Assembly (NCBI GenBank): GCA_964502365.1
Contig: CAZCWQ010000001.1
Coordinates: 8,053-72,052 of the forward strand
Reading direction: 5' to 3'
Source: an uncultured Desulfobacterales bacterium
GTDB lineage: Bacteria > Desulfobacterota > Desulfobacteria > Desulfobacterales > C00003060
Length of the DNA stretch: 64,000 bases
Part shown: positions 1 to 64,000 of the stretch, piece after piece
Layout of the letters: each line of letters opens with the position of its first letter
Numbering within the stretch: position 1 is the stretch's first letter
Position numbers and translations under genes: made by a program
The notes under the pieces: generated by a model
What the model was told of the DNA's origin: nothing
Databases searched by the model: none
What the model saw: only the letters and a program-made list of their open reading frames with translations

Positions 1-272
1 GTGTGGAAAGGGTGAGAAAACAACTCAACGGCGAGATCGGTTTTGGGCCGGAAGGGATACAATTTCTGGCGATTACACATCCTCATTATATAAAGTCTGT
101 TGACGGTGACCGGATCCCCTTTATTTCCCTGCCGGACTACGATGTGGCACCGCACGGATTTGGCGATTTTTATGATGCGCCTTTTCTTCTTGTAAGCGGC
201 GACACACTAGGCATAGGTGTGGGTAATGTGAGTCAGGCGTACCCCAGATACGGTTCAGGCACCCTGCGATAG
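1..272 (+). CDS. hypothetical protein, C-terminal fragment (gene enters from upstream of the window)
   Basis: The frame is open from the window edge to TAG at 270-272. No family is recognised from the 89 residues. Confidence 0.35.
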   Translation, partial: VERVRKQLNGEIGFGPEGIQFLAITHPHYIKSVDGDRIPFISLPDYDVAPHGFGDFYDAPFLLVSGDTLGIGVGNVSQAYPRYGSGTLR

Positions 273-292
273 CTTTTGAGCGGTAGGATACC

Positions 293-844
293 ATGTCTAC
301 GCATCATCTTATATTGGGCAAAACCGTTGATTTCATCACGGGCCAGACGATCGTGGACACTCACGACGAACGGGCCAGACAAAAGATTGCACGGTTCCTG
401 GTCGAAAAGAAAGGCTATTTGAAAGATGACATTGAAGTGCGGCGAGCAATAGAATTGACTGTTGACGGCGACAAGGCAACTGCCAGGGTTGATTTTCTCA
501 TCCGAGTAGCCGGTAAGGCCTTTGCCATAATCATCTTTGGGCCCGGTTCTCTGGTTACCCGTGAGCGCTCCACGCTGGCAGCAGCTAGACTTGTTGAGAG
601 CTATGCAGTTCCTTTTGCGGTGATAACAAACGGAAAGGATGCCGAAGTGTTGGAAACAAGATCCGGCGCTGTTATTTCCGAGGGGCTTGAAGCCATCCCA
701 TCAAGACAAGAAGCAGAGGAAGAAATGGACACATTAATCTTTGAGGAGATCTCTGAAGAGCGGTTGGAAAAGGAGAAGAGGATCCTTTTTGCCTTTGATG
801 TGTTGGCAAAGCGGGAATGTGACGAATTTACCTGCAATCTGTAA
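293..844 (+). CDS. type I restriction enzyme HsdR N-terminal domain-like protein
   Basis: 183-aa ORF. The pattern DFITGQTIVDTHDERARQKIARFLVEKKGY...DFLI resembles stand-alone HSDR_N_2-type domain proteins, recalled from memory. Confidence 0.5.
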   Translation: MSTHHLILGKTVDFITGQTIVDTHDERARQKIARFLVEKKGYLKDDIEVRRAIELTVDGDKATARVDFLIRVAGKAFAIIIFGPGSLVTRERSTLAAARLVESYAVPFAVITNGKDAEVLETRSGAVISEGLEAIPSRQEAEEEMDTLIFEEISEERLEKEKRILFAFDVLAKRECDEFTCNL

Positions 845-872
845 TGACTGCGAAATCAGGAGAAGCTCCAAC

Positions 873-1310
873 ATGAGGATTCTCTCTATTGCGATAAGCA
901 AGAAAAAAGGGACCCGCAAGGTCAAGGTTGATGAGGCCATTCTCATTGAGGACCATGGACTGGAAGGAGACGCCCATGCCGGACCGTGGCACCGACAGGT
1001 GAGCTTTCTTGCCGGGGAGAGCATTGAAAAGGCTCGCAAACGGGGCCTTGACGTTACCTTTGGCGATTTTGCTGAGAACATTGCCACGTCAGGCATTGAC
1101 TGGCCAAAAGTACCCGTAGGTACGCGATTAGAGTTGGGGGATACGGCGCAGGTGGAAATTACGCAAATCGGAAAGGAATGTCACAAAAAATGCGCTATAT
1201 ATTATCTGGCCGGGGACTGCATAATGCCCAGAGAAGGGATCTTTGCCCGTGTCCTTAAGGGAGGCAAGATTCGTCGCGGCGATGTGGTGCAGGTTGTGTG
1301 TGGGCCTTGA
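873..1310 (+). CDS. MOSC domain-containing protein
   Basis: ATG at 873 follows AGGAGAAG at 858-865. HGLEGDAHAG...RQVSFL...GDFAENI...GD motifs are typical of MOSC (Moco sulfurase C-terminal) domains. The longer ORF from 741 overlaps the upstream gene. Confidence 0.8.
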   Translation: MRILSIAISKKKGTRKVKVDEAILIEDHGLEGDAHAGPWHRQVSFLAGESIEKARKRGLDVTFGDFAENIATSGIDWPKVPVGTRLELGDTAQVEITQIGKECHKKCAIYYLAGDCIMPREGIFARVLKGGKIRRGDVVQVVCGP

Positions 1311-1334
1311 AAGTCTGGTTGGAACATAAAAGAC

Positions 1335-2210
1335 ATGATATCAGCTGGTTTTGTGCAACACGATATGAAGACTCAAGTGAACAGTATCCAATCTCATCGT
1401 GTGCTCCATTGTAAAGGGGAGACGTGTCAGACTTTCGAACATGAGCTGATTTGCGAAGAGCCCCTCTTGATTCGTGTTGAGGGCAAGCCCTATTCTGTAG
1501 TGATGCGCACTCCGGGCGAAGAGACCTTCCATGTGGCAGGATTTTGTCTCGCCGAAGGCTTGGTGGATAAGCCGAACGATATTGCAACCCTTGGTTACTG
1601 TGATGATGTGGATGGCAATGTTGCCAGCGTGACACTTGAACCAGAAAGACGGCAAAAGGTTTCGAGCCTGTTAAAGAGGCGGGGCTTTTTGAGTCAAACC
1701 AGTTGCGGCATCTGCGGCAAGGAATTGATAAAGGACTTATGTCAGATTCTAACTCCGGTAACAGACGAAACCAAAATCAACATTGACCGGGCCATTGGGT
1801 GCGCCGGCCAGCTTTATGAGCATCAAGAACTCTATGAGAAAACACGCGGCTCTCACGCAGCCTTGTTGTTTGATTCAGAGCCGAAATTTTTGGCCATGGC
1901 AGAGGATGTGGGACGTCACAACGCCTTGGATAAGGCAATCGGCAAGGTCTTCGTTGGCGGAAAGCTTGCTGATGCCTGTTTAGGAGTCCTCTCGTCTCGT
2001 ATCAGTTACGAGTTGGTCCAAAAGGCAGCCCGGGCCCATCTTGCGATTTTGATCGGCATGTCCCGCCCCACAGCTCTGGCAGTCCAGCTGGGCCGGACCC
2101 TGAATATGGCACTTGCCTGTATTAGTAAGAAAGGCGGGTTGTTGGTCTTTTGCGGACAGGAGCGTATTGACGGAGGCTTAGGCTTAGATGCAGGATCATA
2201 TCGACAATGA
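1335..2210 (+). CDS. fdhD: formate dehydrogenase accessory sulfurtransferase FdhD
   Basis: Carries the SCGICG cysteine loop and the GRHNALDKAIG motif characteristic of FdhD. Length is about 290 aa. The start is uncertain (1335 or 1362). Confidence 0.85.
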   Translation: MISAGFVQHDMKTQVNSIQSHRVLHCKGETCQTFEHELICEEPLLIRVEGKPYSVVMRTPGEETFHVAGFCLAEGLVDKPNDIATLGYCDDVDGNVASVTLEPERRQKVSSLLKRRGFLSQTSCGICGKELIKDLCQILTPVTDETKINIDRAIGCAGQLYEHQELYEKTRGSHAALLFDSEPKFLAMAEDVGRHNALDKAIGKVFVGGKLADACLGVLSSRISYELVQKAARAHLAILIGMSRPTALAVQLGRTLNMALACISKKGGLLVFCGQERIDGGLGLDAGSYRQ

Positions 2211-2281
2211 GAAGTTCGTAGATCAGATATTGACGATTCAGGTGAGCAAGATGGCGGTCCTATAAGACAAGAAGAGGCGCC

Positions 2282-2749
2282 ATGTCTAAAGAAAAAGGCA
2301 CCGTGGATAGCATTGAAGGCGGCTGGGCATGGGTTTCGACCCGGCGTAAGGATATGTGCGGACACTGCAGACATCAGGGCATGTGCCATATGGTCGATGG
2401 CATGGACCGGATGATAGTAAAGGCAAGAAATACAGCCCAGGCCCGCACAGGAGACGAGGTGGAACTTTATGTCAGCACCAAGACCAAGCTAAAAGGCCAG
2501 TTCGTACTCTATATGTTTCCGGTCCTTGGCTTGTTGATCGGCGCCTTCTCGGCAAACAGCCTCTCAAGGGTTTTGGGGTTGAATCAGAACGTGGGGATGG
2601 CAATCTTTACGCTGGGAGGTCTGATCCTGGCGTTTCTACTGGAGCGATTCGTTTCTAAACGCATGGAAACGAGGCAGGAACTGACTCCTATGGTCTCCCG
2701 AGTGCTACGAAGGGCCGTCAGTGGTGCCTCCAACGCCAGGGTTGTGTAA
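2282..2749 (+). CDS. RseC/MucC-family (SoxR-reducing system) membrane protein
   Basis: N-terminal Cys motif (CGHCRHQGMC) is followed by two TM helices, the typical RseC architecture. Confidence 0.65.
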   Translation: MSKEKGTVDSIEGGWAWVSTRRKDMCGHCRHQGMCHMVDGMDRMIVKARNTAQARTGDEVELYVSTKTKLKGQFVLYMFPVLGLLIGAFSANSLSRVLGLNQNVGMAIFTLGGLILAFLLERFVSKRMETRQELTPMVSRVLRRAVSGASNARVV

Positions 2750-2855
2750 CGGATCCTACATAATGTTTTATACTAACGTGGTACCCTCTTGCCCCCAGGT
2801 ATGACTTTTAGCGGTGGTAGATGGTGAGAACTGACAATTGAGGAAATTGAGTACC

Positions 2856-3269
2856 ATGCCCAGGAAACTCATCCATGTCGCATTTACTCTGGGAGTTATC
2901 CTCTGCCTTCTAGGGGTTGGCATCCTCCCAGCGCAGAAGGCTTGCGCTGGAGTATGCTGTATACGACCTGGGATGCACGGCTGCGAACATCCTCCAGGGG
3001 CAAAGGGGATCTCTCACCCCGCGGGTTGCTGCTGTGGAGGAGGGGCGTGCCCATGCGAGGTGTTGCAAGGCTGTGTTTCTAAGTTACTGGTTTTTTCTTT
3101 CTTTGTTGTGCCGAGCGTGGAAAATCCCGTCCAGTCAGACATAACAGATGGCGCGGTAAACTTATTTCCATCTCGTACCTTTCAGAGTGATTTGACTAAT
3201 AAGACTTGGACATTCGGCACAGGCCCGCCTTTGGAGCTTTATCTCCTAAATTTGTCCCTCTTGTGTTAA
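2856..3269 (+). CDS. Cys/His-rich membrane-anchored hypothetical protein upstream of the Cus-like operon
   Basis: ATG at 2856 lies 10 nt after GAGGAA. It has an N-terminal TM or signal segment, then CAGVCCIRPGMHGCEHPPG...HPAGCCCGGGACPCE. No family is recognised. Confidence 0.4.
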   Translation: MPRKLIHVAFTLGVILCLLGVGILPAQKACAGVCCIRPGMHGCEHPPGAKGISHPAGCCCGGGACPCEVLQGCVSKLLVFSFFVVPSVENPVQSDITDGAVNLFPSRTFQSDLTNKTWTFGTGPPLELYLLNLSLLC

Positions 3270-3461
3270 GCTTTTCCTGGTTGTCCCGGCATTACCTACT
3301 GGAAGTCGGCACGTTTAGTGATGGAAACGTCCTGAGACGGAGACTTGCAAGTCGTCAACTCCTTCACCCTCATGACCTGGGAGCTGACATCATCTGCCGT
3401 ACGGATCACACGTCCGCTTTCCTTTAAAGCGCGGATCCGTTTGTACAGGAGGAACGCAACA

Positions 3462-4733
3462 ATGAGAGTTTCGATTTTTGTATTCTTAGTGGGTTTGGCC
3501 GTAATTTTTCCACGTACCGCAAGAGCCTTGGATTCCCCCGAGTCGCTTGCCGGGTTGGCAGTTAAGGCAAACCCCGAGATTTCCATGCTTTGCCATCAAG
3601 TTGAGGCGTTAAAGGAGCAGGAAAGCGCGGCAACTATCTGGAAAGAGCCGGTGTTTATGGTCGAGTACAGTAATATGCCATGGGATGCCCCGTCTCTTGG
3701 GGAGCACGCGATGAGTGGGATTCAACTCAAGGTGCAGCAGACCTTTCCATTTCCTGGCAAGAATGACAGGAGGCGGGCGGTTGCTGCAGCGCACGTGGAC
3801 GTGCAGCGGCTTGAGCTTGAGGAGCTTAAAAGTCAACTTAGCGGGAAAGTGAAACAGTTCTACTGGAAACTGGTGCTTGTGAAAAAACGAAAAGCGATCA
3901 GAGAAAAACACATCGGTGTTGTCGATAGTCTGCTTGAGGCTGTAAAGGCAAAGTATTCTTCGGGCAGGGCCAATCAGCAAGATATTCTGAAACTGCACAT
4001 ATTAAAAGAAAAGCTCACTGACGAGATATACGATTTTGCCCAGAGAGAGCGGGAATTAACTGCAACTATAAATAGTGCACTTCATCGAGATATGAATGTC
4101 TCTATTGAAACTCACGAGGAGATCCCGCTCGTAAAAGTTACTGCCACGTCGAATCAACTTACTAAGGTTGCGCAGAAGGAACGAGTGCTGCTTCAAGTAT
4201 GGAAAAAGAAAGCCGAACTTGAGCGCCTTGCAGCACAGAAGGAGGGTTATGAAAAGTGGCCAGATATAACAGTCTGGACCGGGTACAGGATCAGGCGTGA
4301 AGTGGGTATGGACAGAGGTGAGGATTTTGTGTCAGTAGGCGTAAGTGTGCCGATTCCGTTTGATTACAGCAACAGGTATGAGGCAACAACTCGAGCGCGG
4401 CTGGCAAATGCGCTGGCTTATGAAGAAAAACACAAGTCCATCCTGGATGTAATTTCTTCTGACATAGATAAAAGCCTCTCAAAGTGGGAAAGAAGTTATC
4501 AGAAGGCATCGACTTACAGTGAGCGGTTGATTCCTGAGGCAAGGGCGACGCTGGATGCCGCGCTTTCCGCATGGCAGGTTGGAAGAGCTGATTTCACCTC
4601 ACTCTATCAGGCCGAACTGCAACTGCTGAATTTTGAGGAGTCTGTTGTTGTCGCTAAGGCGCAGACAGTTTTGATGTCCATAGAGGTTGAGTTTCTTGTT
4701 GGAGAATCTTCAAGCAGTGAGGAAGAGTCATGA
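3462..4733 (+). CDS. TolC-family outer membrane efflux protein (CusC-like)
   Basis: ATG at 3462 follows AGGAGG. It has a signal peptide and two long coiled-coil repeats typical of OEP/TolC. It overlaps the adaptor gene start by 4 nt. Confidence 0.8.
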   Translation: MRVSIFVFLVGLAVIFPRTARALDSPESLAGLAVKANPEISMLCHQVEALKEQESAATIWKEPVFMVEYSNMPWDAPSLGEHAMSGIQLKVQQTFPFPGKNDRRRAVAAAHVDVQRLELEELKSQLSGKVKQFYWKLVLVKKRKAIREKHIGVVDSLLEAVKAKYSSGRANQQDILKLHILKEKLTDEIYDFAQRERELTATINSALHRDMNVSIETHEEIPLVKVTATSNQLTKVAQKERVLLQVWKKKAELERLAAQKEGYEKWPDITVWTGYRIRREVGMDRGEDFVSVGVSVPIPFDYSNRYEATTRARLANALAYEEKHKSILDVISSDIDKSLSKWERSYQKASTYSERLIPEARATLDAALSAWQVGRADFTSLYQAELQLLNFEESVVVAKAQTVLMSIEVEFLVGESSSSEEES

Positions 4734-6136
4734 AAAAGTATGTTGTTTTGTTGGTTCTAGGTGTTTTCATATGGGGTTTGCCATGTCCACTAAGCGGCGA
4801 CAATCCTGTGAATAACCATATTCATGGCAAGCTTTACGCGGGCGATCAGTCTCATGAACACAGTGATAAGACGCTGTATACCTGCCCGATGCACCCCCAG
4901 ATTGTGCGGGAGGCTCCCGGACAGTGTCCCATCTGCGGTATGGATCTTGTGCCGCAGAAGAGTGCTGAGCGAGCTAAAGGCAAACCCATGGGTCAAGCCA
5001 CCATCCTTGTTGATCCTGTCACAGTGCAGAATATGGGGGTAAGGGTTGCTAAGGTCAACAAGGGCATTGTTCGTCGCCACATACGGACATTTGGCAGGGT
5101 TGAGACGCCTGACAACGCCTTTTCAGTCATCAATCTAAAGTTTTCCGGATGGGTGGAAAAGATATGGGTTGATGAGCAGGGGGCGAATGTAAGGAAAGGG
5201 GATAGGCTTTTTGCTATCTATTCTCCAGAGGTATTTTCTGCACAGGAAGAGTATGTCCTTTCCCTGAAAAACTACGGCAGAGACCACAGTATTACTCAAT
5301 CTGCCGAAAATAGGCTCAGGCTGTGGGATATCGCCGACTGGCAGATAAAAACAATCCGTAAACGCATGAAACCGATGCGCATGATAACTATTTCTGCGCC
5401 GGCATCAGGGTTCATAGAACAAGTCAACGTTGTGGAAGGTTCCCGTATTGCTTCAGGCAAAGACCTATACACCATTATCGATCTGAAAAAGGTATGGCTA
5501 AAGGCAGAGGTTTATGACTTCGACGCACCATGGATCAGAAAAGGATCGGATGTGAAGATTAACTTTTCCATACCCGGTTTTGGTGACTACAAGGGGCAGA
5601 TATCCTTTATCTATCCTACACTCAATCCTGAGACCAGGACACTGAGCGTGCGGGTTGATCTGGAAAACCCAGGTATGAAACTGAGGCCCGGCATGATCGC
5701 AAGTATGCTCATCTATGCACATTCAGAAGATAATACGCTGATCATTCCATCGGAATCCGTCATCAACACAGGGGAAAGGAAGATCGTTTTCGTGACAGAG
5801 ACCCTGGGCAGGTATGAGCCCAGAGAGGTAGAGACAGGTGTTGTGGGCGATAACCATGTGACCGAAGTTGTTTCTGGCCTCAAGGAAGGGGAAACCGTGG
5901 TTACAAGTGGCCAATTTCTGCTTGACTCGGAGAGTCAGTTGCAGGAGGCGGTCAAAAAGTTTCTTGATGCACAGCTTCAATCGTCGGAAGGTGCACATGA
6001 GGCCGATGCAAGGAAGCAAAAGGATAAAGACAAGGACAAAGAACTCTATACTTGTCCTATGCATCCCCAGATCATACAGGAACAACCCGGCCAGTGTCCG
6101 ATCTGCGGTATGGATTTGGTCAGGAAGAAGAAGTAG
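4730..6136 (+). CDS. efflux RND periplasmic adaptor subunit (CusB-like) with two heavy-metal-binding YTCPMHPQI...PGQCPICGMDL modules
   Basis: Shows membrane-fusion-protein architecture. The motif YTCPMHPQI(V/I)..PGQCPICGMDLV occurs near both the N and C termini. Confidence 0.85.
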   Translation: MKKYVVLLVLGVFIWGLPCPLSGDNPVNNHIHGKLYAGDQSHEHSDKTLYTCPMHPQIVREAPGQCPICGMDLVPQKSAERAKGKPMGQATILVDPVTVQNMGVRVAKVNKGIVRRHIRTFGRVETPDNAFSVINLKFSGWVEKIWVDEQGANVRKGDRLFAIYSPEVFSAQEEYVLSLKNYGRDHSITQSAENRLRLWDIADWQIKTIRKRMKPMRMITISAPASGFIEQVNVVEGSRIASGKDLYTIIDLKKVWLKAEVYDFDAPWIRKGSDVKINFSIPGFGDYKGQISFIYPTLNPETRTLSVRVDLENPGMKLRPGMIASMLIYAHSEDNTLIIPSESVINTGERKIVFVTETLGRYEPREVETGVVGDNHVTEVVSGLKEGETVVTSGQFLLDSESQLQEAVKKFLDAQLQSSEGAHEADARKQKDKDKDKELYTCPMHPQIIQEQPGQCPICGMDLVRKKK

Positions 6137-6147
6137 GAGAAAGTGTC

Positions 6148-9100
6148 ATGGTAAAGTGGGTCATTGAAAAATCTGTGCAAAACAGACTCTTTATCATCAT
6201 TATTACCGTTCTTGCCATCATGGCCGGGGTTTGGGCGATGCTGAACACCCCGGTTGATGCGATACCGGATCTGAGCGATGTGCAGGTAATCATATACACT
6301 CCTTATACCGGCCAAGCGCCACAGGTGATAGAAGATCAGGTGACCTATCCACTCACTACAGCCATGCTTTCGGTGCCGTATGCCAAAACCGTGAGGGGGT
6401 TTTCTTTTTTCGGGTTTTCTCTTGTGTATGTAATTTTTGAGGATGGAACAGACATATACTGGGCCCGTTCGCGAGTTATGGAATACCTGAATTTCGTGTC
6501 AAACAGGCTTCCCGAGGGGGTATCACCCCAGCTGGGGCCGGATGCCTCGGGCGTTGGTTGGGTCTATTTGTACACCATAACATCAGACAGACATGATCTT
6601 TCCCAGCTCCGCTCGATTCAGGATTGGTATCTAAAGTACGACCTAATGAGCGTGGCAGGTGTTGCCGAAGTTGCCAGCGCTGGCGGCTTTGTGAGGCAGT
6701 ATCAGATTGAGGTCGATCCTGAGAAGATGCGCGCCTACGGCCTGAGCTTAAAGCAGATAAACATGTCGATAAAGAAATCGAACATTGATGTAGGCGGCAG
6801 GGTCCTCGAGATGGGCGAAACAGAGTTCATGGTGCGAAGCAGGGGCTACTTGAAAACTATAGAAGACCTAGGAAACATCCCGGTCAGTGTGGACAAGAAA
6901 ACGCACACCCCTGTGCTGCTCTCCCAGGTTGCTCATATCCAGATAGGGCCTGAGATCAGGCGCTGTGTTATTGAGTTGGACGGAAAAGGCGAAGCCGTAT
7001 CAGGCATTGTTGTCATACGGTTCGGTGAAAATGCCTTGGATGTGATAAAACGTGTAAAAGCACGACTAAAGGCACTTGAGGCAGGCCTGCCCGAAGGCGT
7101 CAAGGTACACGCAAGCTACGACCGTTCAATGCTCATTCTTCGTGCCATTCACACCCTAAAAACAACGCTGTTCAAGGAACTAGTAGTGGTCGCAATCGTT
7201 TGCTTTGTCTTTCTACTGCACTTCAGGAGTGCGTTTGTTGCTATATTCACCGTTCCAGTGGGCATTATCTTGAGTTTTATTTTTATCAAATTTCTGGGCA
7301 TCAACGCAAACATTATGAGCCTGGGCGGTATTGCCATTGCTATCGGTGTGATGGTGGATGCCTCAATCGTAATGGTAGAAAATCTGCACAAGCACAAGGA
7401 AGCCGATGCCGGTCTTTCCCATAAGGATATGGTGATTAAGGCGGCAAAGGAGGTTGGTCCTGCACTATTCTTCTCGCTTCTTGTTGTAACGGTGAGCTTT
7501 CTGCCTGTATTTACATTACAGCAGCAAGAGGGAAGGCTCTTCTCGCCACTTGCTTACACCAAGACCTTTGCCATGGCCGTAAGCTCCGTACTAGCCATTA
7601 CCATTATCCCAGTGCTGATGTATTACTTTGTGAGAGGAAAGACGATTAGTGAGTTAAGGAATCCTCTTAACAGACTTATGATCATACTCTACAGGCCACT
7701 TATTAGACTTGTGCTCAGGTTTCCCCTCCTGACAGTACTGTTTGCCATCATCGTCACCGTTGCAACATGGTATCCGTTTATAAAGCTGGGCTCGGAGTTT
7801 ATGCCGCCCCTAAACGAGGGGGACCTGCTCTATATGCCTACCACCCCGCCAGGCATCAGTATTACCACGGCAAGAACTCTCTTGCAGCAGACAGACAAGA
7901 TTATCGCACTGCACCCCCAGGTCGCGCATGTACTGGGAAAAGCGGGAAGGGCAGATACGGCGACAGATCCTGCGCCGCTCAGTATGCTGGAGACACATAT
8001 CATCCTAAAACCACAGTCCGAGTGGCCTGAAGGAAAGACCATTGAGGATATTATCCGCGAACTTGACAATATGGTACAGTTTCCTGGGCTTACAAACTCT
8101 TGGACCATGCCGATTAAGACTAGAATCGACATGCTTGCAACGGGTATCAAGACACCAGTCGGCATAAAGCTCCTAGGCGATGACCTTGAGGAACTCTCCG
8201 AGTTGGGGCAAAAAATAGAGGGGCTGTTGCGTGGCATGCCCGAGGTTAGTTCTGTCTTTTCAGAGAGGGTCGTGGGTGGAAACTATGTAGAAATAGACGT
8301 AAACCGCAGACAGGCAGCACGCTACGGTCTTAATGTGGGTGATGTGCAGGATGTCATAAAGACTGCCCTCGGGGGTATGAACATCACAACCACGGTGGAG
8401 GGTCTTGAGCGTTATCCCGTGAATGTGCGGTATCCAAGGGAGTTGAGGGACAATGTAGACAAGATAAGAAGGCTTACAGTTTCTACGCCCATGGGGCACG
8501 CAGTTCCGCTCGGTGAGATTGCTGACATACATATACGCAAGGGTGTGCCTGCCATAAAAAGTGAAAATGCAAAACGTACGGCATGGATCTATGTGGATCT
8601 CAAAACCCAGGATATCGGCGGTTTTGTCGAAGGGGCAAAAAAGCTTGTTTCCAACCATATTAGACTCACACCCGGCGTATCCATGGTATGGTCCGGGCAG
8701 TATGAATATATGGAGCGGGCAAACAAGAGGCTTTCTGTTATTGTACCGCTTACCATAGCCCTAATATTTCTTCTGCTTTTCATGCACTTCAAGAACATGA
8801 CGGAAAGTCTTATTGTTATGCTCACACTGCCATTTGCATTGATCGGCGGGGTGTGGCTCATGTTCTTTCTGGGATACAATGTTTCTGTTGCAGTTGTTGT
8901 CGGTTTTATCGCCTTGGCAGGCCTCGCCGCAGAGACCGGTGTTATCATGCTGGTTTATCTTGATGAAAGCTATGACCGGTGGAAACATGAAGGCAGGCTG
9001 ACAACAATTGCAGACCTTAATTCCGTTATTATCGAAGGCGCTGTCATGAGGGTCCGACCAAAGCTCATGACAGTTGCTACAAACGTGTTTGCCCTGGTGC

Positions 9101-9255
9101 CGATCATGTTGATCACTGAGACTGGATCGCGTGTGATGAAAAGAATTGCAGCACCTATGGTGGGCGGACTGATCAGTTCTACCATATTAACACTCGTTAT
9201 CATCCCGGCCATCTATGCCCTGTGGAAGAGATGGACTGAGATAAAAAAGACCTAA
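6148..9255 (+). CDS. CusA/CzcA-family heavy-metal efflux RND permease
   Basis: 1035 aa from ATG 6148, right after the adaptor stop. Has a 12-TM RND topology with two large periplasmic loops and strong family-level similarity. Confidence 0.9.
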   Translation: MVKWVIEKSVQNRLFIIIITVLAIMAGVWAMLNTPVDAIPDLSDVQVIIYTPYTGQAPQVIEDQVTYPLTTAMLSVPYAKTVRGFSFFGFSLVYVIFEDGTDIYWARSRVMEYLNFVSNRLPEGVSPQLGPDASGVGWVYLYTITSDRHDLSQLRSIQDWYLKYDLMSVAGVAEVASAGGFVRQYQIEVDPEKMRAYGLSLKQINMSIKKSNIDVGGRVLEMGETEFMVRSRGYLKTIEDLGNIPVSVDKKTHTPVLLSQVAHIQIGPEIRRCVIELDGKGEAVSGIVVIRFGENALDVIKRVKARLKALEAGLPEGVKVHASYDRSMLILRAIHTLKTTLFKELVVVAIVCFVFLLHFRSAFVAIFTVPVGIILSFIFIKFLGINANIMSLGGIAIAIGVMVDASIVMVENLHKHKEADAGLSHKDMVIKAAKEVGPALFFSLLVVTVSFLPVFTLQQQEGRLFSPLAYTKTFAMAVSSVLAITIIPVLMYYFVRGKTISELRNPLNRLMIILYRPLIRLVLRFPLLTVLFAIIVTVATWYPFIKLGSEFMPPLNEGDLLYMPTTPPGISITTARTLLQQTDKIIALHPQVAHVLGKAGRADTATDPAPLSMLETHIILKPQSEWPEGKTIEDIIRELDNMVQFPGLTNSWTMPIKTRIDMLATGIKTPVGIKLLGDDLEELSELGQKIEGLLRGMPEVSSVFSERVVGGNYVEIDVNRRQAARYGLNVGDVQDVIKTALGGMNITTTVEGLERYPVNVRYPRELRDNVDKIRRLTVSTPMGHAVPLGEIADIHIRKGVPAIKSENAKRTAWIYVDLKTQDIGGFVEGAKKLVSNHIRLTPGVSMVWSGQYEYMERANKRLSVIVPLTIALIFLLLFMHFKNMTESLIVMLTLPFALIGGVWLMFFLGYNVSVAVVVGFIALAGLAAETGVIMLVYLDESYDRWKHEGRLTTIADLNSVIIEGAVMRVRPKLMTVATNVFALVPIMLITETGSRVMKRIAAPMVGGLISSTILTLVIIPAIYALWKRWTEIKKT

Positions 9256-9271
9256 GCAGAGGGAGGAAACT

Positions 9272-9814
9272 ATGAAATCAAGACACCTTATTGGCATGTT
9301 CTTACTTTTCTTGGCGGTTATAGGGTCTTCAGTGGTTTATGCAGGCACTGAAGAGTTTGACGCGGCAATGAACCCTATCTTGAAAGAATACTTGAAGATC
9401 CATGAGGCACTTGCGGCAGATAAGACGGACGGCGTAAAGAAGGCGGCAGAAAAGATTTTGAAACTTGCAGAGAGCCTTGATGCGCAGACAGTTACAGGCG
9501 AACATAAGCGTCATTATGAGCATGTGCCAATGAAGATCAAGGAGGCTGCGAGGAAACTTGCAAGAGGCAAAGATATCGGACAAATCAGGGAAACCTTCCA
9601 GGAGCTTTCTAGGCCCATGGCAATGTGGGGGAGCATGTCAAAACCAAAAGACATCTATGTTGTGTATTGCTCCATGGCAAAGGGCTCCTGGCTCCAGAAG
9701 GGTAAGGCCATTAGAAATCCTTACCACGGTCACAAAATGCTTCGCTGTGGAGAAATCGTAGGCGGTGCAGGTCTCGACAAAGACCCTCACCAGCATCACA
9801 TGAAGAGTCATTAG
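9272..9814 (+). CDS. DUF3347-like periplasmic protein with His-rich tail
   Basis: Strong RBS (GGGAGGAA), a signal peptide and a C-terminal HQHHMKSH. This family commonly accompanies metal efflux operons (from memory). Confidence 0.6.
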   Translation: MKSRHLIGMFLLFLAVIGSSVVYAGTEEFDAAMNPILKEYLKIHEALAADKTDGVKKAAEKILKLAESLDAQTVTGEHKRHYEHVPMKIKEAARKLARGKDIGQIRETFQELSRPMAMWGSMSKPKDIYVVYCSMAKGSWLQKGKAIRNPYHGHKMLRCGEIVGGAGLDKDPHQHHMKSH

Positions 9815-9881
9815 AAAAAGGGCAACAGCTCTACATAAGACATCAAAACCATGGTCACTCGTTGCTGCCGGCACAGCGGGG

Positions 9882-9900
9882 TGGATATCTAGGATATCCA
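9882..9900. terminator. hairpin between convergent genes (possible bidirectional terminator)
   Basis: TGGATATC-TAG-GATATCCA forms a perfect 8-bp stem between the DUF3347 gene and the convergent kinase gene. There is no clear T-tract. Confidence 0.3.
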
Positions 9901-9912
9901 ATAGATTATAGA

Positions 9913-11055
9913 TTAAGATGCCTTAGGCAGTGTAAAGTAGAAGGTTGCGCCTTTATCTGGCTCAGACTCGACCCAGACCTTGCCACCGTGTTCACGTATA
10001 ATCCTATCAACAATTGGAAGGCCTAGGCCCGTTCCTTCCTTGTCTTCTATTTGTTCTAATCGCTGGTACATCTCAAATATCTTGTGGTGATAATTAGAAT
10101 CGATTCCGATGCCATTATCCCTAACAGAAAATTGATGAGCCTCTCCCTTGTCTTCGTATCTGATCTCGATCTCAGGGTTCTCAGTATTCCCTATAAACTT
10201 GATAGCATTTGTTAGCAAGTTGTCAAAAACCTGATAGATTTTCTCTTCATCACAGTGGATGGTGGGAAGGTTGCCTGCCATAAGTAGCTTTATTCCTTTC
10301 TCCTTGACCCTGCCTTGAAGGGCAGAGGTTACGTTTTTTACTAGCTCAAGCGAAGGGACATCCTTAAAAGTGGTGGCTACCCGGCCAAGCCTTAACAGTG
10401 CCCCAAGGTCAGAGACCAATACCTCCATTCGGCGGGCATTGACCTTGATGTGATTGACATAGTCTAGGCACTCTTGCCCCAGTTCTTCTTGATAGTGCTT
10501 TAGTATCAGTGAAGAAAACCCGCTGATGGCATAGATGGGGGTCTTCATGTCATGTGAGACAATATGCATAAAGTCCTTAAGGTCCTCGTTTATTTTTCGA
10601 AGTGTCTCCTCGGCCCGCTTCCGATCTGTGATGTCATGGGAAAAAATAGCGATTCGCCCTACGTTTCCCTTTCCATCGAAGACAGGATAGACATTGTTGT
10701 CCAAGTACCTTCCGTCTCTTTGATCTTCGAACCGCACAGGGTTCCCCGAGCAGATGACCTCCTTGACTCGTTGTTTTCTGTCTTTGGCGATAGTGGCAGG
10801 GAGTACGTCATAATAATTCACGCCAACAAGTTTTTCCATGGCGTTCCCAAGTCTTTGGTGAGCTGTTTCATTCAAAGCAAGGATGGCCCCTTCGGTATCA
10901 ATTAGCAAAGCCGATTCAGTTGGGGCGTTTAGGAGCGCTCGCGCTGTCTCTTCGCTCTTCCGGCGTTTCTCTTCAGTCCGTTTCCATTGAATTGCCATCT
11001 GTTCTAACTGCTCGACTCTCTTTTCCAACTCTTCATATGTGGGCTTTGTCTCCAT
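9913..11055 (-). CDS. cytoplasmic PAS-domain sensor histidine kinase
   Basis: Coiled-coil N-terminus and a PAS region. H-box is VSHDMKTPI, with HATPase motifs DNGIGI and GTGLGL. Confidence 0.85.
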   Translation of the reverse strand: METKPTYEELEKRVEQLEQMAIQWKRTEEKRRKSEETARALLNAPTESALLIDTEGAILALNETAHQRLGNAMEKLVGVNYYDVLPATIAKDRKQRVKEVICSGNPVRFEDQRDGRYLDNNVYPVFDGKGNVGRIAIFSHDITDRKRAEETLRKINEDLKDFMHIVSHDMKTPIYAISGFSSLILKHYQEELGQECLDYVNHIKVNARRMEVLVSDLGALLRLGRVATTFKDVPSLELVKNVTSALQGRVKEKGIKLLMAGNLPTIHCDEEKIYQVFDNLLTNAIKFIGNTENPEIEIRYEDKGEAHQFSVRDNGIGIDSNYHHKIFEMYQRLEQIEDKEGTGLGLPIVDRIIREHGGKVWVESEPDKGATFYFTLPKAS

Positions 11056-11328
11056 CGTAACATCCTTCTATAGAAGACCTCGCGAAATGCCTCTGTTAGT
11101 TGTAAAATTAGCATTTTTCGTGGCTGAAAACTTATTGAGAATATTTAACTGGTTACGCGTAACGGATCCGGGTTGCAAGTTGCGACTTACAGCACTCTCT
11201 CTTCTTAACGCGCATCTCGTAGCATTCTAGCACTGAAAGGAATTCTACTATTCAATCTTACAAGACTGTTTGGTTCCGGCTTGTCCGGGTTGGGTGTGTT
11301 ATATAGGGAATGCGCTCACACTACCACT

Positions 11329-11571
11329 TCACTTCTTCAGTTTTTTGGCGATATAGATTCGAAGAGGACATTCACAAATATATTCATAGTCAACAGCTAG
11401 TGAGAATTTACACTCCCATGGCTTTTTTTCCTTACATAACAAGAATGATTCTCTTCCAACATCTTTTGCCTTACATAGAATCTCAAATCCCGACTTGTAG
11501 CACACAAAATCCTTCGGGCACTTGAACTCACCAACGATTTCGTGCAGTTCCATCTTGCACTCTCGCGACAT
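11329..11571 (-). CDS. small Cys-rich protein (paralog of 61663-61902 and 61926-62165)
   Basis: 80 aa. The Cys spacing C-x5-C-x8-C...C-x11-C-x-CP-x-R is shared with the two tandem ORFs at 61.7-62.2 kb. Confidence 0.55.
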   Translation of the reverse strand: MSRECKMELHEIVGEFKCPKDFVCYKSGFEILCKAKDVGRESFLLCKEKKPWECKFSLAVDYEYICECPLRIYIAKKLKK

Positions 11572-11648
11572 AAGGCTTCTCCTTTGACATCATTATGAAT
11601 TCGCCCGTCTTCTCATGGCCAAGTTGGATTCGACAGGCTTGTTAACGA

Positions 11649-12284
11649 TTATGATTTAGCCTTTCCAATCAGAAAAATACCGTAGGTAGCGCGCAGAGTG
11701 GGTAAGAATTGAATGGTGTCTCCCCGTCTGTCATGGTTGCGGCTGCTGATAGCTACCTCTTTGATGATACTAAAGCCAACTTCTTTTGAGAACTTCCTGA
11801 AATCCTTTATCGTAATGACTCGAATATTGGGGGTGTCGTACCACTCATAAGGCAGCTGCTTTGTTATGGGGGCATAGCCCGTCATGAGAAGTTGGAGGCG
11901 TACACGCCAATGGCTGAAATTGGGGAAGCTCACGATTCCCTTTCTCCCAATTTGCAACAAAGACTGGATCAACTTCTGCGGTTCATAGACCTGCTGGAGG
12001 GTTTGACTCAATATGACATAGTCAAAGGTATCATCCGGGTAATCCAAGACCTCTTCATTGATGTCGCCCTGGAGCACCGACAATCCCCTCTCAATACAAT
12101 GGGCAACCTTGGCTTCAACACGTTCGATCCCAGTGCAGGCCACCCCCTTCTTTTCCTTGAGATAATAAAGCAGATCCCCTTCGCCGCAACCAAGATCGAG
12201 AACCTTGGATCCTGGTTCAATCCAGGATGCGATTATCTGAAGATCAAAACGCATCCTGTTATTCTTGAGGTTCATTGTAGACAC
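11649..12284 (-). CDS. metW: methionine biosynthesis protein MetW
   Basis: SAM-methyltransferase-fold motif VLDLGCGEGDLL. It lies immediately downstream of, and overlaps, metX, the classical metXW arrangement. Confidence 0.85.
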   Translation of the reverse strand: MSTMNLKNNRMRFDLQIIASWIEPGSKVLDLGCGEGDLLYYLKEKKGVACTGIERVEAKVAHCIERGLSVLQGDINEEVLDYPDDTFDYVILSQTLQQVYEPQKLIQSLLQIGRKGIVSFPNFSHWRVRLQLLMTGYAPITKQLPYEWYDTPNIRVITIKDFRKFSKEVGFSIIKEVAISSRNHDRRGDTIQFLPTLRATYGIFLIGKAKS

Positions 12285-13431
12285 GTTCTAGAAATCCTTT
12301 CACCAGTGCGGACAGTCGCTCATTGGGCAGAAGAAAAGCGTCATGGCCCCACTCTGCCTCGATTTCACAAAAGCTCACATCAAGACCGTTCTTTTTCATG
12401 GCCTGCACCATAGCCTTGGATTGATAAGTAGGATACAGCCAATCGGAAGTGAAGGAAACGACCAGGAATTTGGCCTTTGCCTTGGAAAAGGCTTTGACTG
12501 CTGATCCAGAGTCATGTTGATTTTCCAGGTCAAAGTAGTCTGAAGCCTTTGTAATATATAAGAAGGAATTGGCGTCGAAACGTTCGACGAACTTTGTGCC
12601 CTGGTAGCGAAGATAACTCTCCACTTGAAAATCGGCGCCAAAATTGAAAGAAAAATCGCTTTTTTCCTGCAGTCTACGCCCAAACTTGTGCCTCATAGCC
12701 TCGTCGGACAAATAGGTAATGTGGCCGATCATGCGGGCGACGGCCAGTCCAAGGTCTGGTTTCGGCCCTGAATAGTAGTTTCCGTTGTTCCAAATCGGAT
12801 CTGCCATGATCGCTTGCCTGGCCACCTCATTGAAGGCAATGGCAAGCGCAGAATGCCTTGTTGTAGTTGCCAGCGGAACAGCCGACACAACCATGTCGGG
12901 ATATCTCACGCACCACTCGAGAACCTGCATCCCTCCTATGGACCCGCCGATTAGACAGAGGATGCTTCTTATGCCTAGATGGTCCATTAGCGCCTTTTGA
13001 GCCTTGACCATGTCTCCTATGGTCACCACAGGGAAATCGAGTCCATATGGCTGGTTTGTCTTGGGATTGATGGAGGAAGGCCCAGTGGAACCCATGCAAC
13101 TACCCAGAATATTTGAGCAGATAACGAAGTATTTGTTGGTATCAATTCCCTTGCCCGGGCCGACCATAATGTCCCACCATCCCGGCTTTGAGTCATCTTC
13201 TCCATAGTAACCGGCCACATGGGAATCCCCGGACAGGGCATGAAGGATCAAAATGACATTGTTCTTGTCGTGGTCCAGCTTCCCATAGGTTTCATAGGCA
13301 AGGGTAATTGGCCCCAGCTTAGCCCCACTTTCCAAGGTCGCCTCGTGGGGCGGTTGGGCAAAGGAGTAAAACCTCTTTTCAACTATCCCAACTGATATAC
13401 CTTGTCTGTCATGTTCGATGTATTCACTCAT
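12259..13431 (-). CDS. metX: homoserine O-acetyltransferase MetX
   Basis: Alpha/beta hydrolase with nucleophile elbow GGSIGG, about 390 aa, with family-typical N-terminal region. Confidence 0.9.
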   Translation of the reverse strand: MSEYIEHDRQGISVGIVEKRFYSFAQPPHEATLESGAKLGPITLAYETYGKLDHDKNNVILILHALSGDSHVAGYYGEDDSKPGWWDIMVGPGKGIDTNKYFVICSNILGSCMGSTGPSSINPKTNQPYGLDFPVVTIGDMVKAQKALMDHLGIRSILCLIGGSIGGMQVLEWCVRYPDMVVSAVPLATTTRHSALAIAFNEVARQAIMADPIWNNGNYYSGPKPDLGLAVARMIGHITYLSDEAMRHKFGRRLQEKSDFSFNFGADFQVESYLRYQGTKFVERFDANSFLYITKASDYFDLENQHDSGSAVKAFSKAKAKFLVVSFTSDWLYPTYQSKAMVQAMKKNGLDVSFCEIEAEWGHDAFLLPNERLSALVKGFLERVYNEPQE

Positions 13432-13433
13432 TC

Positions 13434-14690
13434 CTACACCTTGGACAATGCTTGTTCCAGATCCTCACAGATATCCTCCACCGCCTCAATACCAACTGAT
13501 AAGCGGATCATGTCGGGGGTGATGGACAGTTTCTTCCTGGTTGCGTCATCAAAGGAGACATACTGGGATGAGTATGGATGGATCACCAGGGTTTTACAGT
13601 CTCCCAAATTGGCCAAGTGGTAGATCAGATTGAGACTATCGATGAACTGAAAGCAAGTCGCCTGGTCCTTAAGACCGAAGGCCAGCATTCCGCCAAAGCC
13701 TCTATCGTCAAATTGCCTTCGGGCAATTGCGTATGATGGGTGGTCCTCCAGCCCCGGATAGTTTACCCAACGCACCTCAGGTAACTTCTTAAGGAATCGG
13801 GCCACCTCCACGGTGTTGGCCATATGGCGCTCCATGCGAAGGGCCAGGGTGTCGAGACCAATCATCGTAAGGTATGAGTGTAGGGGAGCCTGGGTGGTCC
13901 CAAAGTTGATGTGATGTTCCCGCCAGACCTTGTCCAGAAAGGCCAGCGGTCCTTTCCGCCCCACAAAAGGTTGGAAATCCGAGAACCGTTCCCGGTCCCA
14001 GGAAAAACTCCCGCCATCAATGACTACCCCTCCCACGGCTGCACCGTGTCCGCTCAAATACTTGGTGGTGGAATGGATTACCACATCGGCTCCCAGTTCC
14101 AAGGGGCGACAGAGATAGGGTGTGGCCAGCGTGTTGTCAACCAGCAAGGGGACGCCACGCTGGTGTGCGATCTCAGCAACGGCAGCCAGGTCTGGAATAT
14201 CCATCTTGGGATTACCGATGGTTTCCAAGTAAACAAAGCGGGTCTTTGAGTTGATGGCCTTCTTAATTGCCTCGGAGTCAGTGGACTCAACCAGGCGTGC
14301 AGTAATGCCATATTTCTTGAAGACATTAGTAAAAAGCAGATACGTGGACATGAAAAGGGAATTCCCCGTTACAAACTCGTCTCCAGCACGGAGTAAAGCC
14401 ATGCACGCGTTTGTAACGGCTGCCATGCCAGAAGACATGACCACCGCTGCCAGTCCACCCTCCAGAGCAGCCAGTTTCTCCTCCAGGATGCGATTAGTAG
14501 GGTTCGTAAGCCGCATGTAGATGTGATCAGTCCTCTTGCCGGCAAAGGTTTGGCTAAGGTTCTCTGCCGTGGGGTGCATATGAGAAGCCGTCTGGAAGAT
14601 AGGGGCCAAGGTTGCGCCGCTCCAATCTTCAGGCGACTGGGCCGCGTGAATGACCTGAGTGTGGAAACGGTAGGGATTTTCTTGACTCAT
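13434..14690 (-). CDS. metY: O-acetylhomoserine aminocarboxypropyltransferase / sulfhydrylase (MetY)
   Basis: Cys/Met-metabolism PLP enzyme with the lysine site HSTTKYLSGHG. It sits 2 nt upstream of metX. Confidence 0.9.
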   Translation of the reverse strand: MSQENPYRFHTQVIHAAQSPEDWSGATLAPIFQTASHMHPTAENLSQTFAGKRTDHIYMRLTNPTNRILEEKLAALEGGLAAVVMSSGMAAVTNACMALLRAGDEFVTGNSLFMSTYLLFTNVFKKYGITARLVESTDSEAIKKAINSKTRFVYLETIGNPKMDIPDLAAVAEIAHQRGVPLLVDNTLATPYLCRPLELGADVVIHSTTKYLSGHGAAVGGVVIDGGSFSWDRERFSDFQPFVGRKGPLAFLDKVWREHHINFGTTQAPLHSYLTMIGLDTLALRMERHMANTVEVARFLKKLPEVRWVNYPGLEDHPSYAIARRQFDDRGFGGMLAFGLKDQATCFQFIDSLNLIYHLANLGDCKTLVIHPYSSQYVSFDDATRKKLSITPDMIRLSVGIEAVEDICEDLEQALSKV

Positions 14691-14691
14691 G

Positions 14692-15093
14692 TTAACTCCC
14701 TTCTGGTTTCAGCAATGGCTGAAAGACCCTGCAATCTCTGCACATCTTCATCTTCTTCTTCCAGTTTGTTTGGACTGTTCCATCACAGATGGTCCCATTA
14801 ATAAACCAGCACAACCGACCGGCTCGAAATTCCCATGCCGGGCATCTTTGTCTGTGTTCCTGAGAACATTTTTTTATGACCCAGCACGACTTCTGTCGCT
14901 TCATCGCCCATGGCTTTCTTGAAACCAGGAAGAAGACCTGTCTTTCCACATGGGCCGGCACTGATCGCCATCCTTGCTCGTAGCTTCGGACAGCCTTTAC
15001 AGAAGTCCCCAGGAGTTGGGCCATTTCTTCTTGCGTCTTATTAAGCTTTTTTCGGAAATCTAGAAATTCTTTGCTGTCCACAGAAATATTCAA
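14692..15093 (-). CDS. XRE-type HTH regulator with C-terminal Cys-rich (two-CW-like) domain
   Basis: HTH is KTQEEMAQLLGTSVKAVRSYEQG. The C-terminus is CWVIKKC...CPAW...CWFINGTIC...CRDC. Its stop TAA lies 1 nt before the metY ATG. The start was moved to TTG 15093 (or GTG 15081) because the longer ORF runs through the promoter/operator repeats. Confidence 0.6.
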   Translation of the reverse strand: MNISVDSKEFLDFRKKLNKTQEEMAQLLGTSVKAVRSYEQGWRSVPAHVERQVFFLVSRKPWAMKRQKSCWVIKKCSQEHRQRCPAWEFRAGRLCWFINGTICDGTVQTNWKKKMKMCRDCRVFQPLLKPEGS

Positions 15094-15109
15094 AAGACCC
15101 TTGGTATTT

Positions 15110-15164
15110 GGTACCACAATGTGGCACCTATGTACCAAGTACCACAATGTGGCACCAGGGTCAA
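15110..15164 (-). promoter_or_regulatory. promoter with two tandem operator-like imperfect palindromes
   Basis: GGTACCACAATGTGGCACC at 15110-15128 and GTACCACAATGTGGCACC at 15139-15156, period 28 bp. Read on the minus strand they follow TTGACC (15159-15164), so they occupy the spacer and the region just downstream. Confidence 0.55.
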
Positions 15165-15238
15165 CAATAAAAAAACCGCCTTTACGTGACTGTGGACAAG
15201 TTGATGGGAAAGCGACCCCGCCCAAGGGTTTCTAATTT

Positions 15239-15490
15239 CTAGGCTGCATCCTTCTCCTGGTTACACCATTTCCTATACTTGCATGGAAACTCACCACAAG
15301 ACTTACCCGGTTTGTCAAAACAGTCTAACTGCCCTGTACTCAATTGTTTTCTGCGAATTATAGGAGTAATCACTCTTCTAAAGCATGAATCACATAGTGA
15401 TGACGAGACAGTGCCTGGGCCCCAACAGCGGGAGCAGTCTTTTTCCCACTCTTTTGAACAGTTAAGGCACTTTACACGCAGCTTGTTCAT
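15239..15490 (-). CDS. small Cys-rich hypothetical protein
   Basis: 83 aa with CLNC, CSRC, CDSC and DCF...C...C.YRKWC motifs. No family name recalled. Confidence 0.4.
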   Translation of the reverse strand: MNKLRVKCLNCSKEWEKDCSRCWGPGTVSSSLCDSCFRRVITPIIRRKQLSTGQLDCFDKPGKSCGEFPCKYRKWCNQEKDAA

Positions 15491-15854
15491 ATGATACTCC
15501 GAATCGAGTGGAATTCATCGGCATATACTGCCCACCTTTTCTTCTATACACGGGCACAACGTATCTGATGTGCTCTAGTGAGTTTCATACTTCATCATAG
15601 AAGCTTTCTATACTAAAATAATAGGGTTTCAGCCCTGAAAAGCAAGTGGGGTGAACACTGTATTTTTGAAAAAAGACCCCTATATTCTTTGATTGGGTTA
15701 TACGGTGGTTTGGTAAGTAGATAAAAAAGCCTCTGGTGTGGGTTATGCAACATGGGGTACGAAACTAGGTGAAGACTGCGGGCTATTCTTTCGGAAAGGC
15801 ATCATCTGATACCAACCGACCAGCTTCTTGCTATAAGTACCCATCACAGCCTTG

Positions 15855-16892
15855 TCAACGGGTCTGGAATCTAATGGAGAGGCCGATTTCAACCCTTCTG
15901 TTTTTTGCGCGACCCTCATAGGTGTCGTTGGATGCGATGGGCGACGTCTCTCCTTTCCCGTTGGCAGTGATGAGGTCCTTCCGTATCCCCTTGCTAACCA
16001 GATAGTCCTTTACAGACGCAGCTCTTCTCTTTGAGAGCGCCAGGTTGTCTTCTGCGGGCCCAAGGTCGTCTGTATGCCCTTCGAGATGAATCTTGCCAAC
16101 GGGAATCTGGTTCAACAATGCGCAAGCCGTGTCGAGGGATGGGAGGCACATATTCAGGATTCTATCGCTATTGGCTCGAAAAAGGGTATAAGAAATGTAT
16201 GGTCTAACCAGGCCATAAAAGGCATCGGTTAACCTCGTCACAGCCGTTTGATGGTCTTTTTCTGAAACCAAGTATATGTGTTCCCAGGCCGTTAATAGGT
16301 GTCTTAGGGCCTCCTTGTTCAGTTTTTCGTGGCGGGAAAGATCTCTATTGAATTCAGTGCCGAAAGCATTAAGGCCTGATATGTCCTCTTGTTTGCCAAG
16401 CCTATCAACGAGTTGGTGTATGAGCAGGTTTCGTTTCTGCACAAGGAATTCGCCGGCATAGAGATTAAGAAAAAAAAAGTTCGGATCTTCCCTCGAAACT
16501 TCTTCCAACCCTTTTGAGATAAGCTTGTATGCTCCGTCGAGGTCTCCCTTTCGCACGAGTCTGTGTAGCTTCCCATTTAAAGTCTCGGATTTCTCGTCTG
16601 GGGCCTGTTCACTTGAAAGAGATGCTGCGGCTAAGCTGGGATTTGATTCCATCGTCTCAAGGCCGTCTTCCTCGTTCTCCCATGAACTGGAATTCCAACC
16701 GTCTTCTTGGGGACCAAATCCTAAAGGGCCGGCAGTGTCGTGTTCTGCAAAAGTAAGGGCAGTTAGGAATGGGTCAACTTCAGGTGGGCTGTCCAGGCCT
16801 TCTTCCTGGATTGTTCCAAGACACTTGACAGGGACAGACATAAGAAAAACAAAAAATAGGGCGATTACGGGTTTTCCCATCATCCAGTTCAT
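15855..16892 (-). CDS. OmpA-family protein (C-terminal peptidoglycan-binding domain)
   Basis: Signal peptide present. The C-terminal GHTDDLGPAEDNLALSKRRAASVKDYL...NRRVEI is a canonical OmpA-like domain. Confidence 0.8.
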   Translation of the reverse strand: MNWMMGKPVIALFFVFLMSVPVKCLGTIQEEGLDSPPEVDPFLTALTFAEHDTAGPLGFGPQEDGWNSSSWENEEDGLETMESNPSLAAASLSSEQAPDEKSETLNGKLHRLVRKGDLDGAYKLISKGLEEVSREDPNFFFLNLYAGEFLVQKRNLLIHQLVDRLGKQEDISGLNAFGTEFNRDLSRHEKLNKEALRHLLTAWEHIYLVSEKDHQTAVTRLTDAFYGLVRPYISYTLFRANSDRILNMCLPSLDTACALLNQIPVGKIHLEGHTDDLGPAEDNLALSKRRAASVKDYLVSKGIRKDLITANGKGETSPIASNDTYEGRAKNRRVEIGLSIRFQTR

Positions 16893-16985
16893 TGAAGGAT
16901 CGATAAAACTTCGACGGCATCTGCCACCGCGCCAACCCTAAAACCATGCATTTCCAAACAGGGAGAGGAAACACAGGCACCAAGC

Positions 16986-17909
16986 TCATTCAAAGGCGGC
17001 ATATACTTGAATTCTGCTATTGTTTGTATCAGCAACAAAAACTTCCCCTTTGTTGTTGATGCACAGTTGAGACGGATAGTTCAAGAGCCCTTCTTTCCAT
17101 CCCATGTTGGTCTGCCGGCCAAGAAAAGAGCCGTTCTGGCCAAGGGTGACTATACTGCTTCCGTTTCTATCCACCAGATAAATCCGTCCCCTGGTGTCTG
17201 TGTCCATTGATGTGGGAAAGCGTACATATTCCTTCAAGTTCTGGGTCAAGGGAGAAAACTTCTCGGAACCTTTGAGGGCCAAAAACACCGTGGCGTTTAC
17301 ACTGTCAATTAACAATACATCCCCTTTAGGATCTACTGTCACGTCTGACAGAAACCCATAGTTTTCCGGAAAATCAAGCTGTTTCTGATATGCCCCTTCA
17401 GGGTCAAGGACAAGGACCCGAGAAGAAAATATGTCCAAGACGTATATCTGGTCTTTCTCGTCGATCTCAAAGCTTCTTGGAACAATGGACGCCGGCGAAG
17501 GTGTCCCTGTGGGCTCAAGATAATCTTTAAACTCGCCTTGTGGCGACAGGCGAACAATGCGGCGCTGCCTGCCGTCGAGGACGTAGATCTCGTTCTTTGA
17601 ATTCATCTTGACCATGATGGGATAGACCACCTCAGGCACCTTGATCGGTACTGTTTGGCCTCCCAATGTTTTGTCCTCAAAGGTGTACTGTAAGAGTCGA
17701 CCGTTTCCCGTGTCGGCCACAATCAGGAGGCCCTCGTCGTTACAAACCACCCCCTCCGGCTGCCTGAGGCCCACCCCTTTGTCATCGGCATATATGGACG
17801 CAACATGCCTGAACTTCACCATCTGGCCACAGAAGGACTTCACCGGCCAGAACACTAAAACCGTTAACGCCATGATTACTGCAAGTATTCTGTCTAAGCC
17901 TTTGCTCAT
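16986..17909 (-). CDS. NHL-repeat beta-propeller protein
   Basis: Start chosen at ATG 17909 (MSKGLDRILAVIMALTVLVF signal), 4 nt after the upstream cytochrome stop. Repeated ...YV.D..N.R(I/L)... NHL-type blades. Confidence 0.75.
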   Translation of the reverse strand: MSKGLDRILAVIMALTVLVFWPVKSFCGQMVKFRHVASIYADDKGVGLRQPEGVVCNDEGLLIVADTGNGRLLQYTFEDKTLGGQTVPIKVPEVVYPIMVKMNSKNEIYVLDGRQRRIVRLSPQGEFKDYLEPTGTPSPASIVPRSFEIDEKDQIYVLDIFSSRVLVLDPEGAYQKQLDFPENYGFLSDVTVDPKGDVLLIDSVNATVFLALKGSEKFSPLTQNLKEYVRFPTSMDTDTRGRIYLVDRNGSSIVTLGQNGSFLGRQTNMGWKEGLLNYPSQLCINNKGEVFVADTNNSRIQVYAAFE

Positions 17910-17913
17910 CTTG

Positions 17914-19230
17914 TTATCTCTTCCGTTCCGTGTGGCACTGGATGCACAGGTCATAGACAGTGGCAAATGGCATCATCGCAGGCTTGTTCCCTGTGCCGCA
18001 AGCCTTATGACAGCTTAGACACTCCACAGTGAGGTTCCTGTTCCTTTGGTCTACAACCTTTTCACCAATCGGATGTGTTGAGTGGGTCTGCCATTCGTGG
18101 CAACGGCCGCACAGCTCTATGCTGATAGACTCTTGTGAAATGAGCAGGACGTTATCTGAGGCGTGCGGAGAATGGCAGGCGATGCAATTGCCCGTCTTTA
18201 CGGGTTCGCACAACTTCGGGTTCTTGGGATTACTTATTGACCATTTTTGAAGTTCCACTGTATCGGAATGACACCTCCCGCAAAGATCGACAATGGCCCT
18301 CTTTAAGAGTTTCCCCTGCTTGGTGGCGTGGGGCCCATGACAATTCAAACATCCAGTCTGATCCACCAAAGGCCAGTGTGTGCGATTCTGGTTGAGCGTC
18401 TTATCAATCAGTTTCTTGTGACACTGCATGCACAACTCAGTGCCCTGCCATTTGGTCTTCAACGGGTTGGCCGAAGTTGGTTCTTGGTGGCATGCACTAC
18501 ACTGCTGTTTGCTCACAGGAACATGGGCATCGGCGAACACCATGCCCCTATCATTGGAGCCATGGGGGTCATGGCAGGAGCCACAGTTCGTCTTGGCCAC
18601 AGGGTAATTCATGTGCTTCCTGGAAAAAGAAGGTTTGCCCGTGTCATGGCACTCCACACAGAGGGAAGGGGCATCCTTCTTCAATAAGAAATCAGATTTC
18701 TCTGAGGCGTGCGGGTTATGGCAATTGAGGCACCCCTTTTTCGTGTTCAAGGGTTTATGTTTGAACCGGTTCTTCTTGACTTGGTTCCCCATGTCCTGGT
18801 GGCAATCAAAGCAAAGCTCGTTGCCTGTGTTGACCAGCTGAAACTGGTTGTCCGATCCGTGGGGATCGTGGCATTTGTTGCACTTGCCTTCTGCAACAAC
18901 CATATGGACCTTTTGTGCCTTCTCAGGCATCACGTCCTTATGGCAGTTGGAGCAAAGCCTCGTCGGCCCTGCGGTCAACAAGCCCTTGTGAGAAGATGTA
19001 TGAGGCTCATGGCATGCGGAACACTCGCCCCTTTTCATCAGAGGATGTACATAAGGGCTCTTAATCGTTTTTTGAAAGGTCTCATGACATTTCAGGCATA
19101 GTTGCCCTTTGGCCCCCAGCTTGAGTTTGTGTTTGCCCTCTGGGCGAGCACGAGTCGCCATAAGCAAAGTGCTCATGAGGCAGACCAGCAAGACAGTGGC
19201 GCGGCGCAGGTCAAGTTTCAATGGTCTCAT
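17914..19230 (-). CDS. multiheme c-type cytochrome, 16 CXXCH motifs
   Basis: I counted 16 CXXCH motifs. The start at 19230 forms an ATGA overlap with the upstream 26-heme gene stop, followed by a signal/TM segment. Confidence 0.9.
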   Translation of the reverse strand: MRPLKLDLRRATVLLVCLMSTLLMATRARPEGKHKLKLGAKGQLCLKCHETFQKTIKSPYVHPLMKRGECSACHEPHTSSHKGLLTAGPTRLCSNCHKDVMPEKAQKVHMVVAEGKCNKCHDPHGSDNQFQLVNTGNELCFDCHQDMGNQVKKNRFKHKPLNTKKGCLNCHNPHASEKSDFLLKKDAPSLCVECHDTGKPSFSRKHMNYPVAKTNCGSCHDPHGSNDRGMVFADAHVPVSKQQCSACHQEPTSANPLKTKWQGTELCMQCHKKLIDKTLNQNRTHWPLVDQTGCLNCHGPHATKQGKLLKRAIVDLCGRCHSDTVELQKWSISNPKNPKLCEPVKTGNCIACHSPHASDNVLLISQESISIELCGRCHEWQTHSTHPIGEKVVDQRNRNLTVECLSCHKACGTGNKPAMMPFATVYDLCIQCHTERKR

Positions 19231-21329
19231 GGTTTTTCCACTATGTGGCAGTCTACACATATATTGTCGGCAAAAGGCTTATGCATCTCGTCCTTGAAGA
19301 ATTTGGGATACCTTGAAACGTGAGGGGTGTGGCATTTTCTGCAATCCATCACCTTTGCGTCAATACGGATGTGGGCCTCGCCAAAAGAATCCGCGTCATA
19401 GTCGTGGCATTTTCCGCACAAGGGTTGAATCGGTTCCGCGATGAGGGCTAGTTCTGATGAAACATGGGGCAGGTGACATATCTGGCAGTTTTTCAGATCA
19501 GATGGCGCATGCACATAATACTTTATTTCAACGGCCTCGGGAGCAGTATCGCTCTCGCGCGCGGGCACCTCGCCTGGAGGAGTCTGCGCCTCTTTGTCTT
19601 CCGGGTACATTTTCGCTTTCAGTTCGGTATGGCAAGACAGGCACAAGTCAGGAAATGTGGCCAAGAGAAGGCTGTCGAGGTTTGCCTTATGAGGGCTGTG
19701 ACAGGCCGTACATTCCCCAGCCACCACGGGGCCATGTTGACTCTTGACGTCTGCTATTTCTTTGCCGGGGTCTGTGCCGTGGCATGAACGACACAGAAAG
19801 CTTTGCCTATTCACGATCATGCCCGGGATGTTACTTGCGTGGGCATCATGGCATCTTAGGCACTTTCCATCTCTGAAGTATTTGTGGCTGGAACCTCGCA
19901 CCTGCTTCTGCATAAGCTCACCGTGGCAGTTGGCACACAGTTGGGAGGAGGTGGCATCGGCTATCAGCATCTTTTCTCGGTCTGATCCGTGGGAACGATG
20001 GCAGGCGTCACAACTGCCATTGACTACAGGCTTATGGGTATTTGTTTTTGCGAACCGTATTTCAGCATCAAAATGACAGGCGTAACAAACCGTGTCCATC
20101 CTGTCCTTTAACATGCCCTTGAAATTCGACCCGTGGGAATTGTGGCAGGCATTACACATCCTGTCTGAAAAGGGTTGATGTGGGTTGCGGGTTCTCAGAT
20201 CTCTTTTTGTATTCTCATGACACGAGAAACACAGGTCTTCCACTTTTGCAATCAGGAGCTTCTCGTTCCTGGCGGCATGCCTCACATGGCATGAAAGGCA
20301 TCCTCTGTCGCTTGTGAGCGCTTGATGAGAGACCGCCACGGGGACGGCTTTATCGGCATGGCAACCGGCACAGAGTTGGTTGCCCTTCCTGGCAAGGAGG
20401 GTTGGATTTTCTGAGGTGTGGGGATTATGGCAAGAAATACATCGTCCCTTCTGAAAGGGCGAATGCTCGATATGCCCCCCTCCCTTAAGATCTGATGCCT
20501 TATGGCACTCGTGGCAAAGGTCGCTGCCCTTCATGGGCGTCTCAAAGGGTTTCTCGGACGAAGACGGGTTGTGGCATTTTATGCACTCAATGCTGAGAAC
20601 GGGGGGATGGGCACTGGTTCTCAACAGTCTGGGCTGTGATGATGAGTGGGGATTGTGGCAGTTGACACAGAGTGATACCTGTACAGGATAGTCGCCATGT
20701 GCTTTCTTGAATGATCTTTGACCATAGTCATGGCAGGATATGCAAAGGGCCGACTCTTTGTTCTTGAGGAGGTAAGGCTCGTCGGAACTGTGCGACAGGT
20801 GACAGACTTGACAAGGCTCTGTCTGCAATATCTTATGTACCACTTTCTTTTCGTAGCCTTCCCTCTTGTGACACTGGTAGCAAAGGTCGCGGCCTTGGGC
20901 CTTTAAGAGATGGCTTGCCTCGGACGCATGGGGGTCATGGCAGTTGGTGCATTTTCCTCTCTCGAGTCCTGTGTGCACCACGGACTTGTCCATGCCCATT
21001 TGCTTTTTTGTGTGGCACGGATAGCACAACCCCTTTCCCTCTTTCTTAAGTAGCAGCTTTGGGATCTTACCGTGTCTAAGGTGGCAATCTTCGCACTTAT
21101 TCTCCTTCACAACGGAATGAACGTTTTTCATTCCCAGATATTTAGCAGCAAAATCAGTGTGACACTCTACACACGCCTTACGCTCAAACTTGCGCGGTTG
21201 TCGCGAACGGACCGGCGCGCATGCCGAAAAGAAATAGAAAATCCCCGCCAGGACAAGTAGTACTCCCGCCACGACATATTTTCGCTTGCCAAGCATCAAG
21301 ACTCCGCGATCTCTCATTGCCATGGTCAT
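19227..21329 (-). CDS. giant multiheme c-type cytochrome, 26 CXXCH motifs
   Basis: I counted 26 CXXCH motifs in 700 aa. It has an N-terminal hydrophobic anchor ending FFSAC. Confidence 0.9.
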   Translation of the reverse strand: MTMAMRDRGVLMLGKRKYVVAGVLLVLAGIFYFFSACAPVRSRQPRKFERKACVECHTDFAAKYLGMKNVHSVVKENKCEDCHLRHGKIPKLLLKKEGKGLCYPCHTKKQMGMDKSVVHTGLERGKCTNCHDPHASEASHLLKAQGRDLCYQCHKREGYEKKVVHKILQTEPCQVCHLSHSSDEPYLLKNKESALCISCHDYGQRSFKKAHGDYPVQVSLCVNCHNPHSSSQPRLLRTSAHPPVLSIECIKCHNPSSSEKPFETPMKGSDLCHECHKASDLKGGGHIEHSPFQKGRCISCHNPHTSENPTLLARKGNQLCAGCHADKAVPVAVSHQALTSDRGCLSCHVRHAARNEKLLIAKVEDLCFSCHENTKRDLRTRNPHQPFSDRMCNACHNSHGSNFKGMLKDRMDTVCYACHFDAEIRFAKTNTHKPVVNGSCDACHRSHGSDREKMLIADATSSQLCANCHGELMQKQVRGSSHKYFRDGKCLRCHDAHASNIPGMIVNRQSFLCRSCHGTDPGKEIADVKSQHGPVVAGECTACHSPHKANLDSLLLATFPDLCLSCHTELKAKMYPEDKEAQTPPGEVPARESDTAPEAVEIKYYVHAPSDLKNCQICHLPHVSSELALIAEPIQPLCGKCHDYDADSFGEAHIRIDAKVMDCRKCHTPHVSRYPKFFKDEMHKPFADNICVDCHIVEKP

Positions 21330-21344
21330 TACGACTTTACAATC

Positions 21345-23267
21345 CTACGGTTGAAGATCTTCTCGGTGAATCTCTACCGGATAGTACGCTCTGAGTTCGT
21401 CTGCCCAGTGCTCGATCGACGCCTTCATCTTTTCCTTATAAAGGCCCTCTGCAATTTCTTCTTTCACATCTTCAAACGGTTTTGCCTTGGGGGAAATCAC
21501 GGCGGACACGAACAAGACATAGTACAGGCCATCAGGGCTCGCATACAGCCTGAAATCTCCAGAATCGGCCCCTGATACGGCCTTTTGGACTGCTTCGGGC
21601 AATCCCTCCAGGGTCAGCAGCGTCCCATCGAACGGTAGAACCCCGGCCGTGTCCTTGTCAACCTGCCCCGCTGCATTGGAACTCAACCAGTCAAAGTCTG
21701 TGCCTTTGTTCAGCTTCTCCATGGCATCCACGGCCCGACTTCTTTCTTTGAACACGACACTGCGTATTCTCATCATCTGCGGGAACGTGTACTCCTGAAG
21801 ATTGTCGTCATAGCGTTGTTTCAGTTCCTTCTCAGTGAGCTTGATGTCAGGGACAACGACTTTGTTCATGAAGGCGGCAAAGATGACCGAGTTTTCATAC
21901 TCCTTGACTCTCTGTTTATAAATCTCCGTCTCATGAATCCCCTGCTTCAGGGCCTCTTTTTCCAGTACCCGCTTTTGAAGTAGCTCTTCTAAGACCTCGC
22001 CCTTTCTCTTGTTCACTTTCTCCGTTTCGATGGCTCTCTCAACCCCGTGGTAAAATCTCGCTTTCAAACCATTGCTCAAGTCTGCAACGGTAATCGGCGT
22101 TTCTCCTTTTATCTCGGCAACAACTCGCGTGTCTTCCAAGAGGTCTTCGAATCCCGGTTTCTTGGATTCATAGTCAAGGGCATCAAAGATCTTGGCGTTT
22201 ATCTTCACATATTTCTTCTTCAAACCCTCGTAGTAGGCGTTGCCGGCACGAAGTTTCTCCTGTTTAAGGGCTTGGTGCCTTGCCTTTTGCCTTGCCTCCT
22301 GGTTCTCGTCTTTTGGGTAGCGAATACCTTCAAGGCGAAAGAGGATAAACCCTTTGTTCCCAAGTGAAAGGATAGGACTCACAGAGCCGATCTCCATTTT
22401 CGAGACAACCTGGGCCACCGGCAGCGTCAGATCCTTGGCCTTCAAATATCCTGCCTCTTGGTCTCCTTTCGCCACGCTTCGGGCAACGGCGCTGTCAACC
22501 ACCGTGTCAAAGCTCTTGCCTGCCTTTATCTCTTCCTGAATTTGCTTTGCTTCATGTTCCTTTTCAACCGTCACCGACCTTAGCTTCCATTCCTTCACTA
22601 TTTCCTTGTAGAACCGCTGCACTTCCTGCTCATCGGCCTTCACGTCTTTCATTTGCCGTTCAAGCAGAAGCTCGATAAGGCTCTTTACCGCATAGTCAGC
22701 CACAGCGCTTTTCACTTCCGGCAACTCGCCAAGGCCCATCTCTCTGGCCTCAAGCCCAATAAGTTTCATATTGATCATGCGCTTCATAATCGCGGAATAG
22801 TCTATCCGACCTGCCTCTCTTTCCTCCTGCCTTGCCGAGTGTGAGGAGGCAATGGCCCTGTTGAACTCTTCCAAAGTAATTGGTTCTCCGTCCACTGTTG
22901 CCACGACCTCCTTGTTGTCAACCAGGGGAAGTTCCTTGGCTTCGGCAAAGGCCAATGCTGAAGCCAGTAGCAAGCAAGTGGCAACGCACGCGAGCACAGC
23001 CCCTACCCATTGGACGGGACAGCCGGTCTGGTTGCTTTCATGTGTTAAGACGGAGGATAAGCGTCGGTAAAACTCCTTTCGAAATAGCAAGGCATTTGGC
23101 GACATGGTGGGCTGGGTCGGCCTGGCGAAAGCCCTGCCGCCAAGACCAACAGGAAGAACAGGCTTTGCATAGGGTTCCGGAGCAAGCATGTTGAAATGAG
23201 ACGATACCCAGGCTTTTCTTAATAACGGGATGCCCGCCGATTCAGCATTCATCGCATTGTGGCACAC
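21345..23267 (-). CDS. SurA/PpiD-like peptidyl-prolyl isomerase (PpiC/parvulin type)
   Basis: Has a TM/signal segment, a SurA-N-like VATVDGEPITLEEFNRAI and parvulin-like regions. The start is uncertain (GTG 23267, ATG 23252 or ATG 23105). Confidence 0.65.
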   Translation of the reverse strand: MCHNAMNAESAGIPLLRKAWVSSHFNMLAPEPYAKPVLPVGLGGRAFARPTQPTMSPNALLFRKEFYRRLSSVLTHESNQTGCPVQWVGAVLACVATCLLLASALAFAEAKELPLVDNKEVVATVDGEPITLEEFNRAIASSHSARQEEREAGRIDYSAIMKRMINMKLIGLEAREMGLGELPEVKSAVADYAVKSLIELLLERQMKDVKADEQEVQRFYKEIVKEWKLRSVTVEKEHEAKQIQEEIKAGKSFDTVVDSAVARSVAKGDQEAGYLKAKDLTLPVAQVVSKMEIGSVSPILSLGNKGFILFRLEGIRYPKDENQEARQKARHQALKQEKLRAGNAYYEGLKKKYVKINAKIFDALDYESKKPGFEDLLEDTRVVAEIKGETPITVADLSNGLKARFYHGVERAIETEKVNKRKGEVLEELLQKRVLEKEALKQGIHETEIYKQRVKEYENSVIFAAFMNKVVVPDIKLTEKELKQRYDDNLQEYTFPQMMRIRSVVFKERSRAVDAMEKLNKGTDFDWLSSNAAGQVDKDTAGVLPFDGTLLTLEGLPEAVQKAVSGADSGDFRLYASPDGLYYVLFVSAVISPKAKPFEDVKEEIAEGLYKEKMKASIEHWADELRAYYPVEIHREDLQP

Positions 23268-23335
23268 TCAGGTTCCCTTTGCAACTGCAAAACTGCCGGC
23301 TGCCCACAGGGCTCCAACAAGGACAAAAACATTTG

Positions 23336-23698
23336 CTAAAATACCTGTTTTAAAAAAGCCTTGATGTCAGACAGGACAAAGGGCTTGGGGATAAAAACGG
23401 CTCCCTTTTCTTCGATAGTCCTTTTTATTTCATCACCAACAGAACTTGCCGAAATAATGGCGACATTAGTTTCAGGGGATATCTGATGTATTTCGTCCAT
23501 GACATCCAGGCCACTCACATCGGGCAGTCCCAGATCGAGGAAACACACCCAGTAGGATGAGAAGTGCATCTCAATGATGGCATCTCTGCCCGTTGAGGCG
23601 GTTTTGATCTCTCCTTCAAAACCGCACAATTTACGAAGTGCGCCTGACATGCCGGACAGAATAGATGGCTCATCGTCAACGATTAGAATCTTTCTCAT
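23336..23698 (-). CDS. single-domain response regulator (REC only)
   Basis: ILIVDDEPSIL...FLDLGLPDVSG...KPF receiver-domain signature, 120 aa. Confidence 0.85.
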   Translation of the reverse strand: MRKILIVDDEPSILSGMSGALRKLCGFEGEIKTASTGRDAIIEMHFSSYWVCFLDLGLPDVSGLDVMDEIHQISPETNVAIISASSVGDEIKRTIEEKGAVFIPKPFVLSDIKAFLKQVF

Positions 23699-23769
23699 AA
23701 ATCACCTATTTGCCCAAGGGCTTTTTGTTATTCATCAACCCTTAAATGCTTCGCAGTAATCAAGAGGAG

Positions 23770-23784
23770 GCAATTACCATACCA
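23770..23784 (-). promoter_or_regulatory. candidate sigma-54 promoter for the REC-PPIase-cytochrome operon
   Basis: The reverse complement reads TGGTATGGTAATTGC, with GG-N10-GC at canonical spacing. It lies about 70 nt upstream of the REC start. Confidence 0.5.
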
Positions 23785-23942
23785 TGCAAGCTTCACATCC
23801 TTCTGATCTATCCATCCATATTCTTCATTCCCTTGTGTATGCACTGACAGCAAAGCTCACAGAACCAAACTGTTCTTTCCGAGTCCAATATTATCCTACA
23901 TAACCACTGAGCGCTTCAGGCCAATGACTCAATGTCACTCCT

Positions 23943-23977
23943 GGTGAAATCACCGAACAGACCCGGTGAAATCACCG
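23943..23977. promoter_or_regulatory. tandem palindromic upstream activator-like sites
   Basis: GGTGAAATCACCG occurs at 23943-23955 and 23965-23977. Each is the inverted repeat GGTGA-N2-TCACC, and the centres are 22 bp apart. They lie between the two divergent sigma-54 candidates. Confidence 0.55.
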
Positions 23978-24062
23978 CTTCTGCCTCAATCAACTCGCCA
24001 TTGCAGGGCGTCATGATTACCTAACACTTTGATTCGAAACGTGTTTTGTGGGGAAAAATCGA

Positions 24063-24078
24063 TGGCATGTAGATTGCT
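24063..24078 (+). promoter_or_regulatory. sigma-54 promoter for the NHL-omcS operon
   Basis: TGGCATGTAGATTGCT matches TGGCAC-N5-TTGCW at every conserved position except one. It lies 140 nt upstream of the NHL gene. Confidence 0.65.
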
Positions 24079-24217
24079 ATTCCTACTAAACAAATATGAA
24101 ATACAAAGGGAGATATTTGATCAATGTAGCCGTTGAAAAGAACCTGGCCTGTATCTGCCAATGTTGGAGGACAGCAGGTGCTTATGGTCCTCCACGCAAT
24201 GGCGAAGAGAAGCATAA

Positions 24218-25201
24218 ATGAGAAACCGACAAAATAAGATTGAATTACTCATTGGGCTGCGCCTTAAACGCATGATCGTTGTATGCCTTGCGAGTACAAT
24301 TTTCTGCGCAGGCATGTTCACTGGCGCGTCAGCACAAGTGGAACCGGTCTTTTTATACACTCTGTCCAACTTTGATGGTCCCATACCGTACAACTGGGCG
24401 AACATTTATTTTGACGAACAGAGAAACGAGATTTATGTGGTGGACAGGCGTGAGGGGGACATAAGGATATTCGATCAAAACGGCATGGAAATCCACCGTT
24501 TTGGTGACGATGGAAGGCTGGGCACTCTCATCGATGTTGCCGTTCGAAACGATGGAAACATCTTTGTTGTGTCCAGACAGGGGTTGAAGCCCTCAGTCCT
24601 TCTCTGTGATTTCAGAGGAGAGCCTCTGTCAGCACTCGAGTTCAGGAACTTCCCTCCCGATTTTTCGGTTTTTTCACCCGACCGCATCGCTTACCTGAAA
24701 GAACGGCTCTACCTGCTTGACACCATCTCCTTGAGGATAGCGATTACAGAAACCAACGGCCTTTTCCGGAACGGTTATGACGTCGTGTCTCTCCTGGGCC
24801 TCGAAGAAAAAAAGAGGGGAGAGGCGGACATCGGCGGATTCAGCGTTGACCGGGAAGGAAACATGCTCTTTACCATCCCGGTCCTCTTTTCAGCCTACAT
24901 ACTCTCTCCGGACGGGCAGATACAGGGCTTTGGCGGGCCCGGAAGCGCTCCTGGGGGGTTTGGCGTTGTAGGGGATATCGTGGCAGATGAAAGAGGCTAT
25001 TACTATGTGGCAGACCGGTTGAAATGTGTTGTCGATATTTTTGACAAGGATTTCCAGTTTCAGTCCGAGTTCGGGCATCGCGGATTCAGGCCGGAGAATC
25101 TTATAGGTCCCAAAAATCTGGTTCTGGATGCCGAGGGCAGGCTCTATGTGTCTCAGCTCGCGAGCAGAGGGGTCAGTGTTTTTAGGATAACCTATGACTA
25201 A
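24218..25201 (+). CDS. NHL-repeat beta-propeller protein
   Basis: Signal peptide present. Repeated blades such as YVVDRREGDIRIFD, YYYVADRLKCVVDIFD and LYVSQLASRGVSVF. Confidence 0.75.
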   Translation: MRNRQNKIELLIGLRLKRMIVVCLASTIFCAGMFTGASAQVEPVFLYTLSNFDGPIPYNWANIYFDEQRNEIYVVDRREGDIRIFDQNGMEIHRFGDDGRLGTLIDVAVRNDGNIFVVSRQGLKPSVLLCDFRGEPLSALEFRNFPPDFSVFSPDRIAYLKERLYLLDTISLRIAITETNGLFRNGYDVVSLLGLEEKKRGEADIGGFSVDREGNMLFTIPVLFSAYILSPDGQIQGFGGPGSAPGGFGVVGDIVADERGYYYVADRLKCVVDIFDKDFQFQSEFGHRGFRPENLIGPKNLVLDAEGRLYVSQLASRGVSVFRITYD

Positions 25202-25415
25202 TCTCAAACAACAGAGGCGCATAATTCTAAAGAGTAAGGAGGTGATCACAAGTAAGAAGTGATTAGCGTTTTCAGGGTGACCTAATGGGTACGGGCGAAC
25301 CACGAAGAACAGAGGCACATTGATTCGAAAGATGCGGAGGGGATTAGAAACATAAAGTGAAGAGATGGAAGATGAAGGGTCACAAAATCAAACATGAAAA
25401 GGAGGAAACTGAAAA

Positions 25416-26600
25416 ATGAAAACTACTAAGTTACTGGTTATCATGGCAGCAGTCCTGATAGCCGTTGGGTTAGGTGGCTCTGCCATGGCTTTCCATGACG
25501 GCGGTGTTGCACACTGCGACGGCTGCCACTCAATGCACCAGCAGGTGGACGGCGCGTCCAACCTTAGCGGGAATGCAAACAATAACCTGACCACAGGTTC
25601 AGACCCAAGCTCCACCTGTCTCAACTGCCATGCAGGAAGTGGAAGCTACCATATTCTGAGCGCAGATGGCACCAATTTTTACCCAGGTGGTGACTTCTAC
25701 TGGGTCACGGCAGGGTTATGGACGGTGGACCACGACACGGACAGCACGGACTCAAATCGCGGCCACAACATCACGGCCTTGGACTTTGGCCTTGGGGACG
25801 ATGGCAGACTGAATGTGGCTCCTGGTGGTACCTACCCCGATACCCAGCTGGGATGTAACAGCTGCCATGATCCTCACGCTAAAGTGGGCGGGGCTGGCGT
25901 AGGCCCCGGCGCACCAAACCCTGCGCCGATTTCAGGCTCCGGGTCATACGGTGACCCAGACCCTACGGATGGCTCTATCCTGGGTAACTATAGACTCCTT
26001 GGCGGTATCGGTTACGACGGTGGTCAGGGTGCAAGCGCCAACTTCGCCAATGCTGCTCCCATCGCTACGGCGCCAGCCTTTGGCTTTGCCCCCGGTAGTG
26101 TCGGCTTGACTGAGCGCGACGATAATCACGTAGACTACGGGTCAGGCATGTCGGGATGGTGTGGAAACTGTCATACCAGCTTCTTCTCAGGCGCCCACGT
26201 GCACCCGGTTGACACGGCTGCAACCCTGGGCGTGGAGGCCACTAATTACAATCACTACATCTCCACAGGCAACTTTGATACTTCAAGAACCGCCACAAGC
26301 GCAACCTACCTGGCGCTGGTGCCTTTTGAGAGAGGCACACCGGACAGAACACTCCTGTTGCCGACCAATACGGACGGTCCTGATGTTAATTCGCAGGTCA
26401 TGTGTCTGACATGCCACAGGGCTCATGCCTCACCATTCAAGCACATTGCCAGGTGGGATCTGAATACGGAGCTGCTGGCAGAGTCCAATGCAAACGCACC
26501 AGTGGCAGTGCAAGCCGTGCAATACTACGAAAGAGACATTGCAACCGACTTCGGCCCATGGCAAAGATCGCTGTGCAACAAGTGCCACGTGCAAGACTAG
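25416..26600 (+). CDS. omcS: OmcS-family hexaheme nanowire-type cytochrome
   Basis: Strong RBS (AAAGGAGGAAA), signal peptide ...AMA|FHDGGVAHCDGCHSMH and six CXXCH motifs. Blocks PGGDFYWV, APGGTYP..LGCNSCHDPH, YRLLGG, SGMSGWCGNCH, CLTCHRAHAS and a C-terminal CNKCHVQD parallel G. sulfurreducens OmcS as I recall its sequence. Confidence 0.85.
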   Translation: MKTTKLLVIMAAVLIAVGLGGSAMAFHDGGVAHCDGCHSMHQQVDGASNLSGNANNNLTTGSDPSSTCLNCHAGSGSYHILSADGTNFYPGGDFYWVTAGLWTVDHDTDSTDSNRGHNITALDFGLGDDGRLNVAPGGTYPDTQLGCNSCHDPHAKVGGAGVGPGAPNPAPISGSGSYGDPDPTDGSILGNYRLLGGIGYDGGQGASANFANAAPIATAPAFGFAPGSVGLTERDDNHVDYGSGMSGWCGNCHTSFFSGAHVHPVDTAATLGVEATNYNHYISTGNFDTSRTATSATYLALVPFERGTPDRTLLLPTNTDGPDVNSQVMCLTCHRAHASPFKHIARWDLNTELLAESNANAPVAVQAVQYYERDIATDFGPWQRSLCNKCHVQD

Positions 26601-26626
26601 TCTAAACTGTCGTGTAACCCTATTTT

Positions 26627-26660
26627 AAGGCTGAGGGCCCATGCCCTCAGCCTTTTTTTT
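26627..26660 (+). terminator. strong rho-independent terminator after omcS-like gene
   Basis: AAGGCTGAGGGC-CCAT-GCCCTCAGCCTT forms a 12-bp perfect stem followed by T6-8. Confidence 0.85.
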
Positions 26661-26810
26661 GACGGATTGACACCTTTGTGCTTAAAGAGGACAGAAGGGC
26701 CCTGATATAACCACCCAACAGCCCAGAAAGATTGTTCATATGGCAAGTGCGTGATACATAGTGGCACCTCCATCAGAGTGGAAGTAGTCGCGTCATGTGA
26801 GGAACGGCCT

Positions 26811-28223
26811 ATGATGGCACCAAGGATCTTTCCCCTCCTTCTTCTCCTCTCGTTTGTTTTGGGCAGCTGTTTTCCGCAAGGCTCCCTACATAACGTACGC
26901 TCAATGGACGAGGGTCACGTTATTTTGTATCTACAGCCTCTATCCCAGGAGGCATACAGGCTCCGGTTCGTTATCGGCGAGATTTCAGCCATCCGGGACG
27001 ACGGCACTCTGATTCCCCTCTTTCTGTCAATCAATGAGATAAAGGGAACAGGTCTTGTGGCTATCCAGAAACGGCTGGCATCAGGGGGATTGCCTCCCGG
27101 TTCATACACAGGGCTGTCCATCAGGATCAAGGACGCATTTGTGCAGGGGGAAGAAGGCGAATTTGCTTTGTTAGTCCCTGAAGAACCCACCAGGGTTGAC
27201 AGTCTGTTCAACGTGACCCGGAGAAAAACAGCCATCCTGTTTCTTTCCTTCCATGTTGCAGGAGCCATAACCGATCAGGTCCGTTTTACACCTGCTTTTT
27301 CCCTGAAACCCTCTGCCAGAGAGCTCCTCAATCTTACAGGATACGTCAGTGATCCTGCCTCCGACAGCCTCTTGGTCTTTAACAAGAAGACGATGCAGGT
27401 GGTCGGTGCCATATCAACCGGCACGGCACCCAAGGGGATCGCCCTCGACAGAAATAGGGGAAGGGCTTACGTGGCTGCTTATGAAGACGATACCGTGGAA
27501 GTCATCGATGTCATCGAAGGGGAGATTATTGGCAGGATACCACTTAACTTTGGTGATGGGCCGCTGGAGCTCGCGGTGGCCCCAGATGGAAGAACCCTCG
27601 TGTCAGTGAACCATGACTCCAATACGGTGAGTATCATTGATACGGTCTCTTTGTTTGAGATCAGGAGGGTCAGGGTTGCTGAAGGGCCCTCTTCGGCCGT
27701 GGTGGATCCTCCAGGCCTGAAAGCCTACGTTATGAGCCCTCTGGCCAATTCGGTCTCTGTGGTGGATCTGACGCAAAGTGAGGCTTCCGCAACTATAGCA
27801 GTCGAAGGCGGCCCTCTTAGAGGTGCTTTCAATCGCGAGGGCGATACGCTTTATGTTGTGAGCAGGGATTCACCCTACCTGACGGTCATAGATGCCTCAC
27901 GGTTGGTCATCACACAGAGGATTTTCATAGGCATTGGGGCCCTGTCCATAAAAGTGGACACGCAGACCGATCTCATCCTTGTGGGCATGAAGGCGGGGGG
28001 GAACATCCTGGTGATTGACGCTTTCGCTTCCATGGCCATCGATGCCATCGTACTGGAAGGCAATGCCGCTTACCTGACTATCGACGACGAAGAGAACAGT
28101 CTGTTTGTGGCCCTTCCGGACATCAAGTCTCTTCAGAAGGTCAATCTCACGAGTAAGAAGATTACGGGCGCCATAGACGTGGGCGAGGAGGCTTATGCAG
28201 TTGTCGTCGTGCGTGAGAGATAG
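26811..28223 (+). CDS. lipoprotein with DUF4382-like N-terminal domain and YVTN-type beta-propeller
   Basis: Start MMAPRIFPLLLLLSFVLGSC has a lipobox. The N-terminal half resembles the DUF4382 protein at 56673. The C-terminal half has repeated P.G(I/L)A(L/V)....(A/L)YV....D..V.VID YVTN-like blades. Confidence 0.7.
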   Translation: MMAPRIFPLLLLLSFVLGSCFPQGSLHNVRSMDEGHVILYLQPLSQEAYRLRFVIGEISAIRDDGTLIPLFLSINEIKGTGLVAIQKRLASGGLPPGSYTGLSIRIKDAFVQGEEGEFALLVPEEPTRVDSLFNVTRRKTAILFLSFHVAGAITDQVRFTPAFSLKPSARELLNLTGYVSDPASDSLLVFNKKTMQVVGAISTGTAPKGIALDRNRGRAYVAAYEDDTVEVIDVIEGEIIGRIPLNFGDGPLELAVAPDGRTLVSVNHDSNTVSIIDTVSLFEIRRVRVAEGPSSAVVDPPGLKAYVMSPLANSVSVVDLTQSEASATIAVEGGPLRGAFNREGDTLYVVSRDSPYLTVIDASRLVITQRIFIGIGALSIKVDTQTDLILVGMKAGGNILVIDAFASMAIDAIVLEGNAAYLTIDDEENSLFVALPDIKSLQKVNLTSKKITGAIDVGEEAYAVVVVRER

Positions 28224-28226
28224 CCG

Positions 28227-30401
28227 ATGAATGCGGTCCGTTCGCCAGCTGTGTGCCTGTTTTCGATTATCGTTATCTCCAGTGCCCTTTGGCCACCAAA
28301 CATTTGGGCCGAAGGGATCAACTTCCGTAGTGAATTCACCTACAGAGATTCCGACACCAAAACCACGAACAAGGTCACCGGCGAAGTGACCGAGAGTGAG
28401 TACTCAGCATTTAGGCAGTGGTACAACCTGGACCTATTCAGGACCATTTATCCCTACCTGACGTTAAGGGGCGGAAGCATTCTTGAGCTTAACGATTCTA
28501 TGTCCTCTTCTCAAGACACAGAAACCAAGACGGAGGAACAAACCCTTCGTCCATTCGCAGAAATCAACCTGAACAATCCGATTTACAAGGCTGGAATCGG
28601 ATACCGCGGGACCCAAATAGAAAGAGATACAACAGGGATTCCCACCACAAAGGACCTGAGAGACGAATTCAGTACCCTTTTCGGGTGGAGGCCTACGGAT
28701 TTCCCCGAGATGAACGTTCGCTATACCCATACCCATACTTATGACCATCCGGAGACCGTGGATACCATCGATAAACTGCTTACCTATGATGCCCGATATA
28801 CCGCATGGGAAGAACTTCGGATGAGCTATCTCTATATCCGAAATGAGAGACAAGAGCTTATCGACCCTTCCGAGACCTTGAGGCAAACGCATACCGGCAG
28901 GGTCGACTATTCACACAGTTTTTTCGGAAAACGCCTCTCTATGGGAACGGGTTACAGAATTCGTCATGACACTTTGGAGTTTCCCACATTGGCGACTTTG
29001 GAGTCTCCAGTGTTGCGCTCAGTAGGACTTTCGGCACTTGACGACACCCCCACCGACGGACCGGCCCTTGATCCAAATCTTGGCCTCATAGACGGGGATG
29101 TTGCCACGTCAGCCGGTCTGGATATCGGGTTGGCTGGCGATGAAACGACCCTGACAAACCTCGGGCTCGATTTTGGATTTCCCGTCTCTATGGATAAGCT
29201 GTATGTTTGGGTGAGCAGGCGTCTTTCCTCATCGGTCTCCAATGCTTTTTCCTGGTCTGTTTATACCAGCCCGGACAATACCGACGTGAGCACATGGTCG
29301 CTTGTGGCTACAGTTTCTCCTGCCTCGTTTGGGGCTCTTGACAATCGTTTTGAGATATCCGTTCCTGCGGTAAATACGCGCTTTATCAAGCTTGCAGTGA
29401 GGCCACTGTCTCCCATCGTGCCGGACGCTGCCAACTTTTCTAATATCTTTATTACAGAGATACAGGCGTTCAGCACGCAGTCAGGGGTGTCGTTGCAGAC
29501 GAAAGACACTACTGTGGACCACGACTACAACTTCAACCTGACGGGCAGGCTCAGCACGCACACCGTACTCGGCTATAATCTGTATTACAGCCTCCAGGAG
29601 CGGGACCCATCTGCTGAAAAAAGAACGCGCCTTTCTAATGACATCTTTCTTAAGCATACCTTCAACGAAATCTTTTCCGCCAGCACAAGTGTGTCACAAA
29701 CAGACACGAAGCTGACGGACCAGGAAACTCACACGTACACGTATGCCGCTTCGCTCAATGCCGACCATCTGGACACCTTCGGACAGACGCTGACGTACAG
29801 CGGCACGGATGAAACCCAAGACAATGATTCGGGCGATACGAATTCCGTCTTCCTTCGCAATAATGCAAAATTGTATAAGGGTTGGAGCGCCTTCTTCGAT
29901 GTGGGATACAGTTGGAACAAACCTTTGAACTCGGCCCGGACAACCTCCACAATCATAAGATCAGGGACAGACATAGAACCGAACGAAAAGCTTAACATCA
30001 ATATGAACTACTCCGTTACTGACACAAAACAAGCGGAGGAGGACGGGAGAGACACGTCCAGATCTTCACTGGATCTGCAAGCCTTCTTTCTGCCCTGTAC
30101 AACGTTGTCCCTTTTTGCCAGATTGAGCGTGCAGGACAGGGGGGGCTCCAGAACCACGCTGCAGGACTATTCCGTCAGCTGGTCACCTTTTCCTGACGGT
30201 ACCCTACAGTTTCTTCTCGGGTATACCGAGACCCTTAGGCCGGAGGACGAACAAAAGGACAGGACCATAAGCCCGAGTCTGAAATGGACCATAGGAAGGC
30301 ACATCCTCGCGGATATGTCCTACACCATTGCCACAAGCGAGACCGAGTTGCAGACAATCGATTCGAATAGTCTCAATATCAATGTGAAGCTCATTTTTTA
30401 G
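28227..30401 (+). CDS. predicted outer-membrane beta-barrel protein with internal discoidin (F5/8 type C)-like domain
   Basis: Signal peptide (...NIWAEG). Alternating-hydrophobic, Y/T/S-rich strands flank the insert, and the C-terminus is ...NINVKLIF with an aromatic last residue. The central ~150 aa reads GLIDGD...WSVYTSPDN...RFIKLAVRP...FITEIQAF. Confidence 0.6.
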   Translation: MNAVRSPAVCLFSIIVISSALWPPNIWAEGINFRSEFTYRDSDTKTTNKVTGEVTESEYSAFRQWYNLDLFRTIYPYLTLRGGSILELNDSMSSSQDTETKTEEQTLRPFAEINLNNPIYKAGIGYRGTQIERDTTGIPTTKDLRDEFSTLFGWRPTDFPEMNVRYTHTHTYDHPETVDTIDKLLTYDARYTAWEELRMSYLYIRNERQELIDPSETLRQTHTGRVDYSHSFFGKRLSMGTGYRIRHDTLEFPTLATLESPVLRSVGLSALDDTPTDGPALDPNLGLIDGDVATSAGLDIGLAGDETTLTNLGLDFGFPVSMDKLYVWVSRRLSSSVSNAFSWSVYTSPDNTDVSTWSLVATVSPASFGALDNRFEISVPAVNTRFIKLAVRPLSPIVPDAANFSNIFITEIQAFSTQSGVSLQTKDTTVDHDYNFNLTGRLSTHTVLGYNLYYSLQERDPSAEKRTRLSNDIFLKHTFNEIFSASTSVSQTDTKLTDQETHTYTYAASLNADHLDTFGQTLTYSGTDETQDNDSGDTNSVFLRNNAKLYKGWSAFFDVGYSWNKPLNSARTTSTIIRSGTDIEPNEKLNINMNYSVTDTKQAEEDGRDTSRSSLDLQAFFLPCTTLSLFARLSVQDRGGSRTTLQDYSVSWSPFPDGTLQFLLGYTETLRPEDEQKDRTISPSLKWTIGRHILADMSYTIATSETELQTIDSNSLNINVKLIF

Positions 30402-30592
30402 GTTACCGTGAAGGTCGTGACAAGTGGGCGCTCGAAACCGTCTGTGGCCGTTCCCAGACGACATCCGGTCCGTGGCAAGTGGGTTCGCAAGTTGACTGGC
30501 ATGGCCAAATGGTTTATATGGTGTTAAAAAGATAAGAGATTCACAGAAGACAAAATAGCGATACATCACCCTCTAAGGCAAGGAATTCTGCC

Positions 30593-31186
30593 ATGATTGG
30601 ATCGAAACGCGGTGTGAGTCTAATGAGATGTGTCTTGCCTTGCCTTTATCTTTCCTTGACCGCCTGTGCCGCCCCCCCTCCGCCCACCACGTATCATGAC
30701 CCGGATATGGATTTTGCGTCATTGCGCAGCGTTGCAGTCATGCCTTTTGAGAATCTCTCGCGAGACAAGCTTGCGGCGGAAAGGGTGCGAGACACCTTCA
30801 TTAACAACCTCTTGGCTACCACTTCGCTTTATGTCATCCCTCCCGGCGAGGTCGCACGGGGCAGCACAAGATTAGCGCTTGATAAGCCTGCTACGCCATC
30901 CGCGGAGGACATCTTAAAACTGGCCGTTATCATCAAGGCAGACGCTGTCATCACCGGCGTTGTCAGGGAGTACGGAGAGATAAGATCCGGGACCACATCT
31001 GCCAATGTTATATCCATCAGCGTGCAAATGTATGAGGTGCAAACGGGAACGGTGGTGTGGGCAGCATCGTCTTCGCAGGGCGGGATAAGCACATGGGATC
31101 GACTTTTTGGGGGCGGAGGCAAGCCGATGAACGATGTCACCGAAGCGGCTGTGGATGATATTATCAATAAACTCTTCAGCAAGTAA
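30593..31186 (+). CDS. CsgG/LpoB/DUF799-like lipoprotein
   Basis: Lipobox LSLTAC. SVAVMPFENLS...ADAVITGVV pattern is typical of the TolB-N/CsgG/LpoB-like fold family. Confidence 0.6.
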   Translation: MIGSKRGVSLMRCVLPCLYLSLTACAAPPPPTTYHDPDMDFASLRSVAVMPFENLSRDKLAAERVRDTFINNLLATTSLYVIPPGEVARGSTRLALDKPATPSAEDILKLAVIIKADAVITGVVREYGEIRSGTTSANVISISVQMYEVQTGTVVWAASSSQGGISTWDRLFGGGGKPMNDVTEAAVDDIINKLFSK

Positions 31187-32297
31187 ATATCTTATCACCC
31201 TTTTCACGGTTCTTATTATCCTCTGGGGTTGTGGAACGGTGAACGACCCTGTGAGAAGCGTGACGAGTGATTCCCCTGTGCATAGACCGCTCCGCGTGGC
31301 TTTTCTGCCGGTCGACAACCTTAGTGGAGGTCCTGCCCCCCTTAAGCATATCAGAGACTCCCTGTCAGACGGTTTCAAGAAACAAGGGATAACTCCCGTT
31401 GATGAGGCAGCACTTGAGAAATTTATTGCTGGGCACCGTGTCCGTTATGTAGGCGGTATGAACAGGGCCACCGCACAGGCCTTCCGAACAGAGATCTCTG
31501 CTGAAGCGGTCCTGATCACATCGCTGGAGCTCTATAGTGAGAGTGCTCCCCCCAGGATTGCTTTCACATGCAGATTGGTTTCTACGGCAGACGACACCGC
31601 AATTTTGTGGATGGATGGCATAGGGCTGGCAGGTGATGACTCTCCGGGAATTCTCGGTCTTTCTCTGATTGAAGATCCCCAGAGCCTTCTTGACGAGGCA
31701 GTGCGATACCTCGCCCTTTCTCTGTCGGCACATCTAGGAGACGGGGGCACGATGGCCACCCCCAAAAGAAGAGACAAATTTCAGCCGAAATTTTTTTACA
31801 GGTCCCCTGTGATGGCCACCGACAGACGTTACCGTGTGGCTGTCATGCCATTTTTCAATGTAAGTGAGAGAAAATACGCCGGCGAGATCATGGCCCTCCA
31901 CTTTGTCAAGGAACTCAGGCCACTCGAGAATTTTGCCGTTGTCGAGCCAGGTGTCGTAAGAGATACGCTGCTGGCACTCAGGGTCATCATGGACGATGGT
32001 CTATCCCTCGCCTACGCAGATCTCATTTTCGGCAGACTTAACGCCGATCTTATTCTTACGGGTAACGTACTGGATTATGAAGACTATCGTGGTCCCGCCG
32101 GGAAACCCAAGGTCGGTTTCTCAGCCATGCTGCTGGAGAAGAAGAGCCGGGAAGTGGTCTGGACCTGCCAGAATTATAATGAGGGGGACAACGGGGTCTT
32201 CTTCTTCGACCTAGGGAAGGTAAACACAGCCAACGCCATGGCATCCGAGATGGTACGTCTTGCCGTGGAAACAATGGCGAGGGAAGGCGGAAGGTGA
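31134..32297 (+). CDS. lipoprotein with two CsgG/LpoB/DUF799-like domains
   Basis: Lipobox ILWGC. Two copies of the same pattern (RVAFLPVDNLS... and RVAVMPFFNVS...ADLILTGNV). The start is uncertain (31134 or 31155) and overlaps the previous gene end. Confidence 0.6.
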   Translation: MSPKRLWMILSINSSASKYLITLFTVLIILWGCGTVNDPVRSVTSDSPVHRPLRVAFLPVDNLSGGPAPLKHIRDSLSDGFKKQGITPVDEAALEKFIAGHRVRYVGGMNRATAQAFRTEISAEAVLITSLELYSESAPPRIAFTCRLVSTADDTAILWMDGIGLAGDDSPGILGLSLIEDPQSLLDEAVRYLALSLSAHLGDGGTMATPKRRDKFQPKFFYRSPVMATDRRYRVAVMPFFNVSERKYAGEIMALHFVKELRPLENFAVVEPGVVRDTLLALRVIMDDGLSLAYADLIFGRLNADLILTGNVLDYEDYRGPAGKPKVGFSAMLLEKKSREVVWTCQNYNEGDNGVFFFDLGKVNTANAMASEMVRLAVETMAREGGR

Positions 32298-32306
32298 TAT
32301 TGGTAG

Positions 32307-33701
32307 CTAATCCAGGCCAAATTTTTTCAATTGGTATCTGAGACTGTCATAGCTTACGCCAAGAAGTTTTGCTGCCTGCGCCTTGTTGTTCCCGGTCCTT
32401 TCTAGAGCCTGAATGATGAGGTCCTTTTCCAATTCTTCCAGAGAGATCCCCGATTCAGGTAAAACAAAACGGTCGCTCGATGGTTGGACTGCTCCCATAG
32501 TACGTCCAAACATCCAGCTCGGCATTTGTTCAGGCTCGATTATTTCATTATCTTCCAGCACCACAAACCGCTCCACCAAATTTTTCAACTCCCTTACATT
32601 CCCCGGCCAGCCGTGAGCGCTCAGGACTTGCTCAGCGGCAGGTGAAAACCCTTTGATGGTTCTTTTGTTATACTTTGTGGCAAAATAAGAGAGGAAATGC
32701 CCGGCCAGTAGGGGTATGTCTTCTTTTCTCTCTCTGAGCGGAGGGATGTGGATATAGAATGGGCTCAGTCTGAAAAACAAGGCTTTCCGAAATTCGCCTT
32801 TTTCCACTGCCTCTGAGAGGTTTCTGCTTGTGCTAGCAATGGCTGTTAGGTCTACGGGGATTTCTTTGTTTCCGCCTATTCGTCTCACTGTCCTGTTTTC
32901 TAATATCCTTAACAATTTGCTTTGAAGCCCTGGTTGCATATCGCCTATCTCATCAAGGAGTATCACTCCTCCTTTGGCCTGCTCAAACAACCCCTTTTTG
33001 TCAGATTTAGCATCTGTAAAGGCACCCTTCTCGTGACCAAAGAGTTCGCTTTCCAAAAGTGTGGCAGGCATCGCTGCGCAATTGATTGAAACAAAGGGGG
33101 CATGATGTGATGGCGTACGGCCAAACATGAGATTGTGAATATATCGGGCAACGACTTCCTTGCCTGTTCCACTTTCTCCGGTAATGAGAATGGCAGATAC
33201 GTGGGCTTTAGCGATCTTTTGCACAGTCGCCTTTATTTCATGAATGGCCCCAGATTCGCCGATAAAATCCTTTTCTATGACCTCAGCATAGGCCTTCCTG
33301 AGATAGTTTACTTCTTGCCTAAGACTTTCTTTCTCGAGGACACTGTCCAAGACAATCTTGACCTCATCAGTATTAAAAGGCTTGGTGATATAGTCCACAG
33401 CCCCGAGCTTCATGGCTTTCACTGCGGTTTCTGCAGTTTCGTCAGCTGTCAGCATGACGACCTGAGTGTCGATAGGATTTTTCCCGCTCTTAATGTCTCG
33501 CAGGATATCTATGCCGTCTCGCCCAGGAAGGCTGATATCAAGCATAACCACATCCGGATCCCATGAGCTGATTCTATCAATGACATCGTTCGGATCAGAC
33601 TCTAAGTATATTTCGTAGCCCTCTTCCTTCAGTGCCTTCGATAGGACTGTGAGAATGAGCTCATCATCATCCAAAATAAACAATTTGCCCTTGCTTTTCA
33701 T
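32307..33701 (-). CDS. sigma-54-dependent response regulator (NtrC family)
   Basis: REC domain (DISLPGRDG), an AAA+ domain with GESGTGKE and the sigma-54 contact loop GAFTDA, and a C-terminal Fis-type HTH. It has an ATGA overlap with the upstream kinase gene. Confidence 0.9.
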   Translation of the reverse strand: MKSKGKLFILDDDELILTVLSKALKEEGYEIYLESDPNDVIDRISSWDPDVVMLDISLPGRDGIDILRDIKSGKNPIDTQVVMLTADETAETAVKAMKLGAVDYITKPFNTDEVKIVLDSVLEKESLRQEVNYLRKAYAEVIEKDFIGESGAIHEIKATVQKIAKAHVSAILITGESGTGKEVVARYIHNLMFGRTPSHHAPFVSINCAAMPATLLESELFGHEKGAFTDAKSDKKGLFEQAKGGVILLDEIGDMQPGLQSKLLRILENRTVRRIGGNKEIPVDLTAIASTSRNLSEAVEKGEFRKALFFRLSPFYIHIPPLRERKEDIPLLAGHFLSYFATKYNKRTIKGFSPAAEQVLSAHGWPGNVRELKNLVERFVVLEDNEIIEPEQMPSWMFGRTMGAVQPSSDRFVLPESGISLEELEKDLIIQALERTGNNKAQAAKLLGVSYDSLRYQLKKFGLD

Positions 33702-35908
33702 GCTAGCCGTTTGCTCTTGTACTGTTCCGCCTTCAACAAAATCGTAAAAAGGGTCCCCGTGCCTGGAGTGCTTTCAACGTGTATTTGGCCGCCCTGTTGT
33801 TCGATGAGGCGTTGGGTAATGGCCAGTCCCAACCCTGTGCCTTTTGCTTTGGTAGTAAAAAAGGGCTCGAACACCTTGTCCAAGGTCTGCTTGTCCATCC
33901 CGGTGCCGGTATCAGAGATTGTGATCCTTATGAAACCCTGCTTTTCATCATAACTGGTTCTAACGGTCAGGGTTCCGCCATTGGGCATGGCCTGGATTGC
34001 GTTAAGCATCAAGTTCAAGAAAGCCTGCTTAAGTTGCATGGGGTCAGCCAGGGTTTCAGGAAGATGCTCATCAAAATCCTTAGAAATATCTATTGCCGCC
34101 GTTACATTGGATAACAGGGAGGGGTCTTTGAGGCCAAAAGAAAGGATTTTGTCAATAATGTCATTTAAATCCACGGCCATGAGCTGAGGTTTAGGGGGCC
34201 TGGCAAAATCGAGTAGACTCCTTATCAATGATTCGATACGTCCAATCTCGTCGACCGCCTTTGATGCAATGGCCCGGTCTTCCTCAGAGATATTTGGTTC
34301 CTCTCTAAGAACCTGGACTGATACCTTGATGCCTGCAAGGGGATTCTTGATTTCATGAGCCAGTCCTGCGGCCCATTCTCCGACCAATTTCATCTGTTCC
34401 GCTCTCTGCAAAGTCTCTTGTACCCTCTTGCGTTCCGTGATGTCCCGAACCACGTGAATCAGACCTGTCATCTCTTTCTTGCTGTCAAACCGAGGCATGG
34501 CCCTCACCTCGAAATATTTGTCAAAGTGGGGCTCAAAGAATTCAAAAGACGCGGGCTCCTTAGTTTTGAAGCATTCACAGGTGGGACAATTTTCCGGTGG
34601 ACAGTCCTTCCCGTGGAAATAGGCATAGCATTTTGCCTTGACCACGTCCAGAGGTGGTAGTGCCAGAAACTCCTTTGCCGCCCTGTTGGCGTGAATGATG
34701 TTGAATTCTTTGTCGTGGACAGTAATCATGTCTCGAATAGTGTCAAATGTCTCTTCCCAGTCATTCTTGGCTTGAAGGATCTCGTTTTCTATTTTTTTTC
34801 GAGCAGAGATGTCTCTGTCAATGGCTAGGATGTATTTACGACCCATATATGTCAGGAGCCCAGCACTAGCCTCAACAGGAAACACTGTGCCATCTTTTTT
34901 TCTGTGGGGGATTTCTGCCTTGATCCACTCACCGCTCAAGATACGCTTGATACGCTCTGGCGCTTCTTTTGCAGCATCAAGCGTATCTAAATCGTTTACC
35001 AAATTGAGATTGAGCAACTCCTGCATGCTATATCCATGCATTTCTGCCGCCGCAGGGTTAGCGTCCACGATGTCGCCGCGCTTTTCCCCCTCAGCCTCTG
35101 CAATAAATATGGCATCCCCGGCGCCTTCGAAAAGCAGTCTGTAACGCTTTTCGGTTTCCACAACTTTGCGGATATGCTCTTTCAGCGAAGTAGCCATGTT
35201 ATTGAACGATGCTGCTACTTCTCCAAATTCATCTTTTAGGCCTTCAATTCTATGATCAAGATCACCGGCCCTTAACTTCCGTGTCGCCCTCAGTAGCGCA
35301 CTAAGCGGTTTTGTCAGGGTCGCCATAAAGAAAAAAACAAAAACCACGGCGGCAATGGGACCCGCGATCACTAGAACATAGATCAATGTTTTTGAATCAG
35401 CCACACTCTGAAGGGCATTTTGCGTTTCATCCGCCAGCCTGAGCGCTGCTTTATGGACCATCGTGTTGACGTCTGCTATGGCCTGTTCGGCCATACTGAA
35501 GGCCTCGTTTTCTTCCTCAGCCATCCTATCACGATTTGCCCGAAGCGTGAGTACCCTGTTCAATGCATCCTTGTATAGCCCAATTTGGCTTTCCAAATCC
35601 GTTAGGCGCTTGAGTACAGTTTCAGAGTGGTGACAGTCAAAACAGGACTTTACGACGTCGTCCATGCTCTTGACATTCTTGACAATAGTGCCAAGGTCTC
35701 GCCTGTGATGCGTCCCAATTAGCGCAAGGTCAGACTGGACACTTCTGAGATTAATCAACAGATGCTCCCTGAGTATTTCCACCTGATGAAGCATGATGAG
35801 ATGATCGAGTTGAGACGTAGCGGTTTGAATGGTGGCAATGATGTAGATGCCTCCTCCCACGAAAATGATGGAAAAGGCGCCCAGTGCCAGAAGTATCTTT
35901 TTTTTCAT
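33698..35908 (-). CDS. sensor histidine kinase with periplasmic CXXCH-containing helical domain, HAMP and PAS domains
   Basis: TM1 is aa 5-25 and TM2 about aa 176-197. CFDCH at aa 89-93 (nt 35630-35644) lies between the TMs. Then HAMP, two PAS-like regions (one with CPPENCPTCEC), H-box LAHEIKNPLAGI and GTGLGLAI. Confidence 0.85.
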   Translation of the reverse strand: MKKKILLALGAFSIIFVGGGIYIIATIQTATSQLDHLIMLHQVEILREHLLINLRSVQSDLALIGTHHRRDLGTIVKNVKSMDDVVKSCFDCHHSETVLKRLTDLESQIGLYKDALNRVLTLRANRDRMAEEENEAFSMAEQAIADVNTMVHKAALRLADETQNALQSVADSKTLIYVLVIAGPIAAVVFVFFFMATLTKPLSALLRATRKLRAGDLDHRIEGLKDEFGEVAASFNNMATSLKEHIRKVVETEKRYRLLFEGAGDAIFIAEAEGEKRGDIVDANPAAAEMHGYSMQELLNLNLVNDLDTLDAAKEAPERIKRILSGEWIKAEIPHRKKDGTVFPVEASAGLLTYMGRKYILAIDRDISARKKIENEILQAKNDWEETFDTIRDMITVHDKEFNIIHANRAAKEFLALPPLDVVKAKCYAYFHGKDCPPENCPTCECFKTKEPASFEFFEPHFDKYFEVRAMPRFDSKKEMTGLIHVVRDITERKRVQETLQRAEQMKLVGEWAAGLAHEIKNPLAGIKVSVQVLREEPNISEEDRAIASKAVDEIGRIESLIRSLLDFARPPKPQLMAVDLNDIIDKILSFGLKDPSLLSNVTAAIDISKDFDEHLPETLADPMQLKQAFLNLMLNAIQAMPNGGTLTVRTSYDEKQGFIRITISDTGTGMDKQTLDKVFEPFFTTKAKGTGLGLAITQRLIEQQGGQIHVESTPGTGTLFTILLKAEQYKSKRLA

Positions 35909-36888
35909 TAATCGTTCACGTAATCGTAGGTTGCCAGATCCAGTCCCACTTCTTGTGCATAACGGTAAACATTTTCGTAGTCTTTGTCCGTTGTCTCGAT
36001 AAATCTTTTCGCACCAAAGGCTTTTAGGACCTCCATCCCATCATGGTCATCATGCATGCTGGTCAGGGAATCCTTGAGCCTGGATTTAATCGAAGGGTCC
36101 AGGTCTGGCCGAACAGCCAAACCATTCTCCGGCACGTCAGGAGACCTTGCAAGCACAACCAATTCGTTTCTTACCCTGCTTTCTATATTAGACAGATGGT
36201 AGTATATAGTATTTTTTGCGGCGCCCACATCTGCCAGTTTGTTCAAAACGTCATGGATGGCGTTTTCATGCGTACCTGCAAAATAGGTTTCCTTGAAATA
36301 GGTCTTGTAATCTGCAATTCCGTGGGTCTTGAAATATGCAAGGGGAAGGAGATAGCCGGCTGTCGTGGCCTTGTCCACAAAGGCAAAAGTCTTTCCCCGC
36401 ATGTCCTTTGCGTCTTTGATGCCGCTGTCCTTTCTAACAAACAGGAGCCCATAGTACGTAGAACGGCCATCAGCAGTCTCAGGACGTGCAAGGGGTTCAA
36501 CACCTAATCTTGCATGGGCCAATGTGTAGGTGAAGCTCCCGAAGAATGCACCGTCCATTTTTGAAGCGACAAAATTCTCAATGATATTCCCGTACCGTGT
36601 CAGTACCTTCAGTTTAATATGCATTCCCATCTTTTTTGAAAGATAGTCGGATAGAGGCTCATATCGTTCAAGCTGTTCGAAGATATTGCGCTCAGGAATA
36701 AGCCCTATCACGAGAGAGTCTCCCTCCCGACTGGACGGCTTCACATTATCTTCTGCCCATATGTCAGTGCAGCTAACTGATATGGCCATCCAAAGCACCA
36801 TCGACAGGAGAATACTGCCCAGGCGCAACAAAGTCAGTTTTGAGGCACCGTTATGAAGTGAGACAGTGTTTTTCCCGGACGCAACCAT
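35908..36888 (-). CDS. PhnD/SsuA-like periplasmic substrate-binding protein
   Basis: Signal/TM segment followed by a type-2 periplasmic-binding fold pattern. Its TAA overlaps the kinase ATG (TAATG). Confidence 0.65.
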   Translation of the reverse strand: MVASGKNTVSLHNGASKLTLLRLGSILLSMVLWMAISVSCTDIWAEDNVKPSSREGDSLVIGLIPERNIFEQLERYEPLSDYLSKKMGMHIKLKVLTRYGNIIENFVASKMDGAFFGSFTYTLAHARLGVEPLARPETADGRSTYYGLLFVRKDSGIKDAKDMRGKTFAFVDKATTAGYLLPLAYFKTHGIADYKTYFKETYFAGTHENAIHDVLNKLADVGAAKNTIYYHLSNIESRVRNELVVLARSPDVPENGLAVRPDLDPSIKSRLKDSLTSMHDDHDGMEVLKAFGAKRFIETTDKDYENVYRYAQEVGLDLATYDYVND

Positions 36889-37077
36889 TGGTTTCTACCC
36901 TTTTTCTGCATGTGTGATATATAAGTGAATTGTGAAACTCCAAGAACCTGCGGCCTCAGTTGCAGGTTAAAAACAAGATATTGAGATGGTTACACGAAAG
37001 TAGATATCATTTTTTGGCGGAAAATATCAAGGAGGAAAGACAAGACAGTACCCCTTGATATGTCTGAAACCGGATAA

Positions 37078-38013
37078 ATGCAAAGACTATCGGTAGTAAC
37101 GATAACAATCATACTGTATGCCTTTAGCAACACTTTGCTATTTGCGGCCGACAACAATATCCCCGGGCTTGCAGATCTGGCAGAAGATACAAATCTTCAT
37201 TTTGACCAAAAATACTGCACGCAATGCCACGAGACGGTACCTGAAAAGGGAGTAGATACCTTGTTGAGATTTGACGGAAATCTTAGGCAGCTGTGTAGAT
37301 GTCATTACAATACGAGGGGTCGGTGTCCCCATCCGGCGGACATTCAACCCTCCCAGATCATGAAGACAAGGATCCCTGCTGATCTTCCCCTCAAAAACGG
37401 CAGGATCTGTTGTACCACATGCCACGATGTATATCTTCAGTGCCGAGACAGTGACATAGACAGGCTATTTCCGAAAGGAGACGCCTTTTTGAGAGGAGCA
37501 CCCTTTTCAAACAAGACAACACAGTGTTTTAGATGCCACGACAAAGAGCTATATGGGATGCTCAACCCTCACGACCAGTTGGACGGAAGCGGAAAGATCA
37601 TCGTCGAGCGATGTCTGTACTGCCATGTTGAAAAACCTGATGAAAAAAAGGCTGGATATAAGGATGTTAAGCTTGTCGGGGATCTTGAGATGCTATGTGT
37701 GAGATGCCATGGTCGTGTCAAGGCGAATAGGCAGTCCTTGCATGCCACTCACATTCGCAAGCCATCTGCCCAGGTCTTGGCTGGAATTGTCCAGGCTGAG
37801 AAGACATTTAAAACAACACTACCGCTGGACGCCGAAGGAAAAGTAACATGCGTAACATGTCATAATCCCCACGAAAAAGGTGTAATTCCCGCTACAAAAC
37901 CTGCGGCAAAGGGTGCTAGCGAGCCGTTCAAGCAACGCACACCGGGCAACATGTGCATCGCATGTCATGTCATGCAACAGGGAATCTCAGGCTCGAAGAT
38001 GGGTCGCAGGTGA
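37078..38013 (+). CDS. multiheme c-type cytochrome, 7 CXXCH motifs
   Basis: Signal peptide present. The motifs are CTQCH, CTTCH, CFRCH, CLYCH, CVRCH, CVTCH and CIACH, plus an odd CRCH. Confidence 0.85.
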   Translation: MQRLSVVTITIILYAFSNTLLFAADNNIPGLADLAEDTNLHFDQKYCTQCHETVPEKGVDTLLRFDGNLRQLCRCHYNTRGRCPHPADIQPSQIMKTRIPADLPLKNGRICCTTCHDVYLQCRDSDIDRLFPKGDAFLRGAPFSNKTTQCFRCHDKELYGMLNPHDQLDGSGKIIVERCLYCHVEKPDEKKAGYKDVKLVGDLEMLCVRCHGRVKANRQSLHATHIRKPSAQVLAGIVQAEKTFKTTLPLDAEGKVTCVTCHNPHEKGVIPATKPAAKGASEPFKQRTPGNMCIACHVMQQGISGSKMGRR

Positions 38014-38090
38014 AGTGCTCAGAGCCGGGTGGCCACGTTTCATGCCTATTGTTTGGAACACCCTGGTTGATACGGACATAGGGCCGCTGT

Positions 38091-38891
38091 TTACTGTTTA
38101 TTAGATTGGGTATCGCCGAATCGAAAGTCAATGACAGAGGGCAGGTAGAACGTATCGTATTTCTCTAGCATCCCAGTGACTTCTGTGGAAACCAGATGAT
38201 GAATACGATTTTCACTAAAGCCGAGTTGCGCAAAAGGGAGATAGCCCTCCTGTTTGTGACAATCAGTACAAAACACGGGCTTCTTTGATATGCCTGTGTG
38301 CAGTTCGACTTTTGCCTGAGCAACTTGATCAGCGGTATATTTGTCCTTGACTTCCAAGTATTGTTGCGCCGCTTTTTGGGTGATTGGCCTGAAAACGGTT
38401 TTTTCTCCACTGTCGGACACTGTTATTGGAAAGAGCTTGGCCGGGTATTTGCCGAATGCCCCTTTAACAGAAGAACTGACCTGCCCAGTTTCACGATCGA
38501 CCCAGGCAAAGGAAAAGTTGTTTTCCATAGAATCTTTCCTGACGTGGCAGACGGCACAAGCAATGAATCCGGTATGGAAATTCAGAAGGGACCGAACCTT
38601 TTTTTCTTTGCTATGAGGGTATGTCCCGTGACAAGTCAGACAAAGTGGCGGGTTTTGTTCAGGTTGTGTGACATAGTCGTCAACCATATGGAAATGACCG
38701 CGAGAAATGGTCCCTTTTTCTGTAAGGATTTCTCTGAAAACGTTTTCTCCTTTGGGACGTTCTGATATCCTAAAAGATTTTTTGGCAACAGCTTGGGGAA
38801 AGTAAACAACCCGAAGAAGCCAAAGGCCAAATGAGATAAAGACGACGATCAAAAGGGCTTTTATCAACTTTTTAATTCCACTAGCCATCAT
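38091..38891 (-). CDS. membrane-anchored triheme c-type cytochrome (Cbc-like operon, third gene)
   Basis: N-terminal TM helix with CLTCH, CAVCH and CTDCH. It is a paralog of the C-terminal two thirds of 41225-42169. Confidence 0.8.
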   Translation of the reverse strand: MMASGIKKLIKALLIVVFISFGLWLLRVVYFPQAVAKKSFRISERPKGENVFREILTEKGTISRGHFHMVDDYVTQPEQNPPLCLTCHGTYPHSKEKKVRSLLNFHTGFIACAVCHVRKDSMENNFSFAWVDRETGQVSSSVKGAFGKYPAKLFPITVSDSGEKTVFRPITQKAAQQYLEVKDKYTADQVAQAKVELHTGISKKPVFCTDCHKQEGYLPFAQLGFSENRIHHLVSTEVTGMLEKYDTFYLPSVIDFRFGDTQSNKQ

Positions 38892-38918
38892 TTTCAGATA
38901 TTGTTCCTATTTCCAGAA

Positions 38919-39674
38919 TCACTGGCCTTCCTGGATGATGTAAGTTTCCTGAAGTCTTGGATCAGACATGATCTTTTTATAGTGCAATGGGTGTTCTTCC
39001 TTCATAGTTTCTTCATCGATTACGCCATCTATCCAAACATTACTGAAGAGTTTGTACGGCCTCAAGTGGACTTCATACAAATGCCATATCATGATGGCCA
39101 GACAAGCCAGCACAGCTTCCATACCATGGATAATCGTGGCAAGATCGACTAAGAACCTGTTCCACAGAAATTCAGTCCACAGCATCAGACCAGTTATCGT
39201 CATGAGCGTATTGCCAAGAATAAGAGCCCCGTACTCCATCTTTTGCTTATAAGAGAAGCGGTCATATTGCGGGGGGGTTTTCTTAACACCAACGTAGAAG
39301 AGCATCGTGCTAATCATGTCTGTTAAATCCTTAGGTCTTGGGATCATATCCATGAGCCAACGACGCCCGGCCTTTTTAAACAACAGATAATAAAGATGGT
39401 ATAAACTGGTCAGCATCATAATGACGGCAGCAACCCGGTGTAAAATACCTCGATAATAGAACACAGGCTCCCGGGCTTCTCCAAGCATCTTGACTACTGT
39501 GGGTTCTGGGAGTTCCAACATGAGCCCAGTGATGGCCAGCACAATAAAACATGACACAAAGACAATGTGCTGTACTCTCTCTGCATAGGTTAGACGAACA
39601 AAATACCTTTTGGGTATACCTGAGCCCTTATCATAACTAGGAATATCTTTTAGCGTTACAACCTGTTCTGCCAT
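38919..39674 (-). CDS. membrane b-type cytochrome (FdnI/PhsC/Ni-hydrogenase cytochrome b family)
   Basis: About 5 TM helices with conserved His residues in TM helices (ERVQHIVF, LHRVAAVIM...YHLYY, IIHGMEAV...WHLYEVH). Confidence 0.75.
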   Translation of the reverse strand: MAEQVVTLKDIPSYDKGSGIPKRYFVRLTYAERVQHIVFVSCFIVLAITGLMLELPEPTVVKMLGEAREPVFYYRGILHRVAAVIMMLTSLYHLYYLLFKKAGRRWLMDMIPRPKDLTDMISTMLFYVGVKKTPPQYDRFSYKQKMEYGALILGNTLMTITGLMLWTEFLWNRFLVDLATIIHGMEAVLACLAIMIWHLYEVHLRPYKLFSNVWIDGVIDEETMKEEHPLHYKKIMSDPRLQETYIIQEGQ

Positions 39675-39702
39675 TTTAGCGGCCTTTCAAAGGAGGGGGC
39701 GA

Positions 39703-40863
39703 CTAATGCCCACTTTTGTGATTGCGTTTGGTTCGATAATAGTCCAGCATCTGGTGTAGTGACATAGATCCTATCACCAAGGCTATCAACACCTTATAAA
39801 AAAGTCTTACGAGGGTAAGTATCTTTTCCTGAAACACGTTTTTGTTGGAGATGCCGATTTCAGCTTGCCTCTTTGACTGCCAGGCTTTGTAGTTGACCTG
39901 AATGATATCTTTTCCGGCATAGGGCGCAACCGGCCCATTCATCCCAAACGCATGCTCTCTGCCAGCCACAAACTCCGCATCGGCATTGGGATGACATATC
40001 TGAACGCCTCCCTGGTGACGACAAGTATTTATTCTATTGGCAGGATTGACCGGCGAACGAGGGTCTGACGTGGTAAGGATATCATGTTTGGCATAGCCTA
40101 TGGGTACGTGACAATTCAGGCAATCCGGGGCGTTTTGAACGCCATATTTGATCTGAACCCAATGAAAGGTATCCCTGAAGGTCCCGACTGTTCTCAGGCC
40201 ATGTCGGGCCATCATTTGTGGATCTTCATGACAACTTAAACACAATTCCACGATCTCTGCCTGGCTCCTTCTCCTCCTCATACGGTGCGAAACATGCGAA
40301 TAGAATCGGTCTGCCCACTGTTGCTCCGTGTGGCAGCCAAAGCATCTGCCCAGTGCCTCATTGGCCAAAGGAGACCCCTCGCTCCACATAGTGCCACTAG
40401 GGTTGAGGATTCGATTATCGTGACAATACTTGCACGTCGGTAAGTCTTTGACATAGTTTTTGGGGCTCTTGGGTGTTCCAGTTCCGTGAGCGCTTGCTTC
40501 ATGTATCTTTAGAACCTTCAGGTGTGAGAATTGCTGTTTGCTGGACGGCTCTTCTGTGTGACATTTTGTGGCACAATCCACCTTCTTGACGTCGGTGTGA
40601 GGTATCTTGTCGAGGCCGACGTGACAGTCTTTGCATTTGAGCGTTCCATGCACCGACTCCGCAAACATCTTGTCGTTCAGATAGAATACCCTCTTGTTAC
40701 CATCTTCGTCATACCGTCCAATATGAGGATATCGGTGACACAACAGGCAATTCTCCGTGTCAGGGACCAGATCAATGGCTGCAAAGGCGACCCTAAAAGG
40801 AAGAACCAGAAAAAATACCATTATAAGAAACGCTATCACTGGTATCGAGCTGTCATTTCTCAT
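39703..40863 (-). CDS. membrane-anchored multiheme c-type cytochrome (6 CXXCH plus CX3CH), Cbc-like operon first gene
   Basis: Motifs are CLLCH, CKDCH, CKYCH, CFGCH, CLSCH and CLNCH, plus CATKCH. It has N- and C-terminal TM segments. I prefer the ATG at 40863 (MRNDSSIPVIAFLIMVFF...) over the TTG at 40944, which abuts a promoter-like site. Confidence 0.8.
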   Translation of the reverse strand: MRNDSSIPVIAFLIMVFFLVLPFRVAFAAIDLVPDTENCLLCHRYPHIGRYDEDGNKRVFYLNDKMFAESVHGTLKCKDCHVGLDKIPHTDVKKVDCATKCHTEEPSSKQQFSHLKVLKIHEASAHGTGTPKSPKNYVKDLPTCKYCHDNRILNPSGTMWSEGSPLANEALGRCFGCHTEQQWADRFYSHVSHRMRRRRSQAEIVELCLSCHEDPQMMARHGLRTVGTFRDTFHWVQIKYGVQNAPDCLNCHVPIGYAKHDILTTSDPRSPVNPANRINTCRHQGGVQICHPNADAEFVAGREHAFGMNGPVAPYAGKDIIQVNYKAWQSKRQAEIGISNKNVFQEKILTLVRLFYKVLIALVIGSMSLHQMLDYYRTKRNHKSGH

Positions 40864-40940
40864 GGATTCTATCTTTGTCCCAACTTCGCCTTTTTCCCAA
40901 GGCTGGATGGCCGAGTAATTGCTAGTAGTATCGTTTATAA

Positions 40941-40955
40941 TCAATGTCTGTGCCA
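40941..40955 (-). promoter_or_regulatory. candidate sigma-54-type promoter for the Cbc-like operon
   Basis: The reverse complement reads TGGCACAGACATTGA. The -24 box is perfect, but the -12 box is TTGA instead of TTGC. Confidence 0.4.
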
Positions 40956-41025
40956 GAATATTCCTATACGCCTGGACACATGGAAATCCAATGGGTTACA
41001 TGATTTAAGCTGTCTTCTTGAATGA

Positions 41026-41077
41026 TGAAATCAAAGAAATTTTGGTCAAAACACCATATGAAATCGGTCATTTCACC
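41026..41077. promoter_or_regulatory. cluster of TGAAATC-type sites related to the 23.9 kb palindromes
   Basis: TGAAATC occurs at 41026-41032 and 41059-41065. GGTCATTTCACC at 41066-41077 has reverse complement GGTGAAATGACC, an 11/12 match to GGTGAAATCACC. Confidence 0.35.
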
Positions 41078-41224
41078 ACACGGTCTATGACTTTTTCCTT
41101 ACACCCTGTGCCGTTGACAAATTGACAGAACTGGCCCATGATACTCAAATAATTCTGAACTATACACAAGACCAAGGCAAACCCGCAGGCCTTATGTTGG
41201 TTAAGAGGTCTCGTTTTTTGAAGA

Positions 41225-42169
41225 ATGAAAAAGCATCTGTTGGTAAATCTCTTGACTGTTGTTTGTAGTTGTTTTTTGTACACACAAGCCCTCGTTTGCT
41301 TCGCTGCCGACGAGACTGGATGCCTAACCTGCCACAAGTACCCAGGACTTGTAAGACGCGAAAAAGATGCACTCAAGGCGCTTCATATCGATGAACAAAC
41401 CTTTCTAGGCTCTCCCCATGGCAAGCTTAACTGCAAGCAGTGCCATGCAGACATCGTTAAGGTCCCCCACACCGGTCAGAATGCCGTCCGATGCGTCACG
41501 CCTGCGTGTCATGCGAGTGATAAGGAACGCGCTGTAATCGAAAAATATCCCTTACAGACCCTCCATCAGAAGGAGCATTCTTTTATCGTTAAGTTACAGG
41601 ATCAGTCATCGTGCAGAGTATGCCACGCCCTGTATCCCCACAGCAAGAGTAATCTGGTTAGAGCGCTACTCAACATGCACACAGGCTTCATAACCTGCGA
41701 GGTGTGCCATCTCAAACGAGATGCCTTTGCCCGTGTTGCCTATCAATGGAGCGAACCTGAACACGTTGAATTCACCGGCTTGCCTTATGGGTCCCGTTAT
41801 GATCCAGAGAGAGGAATTGTCAGAACAACCGGGAATCTTATATCTCGTTTGGTTGTCTTTGTTTGGGAAAAGGGCAGGAAAACGCTGTTCGTCCATAAAC
41901 AAGATGCTGACGAGGCGAATCGATTCTTGTTGGAGGAAAAAGGGCTGAAGGACAGGGACAAAGAGACCAAGTTGGTTTTTTTTCACAGGAATATCTCGCG
42001 TAAAGAGATAACCCTTGCCTGTAAAGAATGCCATTCCCGTAAGGGCATTCTGGATTTTGGCAGCCTTGGTTTCGGCAAAAAAAAGAGTAAAGACCTCATG
42101 GACCTCGATCTCGCGGGGTTGGTCGCTAAATACGACGTTTTTTATCTCCCAGATCTTTTTGGTCATTAG
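41225..42169 (+). CDS. multiheme c-type cytochrome (5 CXXCH plus CX4CH), mosaic of the two Cbc-operon cytochrome modules
   Basis: Motifs are CLTCH, CKQCH, CRVCH, CEVCH and CKECH, plus CVTPACH. The N-terminal ~100 aa parallel the 39703 gene and the remainder parallels the 38091 gene. Confidence 0.85.
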   Translation: MKKHLLVNLLTVVCSCFLYTQALVCFAADETGCLTCHKYPGLVRREKDALKALHIDEQTFLGSPHGKLNCKQCHADIVKVPHTGQNAVRCVTPACHASDKERAVIEKYPLQTLHQKEHSFIVKLQDQSSCRVCHALYPHSKSNLVRALLNMHTGFITCEVCHLKRDAFARVAYQWSEPEHVEFTGLPYGSRYDPERGIVRTTGNLISRLVVFVWEKGRKTLFVHKQDADEANRFLLEEKGLKDRDKETKLVFFHRNISRKEITLACKECHSRKGILDFGSLGFGKKKSKDLMDLDLAGLVAKYDVFYLPDLFGH

Positions 42170-42183
42170 TTCATCATAGCACC

Positions 42184-43170
42184 TTGAAACAGAATCTGTC
42201 GAAAAACCTTGCCCTCTTCAGAGCTACATGGGCAAATTGCTTGTCCCGCCTTTTTGTGTTGTCCTGCGTTATGCTGATGGTAATACCATTGCTCCCTGCA
42301 CATGCCGTACGGCTCGCCTATGTAAAAGGTCTTTTTGAGATTAACCATAATCTCCGAGCACCCACGGATGTCTCCGTTTCCAATCATGGCCTGATATATG
42401 TTGTAGACGGCGTACACCACGAAATCAAGATCTTCACGAGAAACGGTGAATTCCTGTCTTCTTTGGGTGGAAAGGGTTCTGGAAATGGCGAGTTTGAATC
42501 CCCTTTAGGAGTTGCAGTTGATGGCTCGGGCAGAGCCTACGTCGCCGATTCTGGAAATCACAGGGTGCAGATATTCAACCGGGATGGCAGCTTTGCCGCA
42601 TCAATTGACATTCCACCGGGCAATCTCCATCTGGCAGATCCCACAGATGTTGCTGTCAATGAGTCCACGAATACCTGTTACATCGTTGATAACGATAACC
42701 ATCGTGTCTTAGTCTATAATCTCAAGACCCTTGAATTTATGGGGAGCTTCGGAAAACCAGGGACCCAGAGGCGTGAATTCAGATATCCATTCCTTCTCGC
42801 CATAAACGCGGATGGATATCTCCATATTGTGGATGTCCTTAATACAAGGCTCCAGGTGCTCAGCCCGGAAGGTTATTTTGTTTCCGTTATTGGTAAGTGG
42901 GGCGTTGAACCGGGAGAGTTCTTCAGACCCAAGGGGGTGGCCATCGACAGGCAGGGGCGAGTTTATGTCAGTGATAGCTATATGGGGGTGATACAGGTAT
43001 TTGAGGCAGGCGGCGACTTTTGGGCCGTGATCGGTGATCCCAAAGATGAAACCGTGAAAAGATTTAGGACACCAACAGGCATATTCATCGACAATAATGA
43101 CCGACTTTATGTGGTGGAAACCTTTGCAGACAAGGTAAGCGTATACAGCTTGGGGACGGAAACCGAATAA
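42184..43170 (+). CDS. NHL-repeat beta-propeller protein
   Basis: Repeated blades (IYVVDGVHHEIKIF, AYVADSGNHRVQIF, CYIVDNDNHRVLVY, LHIVDVLNTRLQVL, VYVSDSYMGVIQVF, LYVVETFADKVSVY). The TTG start is uncertain. Confidence 0.8.
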   Translation: MKQNLSKNLALFRATWANCLSRLFVLSCVMLMVIPLLPAHAVRLAYVKGLFEINHNLRAPTDVSVSNHGLIYVVDGVHHEIKIFTRNGEFLSSLGGKGSGNGEFESPLGVAVDGSGRAYVADSGNHRVQIFNRDGSFAASIDIPPGNLHLADPTDVAVNESTNTCYIVDNDNHRVLVYNLKTLEFMGSFGKPGTQRREFRYPFLLAINADGYLHIVDVLNTRLQVLSPEGYFVSVIGKWGVEPGEFFRPKGVAIDRQGRVYVSDSYMGVIQVFEAGGDFWAVIGDPKDETVKRFRTPTGIFIDNNDRLYVVETFADKVSVYSLGTETE

Positions 43171-43179
43171 AGAAACACC

Positions 43180-45678
43180 TTGCCTTTGGAGCAAAGCGAA
43201 ACTCCTTTGAATCAAGTGAGATCTTACTGTGGCGTGAAGCAGGCGATTTGCCTCGGATTGTTATTCGCCTCCGTGCTATTCCAATTGCAGGTTTCCCACG
43301 CACAAGATGAAGCGTTGAGGAACCCTCGATCTGCAAAAGAGTGCGCCATATGCCACTATCGCTGGATCGATACGTTCTTTATCGATGGAAAAGGTTCCGA
43401 GCTGGTCCCGTACCAGTCGGAAAAGGTTGTGGCCACTCCTGATATGTGTTTTTCATGCCATGATGGCAGCGTGCTGGATTCGAGGGTAAGGGTGTACAAT
43501 GATTACGGACACAAGACGAACAAGCCACCGCCTTCTCATGTCAAGGTGCCCAAAACCTTCCCCTTGGATGAAAAGGGAAATGTGCAGTGTGCTACGTGCC
43601 ATACACCGCATGGTGTTCCGAGCGGGCCAACCGCCCAGGAAAGTATCTTCTTGAGAACTTCGAACAAAAACTCAGCCATGTGCCGGATGTGTCATGCTGA
43701 TGTGGACGGAGGGATAGATACAGGGAATCATCCCATCGGCGAGATGAAACAAGTTATTCCTGGAAGCCTTGTTTCCCTTGGCAGTGCCGTGGGGACAAGT
43801 GGTCGTCTAATCATTTGTGAGACATGCCACACAGCGCACGGCTCGCCTTACGAGAACCTTTTGATTAAGAGCGGCAGGGATTCCGGGCTGTGTGTCGAAT
43901 GTCACCGGGAAAAAGACAATAGAATCTCCCATGGAAAGAAAAAGCCGTTTCACCTGGTCAATGTCGTACCCAGGAGAGTCATAGTGCCCGAGAAGCTCAT
44001 TGAGAGGGGAGCAAGATTGGGTCGTGAGAGAAAAATCATCTGCCAGTCCTGTCATAAGGTGCATCATAATAAAATCAAACAGAGACTGTTGATCGTCAGA
44101 CAGGACATGCACTCCAGCCTATGTCTTACTTGTCACACAGAGAAGAAATACATTTTGGATACAAAACATAATCTCATCCATTCCGCACCACGAGAAAAGA
44201 ATCTCCAGGCAAAGACCGTAAGAGAGAAGGGCGTGTGCTCGGCCTGTCACTTGCCTCACAAACCGGCTCGGAGAGTAGATGAGGACCGGGATTTCGCTTC
44301 AGGGCTCTGTTTGAGCTGTCACAGCAAAGGACATGTGGGCGAGAATCCTCTGCTTGATGGGTATTCTCATCCTTTGAATGTAAGACCAAGCAGTAAAAAA
44401 CACGTAAATACCTTAGCTGGTGCACAAAGCATTCGGTCATCAGGACCGATGCTTCCTCTTTTTGCGGAATTTGGCATTCAGGACAAAACCGGGAAGCTTG
44501 CTTGCCCAACGTGTCATGACGCTCACAGATGGCAGGCGAACTCAACGGTGGGAGAAACAAGAAAAGGTGTGAAAGGAAATCGGATGACATCGTTTCTGCG
44601 GAGTCCATCGCCAGAGATTTGCCAGGACTGCCACAGCGAGAAGTTCTTTGTTGTAGACTCGGGACATGATCTGAGGAAGGTTGCTCCTTTGGAGAGGAAC
44701 ATTTTCGATCAGACGCCGTCGAAATCGGGTCTCTGTGGAAGCTGTCATCTTGTGCATGGGGGACAGAAAGATTTCTTGTGGGCGAGGGAAATTACTTCCA
44801 TGGGTGGGAGTATCGTGCAAGATTTGTGTTCGAGCTGCCACAACAAAAAGGGCATGGCAAAAGATAATGTGATAAAGGGGTATTCTCATCCTCTAAACAT
44901 CCTACCTTCGGAAAAAGACATCAAGACCACGCTTCCCCTTTTTGATGAAAACGACAGAATTCGTGAAAATGGTGTGATGCGATGCCACACGTGCCACGAT
45001 ACGCATGGTTCGCTTCCATCAGCATCAGGCAATGACCGCGTCGATGTTGTCAAGAACTCAAAAAACAGGTTTCTGAGATTGGAATATACACCATCTCCCA
45101 GGCTCTGCGAAGATTGCCACAGCAAGAAAGCGTACATTGAGAGGACCGAGCATGACCTGACTGTGACAGCGCCTTTGTCAAAAAATGAAATAGACAAACT
45201 ACCTTCTCAATCAGGCATATGCGGAGTCTGCCATGCTGTACACGGCAGCAAAAACAAGACAAGACTTTGGGCGCAGGCCTTTGGGACGGGTAACAACATC
45301 ATGGAAAGGATGTGCAATTCTTGTCATTCAGAAATAGGGTCAGCAAGAGACAAGATACCACGAATCGCGTCTCATCCAGATGTGCTCATTAACAACCTTG
45401 GACGAAACGCTAAAGGAAGCCTCCATTTTTTCCCACTGTTTCACAAAAGATCTGGGGAAATGGTGGAAGTTGGCAATATCTCATGTCCCTCGTGCCATGA
45501 CGGGCATATCTGGGATCCGCAGTCTCGCGCTAAGGGGAAAGGAAAAAGACTGGAGGGAGATGCGACCAACAGCTTTCTGAGGGGTAGAGCTCGCGATCTG
45601 CCCTGCAAGAACTGTCACGGCCCTGACGGACTGTTTAAGTTGCTTTATTTCCATGAACCTGGAAAACGGGCAAGCTAG
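43180..45678 (+). CDS. giant multiheme c-type cytochrome, 20 CXXCH motifs
   Basis: I counted 20 CXXCH motifs in about 830 aa, with a hydrophobic signal-like segment. The start codon is uncertain (TTG 43180 or a downstream GTG). Confidence 0.85.
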   Translation: MPLEQSETPLNQVRSYCGVKQAICLGLLFASVLFQLQVSHAQDEALRNPRSAKECAICHYRWIDTFFIDGKGSELVPYQSEKVVATPDMCFSCHDGSVLDSRVRVYNDYGHKTNKPPPSHVKVPKTFPLDEKGNVQCATCHTPHGVPSGPTAQESIFLRTSNKNSAMCRMCHADVDGGIDTGNHPIGEMKQVIPGSLVSLGSAVGTSGRLIICETCHTAHGSPYENLLIKSGRDSGLCVECHREKDNRISHGKKKPFHLVNVVPRRVIVPEKLIERGARLGRERKIICQSCHKVHHNKIKQRLLIVRQDMHSSLCLTCHTEKKYILDTKHNLIHSAPREKNLQAKTVREKGVCSACHLPHKPARRVDEDRDFASGLCLSCHSKGHVGENPLLDGYSHPLNVRPSSKKHVNTLAGAQSIRSSGPMLPLFAEFGIQDKTGKLACPTCHDAHRWQANSTVGETRKGVKGNRMTSFLRSPSPEICQDCHSEKFFVVDSGHDLRKVAPLERNIFDQTPSKSGLCGSCHLVHGGQKDFLWAREITSMGGSIVQDLCSSCHNKKGMAKDNVIKGYSHPLNILPSEKDIKTTLPLFDENDRIRENGVMRCHTCHDTHGSLPSASGNDRVDVVKNSKNRFLRLEYTPSPRLCEDCHSKKAYIERTEHDLTVTAPLSKNEIDKLPSQSGICGVCHAVHGSKNKTRLWAQAFGTGNNIMERMCNSCHSEIGSARDKIPRIASHPDVLINNLGRNAKGSLHFFPLFHKRSGEMVEVGNISCPSCHDGHIWDPQSRAKGKGKRLEGDATNSFLRGRARDLPCKNCHGPDGLFKLLYFHEPGKRAS

Positions 45679-46059
45679 CAAGTTGTCATTATAACTTGCT
45701 GTCGGAAAGCACATAAATACTGCCGGCGGATACGGAAGGATCATGTGTGTGGCCACCTCCATCACATCCAATTCAACGATTCTCATTCATCATAACCATG
45801 CCCACCAAACAGCAGGCCAGATCCTGTAAGCCTCCTACAAGCTAGCATCTGAAATCCAGCGATTATTTCAGACTATTCAGTTCCGAAATTCAAATGCCGA
45901 TACAATGGTCATGAATGACTAAAGGCTTGGCGAGGACGCGCTAGTCCATACGCAGCGTATGTGGGTTGAACTATCCCATGACATAGCGTATAGCTGGATG
46001 ATGCCAGCTTACCTATTTCCATATTGTCAGTCAGTTGCGGCGATTTTTTACGTGTCAAG

Positions 46060-47196
46060 ATGAAGAACAGGCTGGAAGCGATACTCATAACCATACTTGC
46101 TTTGACGGGAAACCTCGCCCTTCAAGTGCTGCCGGGTCCTGCCCACGCCTTCCATGAAGGGGGTGTTGGGTACTGCGAAGGCTGTCATGTTTTGAATGAA
46201 TCGCCAGAAGACCAGACTCCCACCGGCCCACAGCTTCGAGGCTCAGATCCGAGCTCAACTTGTCTGCGTTGTCATGCAGATGAAGGCAAGTTCTTCAACG
46301 TGATGAGTCAAGACGGGTCATCGTATACCCCGGGGGGTGACTTCTATTGGTTGACAAAAACTTTCCTGTGGAGTGTCAATGGAAGGTCTTACCGAAGCCC
46401 CGGCAACAATCACGGCCACAATGTCGTTGCTGCTGATTACGGCTTGGCTCCGGACCAGATACGGGGCTCGGCTCCCGGTGGCATATACCCTTCAACTGCG
46501 ATGGGTTGTAACAGCTGTCACAACCCCCATGCAATGACATCGACTTCTGGCTTTTACGAGGAAGACCCTCCCCCGGGAACAGAGGTGGGCAACTTCAGGC
46601 TTCTTGGCGGAACCAATTACCGCGCTGGTGACCGAGTTAACGGTATGGTTTTTTCATATCCATCCCCCGTGGCTGTGGCCAACGTAAATGACTGGATTGA
46701 GACCGACTTCAACCACACCGCCTATGGTTCAGGAATGTCCGATTGGTGTGGTAATTGCCACACCGGCATTCTCAATGAGGGCAACAAGCACCCGTGTGGG
46801 AAAATCGCGGGACTTAGCGCCACCATCATTTCCAATTACAACGCCTACATGGCCACAGGCCTTCTAGGCGGATTTCAAACAACATCCTATTTGTCATTAG
46901 TCCCTTTCGAGGTTGGGACAACGGCAGAGTATCTCCTTGACCCATCCAGCACGTCTGGGCCCGAAGGAACGGCCAATGTCATGTGTCTGACTTGTCACAG
47001 GGCCCATGCCTCGGCCTTTCAGGATATTGGGAGATGGGATTTTCAATCTACATTCATCGCTAATTCGCATCCCAAACCAGGTGACGGCGGCATAACCGGT
47101 AATGACGTACTCAACAGCTATTACGGCAGGAATATGATTGCAGAGTTTGGCAGCTTCCAAAGACAGCTTTGCAATAAATGTCACCTGCAAGATTAG
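46060..47196 (+). CDS. OmcS-family hexaheme cytochrome, second paralog
   Basis: ATG 46060, signal ...AHA|FHEGGVGYCEGCHVLN, six CXXCH motifs. It shares the same conserved blocks as 25416-26600 and ends CNKCHLQD. Confidence 0.85.
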   Translation: MKNRLEAILITILALTGNLALQVLPGPAHAFHEGGVGYCEGCHVLNESPEDQTPTGPQLRGSDPSSTCLRCHADEGKFFNVMSQDGSSYTPGGDFYWLTKTFLWSVNGRSYRSPGNNHGHNVVAADYGLAPDQIRGSAPGGIYPSTAMGCNSCHNPHAMTSTSGFYEEDPPPGTEVGNFRLLGGTNYRAGDRVNGMVFSYPSPVAVANVNDWIETDFNHTAYGSGMSDWCGNCHTGILNEGNKHPCGKIAGLSATIISNYNAYMATGLLGGFQTTSYLSLVPFEVGTTAEYLLDPSSTSGPEGTANVMCLTCHRAHASAFQDIGRWDFQSTFIANSHPKPGDGGITGNDVLNSYYGRNMIAEFGSFQRQLCNKCHLQD

Positions 47197-47406
47197 AGGG
47201 TTCTCGTATGTCACGCTAAACCGGACTTGCCAATTTCACCCCGCTGTGATTTACATCCAAAATATTAACAATTCGCCGAATACATTGGTTGGCTACTTAT
47301 GTCACAATATCGGGGACAGGAGGCAACCCCAACATTTTGCAGTATTTCTTTAGTTTCATGAAACAAAAGTCCTGTGTCGGTTAATCTTCATCAATCTAAA
47401 GGTATA

Positions 47407-47733
47407 ATGAAATCTAAGCCCTTATACGAAGAAATCACTAAGGCAAGAAAGATATTAGAGTTGCCCGAGTCAGCCACAATGCAAGAAATAACAGGACATT
47501 ATAAAAAGTTAATGACAAAATGGCATCCCGACAAATGTCGGGAGAAAAAAGGAATCTATGAACAAAAGGCAAAGGAAATTAACGATGCATATGAAATAAT
47601 TATGAGCTATTGCAATAACTATGACTTTTCGTTTTCAAAAGAAGAAGTGGAAAAACATATCACAGAGAGGGAATGGTGGTTCAAACGTTTTGGGAAGGAC
47701 CCCATATGGGGGAATTACAGTGATAAACCATGA
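47407..47733 (+). CDS. J-domain (DnaJ-like) protein
   Basis: HPD motif within KKLMTKWHPDK. ATG 47407 lies 5 nt after AAAGG; an alternative GTG start is at 47374. Confidence 0.7.
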   Translation: MKSKPLYEEITKARKILELPESATMQEITGHYKKLMTKWHPDKCREKKGIYEQKAKEINDAYEIIMSYCNNYDFSFSKEEVEKHITEREWWFKRFGKDPIWGNYSDKP

Positions 47734-47801
47734 ATCGTGAACCAGCTCTCCGAAAAGCCATATTTCCATACAGTGCAGGTATCGCCTAGCAAAAAACACA
47801 A

Positions 47802-47860
47802 CTCTCTGCAATAGCCCAACCTTTTGAAATCCCGAAAGTTTTGTGATATTCTAAACAAAA
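47802..47860 (+). repeat. promoter-bearing intergenic repeat, copy A
   Basis: CTCTCTGCAAT..CCAACC..TTGAAA(47824-47829)-17 bp-TATTCT(47847-47852), with TG at the extended -10 position. Confidence 0.7.
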
Positions 47861-47934
47861 TTTTAGATTACCTAGTTTTGGACGGGCTCCTTACCTGCCG
47901 GGACAGGCCACGGTAGCTCACAAACATAAGCCAG

Positions 47935-48306
47935 ATGGTCTATCGCACCCTCGCAGATTTTGCCTTAATCGTTCACTTTGCATTTGTCGTCTTTGCGGTC
48001 TTTGGAGCATTCTTGGTGGTTAGATGGCACTGGCTGGTTTGGATGCATGTCCCATTGGCTCTCTGGGCTGCTGTAATGGAAATTACCGGCTGGTTTTGCC
48101 CTCTCACTCATCTTGAGTACTGGCTGCGTACCAAGAGCGTAATGACTGTGCAGGACATGGGGTTTGTGGAACAGTACCTCCTCCCTTTGCTTTATCCCAC
48201 AGGACTCACACGATGGTTGCAGGTTGTTCTTGGCGCCATTGTTCTCGGTATGAACGGCCTAATTTATTCGTGGGTACTATGGCGTCACCTCAGGGTTAGG
48301 ACCTGA
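47935..48306 (+). CDS. DUF2784-like membrane protein
   Basis: 123 aa with 3-4 TM helices. The motif ...GWFCPLT.LE.WLR is as I recall for DUF2784. Confidence 0.6.
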   Translation: MVYRTLADFALIVHFAFVVFAVFGAFLVVRWHWLVWMHVPLALWAAVMEITGWFCPLTHLEYWLRTKSVMTVQDMGFVEQYLLPLLYPTGLTRWLQVVLGAIVLGMNGLIYSWVLWRHLRVRT

Positions 48307-48587
48307 CCACCTTCAGCACTGGGATCCGTCCGCTACGATGTGACTTATTGAGACCACGCTTGGAACCCAACGATTATTCCAGCACAGCAACGGCAAGTAA
48401 GTGCTGCTTTCCAAGGCAGCAGCGGCGGTTTCGTTCTGGATCGATGAACGAGACCAAGTCCAACTGGCGGAAAGGCTGAGTCATGTGCCATAGACTTCTT
48501 GGTTGTGTTAGTTTTGGTAATTTGCGATTATTTGAGCCGGGCCAGAGTTATCCAAACGTCATGAGCAAATGAAAACAGGAGGGTAAT

Positions 48588-48857
48588 ATGAAACTGAACG
48601 TCAAAGCCCTAGTGTTGACGGCAGGCATTATCTGGGCAGGGACCGTTTTAGCGGTCGGTGTCGCAAACCTAATTTGGTCTGGGTACGGCACCATGTTCTT
48701 ACAGGTGGTAGCTTCGATCTATCCTGGTTATGATGCCACCCGTTCCATAGGTGCCGTGATAGTTGGAACTTTGTATGCCCTTGTTGATGGTGCCATTTTG
48801 GGATTGGTTTTGGGCGGGCTTTACAACTTGTTTGTGAGCAAGGGAAGCCCCGTCTAA
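48588..48857 (+). CDS. small membrane protein (3 predicted TM helices)
   Basis: Strong RBS (AGGAGGG). 89 aa, Gly/Ala-rich and hydrophobic. Confidence 0.55.
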   Translation: MKLNVKALVLTAGIIWAGTVLAVGVANLIWSGYGTMFLQVVASIYPGYDATRSIGAVIVGTLYALVDGAILGLVLGGLYNLFVSKGSPV

Positions 48858-48879
48858 ACACGTAACAATCAGAAAGCGT

Positions 48880-49345
48880 AGCCATTTGTGATATTACACT
48901 GCAATCACCAAGGATACACTCATCTGACTTCTCAAATATCTTGGCTCTGCGGTTTTCCACCACCGGTCAAGTCACTACGCCTTCCCTCGGCAATGCCCTT
49001 TTCAACAAACGCTCTATACCTTCGACGCGCAATCCATTGCCTATGATCGATACCCATTCAATAGCCTACCAATCCCTGTCCACCTTTCCCATAAGAGCGC
49101 TATGGCCAGTATACGGGTGTTTATCCAATGCCTTTATATCCCTTACAGTCCTGGCACGAATCGGATTCAGGTGAATGTGGCGTATGAGCTCCAAAAGATA
49201 GAGGTCTTCCTGGCATAAAATCGACTTGTATCTATTTTAAAAAGGATGCCCGCTGCGGCGGTGACGCCTGTTATAAGGAACCGCATATCCGGTCAACAGC
49301 CGCCTCATCACCGTAGCAATCGGCACATCACCTCTGTGGATGTGT
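48880..49345 (-). pseudogene. degraded Y1 (HUH) transposase, RAYT/IS200-like
   Basis: The minus-strand translation gives ...MRRLLTGYAVPYNRRHRRSGHPF*NRYKSILCQEDLYLLELIRHIHLNPIRA...DW*A... followed by a frameshift before RRSDLTGGG. The HUH-containing N-terminal part is missing. Confidence 0.7.
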
Positions 49346-49850
49346 GGAACTTTTCTGCATAAGAGTGATTTGTATTGCACATTATTGCCGTCATTAGAAT
49401 GAAAGCTACCAGACGTGTTATCGCATCCAATGCAAGTTAACTATTTAACATCGCTAGTATATTATTCCAAACGTACATGTTGGCATGGTTCTTGATACTA
49501 AGAATAAACAGAGCAATTAACGACACCCCTCTGGACAAGAGAAAGGATCTTAAAATGCGTAGCAAGAGTCATCTCAGCAGTCCAGAAATAATAAGCCAGA
49601 AGGGGCCGTCTCATTTCTTACTCCTGTACGTCATTGGTGGGGTCTTGGAGAAATAGGGCGGCAGCGTGAAAATAGACCGAGACACCAACGCGGTCGCCTT
49701 GAGCATTCCACAGAAAAAAAGGACTGCTTGCTGTGAAGAGTTAGAGGGAGTGATAGACGTCATAAAGCCGTTCATTCGTCTTCTCCCTTCCCACGATTGA
49801 TTCTTGCATTTGAAAAAGGCTCAATGGCCCTCCTTTGAAGTGAGGTTCCT

Positions 49851-50081
49851 ATGGAACCAAATGCAAGTCCTCTTTGTAAGTCGGGTGATAGAAATGCTTT
49901 GTGTCCTTATTATGACGCTTGTTTGGATCACGCTGTGAAACATCGTTGGCAATGTTGGAACTGCTCCGTCTGCCCTCACAGACTAAAGAAACAGTGCCTG
50001 AGCGACGCGCCAATTGTTAAAGATCCAAACCCCGAATATCATATTGCCTCAGAAATCCTACGACAGTTGGCTTCATCCTAA
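49851..50081 (+). CDS. small Cys-rich hypothetical protein
   Basis: 76 aa with GTGAGG 5 nt upstream of the start. Cys pattern is C...C.YY..C.......W.CW.C..C. No family recognised. Confidence 0.35.
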   Translation: MEPNASPLCKSGDRNALCPYYDACLDHAVKHRWQCWNCSVCPHRLKKQCLSDAPIVKDPNPEYHIASEILRQLASS

Positions 50082-50437
50082 ACTCTCAAACCCTTTACTC
50101 GTTCAAGTCTATGCTACAGGTCCTCTAGTACGTTCGCCCATCCTTTCCTGCCTTTTGGCTGTTGACATTATATCTGTCAGCCTGTTACCAGATCATAGCC
50201 TCGCATTCCAGCGCTCTTCACGCCTATAATGAAAAGCAGATTGGGTTTAACTGGATCGAGGGTTTCACTCAAGCCCCTCCTTTGTCAAGTGTGTAATTTT
50301 TTTCAGTCCAAGAGATATTCTTTTCACATTTTCGCTATGGCTTTTACCCTGAATTTTGCCTAACTAAATGGAAATATAGAGATACTCCGCTTGGCCTAGT
50401 TCTTGCTCATTCTAACTTTAAAAGGCATTGCTCAGCG

Positions 50438-50620
50438 TCATTGCTTTTCATTAGGGTCGGGGAGCATTCCTTCCTTATTATGATACCTTGGTGGGAACAG
50501 CTTAACTACTTCAGAAGGCTCCCCGGCCTTTCTTCCCTTCTTGTGGTATGAAACAAGAACGCCCATGGCGCGTCCAGCCTCAAAAGGAAGCCCCCGGCCC
50601 TTACGGGTACCGGACATCAT
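50438..50620 (-). CDS. hypothetical protein
   Basis: 60-aa basic ORF directly downstream of 50637-50951. No homology recognised. Confidence 0.2.
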   Translation of the reverse strand: MMSGTRKGRGLPFEAGRAMGVLVSYHKKGRKAGEPSEVVKLFPPRYHNKEGMLPDPNEKQ

Positions 50621-50636
50621 TCACGCACATGAATAG

Positions 50637-50951
50637 TTATGAACGCCCCTTTTTGTCTGTGACCGGAATCCCTCCAAGGCCACAATAGCCATAGTCTTCA
50701 TTCTTGTCCTTGTCAGGGTTAAGCCAACGCCAAAGCATACAATTCCGTCCGAGACAAAGTTCAATCCCAGGTTCCAGCATCTGTTGCTGCATTTGTTTCG
50801 CAATTAGCTTCACCGGACAGACTAGGCTTCCAACGCTGTTATGTTGAACGATCATAACAATACCTCCTTTTCCATCTCTTCTTAGGGCATGTCGCCGGAC
50901 GAGGCATATTCCGCCCTCTTTCTTAGCTGTAACACCCGCATCTAACCGCAT
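50637..50951 (-). CDS. hypothetical protein
   Basis: 104-aa ORF, possibly starting at an internal Met. No homology recognised. Confidence 0.25.
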   Translation of the reverse strand: MRLDAGVTAKKEGGICLVRRHALRRDGKGGIVMIVQHNSVGSLVCPVKLIAKQMQQQMLEPGIELCLGRNCMLWRWLNPDKDKNEDYGYCGLGGIPVTDKKGRS

Positions 50952-51066
50952 CTGACCCGCTAAGGCCAGTATTTTCCGCCCACAGAACGGGGGATCTCCT
51001 GCACCTCCATACCCCTGTGTATCCCTTTAGCAGAAATCGTGGATTCTGGGGGCGGTTTTCATAGAG

Positions 51067-51345
51067 TTAGTCAACTTCTTTGTCCGTGTCCAAACATTGA
51101 CGGTAACAGTCCTGCAATTTCCGATTGCACTCATCCTTACAGCTCCAGCGATCATCCTGATAACCTCTAAAATACTTCCTCCTCGGCATCTTTTCGCATG
51201 TTGAGGTACACAACGAGTGCCGGGATTGGCAGTTCTTAATACAATCCCGCTGTTCTTGTGTCCTAACGTGCCGGGTTGGCTGTGCCGACTGGGCTGCACA
51301 GCCAACAAAAAGAGCCAACAGTGTTAGAATTGCCAGTTTTCTCAT
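51067..51345 (-). CDS. small Cys-rich lipoprotein
   Basis: Signal peptide with lipobox LFVGC. The mature part has 8 Cys residues (CIKNC, CTSTC, CKDEC, CYRQC). Confidence 0.55.
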   Translation of the reverse strand: MRKLAILTLLALFVGCAAQSAQPTRHVRTQEQRDCIKNCQSRHSLCTSTCEKMPRRKYFRGYQDDRWSCKDECNRKLQDCYRQCLDTDKEVD

Positions 51346-51820
51346 GTCCCCCTCACTTTGTTTGCCTTAGGATTTGAAGCAATATAACACTATATGCAAA
51401 GCCCCCACACCAGAAATGCTAATGCATGGGCATGTGCAAAACGCCTAAGACCTATCCCAGCACAGGCTTGCCTGCTCTTGCCTTGTGCTCTCCTCTTGAC
51501 TCTTGCGCCACAATCGGCTAAAGAAAACGCATACTTGCAGTACCGCTGTTCCATTTCTTAAACCAACCATATACACAGGAAGTCATATGAACCTCAAGAT
51601 GTGCCTGCCTAGTTCGTGACAGTCGTCGTAAGTGCTGTTGGGAGTATAATCTTTGGATAAAACCAAATTCATCTACCAGGCAGATGCCATGAACTGAATA
51701 TCACGAACCCGTTTCTCACAGGAAGAAGTGGGCTTTTGAGTTTCATTTGAGATCATACCTTTTTGCAGAGTGTAATGGTGGCAAGAAATCTCCTATCAGA
51801 CAAAGATTCAAATTTAAGCG

Positions 51821-52861
51821 ATGAATAGAAAAGATGTCGTAAAACGCATAGTCTTGACGATCATATTTATTGCCATTGCGTACTTTTCGTTTTCATATCG
51901 ACCTGCCTCCAAATCTGTCACATATAGGGTAAACGATGAGCAGATAACAACAACCTCCGATGGAAGTGCTAAGTTTTTTGAATGGGTAGGGCTTTTCTGT
52001 CTAGTTGTCGCCGTTTGGTTTTGGCGAAAGGAACTAAAAGCAACAGGAATCGGCTTTTTACACGGCCCAGAGCCAGACATTGAACAGCAATCTCCCCAAG
52101 ACCTCCAAAAACGTGAAGAACTCCATATTCAACAAGAGGAAGAGAGTACATCCGATATTCCTGCGTCTCCAAATGTGAGTCCTGAATTGTCGAGTAGTAC
52201 CAGAACACTACATAACTTTGAAAAGCATAGAGATTCAATAATGCAAATGCTTCGTGAAAATCATGCCTTAAATGCAATGCACCTTGCATAGGTAATTGGT
52301 GCGACACGGTCGACAGTTACAACCTATATGGATATTTTAGTACGAGAGGGAAAAGTTCGTCGTGATGGCGACTATACCGATCAGCGTGGTCTCCGTAAGG
52401 CGGAACTATATACTCTAACTTCATTGTGGGAAAATGTAGCTATTGATATAGCTCGTAGCAATATTCGTGAAAAACACACAGTCACTTGGGAAAGACGTTT
52501 TGTTAGAATAGGAAACATGAATGATGTCGATGCCATTCTAAAAACCGAGGATTTTATAACTTTCTTAATTGAAGTAAAATTCGCTAGGAAGATTATTGAT
52601 CTCTCCAAAGTATTGTCAAGACTTTCAAGTACCGCCAAGAAATTTGAACCGACAAGCAAGGCTGTTATTATTTTCCTTGTCCTAGTAAGTCGGGATGACT
52701 CTCAGATTAAGAGTCTTGAAAACTATCTCGACAATACTACTTTCGACACAGGAAATATTGAAACTAGGTTTCTCTTACTCTCGACGGATCAACTTGAGGA
52801 AGAGTCTCAAAAGAGATTTGGAGAAAAGGTTTTTTGGCCCATGTTTTTGCAGGATAATTGA
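51821..52861 (+). pseudogene. membrane / winged-helix / PD-(D/E)xK-like protein gene interrupted by one in-frame TAG (52289-52291)
   Basis: ORFs 51821-52291 and 52328-52861 are in the same frame with no other stop between them. The TAG falls inside an HTH-like segment (LNAMHLA*VIGATRSTVTTYMDILVREGKV). The C-terminal part has D...EVK nuclease-like spacing. Confidence 0.55.
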
Positions 52862-52903
52862 TTATGCTGGTTATTTGATAGCCCTTTATAGAGCGGATTA
52901 AAA

Positions 52904-52970
52904 CTCTCTGCAATTCATCCAACCGTGTGAAATCCCTAAATGTTTGTGATATTCAAAACAAACCTTGCTT
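52904..52970 (+). repeat. promoter-bearing intergenic repeat, copy B
   Basis: CTCTCTGCAAT..CCAACC..GTGAAA(52927-52932)-17 bp-TATTCA(52950-52955). Confidence 0.7.
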
Positions 52971-53123
52971 GAGGCTAGCTATTTCCTGAGCCGTGATCGT
53001 ACCAGTGATCTCTACTTCTCCCTTTATAGATATTTGGCCTGTGTTACGCCTACTAAAGAATTTTCGATCATGTTCCGATTAGAATCATGCATTTTCGTTT
53101 ATCAATCGAGCAAGGAGAGCTAG

Positions 53124-53573
53124 ATGACTGCGCCTGATCATGTGACAATATCGCAACAGCCCGATGTGGCCACTCAACTGAGAGAATCACTTAAGAACAT
53201 TGGCGGACTTCTCCATTATTTGCCTGAAAACGAACAAAAAACCCTCCTCCAGTTGTTAGAAGACTGGCAAAACCCTGAACGAAGAAGGCTTCAAAGGAAA
53301 CTTTACTCCCTCCCCGTAGATTTTGCTGTAGGAAATCGGGCCTTCAGCGGTTTTGTTCGAGATATCAATGGAAGGGGGGTGCACATCGAACCTTCTGGAC
53401 GTTTCCATGTCGGTCAGGCAATCACGCTTAGCTTTCCTTTTCCCGGCCTGTCAAAGCCTATAAAGACACAAGGAGAGATTGTATGGACTGACAAGCATGG
53501 GTTTGGAGTAAAGCTGGCAATGCCAAACAAGTATCTAGAAGAATACGTCCAGAAGAAATTAGAACAGCTCTAG
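53124..53573 (+). CDS. PilZ domain protein
   Basis: RBS AAGGAGAG. It carries RRRLQR (RxxxR) and DINGRG (D/NxSxxG-like) c-di-GMP-binding-type motifs at the right spacing. Confidence 0.65.
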   Translation: MTAPDHVTISQQPDVATQLRESLKNIGGLLHYLPENEQKTLLQLLEDWQNPERRRLQRKLYSLPVDFAVGNRAFSGFVRDINGRGVHIEPSGRFHVGQAITLSFPFPGLSKPIKTQGEIVWTDKHGFGVKLAMPNKYLEEYVQKKLEQL

Positions 53574-53647
53574 CCCGCCCTCTGATGCCGCCAGTTGAAA
53601 CAGTAACCTCTATATATTGTATGTCAGCCCCTTACTCTAAAACTATA

Positions 53648-53710
53648 TGTTTATGCAATTCACCCAACCTATTGAAACGCCTAAATCTTTGTCATATACA
53701 AACTCAATCT
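53648..53710 (+). repeat. promoter-bearing intergenic repeat, copy C
   Basis: ATGCAAT..CCAACC..TTGAAA(53671-53676)-17 bp-TATACA(53694-53699). Confidence 0.65.
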
Positions 53711-53967
53711 GTGCTGGAATTGCTCGATTCCCAGATAGAAGTCATGGCAAGTAAAGCTGCAATTGTGACAGCATAGATACCGCCTCAATATGTTGTAGCA
53801 CTTCCATTTGCCCCACCTGGCCGTAAACCAGGATGCAGTGCTCTTCTGTGAATACAGTCTTTTCCGCCATGAGATACAGTGTTCACCCTATTGATTCTGG
53901 CACTATCGGCAATTACTATATTATTGTTGTCTCCATGTGAAAGCAACGTGACAGAGAGAGGTGTAGC

Positions 53968-54288
53968 ATGACAGAGTTTATCCGTGTTCCTCCACAGGAA
54001 GTTAGGCAGAAAGTTGAGTCTGGCTCGGCTCTGCTTGTCTGCGCATATGATGATGAGCAGAAGTTTAACCAGAATCATCTCGAAGGAGCGATTTCGCTGT
54101 CGGAATTCAAGTCTAGACTAGCGTCTTTACCCAAAGATCAAGAGATCATATTCTACTGTGCTTGACCCAAGGAAGCAAGTGCTGTCGGTCAGGCAGAAAC
54201 ATACACAAAGGCAGGACACCGGAACATAACCGTACTAGGTGGCGGGGTTCAAGCCTGGAAAAGAGCTGGATATATACTTGAATCGTAG
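53968..54288 (+). CDS. rhodanese-like protein with in-frame UGA (candidate selenoprotein, or pseudogene)
   Basis: The ORF stops at TGA 54163-54165 inside ...IIFYCA[TGA]PKEASAVGQAETYTKAGHRNITVLGGGVQAWKRAGY. The same frame stays open to TAG 54286-54288, giving a complete ~106-aa rhodanese fold. Confidence 0.5.
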
Positions 54289-54365
54289 CTGAGACAATCC
54301 GTCCCCGTTTCAAGAATAATCACACATTAGGTCCATCGCCGTGAACAAAGGGAGATACTAGAACA

Positions 54366-54614
54366 ATGCGTGTACGTGTTACCGTGAAGAAAGGAAAATG
54401 TCTGGGTGGAATCCACAAACTTGGGCAGGCGTTTACGGTTGGGTGGACAACCCCTGAAGGAATGTGCTTGGGTGCCTGGAATGCCATATCTCCAAGTGTG
54501 ATTACACTGCTTTGCGGCGGGAATTTTCCATGGGAAAAACAGGCGGGTGTTACGACAATTCACTGTCCCGATCCCAAAGGCATAACATTTGAACTTAGAC
54601 GTATCGAAGAATGA
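54366..54614 (+). CDS. TIGR04076-like small protein
   Basis: RBS AAGGGAGA. 82 aa with ...G.C.GAW.AI.P....L..GG.FPW.......CPDP.....FE(L/I)RRI resembles the TIGR04076 family as I recall it. Confidence 0.55.
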   Translation: MRVRVTVKKGKCLGGIHKLGQAFTVGWTTPEGMCLGAWNAISPSVITLLCGGNFPWEKQAGVTTIHCPDPKGITFELRRIEE

Positions 54615-54682
54615 AGTACTAAAACCAATTATTAAGTATTCCTTAAAGGAGTGGGTTGCATTGACTTAGTCAAAAGTAGAGG

Positions 54683-54745
54683 TTGCTGAAATTCAACCGA
54701 CTTTTTGAAATCCTGAAGTCTTTGTGATACACAAAGTAAGTCTTA
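54683..54745 (+). repeat. promoter-bearing intergenic repeat, copy D
   Basis: TTGAAA(54705-54710)-17 bp-TACACA(54728-54733). It contains the perfect palindrome TTGTGATACACAA. Confidence 0.65.
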
Positions 54746-54797
54746 GTGCTCGCTGGTCTACAATAGCCCACAACTGGACAAGAAAGGGGTAGTTTCG

Positions 54798-55061
54798 ATG
54801 GAGAAGCCGAAGCAATCTTTGTGCGATACAGTTGATGACTCAGAAAAAGCCAACGAAGAGTATTTTTCTATGCTTGGGAGGTCTCTTTTCAGTTTCATTG
54901 AACAACATAAGGATCAGCTTCCCTGCATTAGCGTGGAAGATGCCAAGGCAAGGGGCCTGTGTAAGCTGAATGATCACTGCTGGAAGGAGGAGGGCGGAGT
55001 CAAGAGTTGTACCTGGGTACGACACACAGATGGCAAGCTGTACACCCTCACTCCCGAGTAA
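54798..55061 (+). CDS. hypothetical protein
   Basis: 87 aa with RBS AAAGGGG. No family recognised. Confidence 0.4.
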   Translation: MEKPKQSLCDTVDDSEKANEEYFSMLGRSLFSFIEQHKDQLPCISVEDAKARGLCKLNDHCWKEEGGVKSCTWVRHTDGKLYTLTPE

Positions 55062-55326
55062 GTCGTTCAAGAAAAGTCTCGCTGCATGCCATAGCTTCAG
55101 GCAAATTTTGGCATATAATCTAAGCGCTGTTCCGATCTCCATGCCAACAACTCCACCGTATTGAAATGGATTGATCATATTACGCGCTCCGTATAACGCA
55201 TTATGCGTAAAACAAAGCTGAGGTTAAGAACTTTCTTGAGGAATACATGACTGATATTTAACGGTGTGAGACTCTAATGCATGTAACCAACTAATATCAA
55301 AAGAGAAATCAAATTTGTTACGTGTA

Positions 55327-55375
55327 CCTGCAATTTTTGAAATTCCCAAAATTTTGTGATATTTAAATACACTGT
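55327..55375 (+). repeat. promoter-bearing intergenic repeat, copy E (shorter upstream arm)
   Basis: CCTGCAAT-TTTTGAAA(55337-55342)-17 bp-TATTTA(55360-55365). Confidence 0.65.
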
Positions 55376-55446
55376 GAATTGTCTCTTTGCATGCCTCAGA
55401 CAGTCTTATTGACTCTGTCATACGTGAGTATTTAGGGAGAACCGAT

Positions 55447-56100
55447 TTGGCGAAGGTTACGGTCTTTGTTTTGTGGTTTCTTTTATGGAGCAGTCCAACA
55501 GCAGCAGGTTCGTCCGAACAACCGGCATCGGCCAAATCCGTTAGTATTCTTCCAAACTCATCTGAGTCGAAAGAAATCGAGCGACCATCCGTTGAAATGA
55601 ACTTCCAGGATGTCGACATCCGTGATTTCGTGAGCTACGTCAGTAAGGTAACGAGAACGAATTTTATCCTTGGTCCCAATGTTAAGGGACGCGTCACAAT
55701 AGTCTCGGCCACAAAGGTCCCCGTGGATGAGGTTTTCAGCTTTTTTCAGTCGGTTCTTGAGGTTCACGGATACACGACCGTGGAGGCTGGAAGCGTGGTG
55801 AAGATCGTTCCGTCAGCAACGGCTCGGGGCAAGAGCGTTGAAACAGGGTTCAGAGAGGAATTAAGAACCGCAGGAGACAAGTTTGTTACGCAAGTGATCC
55901 ACCTCAACCATCTCGGCCTAGACGACACGAAAAGCCTGTTGACTCCCCTTGTATCCGAAAACAGTGTTATCGTCTCTCACCACCGATCAGGGATGCTGAT
56001 TATCACAGATTCCCTTTCAAACATTCAACGGTTACAACAGATCATAAAGGCCATTGATGTGCCAAAGGCTCTAGAAGAGATCTCGGTCGTTGGGGAATGA
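55447..56100 (+). CDS. secretin N-terminal domains only (GspD-like N0+N1, no secretin barrel)
   Basis: TTG 55447 lies 7 nt after GGGAGA. It has a signal peptide, an N0-like block (VEMNFQDVDIRDFVSYVSKVTRTNFIL...) and an N1 block (TQVIHLNHLGLDDTKSLLTPL...IITDSLSNIQRLQQIIKAID), then stops. Confidence 0.6.
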   Translation: MAKVTVFVLWFLLWSSPTAAGSSEQPASAKSVSILPNSSESKEIERPSVEMNFQDVDIRDFVSYVSKVTRTNFILGPNVKGRVTIVSATKVPVDEVFSFFQSVLEVHGYTTVEAGSVVKIVPSATARGKSVETGFREELRTAGDKFVTQVIHLNHLGLDDTKSLLTPLVSENSVIVSHHRSGMLIITDSLSNIQRLQQIIKAIDVPKALEEISVVGE

Positions 56101-56165
56101 GGACACCGCAACGCTCGCGAACGAGAGGGGAAATTCCACGTTTCCGTGACATATGGGTGCATGAA

Positions 56166-56459
56166 ATGACAATTAGAGTAAGATCCTTTGCTGTCCTTCT
56201 TCTCACGGCTTGCCTATTGTGTCTTGCTCCGCTCGCTGTCCATGGTCAGCACGTGCGGCCACTAAGAGAACCAATAGTGATCAAAGTAATCCGCCTAGAT
56301 TACGCTGATGCAGAGCAGCTTGCCTCTGTTTTAAGTCCTCTGCTGACAAGAGATGGCCGGATGGTGGCCTATTCGCCCACCAATACCCTTATCATTAGAG
56401 ACAGGAAATCCCTTGTTGAGCAATTGGTCAGAGTAATAAAAGGGGTGAGTGATTCCTAA
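56166..56459 (+). CDS. small secreted protein with one secretin-N (N1-type) domain
   Basis: Signal peptide, then IKVIRLDYADAEQLASVLSPLL...NTLIIRDRKSLVEQLVRVIKG. The start is uncertain (56097 or 56166). Confidence 0.55.
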   Translation: MTIRVRSFAVLLLTACLLCLAPLAVHGQHVRPLREPIVIKVIRLDYADAEQLASVLSPLLTRDGRMVAYSPTNTLIIRDRKSLVEQLVRVIKGVSDS

Positions 56460-56672
56460 CTCTACCAAGGACCAACCACCAGGGCATGCCCCTGTTGCTT
56501 TTGATACCAACACTTGGTACTTTGCTTCACACTTCGAGGCTTACAAAACTCAACCACAAGACCTAACGTCCTGAAATCACACAACTCACGTGATTGCATA
56601 ATTTTTGCATTTATTATAATCTCATTGTGCCATTGCATCACCGAGAAAATCCTTTTGAAGAGGAGAGAAGAC

Positions 56673-57566
56673 ATGAGACGGCATCTTGTTGTCATATCCT
56701 TGAATTACTGTTTGGTTTGTCTTTCCATGGCCGTTTTGTTGGTAGGTTGCGGTGGTGGAAGCAACGGTGACGGAAACGACCTTGCCGCCAGTAGTTCAGG
56801 AGCGCTAGGGACCTTTTCTTTGAACGTTACTGATGCCAAGCCCCTACTCCCTGATAACACTGAAAAAGTTTTAATTACCTTTGAAGAAGTGGATGTTCAC
56901 AAGACAGGTGAAGGATGGACTTCCCTGCCTTTGGCCCAAGAACCATATAAGATCGACTTGCTCCAGTTCCAAGAAGGCAAAACCACGGAGCTGGTTCCTC
57001 CGGTTAGTCTCGAATCTGGAAAATACACGCAGATCCGTATCGTGGTGAGCAGTGCAGAATTGAGAACCAACGCGGCGGCCTATTCAGTGACTGTTCCATC
57101 GGCAAGTATAAAGACAGACACTCAGTTTGACTTTGAGATGAAAGGTGGTGGCGCCGTACATGTCACCGTCGATTTCGACCTAAGCCAATCTATCGTTGTG
57201 ACCGGGCAGCAGCCCCCGTCGTATACGCTCAAACCGGTCTTTCACATAAATGAGACGTTAGAGGCAGCTACCATTTACGGTGAGATTGCTGAAGACACGT
57301 TCGTGACTAACAATTCTGGCCAAGCGATTGTCACTGTGGTCTGGGACGAAAATGCTGACGGGGATGTCAATTTCGACGATGAGATTTACACCCAAGTCGT
57401 GGTAACCAAGGATGACCCTGCGGAATTTCGGATTTTCTGGCTGGTTCCTGAGGAAGCCCACATCGTGCAAGTTGATTTGGACGGAAATCAAGGCCTTGAA
57501 TTTAAAGAAACAGTGTCATCCAATGATCTTCCAGCAGGTGCTCTGTACGACCTGGGTTCATTTTAG
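56673..57566 (+). CDS. DUF4382-like lipoprotein
   Basis: ATG 56673 follows GAGGAGAG. Lipobox LLVGC. The pattern ...LNVTDAK...I..V.VH......W..L......IDLL......L....L..G.YTQIRI.V... is typical of DUF4382. Confidence 0.65.
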   Translation: MRRHLVVISLNYCLVCLSMAVLLVGCGGGSNGDGNDLAASSSGALGTFSLNVTDAKPLLPDNTEKVLITFEEVDVHKTGEGWTSLPLAQEPYKIDLLQFQEGKTTELVPPVSLESGKYTQIRIVVSSAELRTNAAAYSVTVPSASIKTDTQFDFEMKGGGAVHVTVDFDLSQSIVVTGQQPPSYTLKPVFHINETLEAATIYGEIAEDTFVTNNSGQAIVTVVWDENADGDVNFDDEIYTQVVVTKDDPAEFRIFWLVPEEAHIVQVDLDGNQGLEFKETVSSNDLPAGALYDLGSF

Positions 57567-57719
57567 ATTTTGAGGACATTCTTGCCCCCGACCTAATGCA
57601 ATAAAAATTGGCTCAATAAAGGGCACCAGAGCCTAATGCAAGTTCTCTCCACCCGTCCCTTGACTTAAATCTGACACTCTATTATCAAACCGATAGACGA
57701 GCAAAGGAGATTCTATGCT

Positions 57720-58292
57720 ATGAGAAGAAGATGTTCACAGGTGCTATTATTGGTAACTATAAGCCTGTTTCTAGTGAGTTGTGCTACCCCAAAGGGAGTC
57801 ACAAAGCAGGAACAAAGAGATTATGTCCTGAAAATGAAAGACGAAACACTGGCCAGGCTATATGCGCAAAAGCCAGAAACAAAAGCCATGATAAAGAAGG
57901 CTGCGGGGTACGGAGTTTTTAGCAACATAGGTACGCACATATTTCTTCTCGCCGGTGGTAGTGGTTATGGGGTTGTCATTGACAATGCCACAGCGCACAA
58001 AACGTATATGAAAATGAGATCAGTAGGTTTCGGCTTAGGGATAGGCGTAAAGGACGTCAGGGCAGTTTTCATATTCAAGAACAAGAGAGTGTTAAATGAA
58101 TTTGTAGAGAAAGGCTGGGAATTTGGAGGGCAGGCTGACGCTGCTGCGAAATCCGGGGACAAAGGTGCCGCTGTTGGTGGTGAAGCATATGTTGAGACTG
58201 GCATTGCTATTTATCAGCTTACAGAAGCTGGTGTTGCTCTCCAGGCAACAATTGCCGGAACGAAGTATTGGAAGGACAAAGATTTGAACTAG
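57720..58292 (+). CDS. SYLF/Ysc84-like (DUF500) lipoprotein
   Basis: Lipobox FLVSC. GYGVFSN...GGSGYGVV...GFGLGIG...GWEFGGQADAAA pattern matches the family. Confidence 0.7.
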   Translation: MRRRCSQVLLLVTISLFLVSCATPKGVTKQEQRDYVLKMKDETLARLYAQKPETKAMIKKAAGYGVFSNIGTHIFLLAGGSGYGVVIDNATAHKTYMKMRSVGFGLGIGVKDVRAVFIFKNKRVLNEFVEKGWEFGGQADAAAKSGDKGAAVGGEAYVETGIAIYQLTEAGVALQATIAGTKYWKDKDLN

Positions 58293-58323
58293 TGACTGTG
58301 ACAGACACTTTAAAGGAGGAAAC

Positions 58324-58506
58324 ATGAAAATCAACATTGAAAAGAGTCTGGTGGAATTCGAGCCGGAAAGCGACACAGAGACAGCTATGGTTGAAGCCCT
58401 GTGGAGACTGATCGTCGACTGCGCGAAGTTTAATAAGAAGCTTGTGCCAGTCGGAGAATACATACCACAAAAGAAAAACCTTGCACGATTTGTTATTGAG
58501 GACTGA
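58324..58506 (+). CDS. hypothetical small protein
   Basis: 60 aa with RBS AAGGAGGAAAC directly upstream. Confidence 0.4.
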   Translation: MKINIEKSLVEFEPESDTETAMVEALWRLIVDCAKFNKKLVPVGEYIPQKKNLARFVIED

Positions 58507-58740
58507 CCTCACGTCGGGCCTCTCATGATCCTTAGAGTAAAGAGCATTGACACAGGTGTGAAAGGAGAAGGAAGCCTATGGCTCACCGTACCCTCAGTCT
58601 CAGCGAACCACTTTATCAGCCTTGTCCCAATAGGCGACGGACTAATGCTCGTTCGTAAGCAATAAGAAAAGAAAGGAGGGTTGGCGTGAAGCTTTCGGGC
58701 CTTCATCTACCCTTGACATACCAGTTGGTTATTCTTCTTC

Positions 58741-59862
58741 TCAACGGTAAAGGGCTCGATACTTTTTCCGCTTTTCTTTTTGCCATCTTGGACAGAGTGA
58801 AGGTTTGCCCTTCATCACCAACTGAAGACATGCATCGCATTTAGGGCTACATTTAAGGATTGATCTATCCCGTCCTTGTCGGGCCTTGAGGGGCCATTCA
58901 GGATCCACCCAGAGCATGCGTGCCAGCCCTATGAGGTCCGCCTTTTTCTCTTTCAAGATTGATTCTGCCAGTGCAGGGGTTGATATCCGACCAGCGGTGA
59001 TAACAGGTACCTTCACGTCTTTCTTGATAAAACCAGCCAAGGAAACCATGTAGCCGGGTCTACGGGATTTCTTGATAGTCTCGGGAAGGAAAAACGACTC
59101 ATAGGTTCCGCCCATGACCGAGATATAAGCTATACCCGCTTCCTCTAGAGCCTTTGCCAAAACAGCCGACTCCTCAACATGAAGTCCATCGGGGAGCCAT
59201 TCATCAGCCATGAAACGATACCCTACAGGGAAATCGCCCACCAAGTCCTTGACACGCTTGAGTACTTCGAGTGGAAACCTGATTCGATTCTCTATTGCCC
59301 CTCCATAGTCATCTTCCCTTCTGTTGGTCCTTGGAGATACGAACTCGGCAAGTAGATACCCTGTTCCTCCGTGGAGCTCCACCAAATCAAATCCGGCTTT
59401 CTTAACCCTCAATGCGGCTTTTGCGTATTGCTTTTGGATGGTCGTGATCTCTTTCTTTGTGAGCGCACGGGGCATGTTGTTGAAAGCCGGAACTGCTGAG
59501 GGTGCAACGGGTTCAGCGACATGGGCAAAACGCCCAGCATGATTGATCTGGAGGGCTGCCAGGGTGTTTTCCCGCTTAATAACGCCGGCCAGGCTTTCCA
59601 GGCCTTTCAGGTAACGGTCATGGTCGCAACGAATGGTCCTAGGTGAACCACTTCCCTTGGGGGTTATGCTAGAGTTCTCGACCACTATCAATGCTGCGCC
59701 GCTTTGTGCCATGAGTTTGTAATGATCCAGCAGCAACACAGAAGTCTTTCCACCAAGAGCAGCATACCCTAGATAGAGCGGAGCCATGGTAATACGATTC
59801 TTAAGCTTCAAGCCGTTCAGTTTTAGTGGTCGAAAAAGGTTAGGATAAAAGGCTTTTTTCAT
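58741..59862 (-). CDS. NADH:flavin oxidoreductase (Old Yellow Enzyme family)
   Basis: NRITMAPL, QINHAGR and HGGTGYLLAEFVSPRTNRREDDYGG motifs. The start is taken at MKKAFYPNLF. Confidence 0.85.
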   Translation of the reverse strand: MKKAFYPNLFRPLKLNGLKLKNRITMAPLYLGYAALGGKTSVLLLDHYKLMAQSGAALIVVENSSITPKGSGSPRTIRCDHDRYLKGLESLAGVIKRENTLAALQINHAGRFAHVAEPVAPSAVPAFNNMPRALTKKEITTIQKQYAKAALRVKKAGFDLVELHGGTGYLLAEFVSPRTNRREDDYGGAIENRIRFPLEVLKRVKDLVGDFPVGYRFMADEWLPDGLHVEESAVLAKALEEAGIAYISVMGGTYESFFLPETIKKSRRPGYMVSLAGFIKKDVKVPVITAGRISTPALAESILKEKKADLIGLARMLWVDPEWPLKARQGRDRSILKCSPKCDACLQLVMKGKPSLCPRWQKEKRKKYRALYR

Positions 59863-60394
59863 CTTCACACCCCTGTCAATTTCTTTCATTGTAACAGCCA
59901 TGAAATATACCAAGTTCTAATAGATCTCAATAGCAGATCGGGGGGATTGATAGATTCTTTCAACAACTGAACCGCTTCTTGATTTTTATATCTCCAGGCA
60001 GGTATTACAAGATATACGGCGACATCCTGTGTAGTCTGGCATGCAATAGACTGTCAAGGGGCTTTCGCTGCAATGGTCAATCCTTGTTGCCGACGCGGCG
60101 GGGGTGGATATTTACGCTTCGGAATTCTCACTGTCACGTGCGTATGATGGCAGGTAATCTTTGATCTGCAAAATCCAGCATCGCGGGCCTCAGAATGATG
60201 ATATCTATAGTCCCGTCACGACAAGATAGCCGTCTAGGATCGCCCCAAAAAGGCAACCAGACACCCTTCGGGACCTTGCCAATTCGGCTGCGGTTGTGAT
60301 TTACATTTAAGATCTCAAAAAACGTTAGAATCAACGGTGTGGCAAGATATCGAACCCATTGTTGTGTTCCCCGTAACCATCAAGGAGGAGTAAA

Positions 60395-61264
60395 ATGTTT
60401 AGACGTATCCCAATCCTTGTGACATCGGCCTTGGTGGTGAACGTTTTTCTCGTCTCCCAAACGTTTGCCGGCGGAAATCCCACCCAACTCACTACGTTCT
60501 TTAATCAACTATGGCTCAAAGCTGTTGTGTCAATCGAGCAGGCAGTCGGGTCAAACAAATATCAAGCTATCGGGACCGGCTTTCTCGTCGGTACCAAGAA
60601 TAAGCACATAATTTTGGTAACAGCTAAGCACGTAGTAACTGACAAGCAGGGCAACACGAAGAAAGGCCTCGCCTATCTAATGAATTTAAAGGACGAGAAA
60701 AGCAAGGTTGTTACAGACGCAAAGATGAAAGAACTCGGATTAGGTGATTGGTTTATTGCTGAAGATGCGGACGTTGCGGCCCGATTCACTGGTCGTTTTA
60801 AGACATCCGACATCGCTACAATAGACCCTGAGATGTTTCTCAAAAAAGAATCAATCCAGGCTGGTTCGCCAGCTCTAACCCTTGGCTTTCCGACGGGCCT
60901 ACGATCAAAAGAGTATGCCATACCGGTTGTCAGGAGGGCCATGGTTGCTATAGCGGATGCGAAGCGTTTTATCGTAGATGGCTTCGTTTTCCCTGGAAAT
61001 AGCGGTGGACCTGTGGTGTACATGCCGGCTTTTCAGATTGGCAATATTGCGTTAAATAACTACATTCAAGAGCAGCGATTGATTGGCCTGGTCTCCTCTT
61101 ACATTCCTTATATGGATACTGCAATCAGTTTGCAGACAAAACGCCCTCGCATTATTTTCGAAGAAAATTCCGGTCTGGCAAATGTAGTACCTGCTGACGC
61201 AATCCTGAAACTGATCGAACGTGAGGATATGCAAGCACTCGACAAGGTGATTCCCTCAGGGTGA
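60395..61264 (+). CDS. trypsin-like (S1) serine protease, secreted
   Basis: RBS AAGGAGGAG and a signal peptide. Triad context is GTGFLV...TAKHVV, DVAA and GNSGGPV. Confidence 0.75.
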   Translation: MFRRIPILVTSALVVNVFLVSQTFAGGNPTQLTTFFNQLWLKAVVSIEQAVGSNKYQAIGTGFLVGTKNKHIILVTAKHVVTDKQGNTKKGLAYLMNLKDEKSKVVTDAKMKELGLGDWFIAEDADVAARFTGRFKTSDIATIDPEMFLKKESIQAGSPALTLGFPTGLRSKEYAIPVVRRAMVAIADAKRFIVDGFVFPGNSGGPVVYMPAFQIGNIALNNYIQEQRLIGLVSSYIPYMDTAISLQTKRPRIIFEENSGLANVVPADAILKLIEREDMQALDKVIPSG

Positions 61265-61267
61265 TGC

Positions 61268-61335
61268 TCCCTGCAATCCATTCAACAAATTGAACTCCCG
61301 ATATTTTTGTGATACACAAAAGAAACCTTGACGGG
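61268..61335 (+). repeat. promoter-bearing intergenic repeat, copy F
   Basis: CCCTGCAAT..TTCAAC..TTGAAC(61290-61295)-17 bp-TACACA(61313-61318). It carries the palindrome TTGTGATACACAA and a downstream AAACCTTG as in copy B. Confidence 0.65.
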
Positions 61336-61662
61336 GCTTCCCTACTTGCCAAATGGAAGTCTTGGCTTTCAAATCAACACTATTGCCTGGCCAGACTGAC
61401 CCACCACATATTGATTATCCACCGGTTGCCTTGACTGAGAACTCCTTTCTATGGCCTTAATTTTGCGCTTTCTTTTCACTGGTCTAAAGTATCGACCAAC
61501 CCTCCAGAGAACAGAGGATCATATTGATGTTCAATGGCTCTCCGGCCTTTTTCTGTTTTTCCACCACGGCCATTCATATCGCTTGACTCCAACCCAAGTC
61601 GTTTAGTATAGAAAACCCAGTTAGGTTCGTTCCGAAACAACCAACACAATCTGGAAATCTCG

Positions 61663-61902
61663 ATGGGCATCACAGTAAGTGAGGACACACTCGCCCAGAC
61701 GACTAAGTGTCAAAACGGCTTTTTTTGCCTGTCCGGCACGGCACCTGATGTGTGCGAAGTCGAACGGGCTTTGGGATCTCATCCTGTTCTGTTTGTCAAA
61801 AAAAACACGTCCTATTTTTGTCCCTATGCTGGGCGTTTTGGAACGTCCTACGTTTGTGCGTGCCCAGTCAGGAGAGAACTTTACCAACGCTACGGCGTTT
61901 AA
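61663..61902 (+). CDS. small Cys-rich protein, tandem paralog 1
   Basis: 79 aa: TTKCQNGFFCLSG...CEVERA...FCPY...YVCACPVRRELYQRYG. Confidence 0.55.
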   Translation: MGITVSEDTLAQTTKCQNGFFCLSGTAPDVCEVERALGSHPVLFVKKNTSYFCPYAGRFGTSYVCACPVRRELYQRYGV

Positions 61903-61925
61903 CGCGATTTTGTGAGGATCTTTCC

Positions 61926-62165
61926 ATGGCCATTATTTTAAGTGATGATGTCCTCAATCAGACGACTAAATGTGAAATGGACTTCGCTTGTCTGTCTAGC
62001 AGGACAGATCATCTATGCAAAGTCGAACGAGCTATGGGGTGTGGGCCGGTTCTGTTCTTGCGCCAGGGAGAGGAACCTCACTGTTATTACAACTATAGGT
62101 TTGGAAACAGCATAATTTGTTCATGCCCTGTTCGGTTAAAACTGTACAATCGCTACGGTATCTAA
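61926..62165 (+). CDS. small Cys-rich protein, tandem paralog 2
   Basis: 79 aa from ATG 61926, colinear with paralog 1 (TTKCEMDFACLS...CKVERA...IICSCPVRLKLYNRYG). Confidence 0.55.
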   Translation: MAIILSDDVLNQTTKCEMDFACLSSRTDHLCKVERAMGCGPVLFLRQGEEPHCYYNYRFGNSIICSCPVRLKLYNRYGI

Positions 62166-62255
62166 TTTTTTTCCACTTGACGATTTCCTGGCTAACCACT
62201 AGGAATTGAAGTGGTTTTGCCGTTCAATTAACTCTCACCTGATAGACAAATAATC

Positions 62256-62480
62256 GTGTCAGTACATCGGTTGGATACCCTGGGCCTTAAAAGCCCTCAG
62301 CCCGTTCTGAAGATTGCGGTGAAGGCTCCATACATGCAACCTGGCGATATTTTGGAGGTATTGGAAGACTGTCCAACCTTTGAGCAAGAAGTGCGTATGT
62401 GGTGCGAGCGGTTGGGAAGGCTTTTGCTCTCCGTAAAGGATGAAGGGTACAATAAGAAGATAATCCAGATCCAGTTTTAA
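62256..62480 (+). CDS. TusA/SirA-like protein lacking the catalytic Cys
   Basis: LDTLGLKSPQPVLK corresponds to the TusA motif LD..GL.CP.P.L, with Ser (AGC) in place of Cys. The start is GTG. Confidence 0.6.
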   Translation: MSVHRLDTLGLKSPQPVLKIAVKAPYMQPGDILEVLEDCPTFEQEVRMWCERLGRLLLSVKDEGYNKKIIQIQF

Positions 62481-62755
62481 CAGGCAAACTCTTAGGCCCG
62501 AATGTTTTTAATTTGTCTCAAAGTGGCGATGTTCGCTTTCTGCTATGTTGATTTGGCAGTCATCGTAACGACCACAATATATAGTTCGAAAGAGAAACAT
62601 AGTCGCGTCGTTTTCTCGCCCCACCTCTGAGTTCTTAACCCCGACTCCGTCCGTTTCTAAAGAAAAAATTCTGGCGCTGACATTTTGCAGGGGCATGTCG
62701 GATTTTAAGTGGCAGTGTGGACTTAAGAGTTTTCTGTAAATGGTCGATAGATATA

Positions 62756-63022
62756 ATGAGGACGGACAAGAAGCAAATGGAGATCACAGCACGACTAAAT
62801 TCAACGGCGCTACACTCAGGGCTTTCAGGCAAGCAGTCTTCTGTAGGCGCTGTTGTCAACACAAGTCTGAAATACAGAGTTTATGACAAGAACAAGATTG
62901 CGGTTACCGTTGTAAACAAGAAATCGGGGGAGATCATACGTGAAATTCCGCCCGAGAGTCTTCAGAAGTTATCTGAGCGGATAGATAAAACCATAGGCAA
63001 TTTCTTCGACCAGGTGGCTTAA
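62756..63022 (+). CDS. flaG: flagellar protein FlaG
   Basis: The C-terminal ...VTVVNKKSGEIIREIPPESLQKL... is typical of FlaG. The start is uncertain (62717, 62756 or 62777). Confidence 0.65.
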   Translation: MRTDKKQMEITARLNSTALHSGLSGKQSSVGAVVNTSLKYRVYDKNKIAVTVVNKKSGEIIREIPPESLQKLSERIDKTIGNFFDQVA

Positions 63023-63198
63023 GAGGCCCTATGTGGCAGCGTTGCTTCTTCTTTGAACAAGAGGAGCAGAACTGGACGGTATTCTATTCTCCGAACATCT
63101 TTCCTGAAAAAGAAATTGCCCAACACCTTGTATGTGTCAGATTTGCCTCAAGACTGAAAATACTACAGAAGTCACAGGCGTGAATACTAGACTGCCCA

Positions 63199-64000
63199 AT
63201 GCAACATAACTTAAAAGAAAATATTTTGCTCGCTGTCAACAACCTCCCGCCCATGCCTCAAGTCATGCATAAGGCCCGGGAATTACTTCGAAGTCCCACT
63301 TCAAGTTTGAAGGATGTGGCAGATCTTATTGAAACCGACCAAGCACTTGCCATCAAGCTTCTGAGATTAGCCAACTCAGCCTATTATAGTCGGACAGGAA
63401 GAGTGTCATCTGTGCAAGAAGCTGCGGTTGTTCTTGGACTTAAGGGCCTGAGTGAAGTTATCACAGTGGGTTTTACTTCAAAACTTCTCGGCACTTCGCT
63501 TAAGGGTTACGGTCTCCCGGCCAGATCTCTCTGGAAACATTCTCTCGCTGCTGCTGTTGGATCGAGAATGATTGCAAACGTGAGATTCCCTGCGTTGGCC
63601 AATCAAGCCTTCTTTGCAGGACTGATTCACGATTCAGGAAAGCTCATCTTGGACCCGTACGTTCTAGAGAGAAAAGAAGAGTTTTCGGAACGCGTAGCGG
63701 ATGGCGAACAGATATCCCTCGGTGTTGAAAAAGAGATCTTCGGCTTTGATCATGCGGAGATTGCTGCACAGATTTGTGAAAAGTGGAATCTTCCAAAATC
63801 GATATCTATTGCTACTAAGTATCATCATTATCCTTCCCGGTCACTGGGCAATAAATTAGCATACATCATCCATGCAGCAGATCAGGTTGCGAAATGGAGT
63901 AATATGGACACAGAAGGAATAATACATAAACTCGACGGCGACTCAATTCAAATGCTGGGCATTGAAAAAAACGACATCGAAGTGATTATCAGTAAAGTGG
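63199..64000 (+). CDS. HDOD domain protein (3' end beyond window)
   Basis: LPPMPQV...LIETDQALAIKLLRLANSAYY...LWKHSL...GLIHDSGKL is a typical HDOD pattern. The frame is open to the window end. Confidence 0.8.
   Translation, partial: MQHNLKENILLAVNNLPPMPQVMHKARELLRSPTSSLKDVADLIETDQALAIKLLRLANSAYYSRTGRVSSVQEAAVVLGLKGLSEVITVGFTSKLLGTSLKGYGLPARSLWKHSLAAAVGSRMIANVRFPALANQAFFAGLIHDSGKLILDPYVLERKEEFSERVADGEQISLGVEKEIFGFDHAEIAAQICEKWNLPKSISIATKYHHYPSRSLGNKLAYIIHAADQVAKWSNMDTEGIIHKLDGDSIQMLGIEKNDIEVIISKV

Follow-up and report, generated by a model that had tools for sequence, protein, structure and literature searches.

Filaments of OmcS are the best-studied model of biological electron transport over micrometre distances. 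Their physiological role is disputed (PMC11077965). An open reading frame (ORF) at 25416-26600 on a contig from an uncultured Desulfobacterales bacterium resembles OmcS, which raises the question of whether it encodes the polymerising subunit of such a nanowire, and how its output would be set relative to that of the genes around it. Here, we examine this ORF within its window (the whole 64-kb stretch of DNA analysed) and compare it with at least 77 related GTDB loci, in which individual loci carry L numbers. The coordinates of all features are collected in Table 1.

Table 1 Features of the OmcS-type locus, in window coordinates
Feature	Position	Strand	Basis and remarks
NHL-repeat beta-propeller, 326 aa	16986..17966	-	PF01436 at 1.7e-25; last conserved gene of the companion block; syntenic in L002, L023, L029 and L037
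16-heme c-type cytochrome, 448 aa	17914..19260	-	OscJ-like by position
26-heme c-type cytochrome, 700 aa	19227..21329	-	OscI-like by position
SurA-N and PpiC-type peptidyl-prolyl isomerase (PPIase)	21345..23267	-	PF13145 at 1.8e-24, SurA_N; syntenic in relatives; OscH-like chaperone by domain content and position
Tandem dyad GGTGAAATCACC, two perfect copies	23943-23954 and 23965-23976	.	22 nt apart; probable UAS of the sigma-54 activator
Sigma-54-type promoter element TGGCATGTAGATTGCT	24063..24078	+	-24 GG, -12 GC; 1 mismatch to TGGCAC-N5-TTGCW
NHL-like beta-propeller, 327 aa, signal peptide	24218..25201	+	First gene of the unit; weakly matches the ScyF NHL model and a 6-bladed propeller family
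Shine-Dalgarno AGGAGG	25401..25406	+	9 nt before ATG
OmcS-family hexaheme c-type cytochrome	25416..26600	+	394-aa precursor; signal peptide residues 1-25 (25416-25490); mature chain 369 aa
H41 codon (mature His16), candidate inter-subunit ligand of heme 5	25536..25538	+	Paired with OmcS His16; invariant in 55 sequences
Invariant His of the OmcS-family product	H27, 38, 41, 72, 117, 151, 154, 253, 263, 334, 337, 391		Alignment
Putative intrinsic terminator or attenuator	26627..26660	+	12-bp stem, 8 G-C pairs, 4-nt loop CCAU, then U-tract
YVTN-type beta-propeller, ~470 aa from an ATGATG start, probable lipoprotein	26811..28223	+	TIGR02276 repeat at 1e-28, YNCE propeller family; syntenic in relatives; OscD-like by position
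724-aa secreted protein ending ...KLIF, probable outer-membrane beta-barrel	28227..30401	+	N-terminal signal, C-terminal Phe; same position in relatives; OscE-like by position
LpoB/GNA1162-like lipoprotein, 197 aa	30593..31186	+	PF05643 at 9e-8, PF13036 at 4e-5; 50-62% identity in relatives; OscF-like by position
387-aa protein, C-terminal half homologous to the 197-aa lipoprotein	31134..32297	+	BLASTP 28% over 137 aa, E 9e-11; syntenic in relatives; OscG-like by position
Sigma-54-dependent response regulator (receiver, AAA+, Fis-type HTH)	32307..33701	-	PF00158 at 2e-61
Sensor histidine kinase, 736 aa	33698..35908	-	Single CXXCH (CFDCHH, residues 89-94) in a loop between two transmembrane segments
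PhnD-like periplasmic binding protein	35908..36888	-	PF12974 at 8.6e-65; first gene of the kinase-regulator operon

On alignment, the product of the ORF is unambiguously homologous to OmcS (G. sulfurreducens GSU2504; PDB 6EF8 and 6NEF) and colinear with it over the whole mature chain. A phmmer search pairs residues 26-394 with OmcS 1-407 (E 8.2e-63), and identity is 39% by BLASTP (E = 2e-77) and 44% in a MAFFT alignment. Each of the six CXXCH motifs, at residues 34, 68, 147, 249, 330 and 387, pairs in order with the corresponding motif of OmcS. Both precursors have a 25-residue signal peptide; the present one ends in AMA, and F26 falls where the OmcS chain of the deposited filament begins, at residue 1. 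The mature N-terminus FHDGGVAHCDGCHSMH pairs with FHSGGVAECEGCHTMH of OmcS (shared pattern FH.GGVA.C.GCH.MH), and the C-terminus CNKCHVQD with CNKCHAKD (shared pattern CNKCH..D). The product is confidently predicted to be exported by the Sec pathway, cleaved after AMA and able to bind six c-type hemes through its six CXXCH motifs. It differs from OmcS in length, with a mature chain 38 residues shorter (369 versus 407 aa) and several loop deletions. An AlphaFold (AF2) monomer model built without hemes was of low confidence (pLDDT 58.7, pTM 0.62), and its sole fold match in the PDB was 6ef8_A (E 1.6e-15, TM 0.58, rmsd 8.6), in keeping with an OmcS fold as far as so weak a model goes. The closest relatives among the matches listed come from Desulfobacterota MAGs, at approximately 48% identity. 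Within the 64-kb window the ORF is the only OmcS homolog, and the cluster has no equivalents of the Geobacter tandem paralogs of the omcT/oscC type. The 7-heme protein at 37078-38013 was considered as a second OmcS paralog and rejected, its heme motifs being the sole resemblance. No rRNA or tRNA genes were found in the window.

The likeness extends to the heme ligands. In an alignment of 55 sequences the 12 heme Cys are invariant together with exactly 12 His, six of them in the CXXCH motifs and six elsewhere, and OmcS shares all 12 of these His. Of 56 genome-derived homologs among the matches listed, 55-56 have the same Cys and His. OmcS has been reported to have 12 axial His ligands, 11 from the same subunit and one from the neighbouring subunit on heme 5, and in the alignment the 12 invariant His match this bis-His ligand set for six hemes; how the six non-CXXCH His pair with individual hemes we infer from the alignment rather than from coordinates. 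The ligand to the neighbour's heme 5 is the residue that we take to be His16 of OmcS, a number that reportedly goes back to Wang et al. in 2019. Its counterpart is H41, three residues after the first CXXCH, and of 56 homologs among the matches listed, drawn from at least 10 phyla, 55 have an equivalent His. The initial annotation had proposed an OmcS homolog that starts after AMA as OmcS does, keeps all six CXXCH motifs colinear, ends like OmcS and retains the His after the first CXXCH. Pairwise alignment with the PDB chains bears out each of these points over the full mature chain, and the coordinates given were all correct.

Judged from these alignments, the His16 equivalent is a signature of the family, necessary for filament formation but no discriminator of it. 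It also occurs in Geobacter paralogs such as OmcT, OmcJ and OscC, which are not known to form filaments. Being both near-universal and shared with these paralogs, it cannot tell filament formers from other members of the family.

Domain content in Pfam, the order of the genes and their synteny with Geomonas lead us to infer that the neighbours form a cluster of the omcS-companion (osc) type. The order NHL-like, OmcS, propeller, 724-aa protein, lipoprotein, 387-aa protein, PPIase, two multiheme cytochromes and NHL is conserved in dozens of loci, including cultured Geomonas. An NHL-like gene lies directly upstream of the omcS homolog in many loci, and the one in the window sits where Geobacter has GSU2505, ahead of omcS. 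OscD is said, in a description attributed to Shen et al. in 2025, to be beta-propeller-like. In PMC13194489, OscD is linked to nanowire morphology and OscH to OmcS folding. The osc cluster GSU2505-GSU2493 has the same protein types in the same order, two LpoB-like lipoproteins included (PMC13194489). A channel-like trio belongs to the components that mark an osc biogenesis cluster, together with NHL proteins, a beta-propeller, giant multiheme cytochromes and a chaperone of the PPIase type, and by position and domain type the window contains this set. The Osc letters in Table 1 are given by position and domain type, from the description of the G. sulfurreducens set rather than from an alignment with it. 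Unlike in the osc cluster, the block from PPIase to NHL is inverted and lies upstream on the opposite strand, an arrangement also seen in Desulfosudis oleivorans and Desulfobacterium MAG loci (L002 and L037). The 724-aa protein gave no match in Pfam, NCBIfam or PDB.

The NHL-like and cytochrome genes appear to form a unit driven by a conserved sigma-54 promoter, whose element precedes the ATG at 24218 by 155 nt. Among the loci listed, 12 of 24 have an equivalent element ahead of the NHL-like gene and 10 of 68 have one ahead of the omcS homolog, with a background of 0.007 per 300 nt. The two dyads upstream of it are the only exact copies in the 64-kb window, and with one mismatch allowed there are 4, compared with 0.44 expected. 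Measured from the -24 element, the two exact copies sit at -120 and -98. At identical or nearly identical offsets, L002 (one alone of the two scored within 3 mismatches), L037, L009, L005, L011, L018 and L008 each have two related dyads, and L014 has one. A predicted sigma-54 promoter with enhancer is represented by all of its parts, namely the -24/-12 elements, their spacing, the activator sites and a gene for the probable cognate activator. This regulator is conserved beside omcS clusters at 49-64% identity (L002, L005, L007, L008, L009, L011 and L014). Its Geobacter counterpart is GSU2506; GSU2505 is listed beside GSU2506 and GSU2507, and the regulator/kinase pair GSU2506 and GSU2507 adjoins the osc cluster, as the pair does in the window.

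The kinase has a probable heme sensor, a periplasmic loop (approximately residues 28-173) that contains its CXXCH, and C..CHH is kept in the kinases of L014, L002, L007, L005, L008 and L011. The loop had no Pfam family match. In place of such a CXXCH loop, GSU2507 is annotated with Cache_1 and HAMP. The PhnD-like gene is conserved in L005, L007, L008, L011 and L014; its stop overlaps the start of the kinase gene. For the cytochrome gene itself, no dedicated promoter was found, the interval 25202-25415 having no sigma-70-like or sigma-54-like site. The fold of the 214-nt leader is unremarkable (z = -0.07). A riboswitch in this leader was considered and rejected, as an Rfam search of the whole window had no hit at the gathering threshold, and one of 23600-26850 had nothing relevant at E <= 5. 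GEMM-I (c-di-GMP-I / cGAMP) leaders are a feature of Geobacter-type cytochrome genes, and the relatives L002, L037 and L009 have the aptamer approximately 20-30 nt before the start of the omcS homolog, whereas the window lacks one, as do eight other loci upstream of the omcS homolog.

Two further elements flank the cytochrome gene. Among 42 ORF starts called mechanically across the window, its Shine-Dalgarno sequence has the best anti-SD duplex energy (-11.6 kcal/mol), with two other starts close behind at -11.4 kcal/mol. Starting 27 nt past the stop codon is a hairpin (26627-26654) followed by a T-run to 26660, with 8 consecutive T at 26653-26660, two of which are inside the stem. It is the top terminator-like match within 20-38 kb, and its 78-nt fold reaches -30.8 kcal/mol (z = -5.62), a stability equalled by none of 200 shuffles. 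With a G+C-rich hairpin, a U-tract and a position downstream of a stop codon, it has the makings of an intrinsic terminator. Such a site is also placed selectively in relatives: among the loci listed, 21 of 65 have a strong terminator no more than 120 nt past the omcS-homolog stop, but for five other cluster genes the count is 1 of 131 (1/33, 0/24, 0/18, 0/33 and 0/23). The initial annotation had singled out this ribosome-binding site as the best of the region and described a 12-bp GC-rich hairpin with a T-run, and both observations hold; its further suggestion, that the subunit would be uncoupled from its assembly factors, gains support from the comparison of loci and from the osc-type genes downstream.

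A comparable layout is found in papA of the E. coli pap operon and pufBA of Rhodobacter, in which a stable stem-loop separates the gene of an abundant structural subunit from low-abundance assembly genes that follow on the same strand. The proteins and the secretion route are unrelated, and in the present locus the effect is suggested by sequence and positional conservation. In the pap and puf operons differential stability based on a stem-loop after the major subunit gene is established, and the hairpin at 26627-26660 could likewise be mainly a 3' stabiliser or processing end, with the accessory genes under an undetected promoter of their own and differential stability setting the stoichiometry. 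This would fit the very high stability of the hairpin, the 150-nt spacer between it and the next start codon, and the sigma-54 element before the propeller gene in the relative L003. However, the canonical U-tract of 8 T straight after the stem is the signature of intrinsic termination, and the interval 26601-26810 has no sigma-70-like or sigma-54-like site that could serve the accessory genes. We consider stabilisation as the main role unlikely; the two mechanisms are not exclusive and would have the same outcome.

Our preferred reading joins these lines of evidence, and takes ORF 25416-26600 as the polymerising subunit of an OmcS-type cytochrome nanowire with osc-type helpers and a sigma-54/terminator expression scheme, to which we assign a probability of about 0.7. 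Like OmcS of G. sulfurreducens, the protein would extend its N-terminal arm into the next subunit, where H41 would complete the bis-His ligation of heme 5 to give a continuous heme chain. The adjacent sensor kinase and sigma-54 activator would act at the tandem dyads, the activator would fire the promoter at 24063-24078, and the transcript would carry the NHL-like gene and then the cytochrome gene with its near-perfect Shine-Dalgarno sequence. Most transcripts would end or be stabilised at the hairpin and U-tract, and output of the subunit would thereby far exceed that of the accessory proteins encoded downstream. These proteins would depend on read-through or on a promoter below detection here, and since no promoter was found for their genes, read-through is an assumption of the model.

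The protein could instead be a hexaheme cytochrome of the OmcS family that remains a monomer, or associates only loosely, at the cell surface or in the periplasm, with the conserved His acting within the molecule or transiently. Whatever the context, 55 of 56 homologs among the matches listed have the His, and its retention is thus no proof that this protein polymerises; OmcS is alone among the PDB matches in having a solved filament structure, the chain falls short of OmcS in length and has loop deletions, and OmcS paralogs not seen as filaments would offer a parallel. Against this stand the setting and the pattern of conservation. The sole OmcS homolog of the window sits inside a complete companion cluster, and its top-ranked ribosome-binding site and dedicated terminator fit a bulk structural subunit. 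Conservation is highest in the N-terminal arm, with 14 of 18 positions (residues 26-43) invariant or nearly so in the 55-sequence alignment, compared with approximately 28% for the whole protein. Assuming the geometry of OmcS, a monomer with its 12 invariant His and six hemes would also have one heme lacking a sixth ligand. Taken together, we regard a non-polymerising protein as improbable. That the hairpin and ribosome-binding site are chance features without regulatory meaning is hardly credible: terminator-like sites are not enriched in a consensus scan of the whole region (22 versus 17.6 expected from shuffles), but the hairpin folds far better than its shuffles (z = -5.6, 0/200), and related loci totalling 1.22 Mb hold 45 strong terminator-like hairpins on the plus strand, 21 of which come no more than 120 nt past an omcS-homolog stop.

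The nanowire-subunit reading can be extended to a redox circuit shared across several phyla, in which a kinase with a single periplasmic c-type heme (CXXCHH) would signal to the sigma-54 activator, the activator would bind the two dyads, fixed in phase at -120 and -98, and the conserved terminator would set the ratio of subunit to assembly proteins. We put this forward tentatively, as a proposal with the odds somewhat against it. If true, the circuit would constitute a feedback loop tying the periplasmic redox state to nanowire output.

The locus represents one more lineage in which the subunit and its companion genes occur together. This lineage fits the published view of a widespread system and leaves that view unchanged, and ORF 25416-26600 is a genuine yet ordinary addition to a family already shown to be widespread. 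Its sigma-54 promoter with tandem activator sites, probable heme-sensor kinase and subunit-specific terminator may provide a guide for work on the heterologous expression and regulation of nanowires.

We put the probability that the omcS homolog encodes an OmcS-family member inside an osc-type cluster (osc being the omcS-companion gene set of Geobacter sulfurreducens) at about 0.98. A search of PDB chain sequences returned G. sulfurreducens OmcS (6EF8/6NEF) as the sole match (E = 8.2e-63), in one block pairing query residues 26-394 with OmcS 1-407 at 39% identity (BLASTP), the window chain being the shorter. The initial annotation had proposed such a pairwise check against PDB OmcS, and the full mature chain aligned. 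Because OmcS is deposited as the mature chain and its F1 aligns to F26, signal cleavage falls after AMA, as had been claimed. The model of Filman et al. covers OmcS precursor residues 26-432, so that 25 residues are removed from both precursors. The alignment also reproduces the N- and C-terminal strings quoted initially and the colinear order of all six CXXCH motifs. An AlphaFold2 model of the window protein (54 sequences) was weak (pLDDT 58.7, pTM 0.62), as might be expected of a protein that has little secondary structure and a fold built around six hemes. Its only match in the PDB was 6ef8_A (E = 1.6e-15, TM 0.58), and the predicted fold is consistent with OmcS, although little is gained over the sequence evidence. 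On every family property that could be assessed, the window protein agrees with OmcS. The OmcS-type family is large, with at least 2,888 clusters at 90% identity (E ≤ 1e-5) and 147, 335 or 619 clusters at 50% identity (E ≤ 1e-30, 1e-10 and 1e-3, respectively), and the nearest non-identical protein among the matches listed is 57% identical. Earlier publications describe OmcS homologs from diverse bacteria and how widely the companion cluster is distributed, hence the locus adds a member to a known type.

To compare the heme ligands, the window protein was aligned with mature OmcS and with 53 relatives from databases that are 50-58% identical to the window protein. Exactly 12 cysteines and exactly 12 histidines are invariant: the CXXCH histidines H38, 72, 151, 253, 334 and 391, and six others, H27, 41, 117, 154, 263 and 337, equivalent to H2, 16, 110, 147, 257 and 335 of mature OmcS. 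Histidines at 79, 238 and 261 vary freely among homologs. In OmcS, histidine serves as axial ligand at all 12 positions; 11 of these residues belong to the same subunit and one, at heme 5, to the adjacent molecule (Filman et al.). The invariant histidines thus agree exactly in number with the axial ligands. The donated heme-5 ligand is presumably His16, the equivalent of H41. The N-terminal arm is the most conserved region, with 14 of 18 positions (residues 26-43) invariant or nearly so, against approximately 28% overall. A second, independent set comprised 56 homologs (30-48% identity) translated from genomes that span at least ten phyla; there the same residues are kept in 55-56 of 56, and H41 in 55. 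The histidine three residues after the first CXXCH, described initially as filament-forming, is therefore real and conserved, but it marks the family as a whole and so cannot alone show that this member forms filaments.

The surrounding genes have the same composition as the osc operon in the part of Shen et al. 2025 relayed by PMC13194489, which connects OscH with the folding of OmcS, OscE/F/G with secretion and OscD with the morphology of the filament; as far as could be assessed, the window locus has the properties of an osc-type cluster. The 724-aa protein had no family match and no PDB match. When the window proteins were searched by tblastn against 77 loci from species-representative genomes, gene order and content were shared with many of them, including cultured Geomonas species and MAGs of Desulfobacterota, Nitrospirota, Acidobacteriota, Fibrobacterota, Krumholzibacteriota, Zixibacteria and Ignavibacteriales. 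In contrast to the Geobacter cluster, the window lacks tandem paralogs, only one OmcS homolog being present, and its H-K block (Osc letters assigned here by position or domain type), from the PPIase to the NHL gene, is inverted. The same inversion is found in L002 and L037 (Desulfosudis oleivorans and Desulfobacterium MAG loci); of the loci listed, these two also rank among the nearest to the window (subunit identity ~47-48%).

Features of the locus (window positions) and, for cluster genes, the fraction of loci in which a strong terminator follows the stop codon within 120 nt
Feature	Positions	Strand	Description	Terminator
CusCBA-type efflux operon	3345-9814	+	heavy-metal RND efflux	
Divergent upstream block			SurA-N/PpiC prolyl isomerase, 26-heme and 16-heme cytochromes, NHL-repeat propeller	
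Response regulator	23336-23698	-	stand-alone receiver domain	
Dyad GGTGAAATCACC, two copies	23943-23976			
Sigma-54-type element TGGCATGTAGATTGCT	24063-24078		155 nt upstream of NHL-like gene	
NHL-like propeller	24218-25201	+	upstream of cytochrome gene	1/33
Direct repeat AATCTCAAACAACAGAGGCGCAT, AACCACGAAGAACAGAGGCACAT	25200-25222, 25298-25320		23 nt, 78% identity	
omcS homolog	25416-26600	+	394 residues, six CXXCH motifs	21/65
Hairpin	26627-26654		12-bp stem, 8 G-C pairs, 4-nt loop, then T-run to 26660	
YVTN beta-propeller	26811-28223	+	downstream of cytochrome gene	0/24
724-aa secreted protein	28227-30401	+	downstream of cytochrome gene; C-terminal Phe	0/18
LpoB/GNA1162-like lipoprotein	30593-31186	+	downstream of cytochrome gene	0/33
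387-aa protein	31134-32297	+	C-terminal half homologous to the LpoB/GNA1162-like lipoprotein	0/23
Histidine kinase	33698-35908	-	CXXCH (CFDCHH) at residues 89-94	
311-aa cytochrome	37078-38013	+	seven CXXCH motifs	
44-nt repeats CCAACCTTTTGAAATCCCGAAAGTTTTGTGATATTCTAAACAAA	47816-47859, 52919-52962, 53664-53707, 54697-54740, 55329-55372	+	68-100% identity	

Its predicted expression signals would set the subunit gene apart from its neighbors. AGGAGG lies 9 nt upstream of its ATG with an anti-Shine-Dalgarno pairing energy of -11.6 kcal/mol, which bears out the claim of the best ribosome binding site, being the top value among the 42 ORF starts that were called mechanically across the window, many of the other 41 start codons being uncertain and two more reaching -11.4. 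The terminator scan and folding both recovered the GC-rich hairpin that had been noticed, as the highest-ranked terminator-like site between 20 and 38 kb (-30.8 kcal/mol, z = -5.6). Under a strict definition (stem ≥9 bp, ≥5 G-C pairs, T-rich tail after it), 1.22 Mb of loci contain 45 plus-strand sites, 21 of which fall ≤120 nt past the stop of an omcS homolog. The stems differ in sequence between loci, hence it is position that is conserved and not sequence; the outer AAGGCTGA...TCAGCCTT arms are common to the window and some relatives (L002, L003 and L008). This comparison supports the earlier view that the subunit gene is separated from the accessory genes. The layout resembles that of the pap and puf operons, where a stem-loop stands between the gene for the major subunit and the assembly genes that come after it. 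The hairpin may act in transcription termination, mRNA stabilization or both; no promoter-like site was found between it and the next gene. That the protein polymerizes and the hairpin sets stoichiometry is, as a joint statement drawn from sequence, probable.

Elsewhere in the window, the efflux operon encodes an outer-membrane factor, an HlyD-type adaptor with a heavy-metal-binding domain, an AcrB-family pump and a DUF3347 protein. A stretch of ~4.6 kb (47200-51800) contains no ORF ≥150 aa and no rRNA, tRNA or Rfam match. Four of the five copies of the 44-nt direct repeat are each followed, after ~15-120 nt, by a small plus-strand ORF, and the family has the look of a promoter or operator used repeatedly.

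In the 214-nt spacer ahead of the cytochrome gene there is no recognizable promoter, Rfam match or unusual structure; a direct repeat lies between the NHL-like and cytochrome genes. Across the whole window, sigma-54-type matches are no more frequent than chance. Counted across loci at a score of ≥10/11, the putative element stands ahead of the NHL-like gene in 12 of 24 loci and ahead of the omcS homolog in 10 of 68, compared with 1/23, 0/19, 1/40 and 0/14 for four other cluster genes and a background of 0.007 per 300 nt; the position of this predicted element is strongly conserved. Two perfect dyads lie at -120 and -98 relative to it, and no other exact copy occurs in the window. Eight loci (L002, L037, L009, L005, L011, L018, L014 and L008) have related dyads at identical or almost identical offsets within otherwise unconserved DNA, and the position of dyads and promoter is conserved in loci from several families. 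The A/T-rich stretch between them (~24030-24045) might be an IHF site. Three syntenic relatives, L002 (aptamer at 9892-9979), L037 (9893-9979) and L009 (9898-9973, a GGC variant), carry GEMM-I (c-di-GMP-I) aptamers immediately before the omcS homolog, whereas Rfam finds none in the window, which differs in this from Geobacter, and none precedes the omcS homolog in eight other loci. The literature searched, Shen et al. 2025 aside, makes no mention of terminator positional conservation or the sigma-54/UAS architecture, and GSU2504-2506 are absent from the main text of the RpoN regulon paper.

Adjoining the cluster is a minus-strand operon of a PhnD-like binding protein, a HAMP/PAS histidine kinase and a sigma-54-dependent response regulator, of which the trio or a pair is kept beside omcS clusters in several loci. 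In Geobacter, GSU2507 and GSU2506 stand beside GSU2505 and omcS; the window kinase and regulator are placed in parallel, although the sensor domain of the Geobacter kinase is different. Just past the operon lies the 311-aa cytochrome, which is not an OmcS paralog. The single CXXCH of the kinase lies in a periplasmic loop without a Pfam match, and six of the seven homologous kinases retain it (L014, L002, L007, L005, L008 and L011, not L009); the loop may be a c-heme redox sensor. The stand-alone receiver-domain regulator, between the PPIase gene and the promoter region, has homologs near the cluster in L014 and L018 and may belong to the same signaling pathway. As read from these genes, a periplasmic sensor, possibly heme-based, would act on the sigma-54 promoter of the NHL-like and cytochrome genes, and this putative regulatory circuit is the most novel lead of the locus.

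Follow-up and report, generated by a model that had tools for sequence, protein, structure and literature searches.

A gene for a 724-residue protein in an uncultured Desulfobacterales bacterium raises the question of what a domain resembling a carbohydrate-binding jelly roll is doing in the centre of a predicted outer-membrane barrel, close to the gene of a cytochrome of the nanowire-forming OmcS family. The gene lies in a 64-kb window (64,000 nucleotides, the whole stretch of DNA that was analysed). An initial annotation of this window quoted four peptides of the protein, all of which are found in the translation of the 724-residue reading frame, and pointed to a possible discoidin-like segment inserted between two halves of a barrel next to a nanowire gene.

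The locus and its gene order

The genes surrounding the barrel gene are as follows (coordinates within the window, strand, product and main evidence).

16986–17966, minus strand: NHL-repeat protein, 326 aa, last of the eight-gene block (NHL, E 1.7e-25)
17914–19260, minus strand: 16-haem c-type cytochrome, 448 aa, OscJ position (domain and CxxCH-motif scans)
19227–21329, minus strand: 26-haem c-type cytochrome, 700 aa, OscI position (13 paired-CXXCH stretches, 26 CxxCH motifs)
21345–23267, minus strand: SurA-like PPIase chaperone, 640 aa, OscH position (Rotamase_2, E 1.8e-24; SurA_N)
24218–25201, plus strand: NHL/six-bladed propeller protein, 327 aa, first gene of the plus-strand block (weak Pfam and NCBIfam matches)
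25416–26600, plus strand: OmcS-family hexahaem cytochrome, 394 aa, presumed client of the barrel
26627–26654, plus strand: terminator-like hairpin just 3′ of the cytochrome gene, 12-bp stem with 8 G-C pairs and a T run (consensus scan only)
26751–28223, plus strand: YVTN beta-propeller lipoprotein, 490 aa, OscD position (TIGR02276, E 1e-28; YNCE; lipobox LGSC)
28227–30401, plus strand: OscE-type outer-membrane protein, 724 aa (open reading frame, AF2 model, homologous family, conserved cluster position)
30593–31186, plus strand: GNA1162/LpoB-like lipoprotein, 197 aa, OscF position (PF05643, E 9e-8; PF13036; lipobox LTAC)
31134–32297, plus strand: lipoprotein, 387 aa, OscG position (lipobox LWGC)

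The neighbouring nanowire gene proves to encode a true OmcS homologue, with six CxxCH motifs and an end-to-end alignment of its residues 26–394 to residues 1–407 of 6ef8 (phmmer, E 8e-63). The last histidine of its N-terminal segment FHDGGVAHCDGCHSMH aligns with OmcS His16, which we take to be the inter-subunit haem ligand. Of the two lipoproteins encoded downstream of the barrel, the larger has a C-terminal half homologous to the smaller (BLASTP, E 9e-11).

The order NHL protein, OmcS-like cytochrome, propeller, barrel, 197-residue lipoprotein and 387-residue lipoprotein recurs in 80 species genomes, where the barrel gene is accompanied by the propeller at 77 loci, the smaller lipoprotein at 78, the larger at 73, the OmcS homologue at 70 and the NHL protein at 63. 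These loci span Desulfobacterota, Nitrospirota, Acidobacteriota, Rokubacteria and Geobacterales, including the cultured Geomonas and Geomobilimonas luticola, whose barrel homologues are 28–31% identical to the 724-residue protein (E down to 8e-96), and a homologue is also present in cultured Geotalea uraniireducens. The closest named homologues are from Desulfobacterales and Deltaproteobacteria metagenome-assembled genomes. G. sulfurreducens is absent from the 80 loci kept, and it was likewise missing when homologues were sought with a Geobacterales profile, which did recover Geotalea and Geobacter sp.

In Geobacter, the osc (OmcS-companion) cluster is given as the eight-gene block GSU2500–2493 in PMC12977616; both this paper and PMC13194489 trace the cluster to Shen et al. 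2025 (Cell Chem Biol 32:239). OscE, OscF and OscG (OscEFG) are the proposed OmcS secretion channel, from the genetics of Shen et al. as relayed in PMC13194489. The supplement of that paper already includes AlphaFold models of the G. sulfurreducens proteins, with 701 residues for OscE, 169 for OscF and 367 for OscG. In the window, the 724-residue gene sits downstream of the OmcS-like hexahaem gene and between the propeller at the OscD position and the lipoproteins at the OscF and OscG positions, and the rest of the eight-gene block (the PPIase, the two multihaem cytochromes and the second NHL protein) is also there. Gene order and protein sizes thus match those of the osc cluster and mark the 724-residue protein as the predicted OscE orthologue, an assignment based on synteny, size and the Geobacterales homologues. 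What had been a run of hypothetical proteins can thereby be annotated as a complete nanowire biogenesis locus of osc type, carried by a Desulfobacterales-like genome.

A barrel with a jelly-roll insert

The 724-residue protein is divided into four parts, all on the plus strand.

28227–28310: Sec signal peptide, residues 1–28 (MNAVRSPAVCLFSIIVISSALWPPNIWA followed by EG), with no lipobox (read from the sequence)
28314–28979: predicted barrel strands 1–11, residues 30–251 (DSSP on the AF2 model, amphipathic alternation, OMP_b-brl in homologues)
28980–29501: CBM32 / F5-8 type C-like jelly-roll insert, residues 252–425 (174 residues), between strands 11 and 12 (domain model, Foldseek, PF22633 in homologues, conservation)
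29502–30398: predicted barrel strands 12–28, residues 426–724, with a beta-signal-like end ...NINVKLIF (AF2 model, alternation, coevolving pairs)

The 724-residue protein has no Pfam match at E ≤ 1, nothing useful in NCBIfam, and no match among PDB sequences by phmmer. The full AF2 model (mean pLDDT 89.1, pTM 0.62) has a helix at residues 5–21 in the signal-peptide region, a first strand from residue 30, 11 long strands (residues 30–251), the non-barrel insert, and then 17 strands (residues 426–723), a total of 28. Several observations are in agreement with a barrel. The strands have an amphipathic alternation of 1.70, compared with 1.21 ± 0.17 in shuffled controls, and OMP_b-brl Pfam matches are present in 24 of 66 homologues. 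Searching the full model with Foldseek gives FimD, TonB-dependent receptors, MtrB and LptD (E ~1e-8). The protein ends in ...VKLIF with phenylalanine as the final residue, and a C-terminal residue of this type is usual for outer-membrane barrels; in orthologues the position is F, Y, W or L, with few exceptions to the aromatic or aliphatic type. A signal peptide, an even number of antiparallel amphipathic strands and a C-terminal aromatic beta-signal are therefore all present, and the coevolving pairs 241–434 and 36–708 join strands 11 and 12 and strands 1 and 28, respectively. The barrel proposed for the flanks by the initial annotation is thus supported by the AF2 strands and the Foldseek barrel matches, and the protein is predicted to be an outer-membrane beta-barrel of the BAM substrate class. 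By standard barrel geometry the modelled barrel would have a C-alpha diameter of about 5 nm and a lumen of roughly 4 nm, about as wide as the OmcS filament itself (~4 nm; PMC6584659).

The segment first noted (nucleotides 29025–29475) corresponds to residues 267–416, and the conserved core of the insert to residues 284–416 (nucleotides 29076–29474). Modelled alone, the insert gives a pLDDT of 90.9 and a pTM of 0.85. Within the full model its pLDDT drops to 78–90, which together with the full-model pTM indicates that AlphaFold is unsure of how the insert packs against the barrel. The leading Foldseek matches of the insert model in the PDB are all galactose-binding-domain-like jelly rolls: the best is the F5/8 type C domain of a chitobiase (3ggl, E 4.8e-6), and others include the CBM32 modules 4zy9, 7blg and 2v72, with TM-scores of up to 0.69 when normalised to the target, as well as 7jnf and APC10 (E 5e-6 to 2e-4 for the named matches). 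There are 128 PDB matches at E ≤ 0.001, essentially of one fold class, and TM-scores normalised to the query are moderate (0.47–0.57).

Matches at the level of sequence come from the homologues. The scan for PF00754 and its relatives suggested by the initial annotation found nothing in the 724-residue protein itself; among the 66 homologues, PF22633 (F5_F8_type_C_2) is matched in 36 at E ≤ 0.1 (best E 1.8e-6) and PF00754 in one. The PF22633 matches fall at residues ~286–390, in the same place as the insert, and of four homologues scored singly two are just above the gathering score of 27.8 (28.7 and 28.4) and two just below it. A profile of the insert searched against PDB sequences with hmmsearch has no match. 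The motifs of the family are present in their usual order, LIDG(D/N), then W-x-V-Y-T-S-P-D-N...W, R-F-I-K-V and I-F-V-T-E-x-Q-A-F. The resemblance of the centre of the protein to F5/8 type C domains is thus borne out by the domain model and its CBM32 matches, and a discoidin/CBM32-like jelly-roll fold is supported as the prediction for the insert, with the sequence-level evidence weaker than the structural evidence. We note that the protein has only two cysteines, Cys10 and Cys624, both outside the insert, and a haem- or metal-binding role is rejected for the insert, which has no Cys or His motifs.

This architecture is not an oddity of one genome. The insert is present at the same position in all 374 family members examined (372 are detected by HMM and the other two are divergent), and the family itself comprises 674 clusters at 50% identity (E ≤ 1e-30). 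The length of the insert is kept within 169–197 aa among homologues, and no other segment of the protein is as well conserved, its mean column conservation being 0.62, compared with 0.45–0.48 for the barrel. The barrel with its insert is therefore shared without exception by a large family at the OscE position, models of G. sulfurreducens OscE are in print, and the early suggestion that the fusion is undescribed is not supported in that form; the observation adds structural detail to an already known family. No mention of the insert fold was found in the compared papers that cite Shen et al. 2025 (PMC13194489 and PMC12977616). The pair of motifs W-x-[VI]-Y-T-S-P-D-N and F-x-[ND]-I-F-[VI]-T-E provides a sharp family signature by which loci for nanowire export could be recognised in metagenomes.

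Position and possible role of the insert

The mature N-terminus is expected to be periplasmic, and since an odd number of strands (11) precedes the insert, we infer from strand parity that it lies on the extracellular side, in loop 6 at the mouth of the modelled pore. The linkers on both sides are short (6–7 residues), which would hold it there. Surface loops are normally the least conserved parts of outer-membrane proteins, and the plugs of TonB-dependent receptors and ushers the most conserved, so the high conservation of the insert, unlike that of ordinary surface loops, speaks for a gate or a contact with another protein rather than for a lectin free at the surface.

The best explanation as a whole, and one to which we give somewhat better than even chances, is that of an OscE-type barrel of ~28 strands with an extracellular jelly roll as a gate or docking cap. 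The 724-residue protein would be exported by Sec, lose its signal peptide and fold into a single very large barrel, whose pore the jelly roll would gate or cap. In the resting state it would block an opening that is otherwise dangerously wide, and during export of OmcS-family subunits it would be displaced and would help to hold the base of the polymer, a role functionally analogous to that of the plug domain inserted in the chaperone-usher barrel. We infer that the insert most likely gates the pore, docks the cytochrome, or both. Glycan binding is the usual role of CBM32 domains, and that the gate-or-dock model leaves it unused is counted against that model. A more specific proposal, which we put forward tentatively and do not regard as probable, is that the insert is the cell-surface element that nucleates OmcS-family filaments and holds their base, acting as a protein-binding jelly roll in loop 6; if so, nanowire anchoring would have a defined and mutable site, one retained across lineages as far apart as Desulfobacterota and Acidobacteria. 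Independent authors have suggested that OmcS is mounted on large barrels in a porin-like manner (bioRxiv 10.1101/2025.10.22.684050), and both the exit of nanowires from the cell and their attachment are still called speculative (PMC12307469; bioRxiv 10.1101/2025.10.22.684050). A tightly conserved jelly roll that is always on the OmcS-export barrel offers a concrete and deletable target for the study of gating and anchoring.

Covariation was analysed in two ways. Mean-field DCA of 349 sequences (Neff 291 for 696 columns) is underpowered: hairpin contacts are recovered only in the top ~50 pairs, 58% of the barrel–barrel pairs are between adjacent strands, and the five insert–barrel pairs in the top 50 are no more than noise predicts. 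This result counts neither for nor against a plug. In a mirror-tree analysis with partial Mantel tests on 41 taxa, distances of the barrel wall co-vary with those of the OmcS homologue (r = 0.61, p = 0.001), in line with this cytochrome as the client of the barrel, and also track the propeller. The insert tracks nothing strongly in the same taxa, and its covariation with the OmcS homologue is not significant (r = 0.14, p = 0.12). The initial annotation suggested that the module could grip the filament or a surface; this test, the only indirect one of that idea, does not favour a lineage-specific contact between insert and cytochrome. It is weak evidence, since paralogues may have been confused, distances may be saturated and the insert is short.

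An alternative is that the insert is an outward-facing carbohydrate-binding module, which would bind lipopolysaccharide or extracellular polysaccharide and fix the pore or the filament base in the glycan layer while neither touching the cytochrome nor gating the pore. The closest structural matches are all to glycan-binding CBM32 and F5-8 type C modules, and PF22633 is a galactose-binding family. In the discoidin fold the N- and C-termini sit side by side at one end and the ligand loops at the other, and a domain inserted in a barrel loop would consequently have its canonical binding site facing outward from the barrel. Sets of glycosylation genes also accompany the OmcE nanowire clusters of freshwater Geobacter (bioRxiv 10.1101/2025.10.22.684050). 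However, surface glycans vary widely across phyla, yet the insert is the best conserved segment from Desulfobacterota to Acidobacteriota; there are no glycan-related genes in the immediate cluster, and the 724-residue protein misses the Pfam models. We consider this explanation unlikely.

A second alternative concerns the barrel itself, which may be an MtrB-type porin–cytochrome conduit rather than an export channel, permanently sheathing a multihaem cytochrome through which electrons cross the outer membrane, with the jelly roll only buttressing the junction; this cytochrome would be the 26-haem protein, the 16-haem protein or the first subunit of OmcS. MtrB (6r2q_B) does give the best TM-score of the full model, although at 0.39 (query-normalised) the likeness is that of a generic barrel only. 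The conserved block also contains the genes of two large multihaem cytochromes of periplasmic type, and the covariation of the barrel wall with the OmcS homologue likewise speaks for a conduit. Against this, neither the 724-residue protein nor its 66 homologues have an MtrB/PioB Pfam match, the model has 28 strands and not 26 together with an internal domain that MtrB does not have, and the genetics cited in PMC13194489 assign OscEFG to OmcS secretion. We give the conduit a low probability, noting that conduit and export roles are not mutually exclusive. That the discoidin likeness is a chance or over-read resemblance in a long structured barrel loop is very improbable: the moderate query-normalised TM-scores and the failure of the protein to match Pfam or PDB sequences, and of the insert profile to match PDB sequences, would fit, but the PDB matches are of essentially one fold class, PF22633 falls at the same place in more than half of the homologues, the segment folds confidently alone and the conserved motifs are in their usual order.

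Comparison with known systems

The closest known counterpart is OscE of G. sulfurreducens (GSU2499), which has the same position in the block and is of the same size class (~700 residues), and OscE-position homologues are found in cultured Geobacterales as they are in the Desulfobacterales window. There are also differences from the Geobacter osc cluster. The host here is of a Desulfobacterales-type lineage, the OscH–K genes are on the opposite strand and divergent from the genes running from OmcS to OscG, and there is a single OmcS-family gene where the Geobacter comparison has three.

Chaperone-usher ushers (FimD, PapC) provide a functional parallel, in that a large outer-membrane barrel exports and anchors a polymerising fibre, as proposed for the 724-residue protein, and has a beta-sandwich domain in mid-barrel, which in ushers gates the pore. 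FimD (9fw9_D) is the top Foldseek match of the full model (E 1e-8). Ushers have 24 strands, a plug between strands 6 and 7, which thus enters from the periplasmic side, and periplasmic N- and C-terminal domains. The modelled 724-residue protein, in contrast, has 28 strands and an insert after strand 11 on the predicted extracellular side, with a CBM32-like fold unlike that of the usher plug. Membership of the usher family (PF00577) is rejected on the strand number, the place of the insert, the lack of terminal domains and the absence of Usher Pfam matches in the protein and 66 homologues, and the resemblance is functional only.

The insert shares its jelly-roll fold and conserved motif order with CBM32 / F5-8 type C domains (PF00754, PF22633), although the 724-residue protein scores under the Pfam thresholds for both. 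Such domains are usually found as add-on modules of glycoside hydrolases, sialidases or coagulation factors rather than embedded in a membrane barrel, and the insert, unlike F5-8 type C (discoidin) domains, has no disulfide joining its termini.

LptD–LptE and MtrB–MtrA are barrels of at least 26 strands with a lumen filled by a lipoprotein or a cytochrome, and the full model matches both LptD (9fz5_A) and MtrB (6r2q_B) in Foldseek. The MtrB/PioB family is rejected as an assignment (no Pfam match in 66 members, an internal domain, 28 strands and not 26), and the 724-residue protein has no counterpart of the LptD jelly-roll N-domain. Two lipoprotein genes lie directly downstream of the barrel gene, a further point of likeness to these systems. 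The plug of LptD or MtrB is a separate polypeptide, whereas the 724-residue protein has a domain of its own chain available.

The barrel protein and its inserted jelly roll

The initial annotation placed a segment resembling F5/8 type C domains at 29025–29475, and this interval corresponds to residues 267–416 of a 724-aa open reading frame (28227–30401, +) whose translation contains every peptide that it quoted. An AlphaFold2 model of this protein (66 homologues) has a mean pLDDT of 89.1 and a pTM of 0.62, with confident local structure, and is arranged as follows.

N-terminus: signal-peptide helix
Residues 30–251: eleven long beta-strands
Residues 252–425: non-barrel segment (the insert)
Residues 426–723: seventeen further strands

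There is a plausible signal-peptidase I site (IWA followed by EG), no lipobox was found in the protein, and the C-terminus is NINVKLIF. Hydrophobicity alternation in the strands is above that of shuffled controls (1.70 vs 1.21 ± 0.17). Structure matches to the whole model are to large outer-membrane barrels (E ~1e-8), including the FimD and PapC ushers, TonB-dependent receptors, MtrB and LptD, with MtrB having the top query-normalised TM-score (0.39). The OMP_b-brl Pfam model is matched by 24 of the 66 homologues, and because the modelled strands, the structure matches and the Pfam matches agree, the original description of the protein as an outer-membrane barrel stands.

When residues 252–425 are modelled alone (27-sequence alignment; pLDDT 90.9, pTM 0.85), Foldseek reports 128 PDB matches at E ≤ 0.001, and the leading ones are without exception galactose-binding-domain-like jelly rolls. 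They include the F5/8 type C domains of Bacteroides chitobiases (3ggl, 3f2z, 2kd7), CBM32 modules (4zy9, 7blg, 2v72, 7jnf, 7d29), APC10 and the corresponding domain of BIRC6. Sequence support for the fold is weaker than structural support. A Pfam scan of the window protein gave no match at E ≤ 1, and a profile of the insert matched none of the PDB sequences; among the 66 homologues, 36 match PF22633 (F5_F8_type_C_2) and one matches PF00754. In homologues checked individually the PF22633 match lies at residues ~286–390, with scores both above and below the gathering threshold. The insert also has the motif order typical of the fold: LIDG(D/N), W-x-V-Y-T-S-P-D-N...W, R-F-I-K-V and I-F-V-T-E-x-Q-A-F. 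The jelly-roll segment within the barrel protein is real and far exceeds chance, a mere chance resemblance to discoidin being excluded by the structure search and by Pfam matches across the family.

Gene neighborhood and assignment to OscE

The plus-strand genes are, in order, an NHL protein, an OmcS homologue, a YVTN propeller lipoprotein (490 aa), the barrel protein and two lipoproteins, the first of them GNA1162/LpoB-like. Features with coordinates are listed here.

15855–16892 (−): protein of 345 aa whose C-terminal domain is peptidoglycan-binding and of the OmpA family, directly past the NHL gene that closes the minus-strand block
16986–23267 (−): divergent block encoding a SurA-like PPIase, 26-haem and 16-haem cytochromes and a second NHL protein
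23336–23698 (−): stand-alone receiver domain, 120 aa, between the two divergent blocks
25416–26600 (+): OmcS homologue
26627–26654 (+): strong hairpin resembling a terminator, with a 12-bp stem (8 G-C pairs) and a T run
30593–31186 (+): 197-aa lipoprotein (OscF position)
31134–32297 (+): 387-aa lipoprotein (OscG position)
32307–35908 (−): a 464-aa sigma-54-dependent response regulator together with a 736-aa PAS sensor histidine kinase, flanking the cluster

The neighbor taken initially for a nanowire gene is indeed a homologue of OmcS, a cytochrome nanowire subunit: it aligns with chain 6ef8_A at E 8e-63 from the first to the last mature residue, has six CxxCH motifs, and its mature N-terminus, FHDGGVAHCDGCHSMH (residues 26–41), is a near-match to that of OmcS. 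The same segment retains the His aligned with OmcS position 16, which we take to be a ligand to the haem of the adjacent subunit within the filament; if that role holds, its retention means that this homologue could polymerise too. The hairpin separates the OmcS-homologue gene from the propeller gene, and as a partial terminator it could keep the filament subunit in high ratio to the export machinery. The C-terminal half of the 387-aa lipoprotein is a copy of the 197-aa lipoprotein (28% identity, E 9e-11), with a second, weak match in its N-terminal half. As called, the two reading frames overlap by 53 nt, and the start of the second may therefore be further downstream.

Scanning one genome per species gave 99 relatives, of which 80 loci were kept, and tblastn with the window's neighbor proteins showed near-universal conservation of gene order. 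The 197-aa lipoprotein is present at 78 of the 80 loci, the propeller at 77, the 387-aa lipoprotein at 73, the OmcS homologue at 70 and the NHL protein at 63, with absences mostly reflecting truncation at contig ends. The loci span Desulfobacterota, Nitrospirota, Acidobacteriota, Rokubacteria and Geobacterales. Cultured Geomonas and Geomobilimonas are among them, and there is a homologue of the barrel protein in Geotalea uraniireducens.

In Geobacter sulfurreducens, eight genes 3′ of an OmcS-like hexahaem gene (GSU2500–GSU2493) are tied to nanowire maturation and secretion (PMC12977616). PMC13194489, which cites Shen et al. 2025, names this the osc (omcS-companion) cluster and ascribes folding to OscH, secretion to OscE, OscF and OscG, and morphology to OscD. 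The published models have 701 (OscE), 169 (OscF) and 367 (OscG) residues (PMC13194489), compared with 724, 197 and 387 aa, signal peptides included, at these positions in the window. Because the block is shared and the protein sizes match, we file the barrel protein as an OscE orthologue, an assignment resting on these and on the Geobacterales homologues rather than on alignment to GSU2499. Here the second half of the block occupies the other strand and runs away from the OmcS-to-OscG genes, whereas the Geobacter block is given as a single run downstream of the hexahaem gene (PMC12977616). The flanking regulator and kinase pair resembles GSU2506/GSU2507, which adjoin omcS in G. sulfurreducens (PMC10599522).

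Conservation, topology and pore geometry

The same architecture is widespread elsewhere. When 1.84 billion cluster representatives were searched exhaustively with HMMER, 1372 proteins matched at E ≤ 0.001 (674 at E ≤ 1e-30), and the best 150 are all one unbroken profile match, nearly all full length (700–780 aa). An insert-only HMM matches 372 of 374 collected family sequences, consistently near residues 250–440. The two that it misses (P0220 and P0247) have strongly diverged inserts of 156 and 168 aa with residual R-Y-L-K-I-V and Q-A-L-T-T motifs, and these natural variants could reveal which parts of the jelly roll are dispensable. Across 74 aligned orthologues taken from the scan, the insert (169–197 residues) has the most conserved core in the protein: its mean column value is 0.62, and the barrel halves score 0.45 and 0.48. 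This set is biased to insert-bearing sequences because the scan relied on three peptide patterns, two of which fall within the insert, a bias of which the HMMER search is free.

The mature N-terminus of classical outer-membrane barrels is periplasmic, and since eleven strands precede the insert it is predicted to exit extracellularly, as loop 6. The linkers on both sides are ~6–7 residues in the model (the C-terminal one at low confidence), and being short they would keep the jelly roll close to the pore mouth, not out on a stalk. Direct-coupling analysis (Neff 291), which recovered hairpin contacts only within the top ~50 pairs, gave coevolving pairs between strands 11 and 12 (241–434, rank 14) and strands 1 and 28 (36–708, rank 101) that speak for a single barrel formed by both strand sets; insert–barrel pairs were no higher than noise level. 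A 28-stranded barrel of standard geometry would have a C-alpha diameter of ~5 nm. The predicted lumen would thus be near the ~4 nm width of the OmcS filament (PMC6584659).

A possible gate, and comparison with known systems

A pore of the ~4-nm class would need closure, for which the jelly roll, the two lipoproteins and the cytochrome itself are candidates. Conservation in outer-membrane proteins is usually lowest in exposed loops, and in ushers and TonB-dependent receptors it is highest in the plug. The strong, plug-like conservation of the insert fits a gate or a site of protein contact better than a lectin free at the surface. In our preferred model the jelly roll would gate the pore mouth and, after displacement, may help to retain the emerging polymer, which overlaps the filament grip proposed initially.

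A partial Mantel test over 41 genomes from the scan, controlling for other cluster proteins and with paralogue mix-ups possible, gave these values.

Partial Mantel correlations (41 loci)
Barrel wall vs OmcS homologue: partial r 0.61, p 0.001
Barrel wall vs propeller: partial r 0.47, p 0.001
Insert vs propeller: partial r 0.20, p 0.017
Insert vs OmcS homologue: partial r 0.14, p 0.12

The two lipoproteins show no distance excess with the barrel wall in this set. Co-variation of the wall is a possible hint at the barrel's contact partners and supports the cytochrome as its client. A lineage-specific grip by the insert finds no support among the 41 genomes; contact with an invariant surface would be expected to leave no trace in this test.

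Two other readings are about equally improbable. The barrel might be an MtrB-like electron conduit sheathing a multihaem cytochrome, for which the MtrB structural match and the 26-haem and 16-haem proteins encoded in the same block can be cited, and which is compatible with an export role. Alternatively, the insert might be a canonical binder of lipopolysaccharide or matrix polysaccharide glycans, as its fold favors, although its conservation across phyla argues against this.

The suggestion that the fusion was undescribed does not stand as put. Published work already covers this protein family, the genomic context and a proposed channel role. Large barrels in the OmcS and OmcE regions have been remarked on (bioRxiv 10.1101/2025.10.22.684050) and OscE models are shown as figures (PMC13194489). 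The literature searched, whose scope did not include the primary osc paper, does not mention that the inserted domain is of the discoidin/CBM32 type, and this is a useful structural annotation, perhaps unremarked before. It would gain weight were the insert a true nanowire anchor, because nanowire secretion and anchoring are still termed speculative (PMC12307469).

The barrel protein lacks the features that define ushers and those that define MtrB/PioB, and both are functional analogies only. In the gate-and-hold model the jelly roll would act like the usher plug, but entering from the opposite side.

Follow-up and report, generated by a model that had tools for sequence, protein, structure and literature searches.

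In the enteric NtrC-glnAp2 system, the sigma-54 promoter is preceded, at a distance of over 100 bp, by two palindromic dimer sites, and the phosphorylated regulator, of the REC-AAA+-HTH (Fis-type) architecture, acts by DNA looping in a manner that depends on the face of the helix. AtoC controls atoDAEB through sites between about -100 and -150 that are arranged in tandem or inverted. Detailed knowledge of how extracellular electron transfer is regulated comes from just a few cultured strains of Geobacter and Shewanella. According to the available text of Joshi, Chan and Bond (bioRxiv 10.1101/2021.04.15.440034), the cbcBA operon of Geobacter sulfurreducens (GSU0597-0593) has a sigma-54 promoter and requires BccR (GSU0598), a REC-sigma54-HTH regulator, in agreement with the statement in the original prediction that cbcBA is sigma-54 dependent. 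The same text describes CbcBA as a seven-haem, C-terminally anchored cytochrome c together with a di-haem cytochrome b, and makes no mention of a BccR binding site. For Desulfovibrio, the available part of the regulome account (PMC4641369) gives the sigma-54 consensus as tGGcacg/tTGCt and places enhancer sites at least 100 bp upstream as the norm of the class. Papers on syntrophic sulfate reducers discuss CbcBA and leave its regulation aside.

The locus analyzed here lies within a 64-kb stretch of DNA from an uncultured Desulfobacterales bacterium (the window, 64,000 nucleotides in all). As far as the available description of Geobacter cbcBA goes, the two have in common a C-terminally anchored multihaem cytochrome c followed by a PF01292-type cytochrome b, and a -24/-12 promoter with a REC-sigma54-HTH response regulator encoded nearby. 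They differ, within the same limits, in that here the operon opens directly with the cytochrome genes, no hypothetical or response-regulator genes preceding them, and in that the regulator, unlike the divergent bccR, lies about 6 kb away in a binding-protein/kinase/regulator operon. The enhancer here would also serve an OmcS operon, and the -12 box reads TTGA. We use 'CbcBA-like' as an architectural label, taken from the description of CbcA and CbcB (GSU0594/GSU0593); complexes of the CbcBA type are further characterized by a physiological property, respiration near the low-potential limit. The candidate system also shares the NtrC-glnAp2 layout, with paired palindromes upstream and a predicted looping activator, but its sites are of the type GGTGA-WW-TCACC rather than TGCACC-N5-GGTGCA, their centres are 22 bp rather than about 32 bp apart, and its targets are respiratory cytochromes rather than nitrogen assimilation genes. 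This type of regulation is already known; what sets the present case apart from Geobacter is the gene layout, the inclusion of an OmcS operon, the conserved A at -12 and an operator sequence that is now defined, for which our search found no earlier report.

The sigma-54-type promoter, TGGCACAGACATTGAT, was recognized from its sequence, its score against a position weight matrix (PWM) and its conservation, and lies on the minus strand at 40940..40955. Its minus-strand context, ggaatattcTGGCACAGACATTGATtataaac, contains the -24 box TGGCAC (40955-40950, with G(-24) at 40953) and the -12 box TTGA (40944-40941). The latter has the correct 10-bp offset from the GG and matches at T, T and G, with an A at 40941 where the consensus has C. 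The original prediction had described TGGCACAGACATTGA (40955-40941, minus strand) as combining a perfect -24 box with an imperfect -12 box, which is what we found; all the other sequences that it quoted are likewise present where it placed them. It had also proposed that the element abuts the TTG (40944-40942) used as a start by the ORF track. The two are indeed together, but the TTG is the -12 box's own TTG and therefore overlaps the promoter instead of abutting it.

Taken alone, the match at 40955 is not significant. With at most one mismatch, the bare pattern TGGCAC-N5-TTGCW occurs 5 times in the 64-kb window, compared to 2.85 +/- 1.66 expected, and with two mismatches 34 times (38 expected). 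We thus rejected consensus counting as proof of a promoter, since by that measure the 40955 site is indistinguishable from chance; its significance derives from context, i.e. the palindromes, the spacing of the pair and the PWM rank. The PWM was trained on 22 promoters, all from other genomes, and both strands of the window were scanned. The 40955 site ranked first with 20.1 bits, followed by a site at 24063 (17.3 bits), while the third-best match reached 12.9 bits. None of 20 shuffled windows attained 20.1 bits. Taking these features together, we regard 40955-40940 as very probably a genuine sigma-54 promoter, served by an enhancer with two activator sites.

We compared the promoter with three close relatives, L063, L064 and L067 (84-90% protein identity). 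CTGGCA and TTGAT were unchanged in all three, while up to 4 of the 6 positions of the promoter spacer were altered among them (L064 retains 2/6). The flanks of the boxes dropped to about 51-60% identity, and in L064 the stretch between enhancer and promoter retained 45 of 88 positions (51%). A more distant relative, L065 (64%), had neither enhancer nor promoter within 367 nt upstream; its operon layout is probably different. At the level of sequence, the proposal that this is a sigma-54 promoter is supported by boxes that are invariant in three relatives and by the enhancer upstream of them, whose distance is conserved and helically phased. The A at -12 recurs elsewhere: among enhancer-linked promoters, TTGA, in the variant TGGCAT-N5-TTGATA, accounts for 11 of the 23 taken from genomes and 14 of the 64 taken from metagenomes (about 25 in total), and the base at -12 in this set was only ever C or A. 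Invariance amid drifting neighbours and recurrence in other lineages both argue that the departure from TTGC is not decay. Our literature search retrieved no experimental precedent for an A at -12.

The enhancer consists of two 12-bp palindromes on the minus strand, with centres 22 bp apart. The distal one, GGTGAAATGACC (41066..41077, read 41077-41066), is centred 118.5 nt upstream of G(-24), or about -142 from the predicted start, and the proximal one, GGTGTTTTGACC (41044..41055, read 41055-41044), 96.5 nt upstream, or about -120. As originally proposed, the distal site, written there as GGTCATTTCACC (41066-41077), matches in reverse complement 11 of the 12 positions of GGTGAAATCACC, the sequence found at 23943 and 23965. 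The proximal palindrome, GGTCAAAACACC on the other strand (41044-41055), had been overlooked. Both palindromes at this promoter are degenerate (10-11/12 to consensus) and better copies exist in the close relatives, where 10-11 of 12 positions are kept at the distal site and 8-11 of 12 at the proximal site, which reads GGTGTTTTCACC or GGTGAAATCACC. Matches to GGTGAAATCACC with up to two mismatches number 14 in the window, compared to 6.8 expected. By our own estimate, a pair of palindromes spaced by 22 bp (at least 20/24 matches) is expected by chance about 0.005 times in 847 kb.

The original prediction had also singled out two copies of TGAAATC, at 41026 and 41059, as related half-sites. Both are present on the plus strand, but neither is conserved and a role as half-sites is unsupported. 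The copy at 41059 sits in the 10-bp spacer between the palindromes and is not conserved across lineages. The copy at 41026 could at most form the core of TTTGATTTCATC (41024..41035, minus strand), possibly a third, degenerate site, which matches GGTGATTTCACC at 9 of 12 positions. Its spacing from the proximal site is 20 bp instead of 22 bp, and it has no counterpart in L064. Enhancers with three sites are present in L017, L027 and L041. IHF-like sites between enhancer and promoter were found in 10 of 28 loci (about 4 expected), but the interval upstream of the 40955 promoter contains none with up to one mismatch, and an involvement of IHF at this promoter is therefore unsupported.

To see how regularly such an enhancer accompanies a sigma-54 motif, we scanned genomes with the cytochrome alignment, which gave 62 loci, all of 57% identity or less and almost all from Desulfobacterales-type MAGs. 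A composite enhancer was defined as at least 19/24 matches to GGTGAAATCACC-N10-GGTCATTTCACC and the search took in these loci as well as those of the close relatives and the window. Thirty were found in 67 loci, and 29 of them had a TGGCAC-N5-TTGC-like motif pointing away at 92-126 nt, with at least 8/10 positions matching and GG required (per-site chance 0.036). The binomial probability of this linkage is 3e-41, a value inflated by relatedness; many of the comparison loci are related, and the counts overstate their independence. A second scan, of metagenomes, used the enhancer pattern alone with no promoter information. It gave 56 contigs, of which 54 carried a sigma-54 motif at 89-125 nt, the distances grouping at 91-95, 102-106, 116-119 and 125 nt. 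Measured from the proximal palindrome to G(-24) in 31 promoters, the distances fell into classes of 85.5, 94.5-97.5 and 115.5-117.5 nt. These steps equal one helical turn, as expected of a looping enhancer. Gene maps of the loci revealed two conserved modules, cbcA-cytb-cyt266 and cyt314-NHL-20-haem cytochrome, either divergent around the enhancer, as in the window, or co-linear behind it.

The same design occurs a second time in the window. On the plus strand, two perfect GGTGAAATCACC sites 22 bp apart (23943..23976) precede the second-best PWM match, the sigma-54 promoter TGGCATGTAGATTGCT (24063..24078), with palindrome centres 116.5 and 94.5 nt from the -24 G. The proximal palindrome is thus 94.5 nt from this G, compared to 96.5 nt at the 40955 promoter, and the pair spacing is 22 bp in both. 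Behind the 24063 promoter lies a plus-strand operon (24218->32297) whose second gene (25416-26600) encodes a full-length OmcS homologue (E = 8.2e-63 vs 6EF8), with query residues 26-394 aligned to residues 1-407 of the 6EF8 chain and six CXXCH motifs. The suggestion that one activator is shared with the 23.9-kb region is consistent with this identity of palindrome pair, spacing and distance to -24, and we infer that one enhancer design controls both the OmcS-containing operon and the cbc-like operon. As far as the available account of the Desulfovibrio vulgaris Hildenborough regulome goes (PMC4641369), the two lineages are alike in that it, too, depicts a sulfate-reducer lineage rich in enhancer-binding proteins; that text contains neither a cytochrome bc/OmcS regulon nor the GGTGAAATCACC operator. 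A full-text search of the literature for this operator yielded nothing but matches to unrelated primers.

A candidate for the activator is encoded on the minus strand at 32307..33701. It is an NtrC-family response regulator with REC (PF00072, 89 bits), AAA+ (PF00158, Sigma54_activat, 207 bits) and HTH_8 (PF02954, 59 bits) domains. The adjacent gene (33698-35908, minus strand) encodes a HAMP/PAS histidine kinase, and the same operon contains a PhnD-like periplasmic binding protein (35908-36888, minus strand); these two are the likely cognate sensor genes. This operon is located between the two target operons, and the order binding protein/kinase/regulator is repeated in L017, L027, L029, L053 and L069-L071. 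Orthologues of the regulator are syntenic with cytochrome clusters in L017, L027, L029, L070 and L071; those near the same clusters are 57-74% identical and have an identical or near-identical recognition helix (ISYDSLRYQ). The association also holds in reverse. All three contigs selected by the regulator alone (orthologues of 66-71% identity) carry the enhancer and a sigma-54 motif 103-105 nt away, and in two of the three the regulator is flanked by both types of target operon, as in the window. Conversely, 12 of the 56 enhancer-selected contigs encode an orthologue with the same recognition helix. On the strength of conserved synteny and reciprocal co-occurrence, we consider it likely, and well supported, that the 32307-33701 regulator is the activator of the enhancer.

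The best NCBIfam match of this regulator is NF008469 (AtoC), with 420 bits. This is under the 714-bit equivalog cut-off, and we therefore do not regard it as an AtoC orthologue; it shares the domain architecture of AtoC but differs in its L1 loop and its regulon. The L1 loop, which contacts sigma-54, reads GAFTDA instead of GAFTGA. G[SA]FTDA is present in the 120 closest homologues listed, bar two one-off variants (FSFTDA and GSYTDA). The idea that the GAFTDA loop is specially linked to the TTGA box was weighed and dropped, because the same regulator family also occurs with TTGC promoters and GAFTDA is a known functional variant. In the available part of the Desulfovibrio account, GAFTDA is reported among the motif variants of D. 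vulgaris activators that retain activity (DVU2106; PMC4641369).

The operon downstream of the 40955 promoter begins with a gene (39703..40863, minus strand) for a CbcA-like, membrane-anchored multihaem cytochrome c of 386 aa. The protein has 6 CXXCH motifs plus a conserved CX3CH and a conserved CX8CH (7-8 sites), an N-terminal signal or anchor and a hydrophobic C-terminal transmembrane helix. The second gene (38919..39674, minus strand), starting 28 nt downstream of the first, encodes a CbcB-like cytochrome b of 251 aa (PF01292, 52 bits vs. a cut-off of 30.1), and the third (38091..38891, minus strand) a c-type cytochrome of 266 aa with 3 CXXCH motifs. This cbcA-cytb-cyt266 order is kept in dozens of loci. 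A search for an intrinsic terminator after the operon found none.

Several lines of evidence bear on the translation start of the first gene. Among the 120 homologues listed, nearly all are about 385 aa long and most of those aligned begin at the methionine of ATG 40863 (M28 of the longer frame), the exact 386-aa product is already on record in the database, and two of the three close relatives (L064 and L067) have in-frame stop codons upstream of this methionine. The ribosome-binding site ahead of ATG 40863 is weak. Homologue lengths and starts, the recorded product and the upstream stops together indicate that ATG 40863 is the true start, and that the 413-aa ORF is an artefact beginning inside the promoter. 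Transcription would begin at about 40929, 12 nt downstream of -12, which by the sigma-54 numbering convention predicts a 5' leader of about 66 nt (40864..40929, minus strand). The start at ATG 40863 with a leader of some 70 nt had been foreseen in the original prediction and accords with these data.

We propose that sigma-54 RNA polymerase would sit in a closed complex on TGGCAC-N5-TTGA (40955-40940), while dimers of an NtrC-family enhancer-binding protein would occupy the two 12-bp GGTGA-WW-TCACC-type palindromes at about -120 and -142. The 32307-33701 regulator, which the PAS histidine kinase next to it would phosphorylate, is the likeliest binder. Once bound, the protein would form an ATPase ring, loop to the promoter and drive open complex formation with ATP; transcription would start at about 40929 and translation at ATG 40863. 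The promoter would serve three genes, for the CbcA-like cytochrome c, the CbcB-like cytochrome b and the small cytochrome c, and one signal would co-induce this inner-membrane quinol/cytochrome module and the extracellular cytochrome module (the OmcS operon at 24 kb). The motifs, their conservation, the fixed and helically phased spacing and the co-occurrence with the regulator gene were observed directly by sequence analysis, while it is deduced from them that the palindromes are bound, that the promoter depends on sigma-54, where transcription starts, which regulator acts and that it answers to a signal. With this distinction in mind, we hold the mechanism as a whole, from sigma-54 promoter and palindrome enhancer to the 32307-33701 regulator and shared OmcS control, to be probable with good confidence.

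The alternative that deserves most attention accepts both enhancer and promoter, and assigns the palindromes to another enhancer-binding protein, whose gene would lie elsewhere in the genome. Some 6 kb separate the candidate regulator from one target and some 8 kb from the other; it is divergent from neither, and no enhancer lies upstream of its own operon in the window. Furthermore, a second, unrelated activator (43% identity, with GAFTGA) is encoded 2 kb downstream of TTGATA promoters in L077, L084, L108 and L121, showing that more than one activator is tied to the network. Against this stand the reciprocal association seen in 3/3 regulator-selected and 12/56 enhancer-selected contigs, and a synteny with both types of target operon that extends down to 57-66% identity. 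Among the window's annotated ORFs we noticed no further sigma-54 interaction domain; a search with a GAFTGA-type regular expression came back empty, yet this expression is blind to GAFTDA. We consider binding by another protein rather unlikely, and favour the 32307-33701 regulator.

Two further readings dispute the promoter or the nature of the palindromes. In the first of these, TGGCAC-N5-TTGA would be decayed or very weak and the operon would be transcribed from a sigma-70-type promoter, e.g. TTGACC-16-CATCAT at 41049-41022. The consensus -12 is TTGC, one-mismatch sigma-54 matches arise by chance about three times per window, and the 9/12 sigma-70-like match overlaps the enhancer on the correct strand; this match is weak, however, with 1.3 such matches expected in a 900-bp region. 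The invariance of TTGA in the three relatives while neighbouring bases drifted, its presence in about 25 enhancer-linked promoters of other lineages and the restriction of -12 to C or A also make decay very improbable. The palindromes might instead be operators of a conventional repressor or a sigma-70 activator, lying near TGGCAC incidentally, and GGTGA-NN-TCACC is indeed simple enough a palindrome to be bound by many helix-turn-helix dimers. For 83 of the 86 pairs, however, a sigma-54 motif lies 89-126 nt away with helical-turn spacing, and the site is well upstream of the range of a repressor, a pattern that is the signature of a looping enhancer. We give this last explanation the least credence of all, and retain a sigma-54 promoter activated from the paired palindromes as the preferred account.

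If so, the data would very probably describe one switch for the inner-membrane cytochrome bc and the OmcS 'nanowire' operons in uncultured, sulfate-reducer-like sediment bacteria, so that a single signal connects a quinol/cytochrome module of the inner membrane with an OmcS-type cytochrome. For marine and estuarine Desulfobacterales that are uncultured, the analysis provides a defined operator, a model of the promoter and a candidate two-component system, in addition to the gene start corrected to ATG 40863. The regulon also becomes predictable directly from metagenomes, by scanning for the 34-bp enhancer with a -24/-12 element 85-126 nt behind it. More tentatively, the GGTGA-WW-TCACC pair could be a BccR-like master-switch operator for the whole extracellular electron transfer kit of many uncultured sediment Desulfobacterales, including a distinct A-at-minus-12 subclass, a possibility we raise as a speculation that may well prove wrong. 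The kit would then comprise the Cbc-type module, cyt314-NHL-20-haem cytochrome operons, the OmcS operon, a single-domain response regulator and sometimes the kinase/regulator genes. TTGATA-class promoters might have, for example, a weaker fork-junction lock and a basal or induced behaviour unlike that of TTGC promoters under the same activator. The roughly 40 paired TTGC/TTGA promoters under the same enhancer provide a natural test of the contribution of the -12 cytosine.

An Rfam search of the whole window returned no RNA family, and the window contains no tandem repeats. At the cyt314 gene (41225) we looked for a divergent sigma-54 promoter and found none; in its place is a conserved sigma-70-like block. 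The 23.9-kb enhancer has a further sigma-54 motif, TGGTATGGTAATTGCCT, on its far side. This motif faces a single-domain response regulator gene and many loci conserve it.

The 23.9-kb enhancer (a pair of 12-bp palindromes) has a second sigma-54-type motif on its far side, TGGTATGGTAATTGCCT (23768-23784, minus strand). The gene downstream of it encodes a single-domain response regulator of 120 aa (23336-23698), with a predicted leader of about 60 nt between the two. More than 25 further loci have the identical 17-mer at a distance of 167-173 nt from the centre of the enhancer; there it points towards cyt314-NHL-multihaem operons. The OmcS-homologue operon of the window encodes a full-length, six-haem homologue (25416-26600, plus strand; E = 8e-63 vs. 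PDB 6EF8) of the Geobacter nanowire cytochrome OmcS, together with NHL proteins, beta-propeller proteins and, with no match to any Pfam family, a protein of 724 aa.

Unlike its counterparts elsewhere, the divergent cyt314-NHL-20-haem operon (gene at 41225) lacks a sigma-54 promoter in the window's lineage. Its place upstream of the gene is taken by a conserved block (41105-41145, plus strand), of which 34-35 of the 41 positions are kept in the close relatives L063, L064 and L067. The block contains TTGACA-17-CATGAT on the plus strand and a direct repeat, TGTCAAtttGTCAAC, on the minus strand, and may thus be a sigma-70 promoter or the site of another regulator. Further along the window, about 4.6 kb (47200-51800) contain only short ORFs (<125 aa), and neither an Rfam match nor tandem repeats.

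In many related genomes a second, paralogous triple, cbcA'-cytb'-cyt266' (30-40% identity), separates the enhancer from the orthologous triple (~5100-7950 in loci L003, L014, L016, L023, L027, L029, L031, L050 and L053). The orthologue in these genomes lies about 3.2 kb downstream of the promoter.

In L070 (2885-11389) and L071 (2734-11389), an enhancer-linked TGGTATGGTAATTGCCT promoter precedes cyt-NHL-multihaem genes that are followed directly by a histidine kinase and the regulator, an arrangement suggestive of positive autoregulation in these two contigs; the window's regulator operon showed nothing equivalent. The window's enhancer-binding protein (32307-33701, minus strand) has GAFTDA in place of GAFTGA, the canonical sigma-54-contacting loop. 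G[SA]FTDA is found in nearly all of the 120 database homologues closest to this protein (66-100% identity), so the substitution is a fixed trait of the family. Enhancer-linked TTGATA promoters (A in place of C at -12) in L077, L084, L108 and L121 are followed, about 2 kb downstream, by the gene for a different enhancer-binding protein, 43-46% identical to that of the window, which hints at a regulatory cascade; this protein has the canonical GAFTGA and an HTH unlike that of the window's protein.

Follow-up and report, generated by a model that had tools for sequence, protein, structure and literature searches.

Among described proteins, the closest to the one studied here is OmcS (GSU2504) of Geobacter sulfurreducens, for which filament structures are available (6EF8/6NEF). 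In OmcS, 11 axial ligands are provided in cis and one in trans, the latter on heme 5 (Filman et al. preprint). The trans ligand is His16, which coordinates heme 5 of the adjacent subunit (PMC13319180), so that the role given to this residue in an earlier note on this DNA is correct. Within the OmcS family, filaments have been shown for the G. sulfurreducens protein only, the functions of its paralogs are unknown, and telling nanowire subunits from paralogs by sequence was considered an open problem in a 2026 study (PMC12977616). Two further systems are relevant for comparison, although neither is related by fold. OmcZ demonstrates that cytochrome filaments are possible without inter-subunit heme coordination; it is an eight-heme protein that undergoes processing by a protease and has no homology to the protein described below. 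For filaments of the tetraheme cytochrome OmcE, a hypothetical "stopper", Dsoud_2415, has been put forward, a paralog with altered His residues that would only be able to occupy a filament end (bioRxiv 10.1101/2025.10.22.684050).

The DNA analysed here, a stretch of 64,000 nt from an uncultured Desulfobacterales bacterium (the window), encodes two OmcS-family cytochromes, referred to as paralog 1 and paralog 2. Paralog 1 is part of a gene cluster that we assign to the osc (omcS-companion) type, using the gene names of Shen et al. 2025 as quoted in PMC13194489 and PMC12977616:

16986-32297, both strands: osc-type assembly cluster, assigned by Pfam matches and gene order
within 16986-32297, minus strand: genes for an NHL protein, a 16-heme cytochrome, a 26-heme cytochrome and a SurA/PPIase protein, by Pfam
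within 16986-32297, plus strand: genes for an NHL-like protein, paralog 1, a YncE-like propeller, a 724-aa outer-membrane protein, a lipoprotein and a 387-aa protein
25416-26600, plus strand: paralog 1, OmcS-family hexaheme cytochrome of clade B, in the osc slot

The window matches the osc order of an NHL-like gene, an OmcS-like gene, the OscD propeller, OscE, OscF, OscG, the OscH PPIase, the OscI/OscJ multiheme cytochromes and the OscK NHL protein, and we found the same order in approximately 45 loci across many phyla. In the window, the slot flanked by the NHL-like gene and the OscD-like propeller is filled by paralog 1. The cytochromes of this slot, which include OscC (GSU2501), belong to the same family as paralog 2. 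As paralog 1 reads FHDGGVAHCDGCHSMH, His16 is present in this protein. Paralog 2, which is 41% identical to paralog 1, is encoded outside the slot, approximately 14 kb past the end of the osc cluster and 20 kb from paralog 1, in the following neighbourhood:

41225-42169, plus strand: cytochrome with five or six hemes, c7/c3-like, first gene of the neighbourhood
42184-43170, plus strand: NHL-repeat beta-propeller (Pfam NHL, E 4e-31)
43180-45678, plus strand: 20-heme cytochrome with 20 CXXCH motifs (Pfam Paired_CXXCH_1; MtrC/MtrF II-IV)
46060-47196, plus strand: paralog 2, OmcS-family hexaheme cytochrome of clade A ("satellite"), 378-aa precursor by translation

This gene order is as described in the earlier note, in which it was called a separate module. 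The order itself was confirmed, with a gap of 381 nt between the 20-heme cytochrome and paralog 2, but it is not conserved: in close relatives we found no linkage of clade A genes to a 20-heme/NHL module, and most of them stand alone in unrelated neighbourhoods. The 20-heme cytochrome shares 21-24% identity with the 26-heme OscI-like protein and the NHL propeller 24% with the OscK-like NHL protein, while the similarity of the small cytochrome to its osc counterpart is not significant. Due to these low values, a recent duplication of OscI/J/K can be ruled out as the origin of the neighbourhood. The window contains no Rfam match, no convincing sigma-70 or terminator sites were seen near paralog 2, and a sigma-54 consensus was not found upstream of it.

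Paralog 2 is by sequence a member of the OmcS family. A phmmer search against all PDB chains returned OmcS (6EF8/6NEF) as its sole match (E 2.7e-62), and residues 31-378 align with residues 1-407 of the 6EF8 chain, that is over the full length. A TTG codon at 46024 would lengthen the open reading frame; when read from the ATG at 46060, the protein starts with a normal signal peptide, MKNRLEAILITILALTGNLALQVLPGPAHA, followed by FHEGG. The signal peptide has no lipobox Cys, and the cleavage junction, A-x-A before FH.GG, is common to homologues and leads to the same mature FH.GG start as in OmcS. All six CXXCH motifs are present and colinear with those of OmcS:

46060-46149, plus strand: Sec signal peptide of paralog 2, 30 aa, ending in PGPAHA before FHEGG; F31 corresponds to residue 1 of the 6EF8 chain
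46174-46188, plus strand: heme 1 motif CEGCH, mature C9-H13, a family-invariant motif
46195-46197, plus strand: AAT, the codon of Asn16, which by the ungapped 6EF8 alignment and the DNA takes the place of OmcS His16, the axial ligand given to heme 5' across the subunit boundary
46261-46275, plus strand: heme 2 motif, CXXCH
46507-46521, plus strand: heme 3 motif, CXXCH
46747-46761, plus strand: heme 4 motif, CXXCH
46984-46998, plus strand: heme 5 motif CLTCH, kept; its proximal His is equivalent to OmcS His332, and this heme is the one that accepts the trans ligand
47170-47184, plus strand: heme 6 motif, CXXCH

The five distal His residues outside these motifs (OmcS H2, H110, H147, H257 and H335) are also kept, and paralog 2 therefore has all 11 same-subunit axial His residues of OmcS. 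The 10-mer CLTCHRAHAS at heme 5 is the same in both paralogs, and it was found together with the other motifs that the earlier note had listed for paralog 2 (PGGDFYWL, APGGIYP, CNSCHNPH, FRLLGG, SGMSDWCGNCH and CNKCHLQD). Judging from this homology, paralog 2 presumably has the OmcS fold; an AF2 model calculated from an alignment of 37 sequences was of too low quality to be informative, with a mean pLDDT of 38 and a pTM of 0.24.

The difference between paralog 2 and OmcS lies in the arm that follows heme 1. The first 18 mature residues align with 6EF8 without a gap, which places Asn16 of paralog 2 at the position of OmcS His16, and the codon AAT differs from the His codon CAT by a single A/C difference. 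The proposal that paralog 2 carries Asn at the inter-subunit ligand position is thereby borne out. A sequencing error can be ruled out, since Asn is also found at this position in the nearest relative, L110/P0004, which comes from a different sample. Moreover, the donor-arm motif C-x-x-C-H-[TS]-M-H-N-S is absent from paralog 2, which reads CEGCHVLNES. A nearby His that takes over the ligand position, which according to the earlier note would have refuted its reading, is not there either, as no His, Met, Lys or Cys is present between mature His13 and Cys38 of the second heme motif. The axial His for heme 5 of a neighbouring subunit can hence not come from paralog 2, and its N-terminal arm offers no substitute ligand.

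To place this loss in context, position 16 can be compared with the other axial ligands across the family. Eleven His residues are invariant in 243 aligned family members, in agreement with the ligand count of OmcS, and His16 is the twelfth; likewise, 99 of 100 cluster representatives carry all 11 cis His residues. His16 is found in all 116 nearest homologues of OmcS and in all 120 nearest homologues of paralog 1. Within the osc slot, 70 of 71 copies have it, and the one remaining copy has CHNGGH, which places a His two positions downstream. Outside the slot, 20 copies have His16 and 12 have another residue (12/32 lost; Fisher p 1.5e-6 for slot versus outside, uncorrected for phylogeny). Loss of the donor thus recurs specifically in OmcS-family copies that are encoded outside the osc slot. 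In clade A, to which paralog 2 belongs, His16 is kept in 78 of 112 proteins, and the other 34 have R, L, N, Q, D, S, Y, V or G, with at least 21 changes at this position on the tree of the clade. Asn accounts for only about five of the 34 losses. The earlier note had asked whether an Asn-type subfamily exists; due to the variety of replacements a coherent one can be ruled out. The rest of the arm shows the same trend: the CH[TS]MHNS stretch is tight in clades B and S (entropy of 1.2 bits or less), whereas positions 14, 15 and 17 are variable in clade A (2-3.4 bits), so that the T-M-H-N-S motif is not conserved there. In a further satellite group, termed clade C (for example Geomobilimonas luticola L060 and Geobacter sp. 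AOG1 L071), the arm as a whole is shorter or missing, and some members have a seventh CXXCH motif, unlike paralog 2.

All His16-less proteins examined retain heme 5 and the 11 cis His residues. Like paralog 2, the other His16-less satellites have six CXXCH motifs and are encoded outside the slot in genomes with an osc cluster; they differ from it in having R, L, Q, D, S, P, T, K or E at position 16, or a loop deletion. Wherever this could be assessed, the same genome contains an osc cluster and His16-bearing copies next to the His16-less ones. Besides the window, this applies to Geobacter sp. AOG1 (L033, L071), Geobacter clean984 (L045, L051), Geobacterales Co_metawrap_1265 (L035, L069), a Deferrisomatales genome (L002, L032) and the loci L112, L030, L064 and L049. 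The clade A protein P0120 from Deferrisomatales, which has Asn16 as paralog 2 does, is encoded in tandem with a His16 copy. We also searched column by column for a compensating ligand (His, Met, Lys, Cys or Tyr) in members with and without His16, and no column correlates with the loss. Clade A has three extra conserved His residues, mature H88, H189 and H307; as these are present irrespective of the His16 status, they are not compensators.

Apart from the donor arm, the sequence of paralog 2 is constrained in the same way as those of its relatives. All 106 columns with a conservation of at least 95% within the clade are intact in paralog 2, which indicates that it is not decaying, and with its full length this rules out that it is a pseudogene. 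As a class, the His16-less members deviate no more than the His16-bearing ones (1.56 versus 1.73, p 0.96). The relative L110, which has 89.5% nucleotide identity to paralog 2, has a TAA at codon 22, within the signal peptide, lacks the conserved residues H118, W212 and E284 and breaks off after codon 294. Between the two sequences dN/dS is 0.30, compared with 0.14 for the upstream gene. L110 stems from a short metagenomic contig, which may be chimeric or contain errors.

Based on these results, we propose, with a probability of roughly 0.4, that paralog 2 is a functional, exported hexaheme cytochrome in which the donor side of the heme bridge between subunits is gone, while the acceptor side, heme 5 with its CXXCH motif and the residues around it, is kept, and that it serves as a non-propagating end or adaptor partner. 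As the loss recurs only in copies outside the assembly cluster, paralog 2 is probably unable to extend a wire alone, that is, to propagate a His-bridged homopolymer of the OmcS type. It would instead be an acceptor-only unit: its heme-5/6 face would be bridged by the His16 of a donor-competent subunit, for example paralog 1, and paralog 2 would sit at a filament end with a free heme-1 face, either as a cap or as a cell-proximal adaptor. Its heme 1 could then exchange electrons with other cytochromes, for instance the adjacent 20-heme protein. The fact that 70% of clade A keeps His16, at pairwise identities of only about 55-60%, suggests that the clade still uses inter-subunit bridging, which would favour a partner over a purely monomeric role. 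It counts against the proposal that OmcS of G. sulfurreducens, and no protein of clade A or B, is the one shown to form filaments. Given that the arm of clade A is relaxed and that the paralogs are only 41% identical, the arm of paralog 1 may not fit the heme-5 pocket of paralog 2. Compared with the proposal for Dsoud_2415, which is itself hypothetical, paralog 2 would occupy the opposite end, and in Dsoud_2415 an extra cis His would fill the open heme. The scatter of the clade A genes also weighs against the proposal, as one might expect the gene for a dedicated end subunit to lie with those of the assembly machinery.

A serious candidate, if one on the unlikely side, is that paralog 2 works on its own and outside of filaments, as a monomer or together with partners other than OmcS such as the 20-heme cytochrome and the NHL propeller. 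Heme 5 would in this case be five-coordinate or water-bound and the protein a soluble or surface relay, or it might serve to bind a ligand or to catalyse a reaction. A single heme with open coordination is common in multiheme enzymes. Paralog 2 is encoded outside the assembly cluster and adjoins these two genes in the window, the donor arm has loosened as a whole throughout clade A and is missing altogether in a further group of satellites, and OmcS remains the one family member known to polymerise; all of this would fit a stand-alone protein. On the other hand, His16 would be useless in a monomer, because it cannot reach heme 5 of its own subunit according to the geometry inferred from the filament structure, and yet most of the clade retains it. 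In addition, the association with the 20-heme and NHL genes is not conserved in close relatives, and clade A has no new specific residue that would tune an active site. We consider it improbable that paralog 2 still forms a homopolymer, held together by the protein interface and the stacked heme 1/6' pair, with a heme 5 that is five-coordinate or has Asn16 as a weak ligand. A heme with His/Asn ligands is known from SHP of Rhodobacter, OmcZ filaments form without any inter-subunit coordination, the OmcS interface is large, reported at about 1,900 Å2, and all other conserved family positions are intact in paralog 2. However, the conservation of His16 in the slot copies and throughout both filament-type clades indicates that it is required for this mode of assembly. 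The replacements in the relatives, few of which are Asn, include Leu, Gly, Pro, Val and Arg; these residues cannot ligate iron, and there is therefore no common alternative ligand. The same variety, together with the lack of any column that gains a ligand residue, speaks against a different ligand as the usual means of polymerisation, which was one of the options raised in the earlier note.

That the Asn16 merely reflects neutral drift in a redundant, dispensable gene on its way to being lost seems very improbable to us. The damage in L110, the closest relative with Asn16, might indicate that this lineage is dispensable; the dN/dS value is higher than that of the upstream gene, and OmcS-like genes are often gained and lost (PMC12977616). 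Against this stand the intact length, signal peptide, heme motifs, cis His residues and conserved columns of paralog 2, the finding that His16-less members as a class are no more degenerate than others, and the quality of the L110 contig. Returning to the acceptor-only reading, paralog 2 would either join paralog 1, which bears His16, as its partner at an end or in an adaptor, or act alone as a relay cytochrome. The distribution of His16 supports, in direction, the view that paralog 2 has diverged functionally in assembly, and the non-polymerising, capping and co-assembling roles raised in the earlier note would each be a candidate.

Taken together, the pattern provides a testable discriminator for the problem of telling nanowire subunits from their paralogs: the 11 cis ligands are invariant everywhere, whereas the inter-subunit ligand is near-invariant only in the slot copies (70/71). 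One might speculate, although we find this rather doubtful, that the OmcS family as a whole splits into donor-competent, slot-encoded filament subunits and donor-less satellites that act as dedicated nanowire ends, either as a cap or as a cell-proximal base. Such a base would plug the wire into other multiheme cytochromes, and the satellites in general would be the cytochrome counterpart of minor pilins. If this split is real, His16 status and slot position would form a simple sequence rule to predict which OmcS homologues polymerise. The "donor-dead" paralogs could terminate, anchor or feed cytochrome wires and bear on the question of how these wires begin, end and are joined to the cell.

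Paralog 2, the second OmcS-family hexaheme cytochrome, is encoded by an intact gene, and translation yields a typical Sec signal peptide ending in AHA, followed by FHEGGVGYCEGCHVLNES, and six CXXCH motifs, the number given in the earlier note.

46060-47196, plus strand: paralog 2, intact ORF of 378 codons
46195-46197, plus strand: AAT codon for Asn16, aligned exactly with OmcS His16

When every PDB chain was searched, the sole match of paralog 2 was OmcS of Geobacter sulfurreducens (6EF8/6NEF, E 2.7e-62), in an alignment that spans the first to the last mature residue and is ungapped over the first 18, which places Asn at the position of His16 as first noticed. The AF2 model of paralog 2 has a pLDDT of 38. 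Paralog 1 (25416-26600, plus strand) is as good a match to OmcS (E 8e-63), and its CHSMH contains the His16 ascribed to it. The two proteins share 41% identity, indicating that they are old paralogs. A read error as the source of Asn16 was ruled out, since the nearest relative, which comes from a separate sample, likewise carries Asn.

According to a preprint by Filman et al., each of the 12 axial ligands of OmcS is a His; the subunit itself provides 11, and a neighbour the one on the fifth heme. The role of His16 as this ligand is documented in PMC13319180. An alignment of OmcS with the two paralogs and 240 homologues has exactly 11 columns of invariant His (OmcS H2, 13, 51, 110, 144, 147, 243, 257, 332, 335 and 404), with His16 as the twelfth beside them. 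This agreement indicates that the role and position of His16 given in the earlier note were correct. The note had also considered that a different His nearby might serve as the ligand; in paralog 2, the stretch that separates His13 from the second heme motif is free of His, Met, Lys and Cys and hence offers no nearby substitute. At the sequence level, the bridge donor is the one feature of an OmcS-type hexaheme cytochrome that paralog 2 lacks; the motif of heme 5, the putative acceptor, is intact. Three additional His of the mature protein, H88, H189 and H307 (46411-46413, 46714-46716 and 47068-47070), are not ligands in OmcS and are 94-100% conserved across the paralog-2-type clade (clade A) whatever the His16 state. 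H88, the first His of HGHN, is present in 100% of the arm-shortened group and only 35% of the paralog-1-type clade (clade B), and is Lys in OmcS; conversely, the position of OmcS H63 holds His in 91% of clade B and in none of clade A.

His16 in sets of OmcS-family sequences
120 nearest homologues of paralog 1: 120/120
120 nearest homologues of OmcS: 116/116 with complete N-terminus
Nearest full-length homologues of paralog 2: 78/112
50%-identity cluster representatives (mixed profile): 94/100

The family comprises 281 clusters at E <=1e-30; of the 100 representatives whose N-terminus is complete, 99 have all 11 other ligands. The remaining 34 sequences in the neighbourhood of paralog 2 have R, L, N, Q, D, S, Y, V or G at position 16. 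In a neighbour-joining tree, clades A and B are separate with OmcS between them, and parsimony requires at least 21 changes between His and non-His, every one in clade A. The motif C-H-[TS]-M-H-N-S is near-fixed in clade B and the OmcS-like clade S; clade A varies strongly at positions 14, 15 and 17, also in members keeping His16. The alignment proposed as a check thus gave no Asn-type subfamily; rather, judged from these sequences, clade A has lost the donor His again and again.

The state of position 16 is associated with gene location. Paralog 1 occupies the osc slot, the place between an NHL-like gene and an OscD-like propeller gene in a complete assembly cluster.

16986-32297: complete osc-type (omcS-companion) cluster, made up of two divergent halves
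Minus strand: NHL propeller, 16-heme cytochrome, 26-heme cytochrome, SurA/PPIase protein
Plus strand: NHL-like protein, paralog 1, YncE-like propeller, 724-aa outer-membrane protein, lipoprotein, further protein

This cluster corresponds to the GSU2501-GSU2493 block, which Shen et al. (2025), as quoted in PMC12977616 and PMC13194489, tied to the folding, secretion and morphology of OmcS nanowires. A sigma-54-like site with one mismatch (24063-24078, TGGCATGTAGATTGCT) lies 140 nt 5' of the first plus-strand osc gene, a pattern found at chance level across the window (34 versus 38 expected), and genes for a sigma-54 activator and a PAS/HAMP histidine kinase directly follow the cluster (32307-35908). 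A scan of one genome per species gave 80 loci with OmcS-like genes in Nitrospirota, Desulfobacterota, Geobacterales, Acidobacteriota, Myxococcota and other phyla, and about 45 of them, in at least six phyla, show the osc gene order.

OmcS-like genes by location
In the slot: 70 with His16, 1 without
Outside the slot: 20 with His16, 12 without

The difference gives a Fisher p of 1.5e-6, uncorrected for phylogeny. The sole slot exception (locus L006, 9977-11161, Geopsychrobacteraceae MAG) reads CHNGGH, with a His at 18, and adjoins a normal His16 copy. An extreme slot expansion is seen in Nitrospirota MFD00008.bin.1.129 (L061, 1970-11695), where the slot is occupied by a tandem array of six OmcS-like genes, each with His16.

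The copies outside the slot include a set of 12 OmcS-family proteins from Geobacterales, Nitrospirota and Desulfobulbales that all lack His16 and all retain the 11 other ligands and six CXXCH motifs, and the loop between hemes 1 and 2 is shortened in most. They belong to loci L017, L022, L023, L024, L030, L035, L038, L045, L049, L060, L064 and L071 and include proteins of Geomobilimonas luticola and Geobacter sp. AOG1; two have a seventh CXXCH. Wherever two loci per genome were recovered, the donor-less copy shares the genome with an osc cluster and His16 copies (Geobacter sp. AOG1, Geobacter clean984, Geobacterales Co_metawrap_1265, Deferrisomatales B4G8CH4-07, with its Asn16/His16 tandem pair, and locus L112, where an Arg16 copy directly follows OscH-I-J-K). 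In Deferrisomatales GCA_033551855.1, a clade A tandem, Asn16 then His16, lies directly 3' of a glycosyltransferase cluster (L002, 9938-12483), and three His16 copies occupy the osc slot (L032).

The gene order described around paralog 2 was correct (5/6-heme cytochrome, NHL propeller, 20-heme cytochrome, a 381-nt gap, paralog 2), but the idea of a separate module does not extend to a conserved unit, as most of the close relatives in clade A stand alone, with unrelated genes around them; some adjoin an osc cluster at its OscK end (L035, L064, L087, L112). Recent duplication of osc genes as the origin of this neighbourhood was rejected, because its 20-heme cytochrome and NHL protein share no more than 21-24% identity with the corresponding osc proteins. 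Around paralog 2, no promoter, terminator or RNA element is conspicuous. Between this neighbourhood and the osc cluster lies a Cbc-like inner-membrane module (37078-40944), a cytochrome b561-type protein (38919-39674) with c-type cytochromes of 3, 6/7 and 7 hemes on its flanks. Small PilZ-domain (c-di-GMP-binding) genes occur a few kb from clade A genes in four otherwise unrelated loci, which may be chance (window 53124-53573; L111 6075-6617; L114 4317-4736, 8140-8559 and 9053-9574; L116 16118-16420). The window contains only short ORFs at 48-55 kb, GspD-like N0 and Secretin_N domains without a secretin C-domain over two short overlapping ORFs (55387-56459) followed by a DUF4382 protein, and a CusCBA-like heavy-metal RND efflux operon at 3345-9255 (outer-membrane factor, HlyD/CusB with heavy-metal-binding domains, AcrB-type pump).

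In the filament, His16 of subunit i would bind heme 5 of subunit i-1. A subunit lacking it could receive a ligand but not give one, and in a chain of donor-less subunits only, every heme 5 would be left without a sixth ligand. We propose, with a probability of roughly 40%, that paralog 2 is a non-propagating, acceptor-only subunit, restricted to sites where the N-terminal face is free. Such a site would occur at one end of a filament whose subunits are a donor-competent paralog, e.g. paralog 1, and heme 1 of an end-placed paralog 2 could link to other cytochromes. That divergent clade A keeps His16 in 70% of its members suggests that bridging between subunits is still in use in the clade. A somewhat less probable reading, the main rival, makes paralog 2 a relay cytochrome that acts on its own, its heme 5 open. 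Weak heme ligation by Asn has a precedent in Rhodobacter SHP, and paralog 2 might form a homopolymer through such a bond or without any bridge. We regard this as rather unlikely: the replacing residues include Leu, Gly, Pro and Val, which argues against a substitute ligand, and conservation of His16 in slot copies (70/71) and in both filament-type clades argues that this assembly mode needs the bridge.

Drift towards loss of paralog 2 appears more improbable still. Its closest relative, which also has Asn16, is damaged:

2198-3103: OmcS-like gene of locus L110 (ENA ERZ23486228, contig of 3456 bp)

This gene is 89.5% identical to paralog 2 in nucleotides (dN/dS 0.30), has TAA for CAA at codon 22, has lost the conserved H118, W212 and E284, and runs into unrelated sequence past codon 294. 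It may be a pseudogene, or an assembly artefact or chimeric contig, and cautions that the paralog 2 lineage may be dispensable. Against drift, paralog 2 matches the consensus at 106/106 columns that are >=95% conserved in clade A, and members without His16 deviate no more than those with it (1.56 versus 1.73 deviations, p 0.96). By these measures, paralog 2 is not decaying.

Compared with nanowire-forming OmcS subunits, paralog 2 belongs to the same sequence family and lacks His16, the donor-arm motif and the osc-slot location. With Shen et al. (2025) outside the comparison, the published proposal that comes nearest is a speculative 'stopper' subunit for OmcE filaments (bioRxiv 10.1101/2025.10.22.684050), which has an unrelated fold and concerns the opposite filament end. 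In 2026, an analysis of OmcS paralogs in Geobacter called the identification of true nanowire subunits unresolved (PMC12977616) and did not use the ligand His as a criterion; the His16 pattern may yet stand in Shen et al. (2025). One donor-less paralog is modest news, and the family-wide His16 rule that it exposed is the more useful result.
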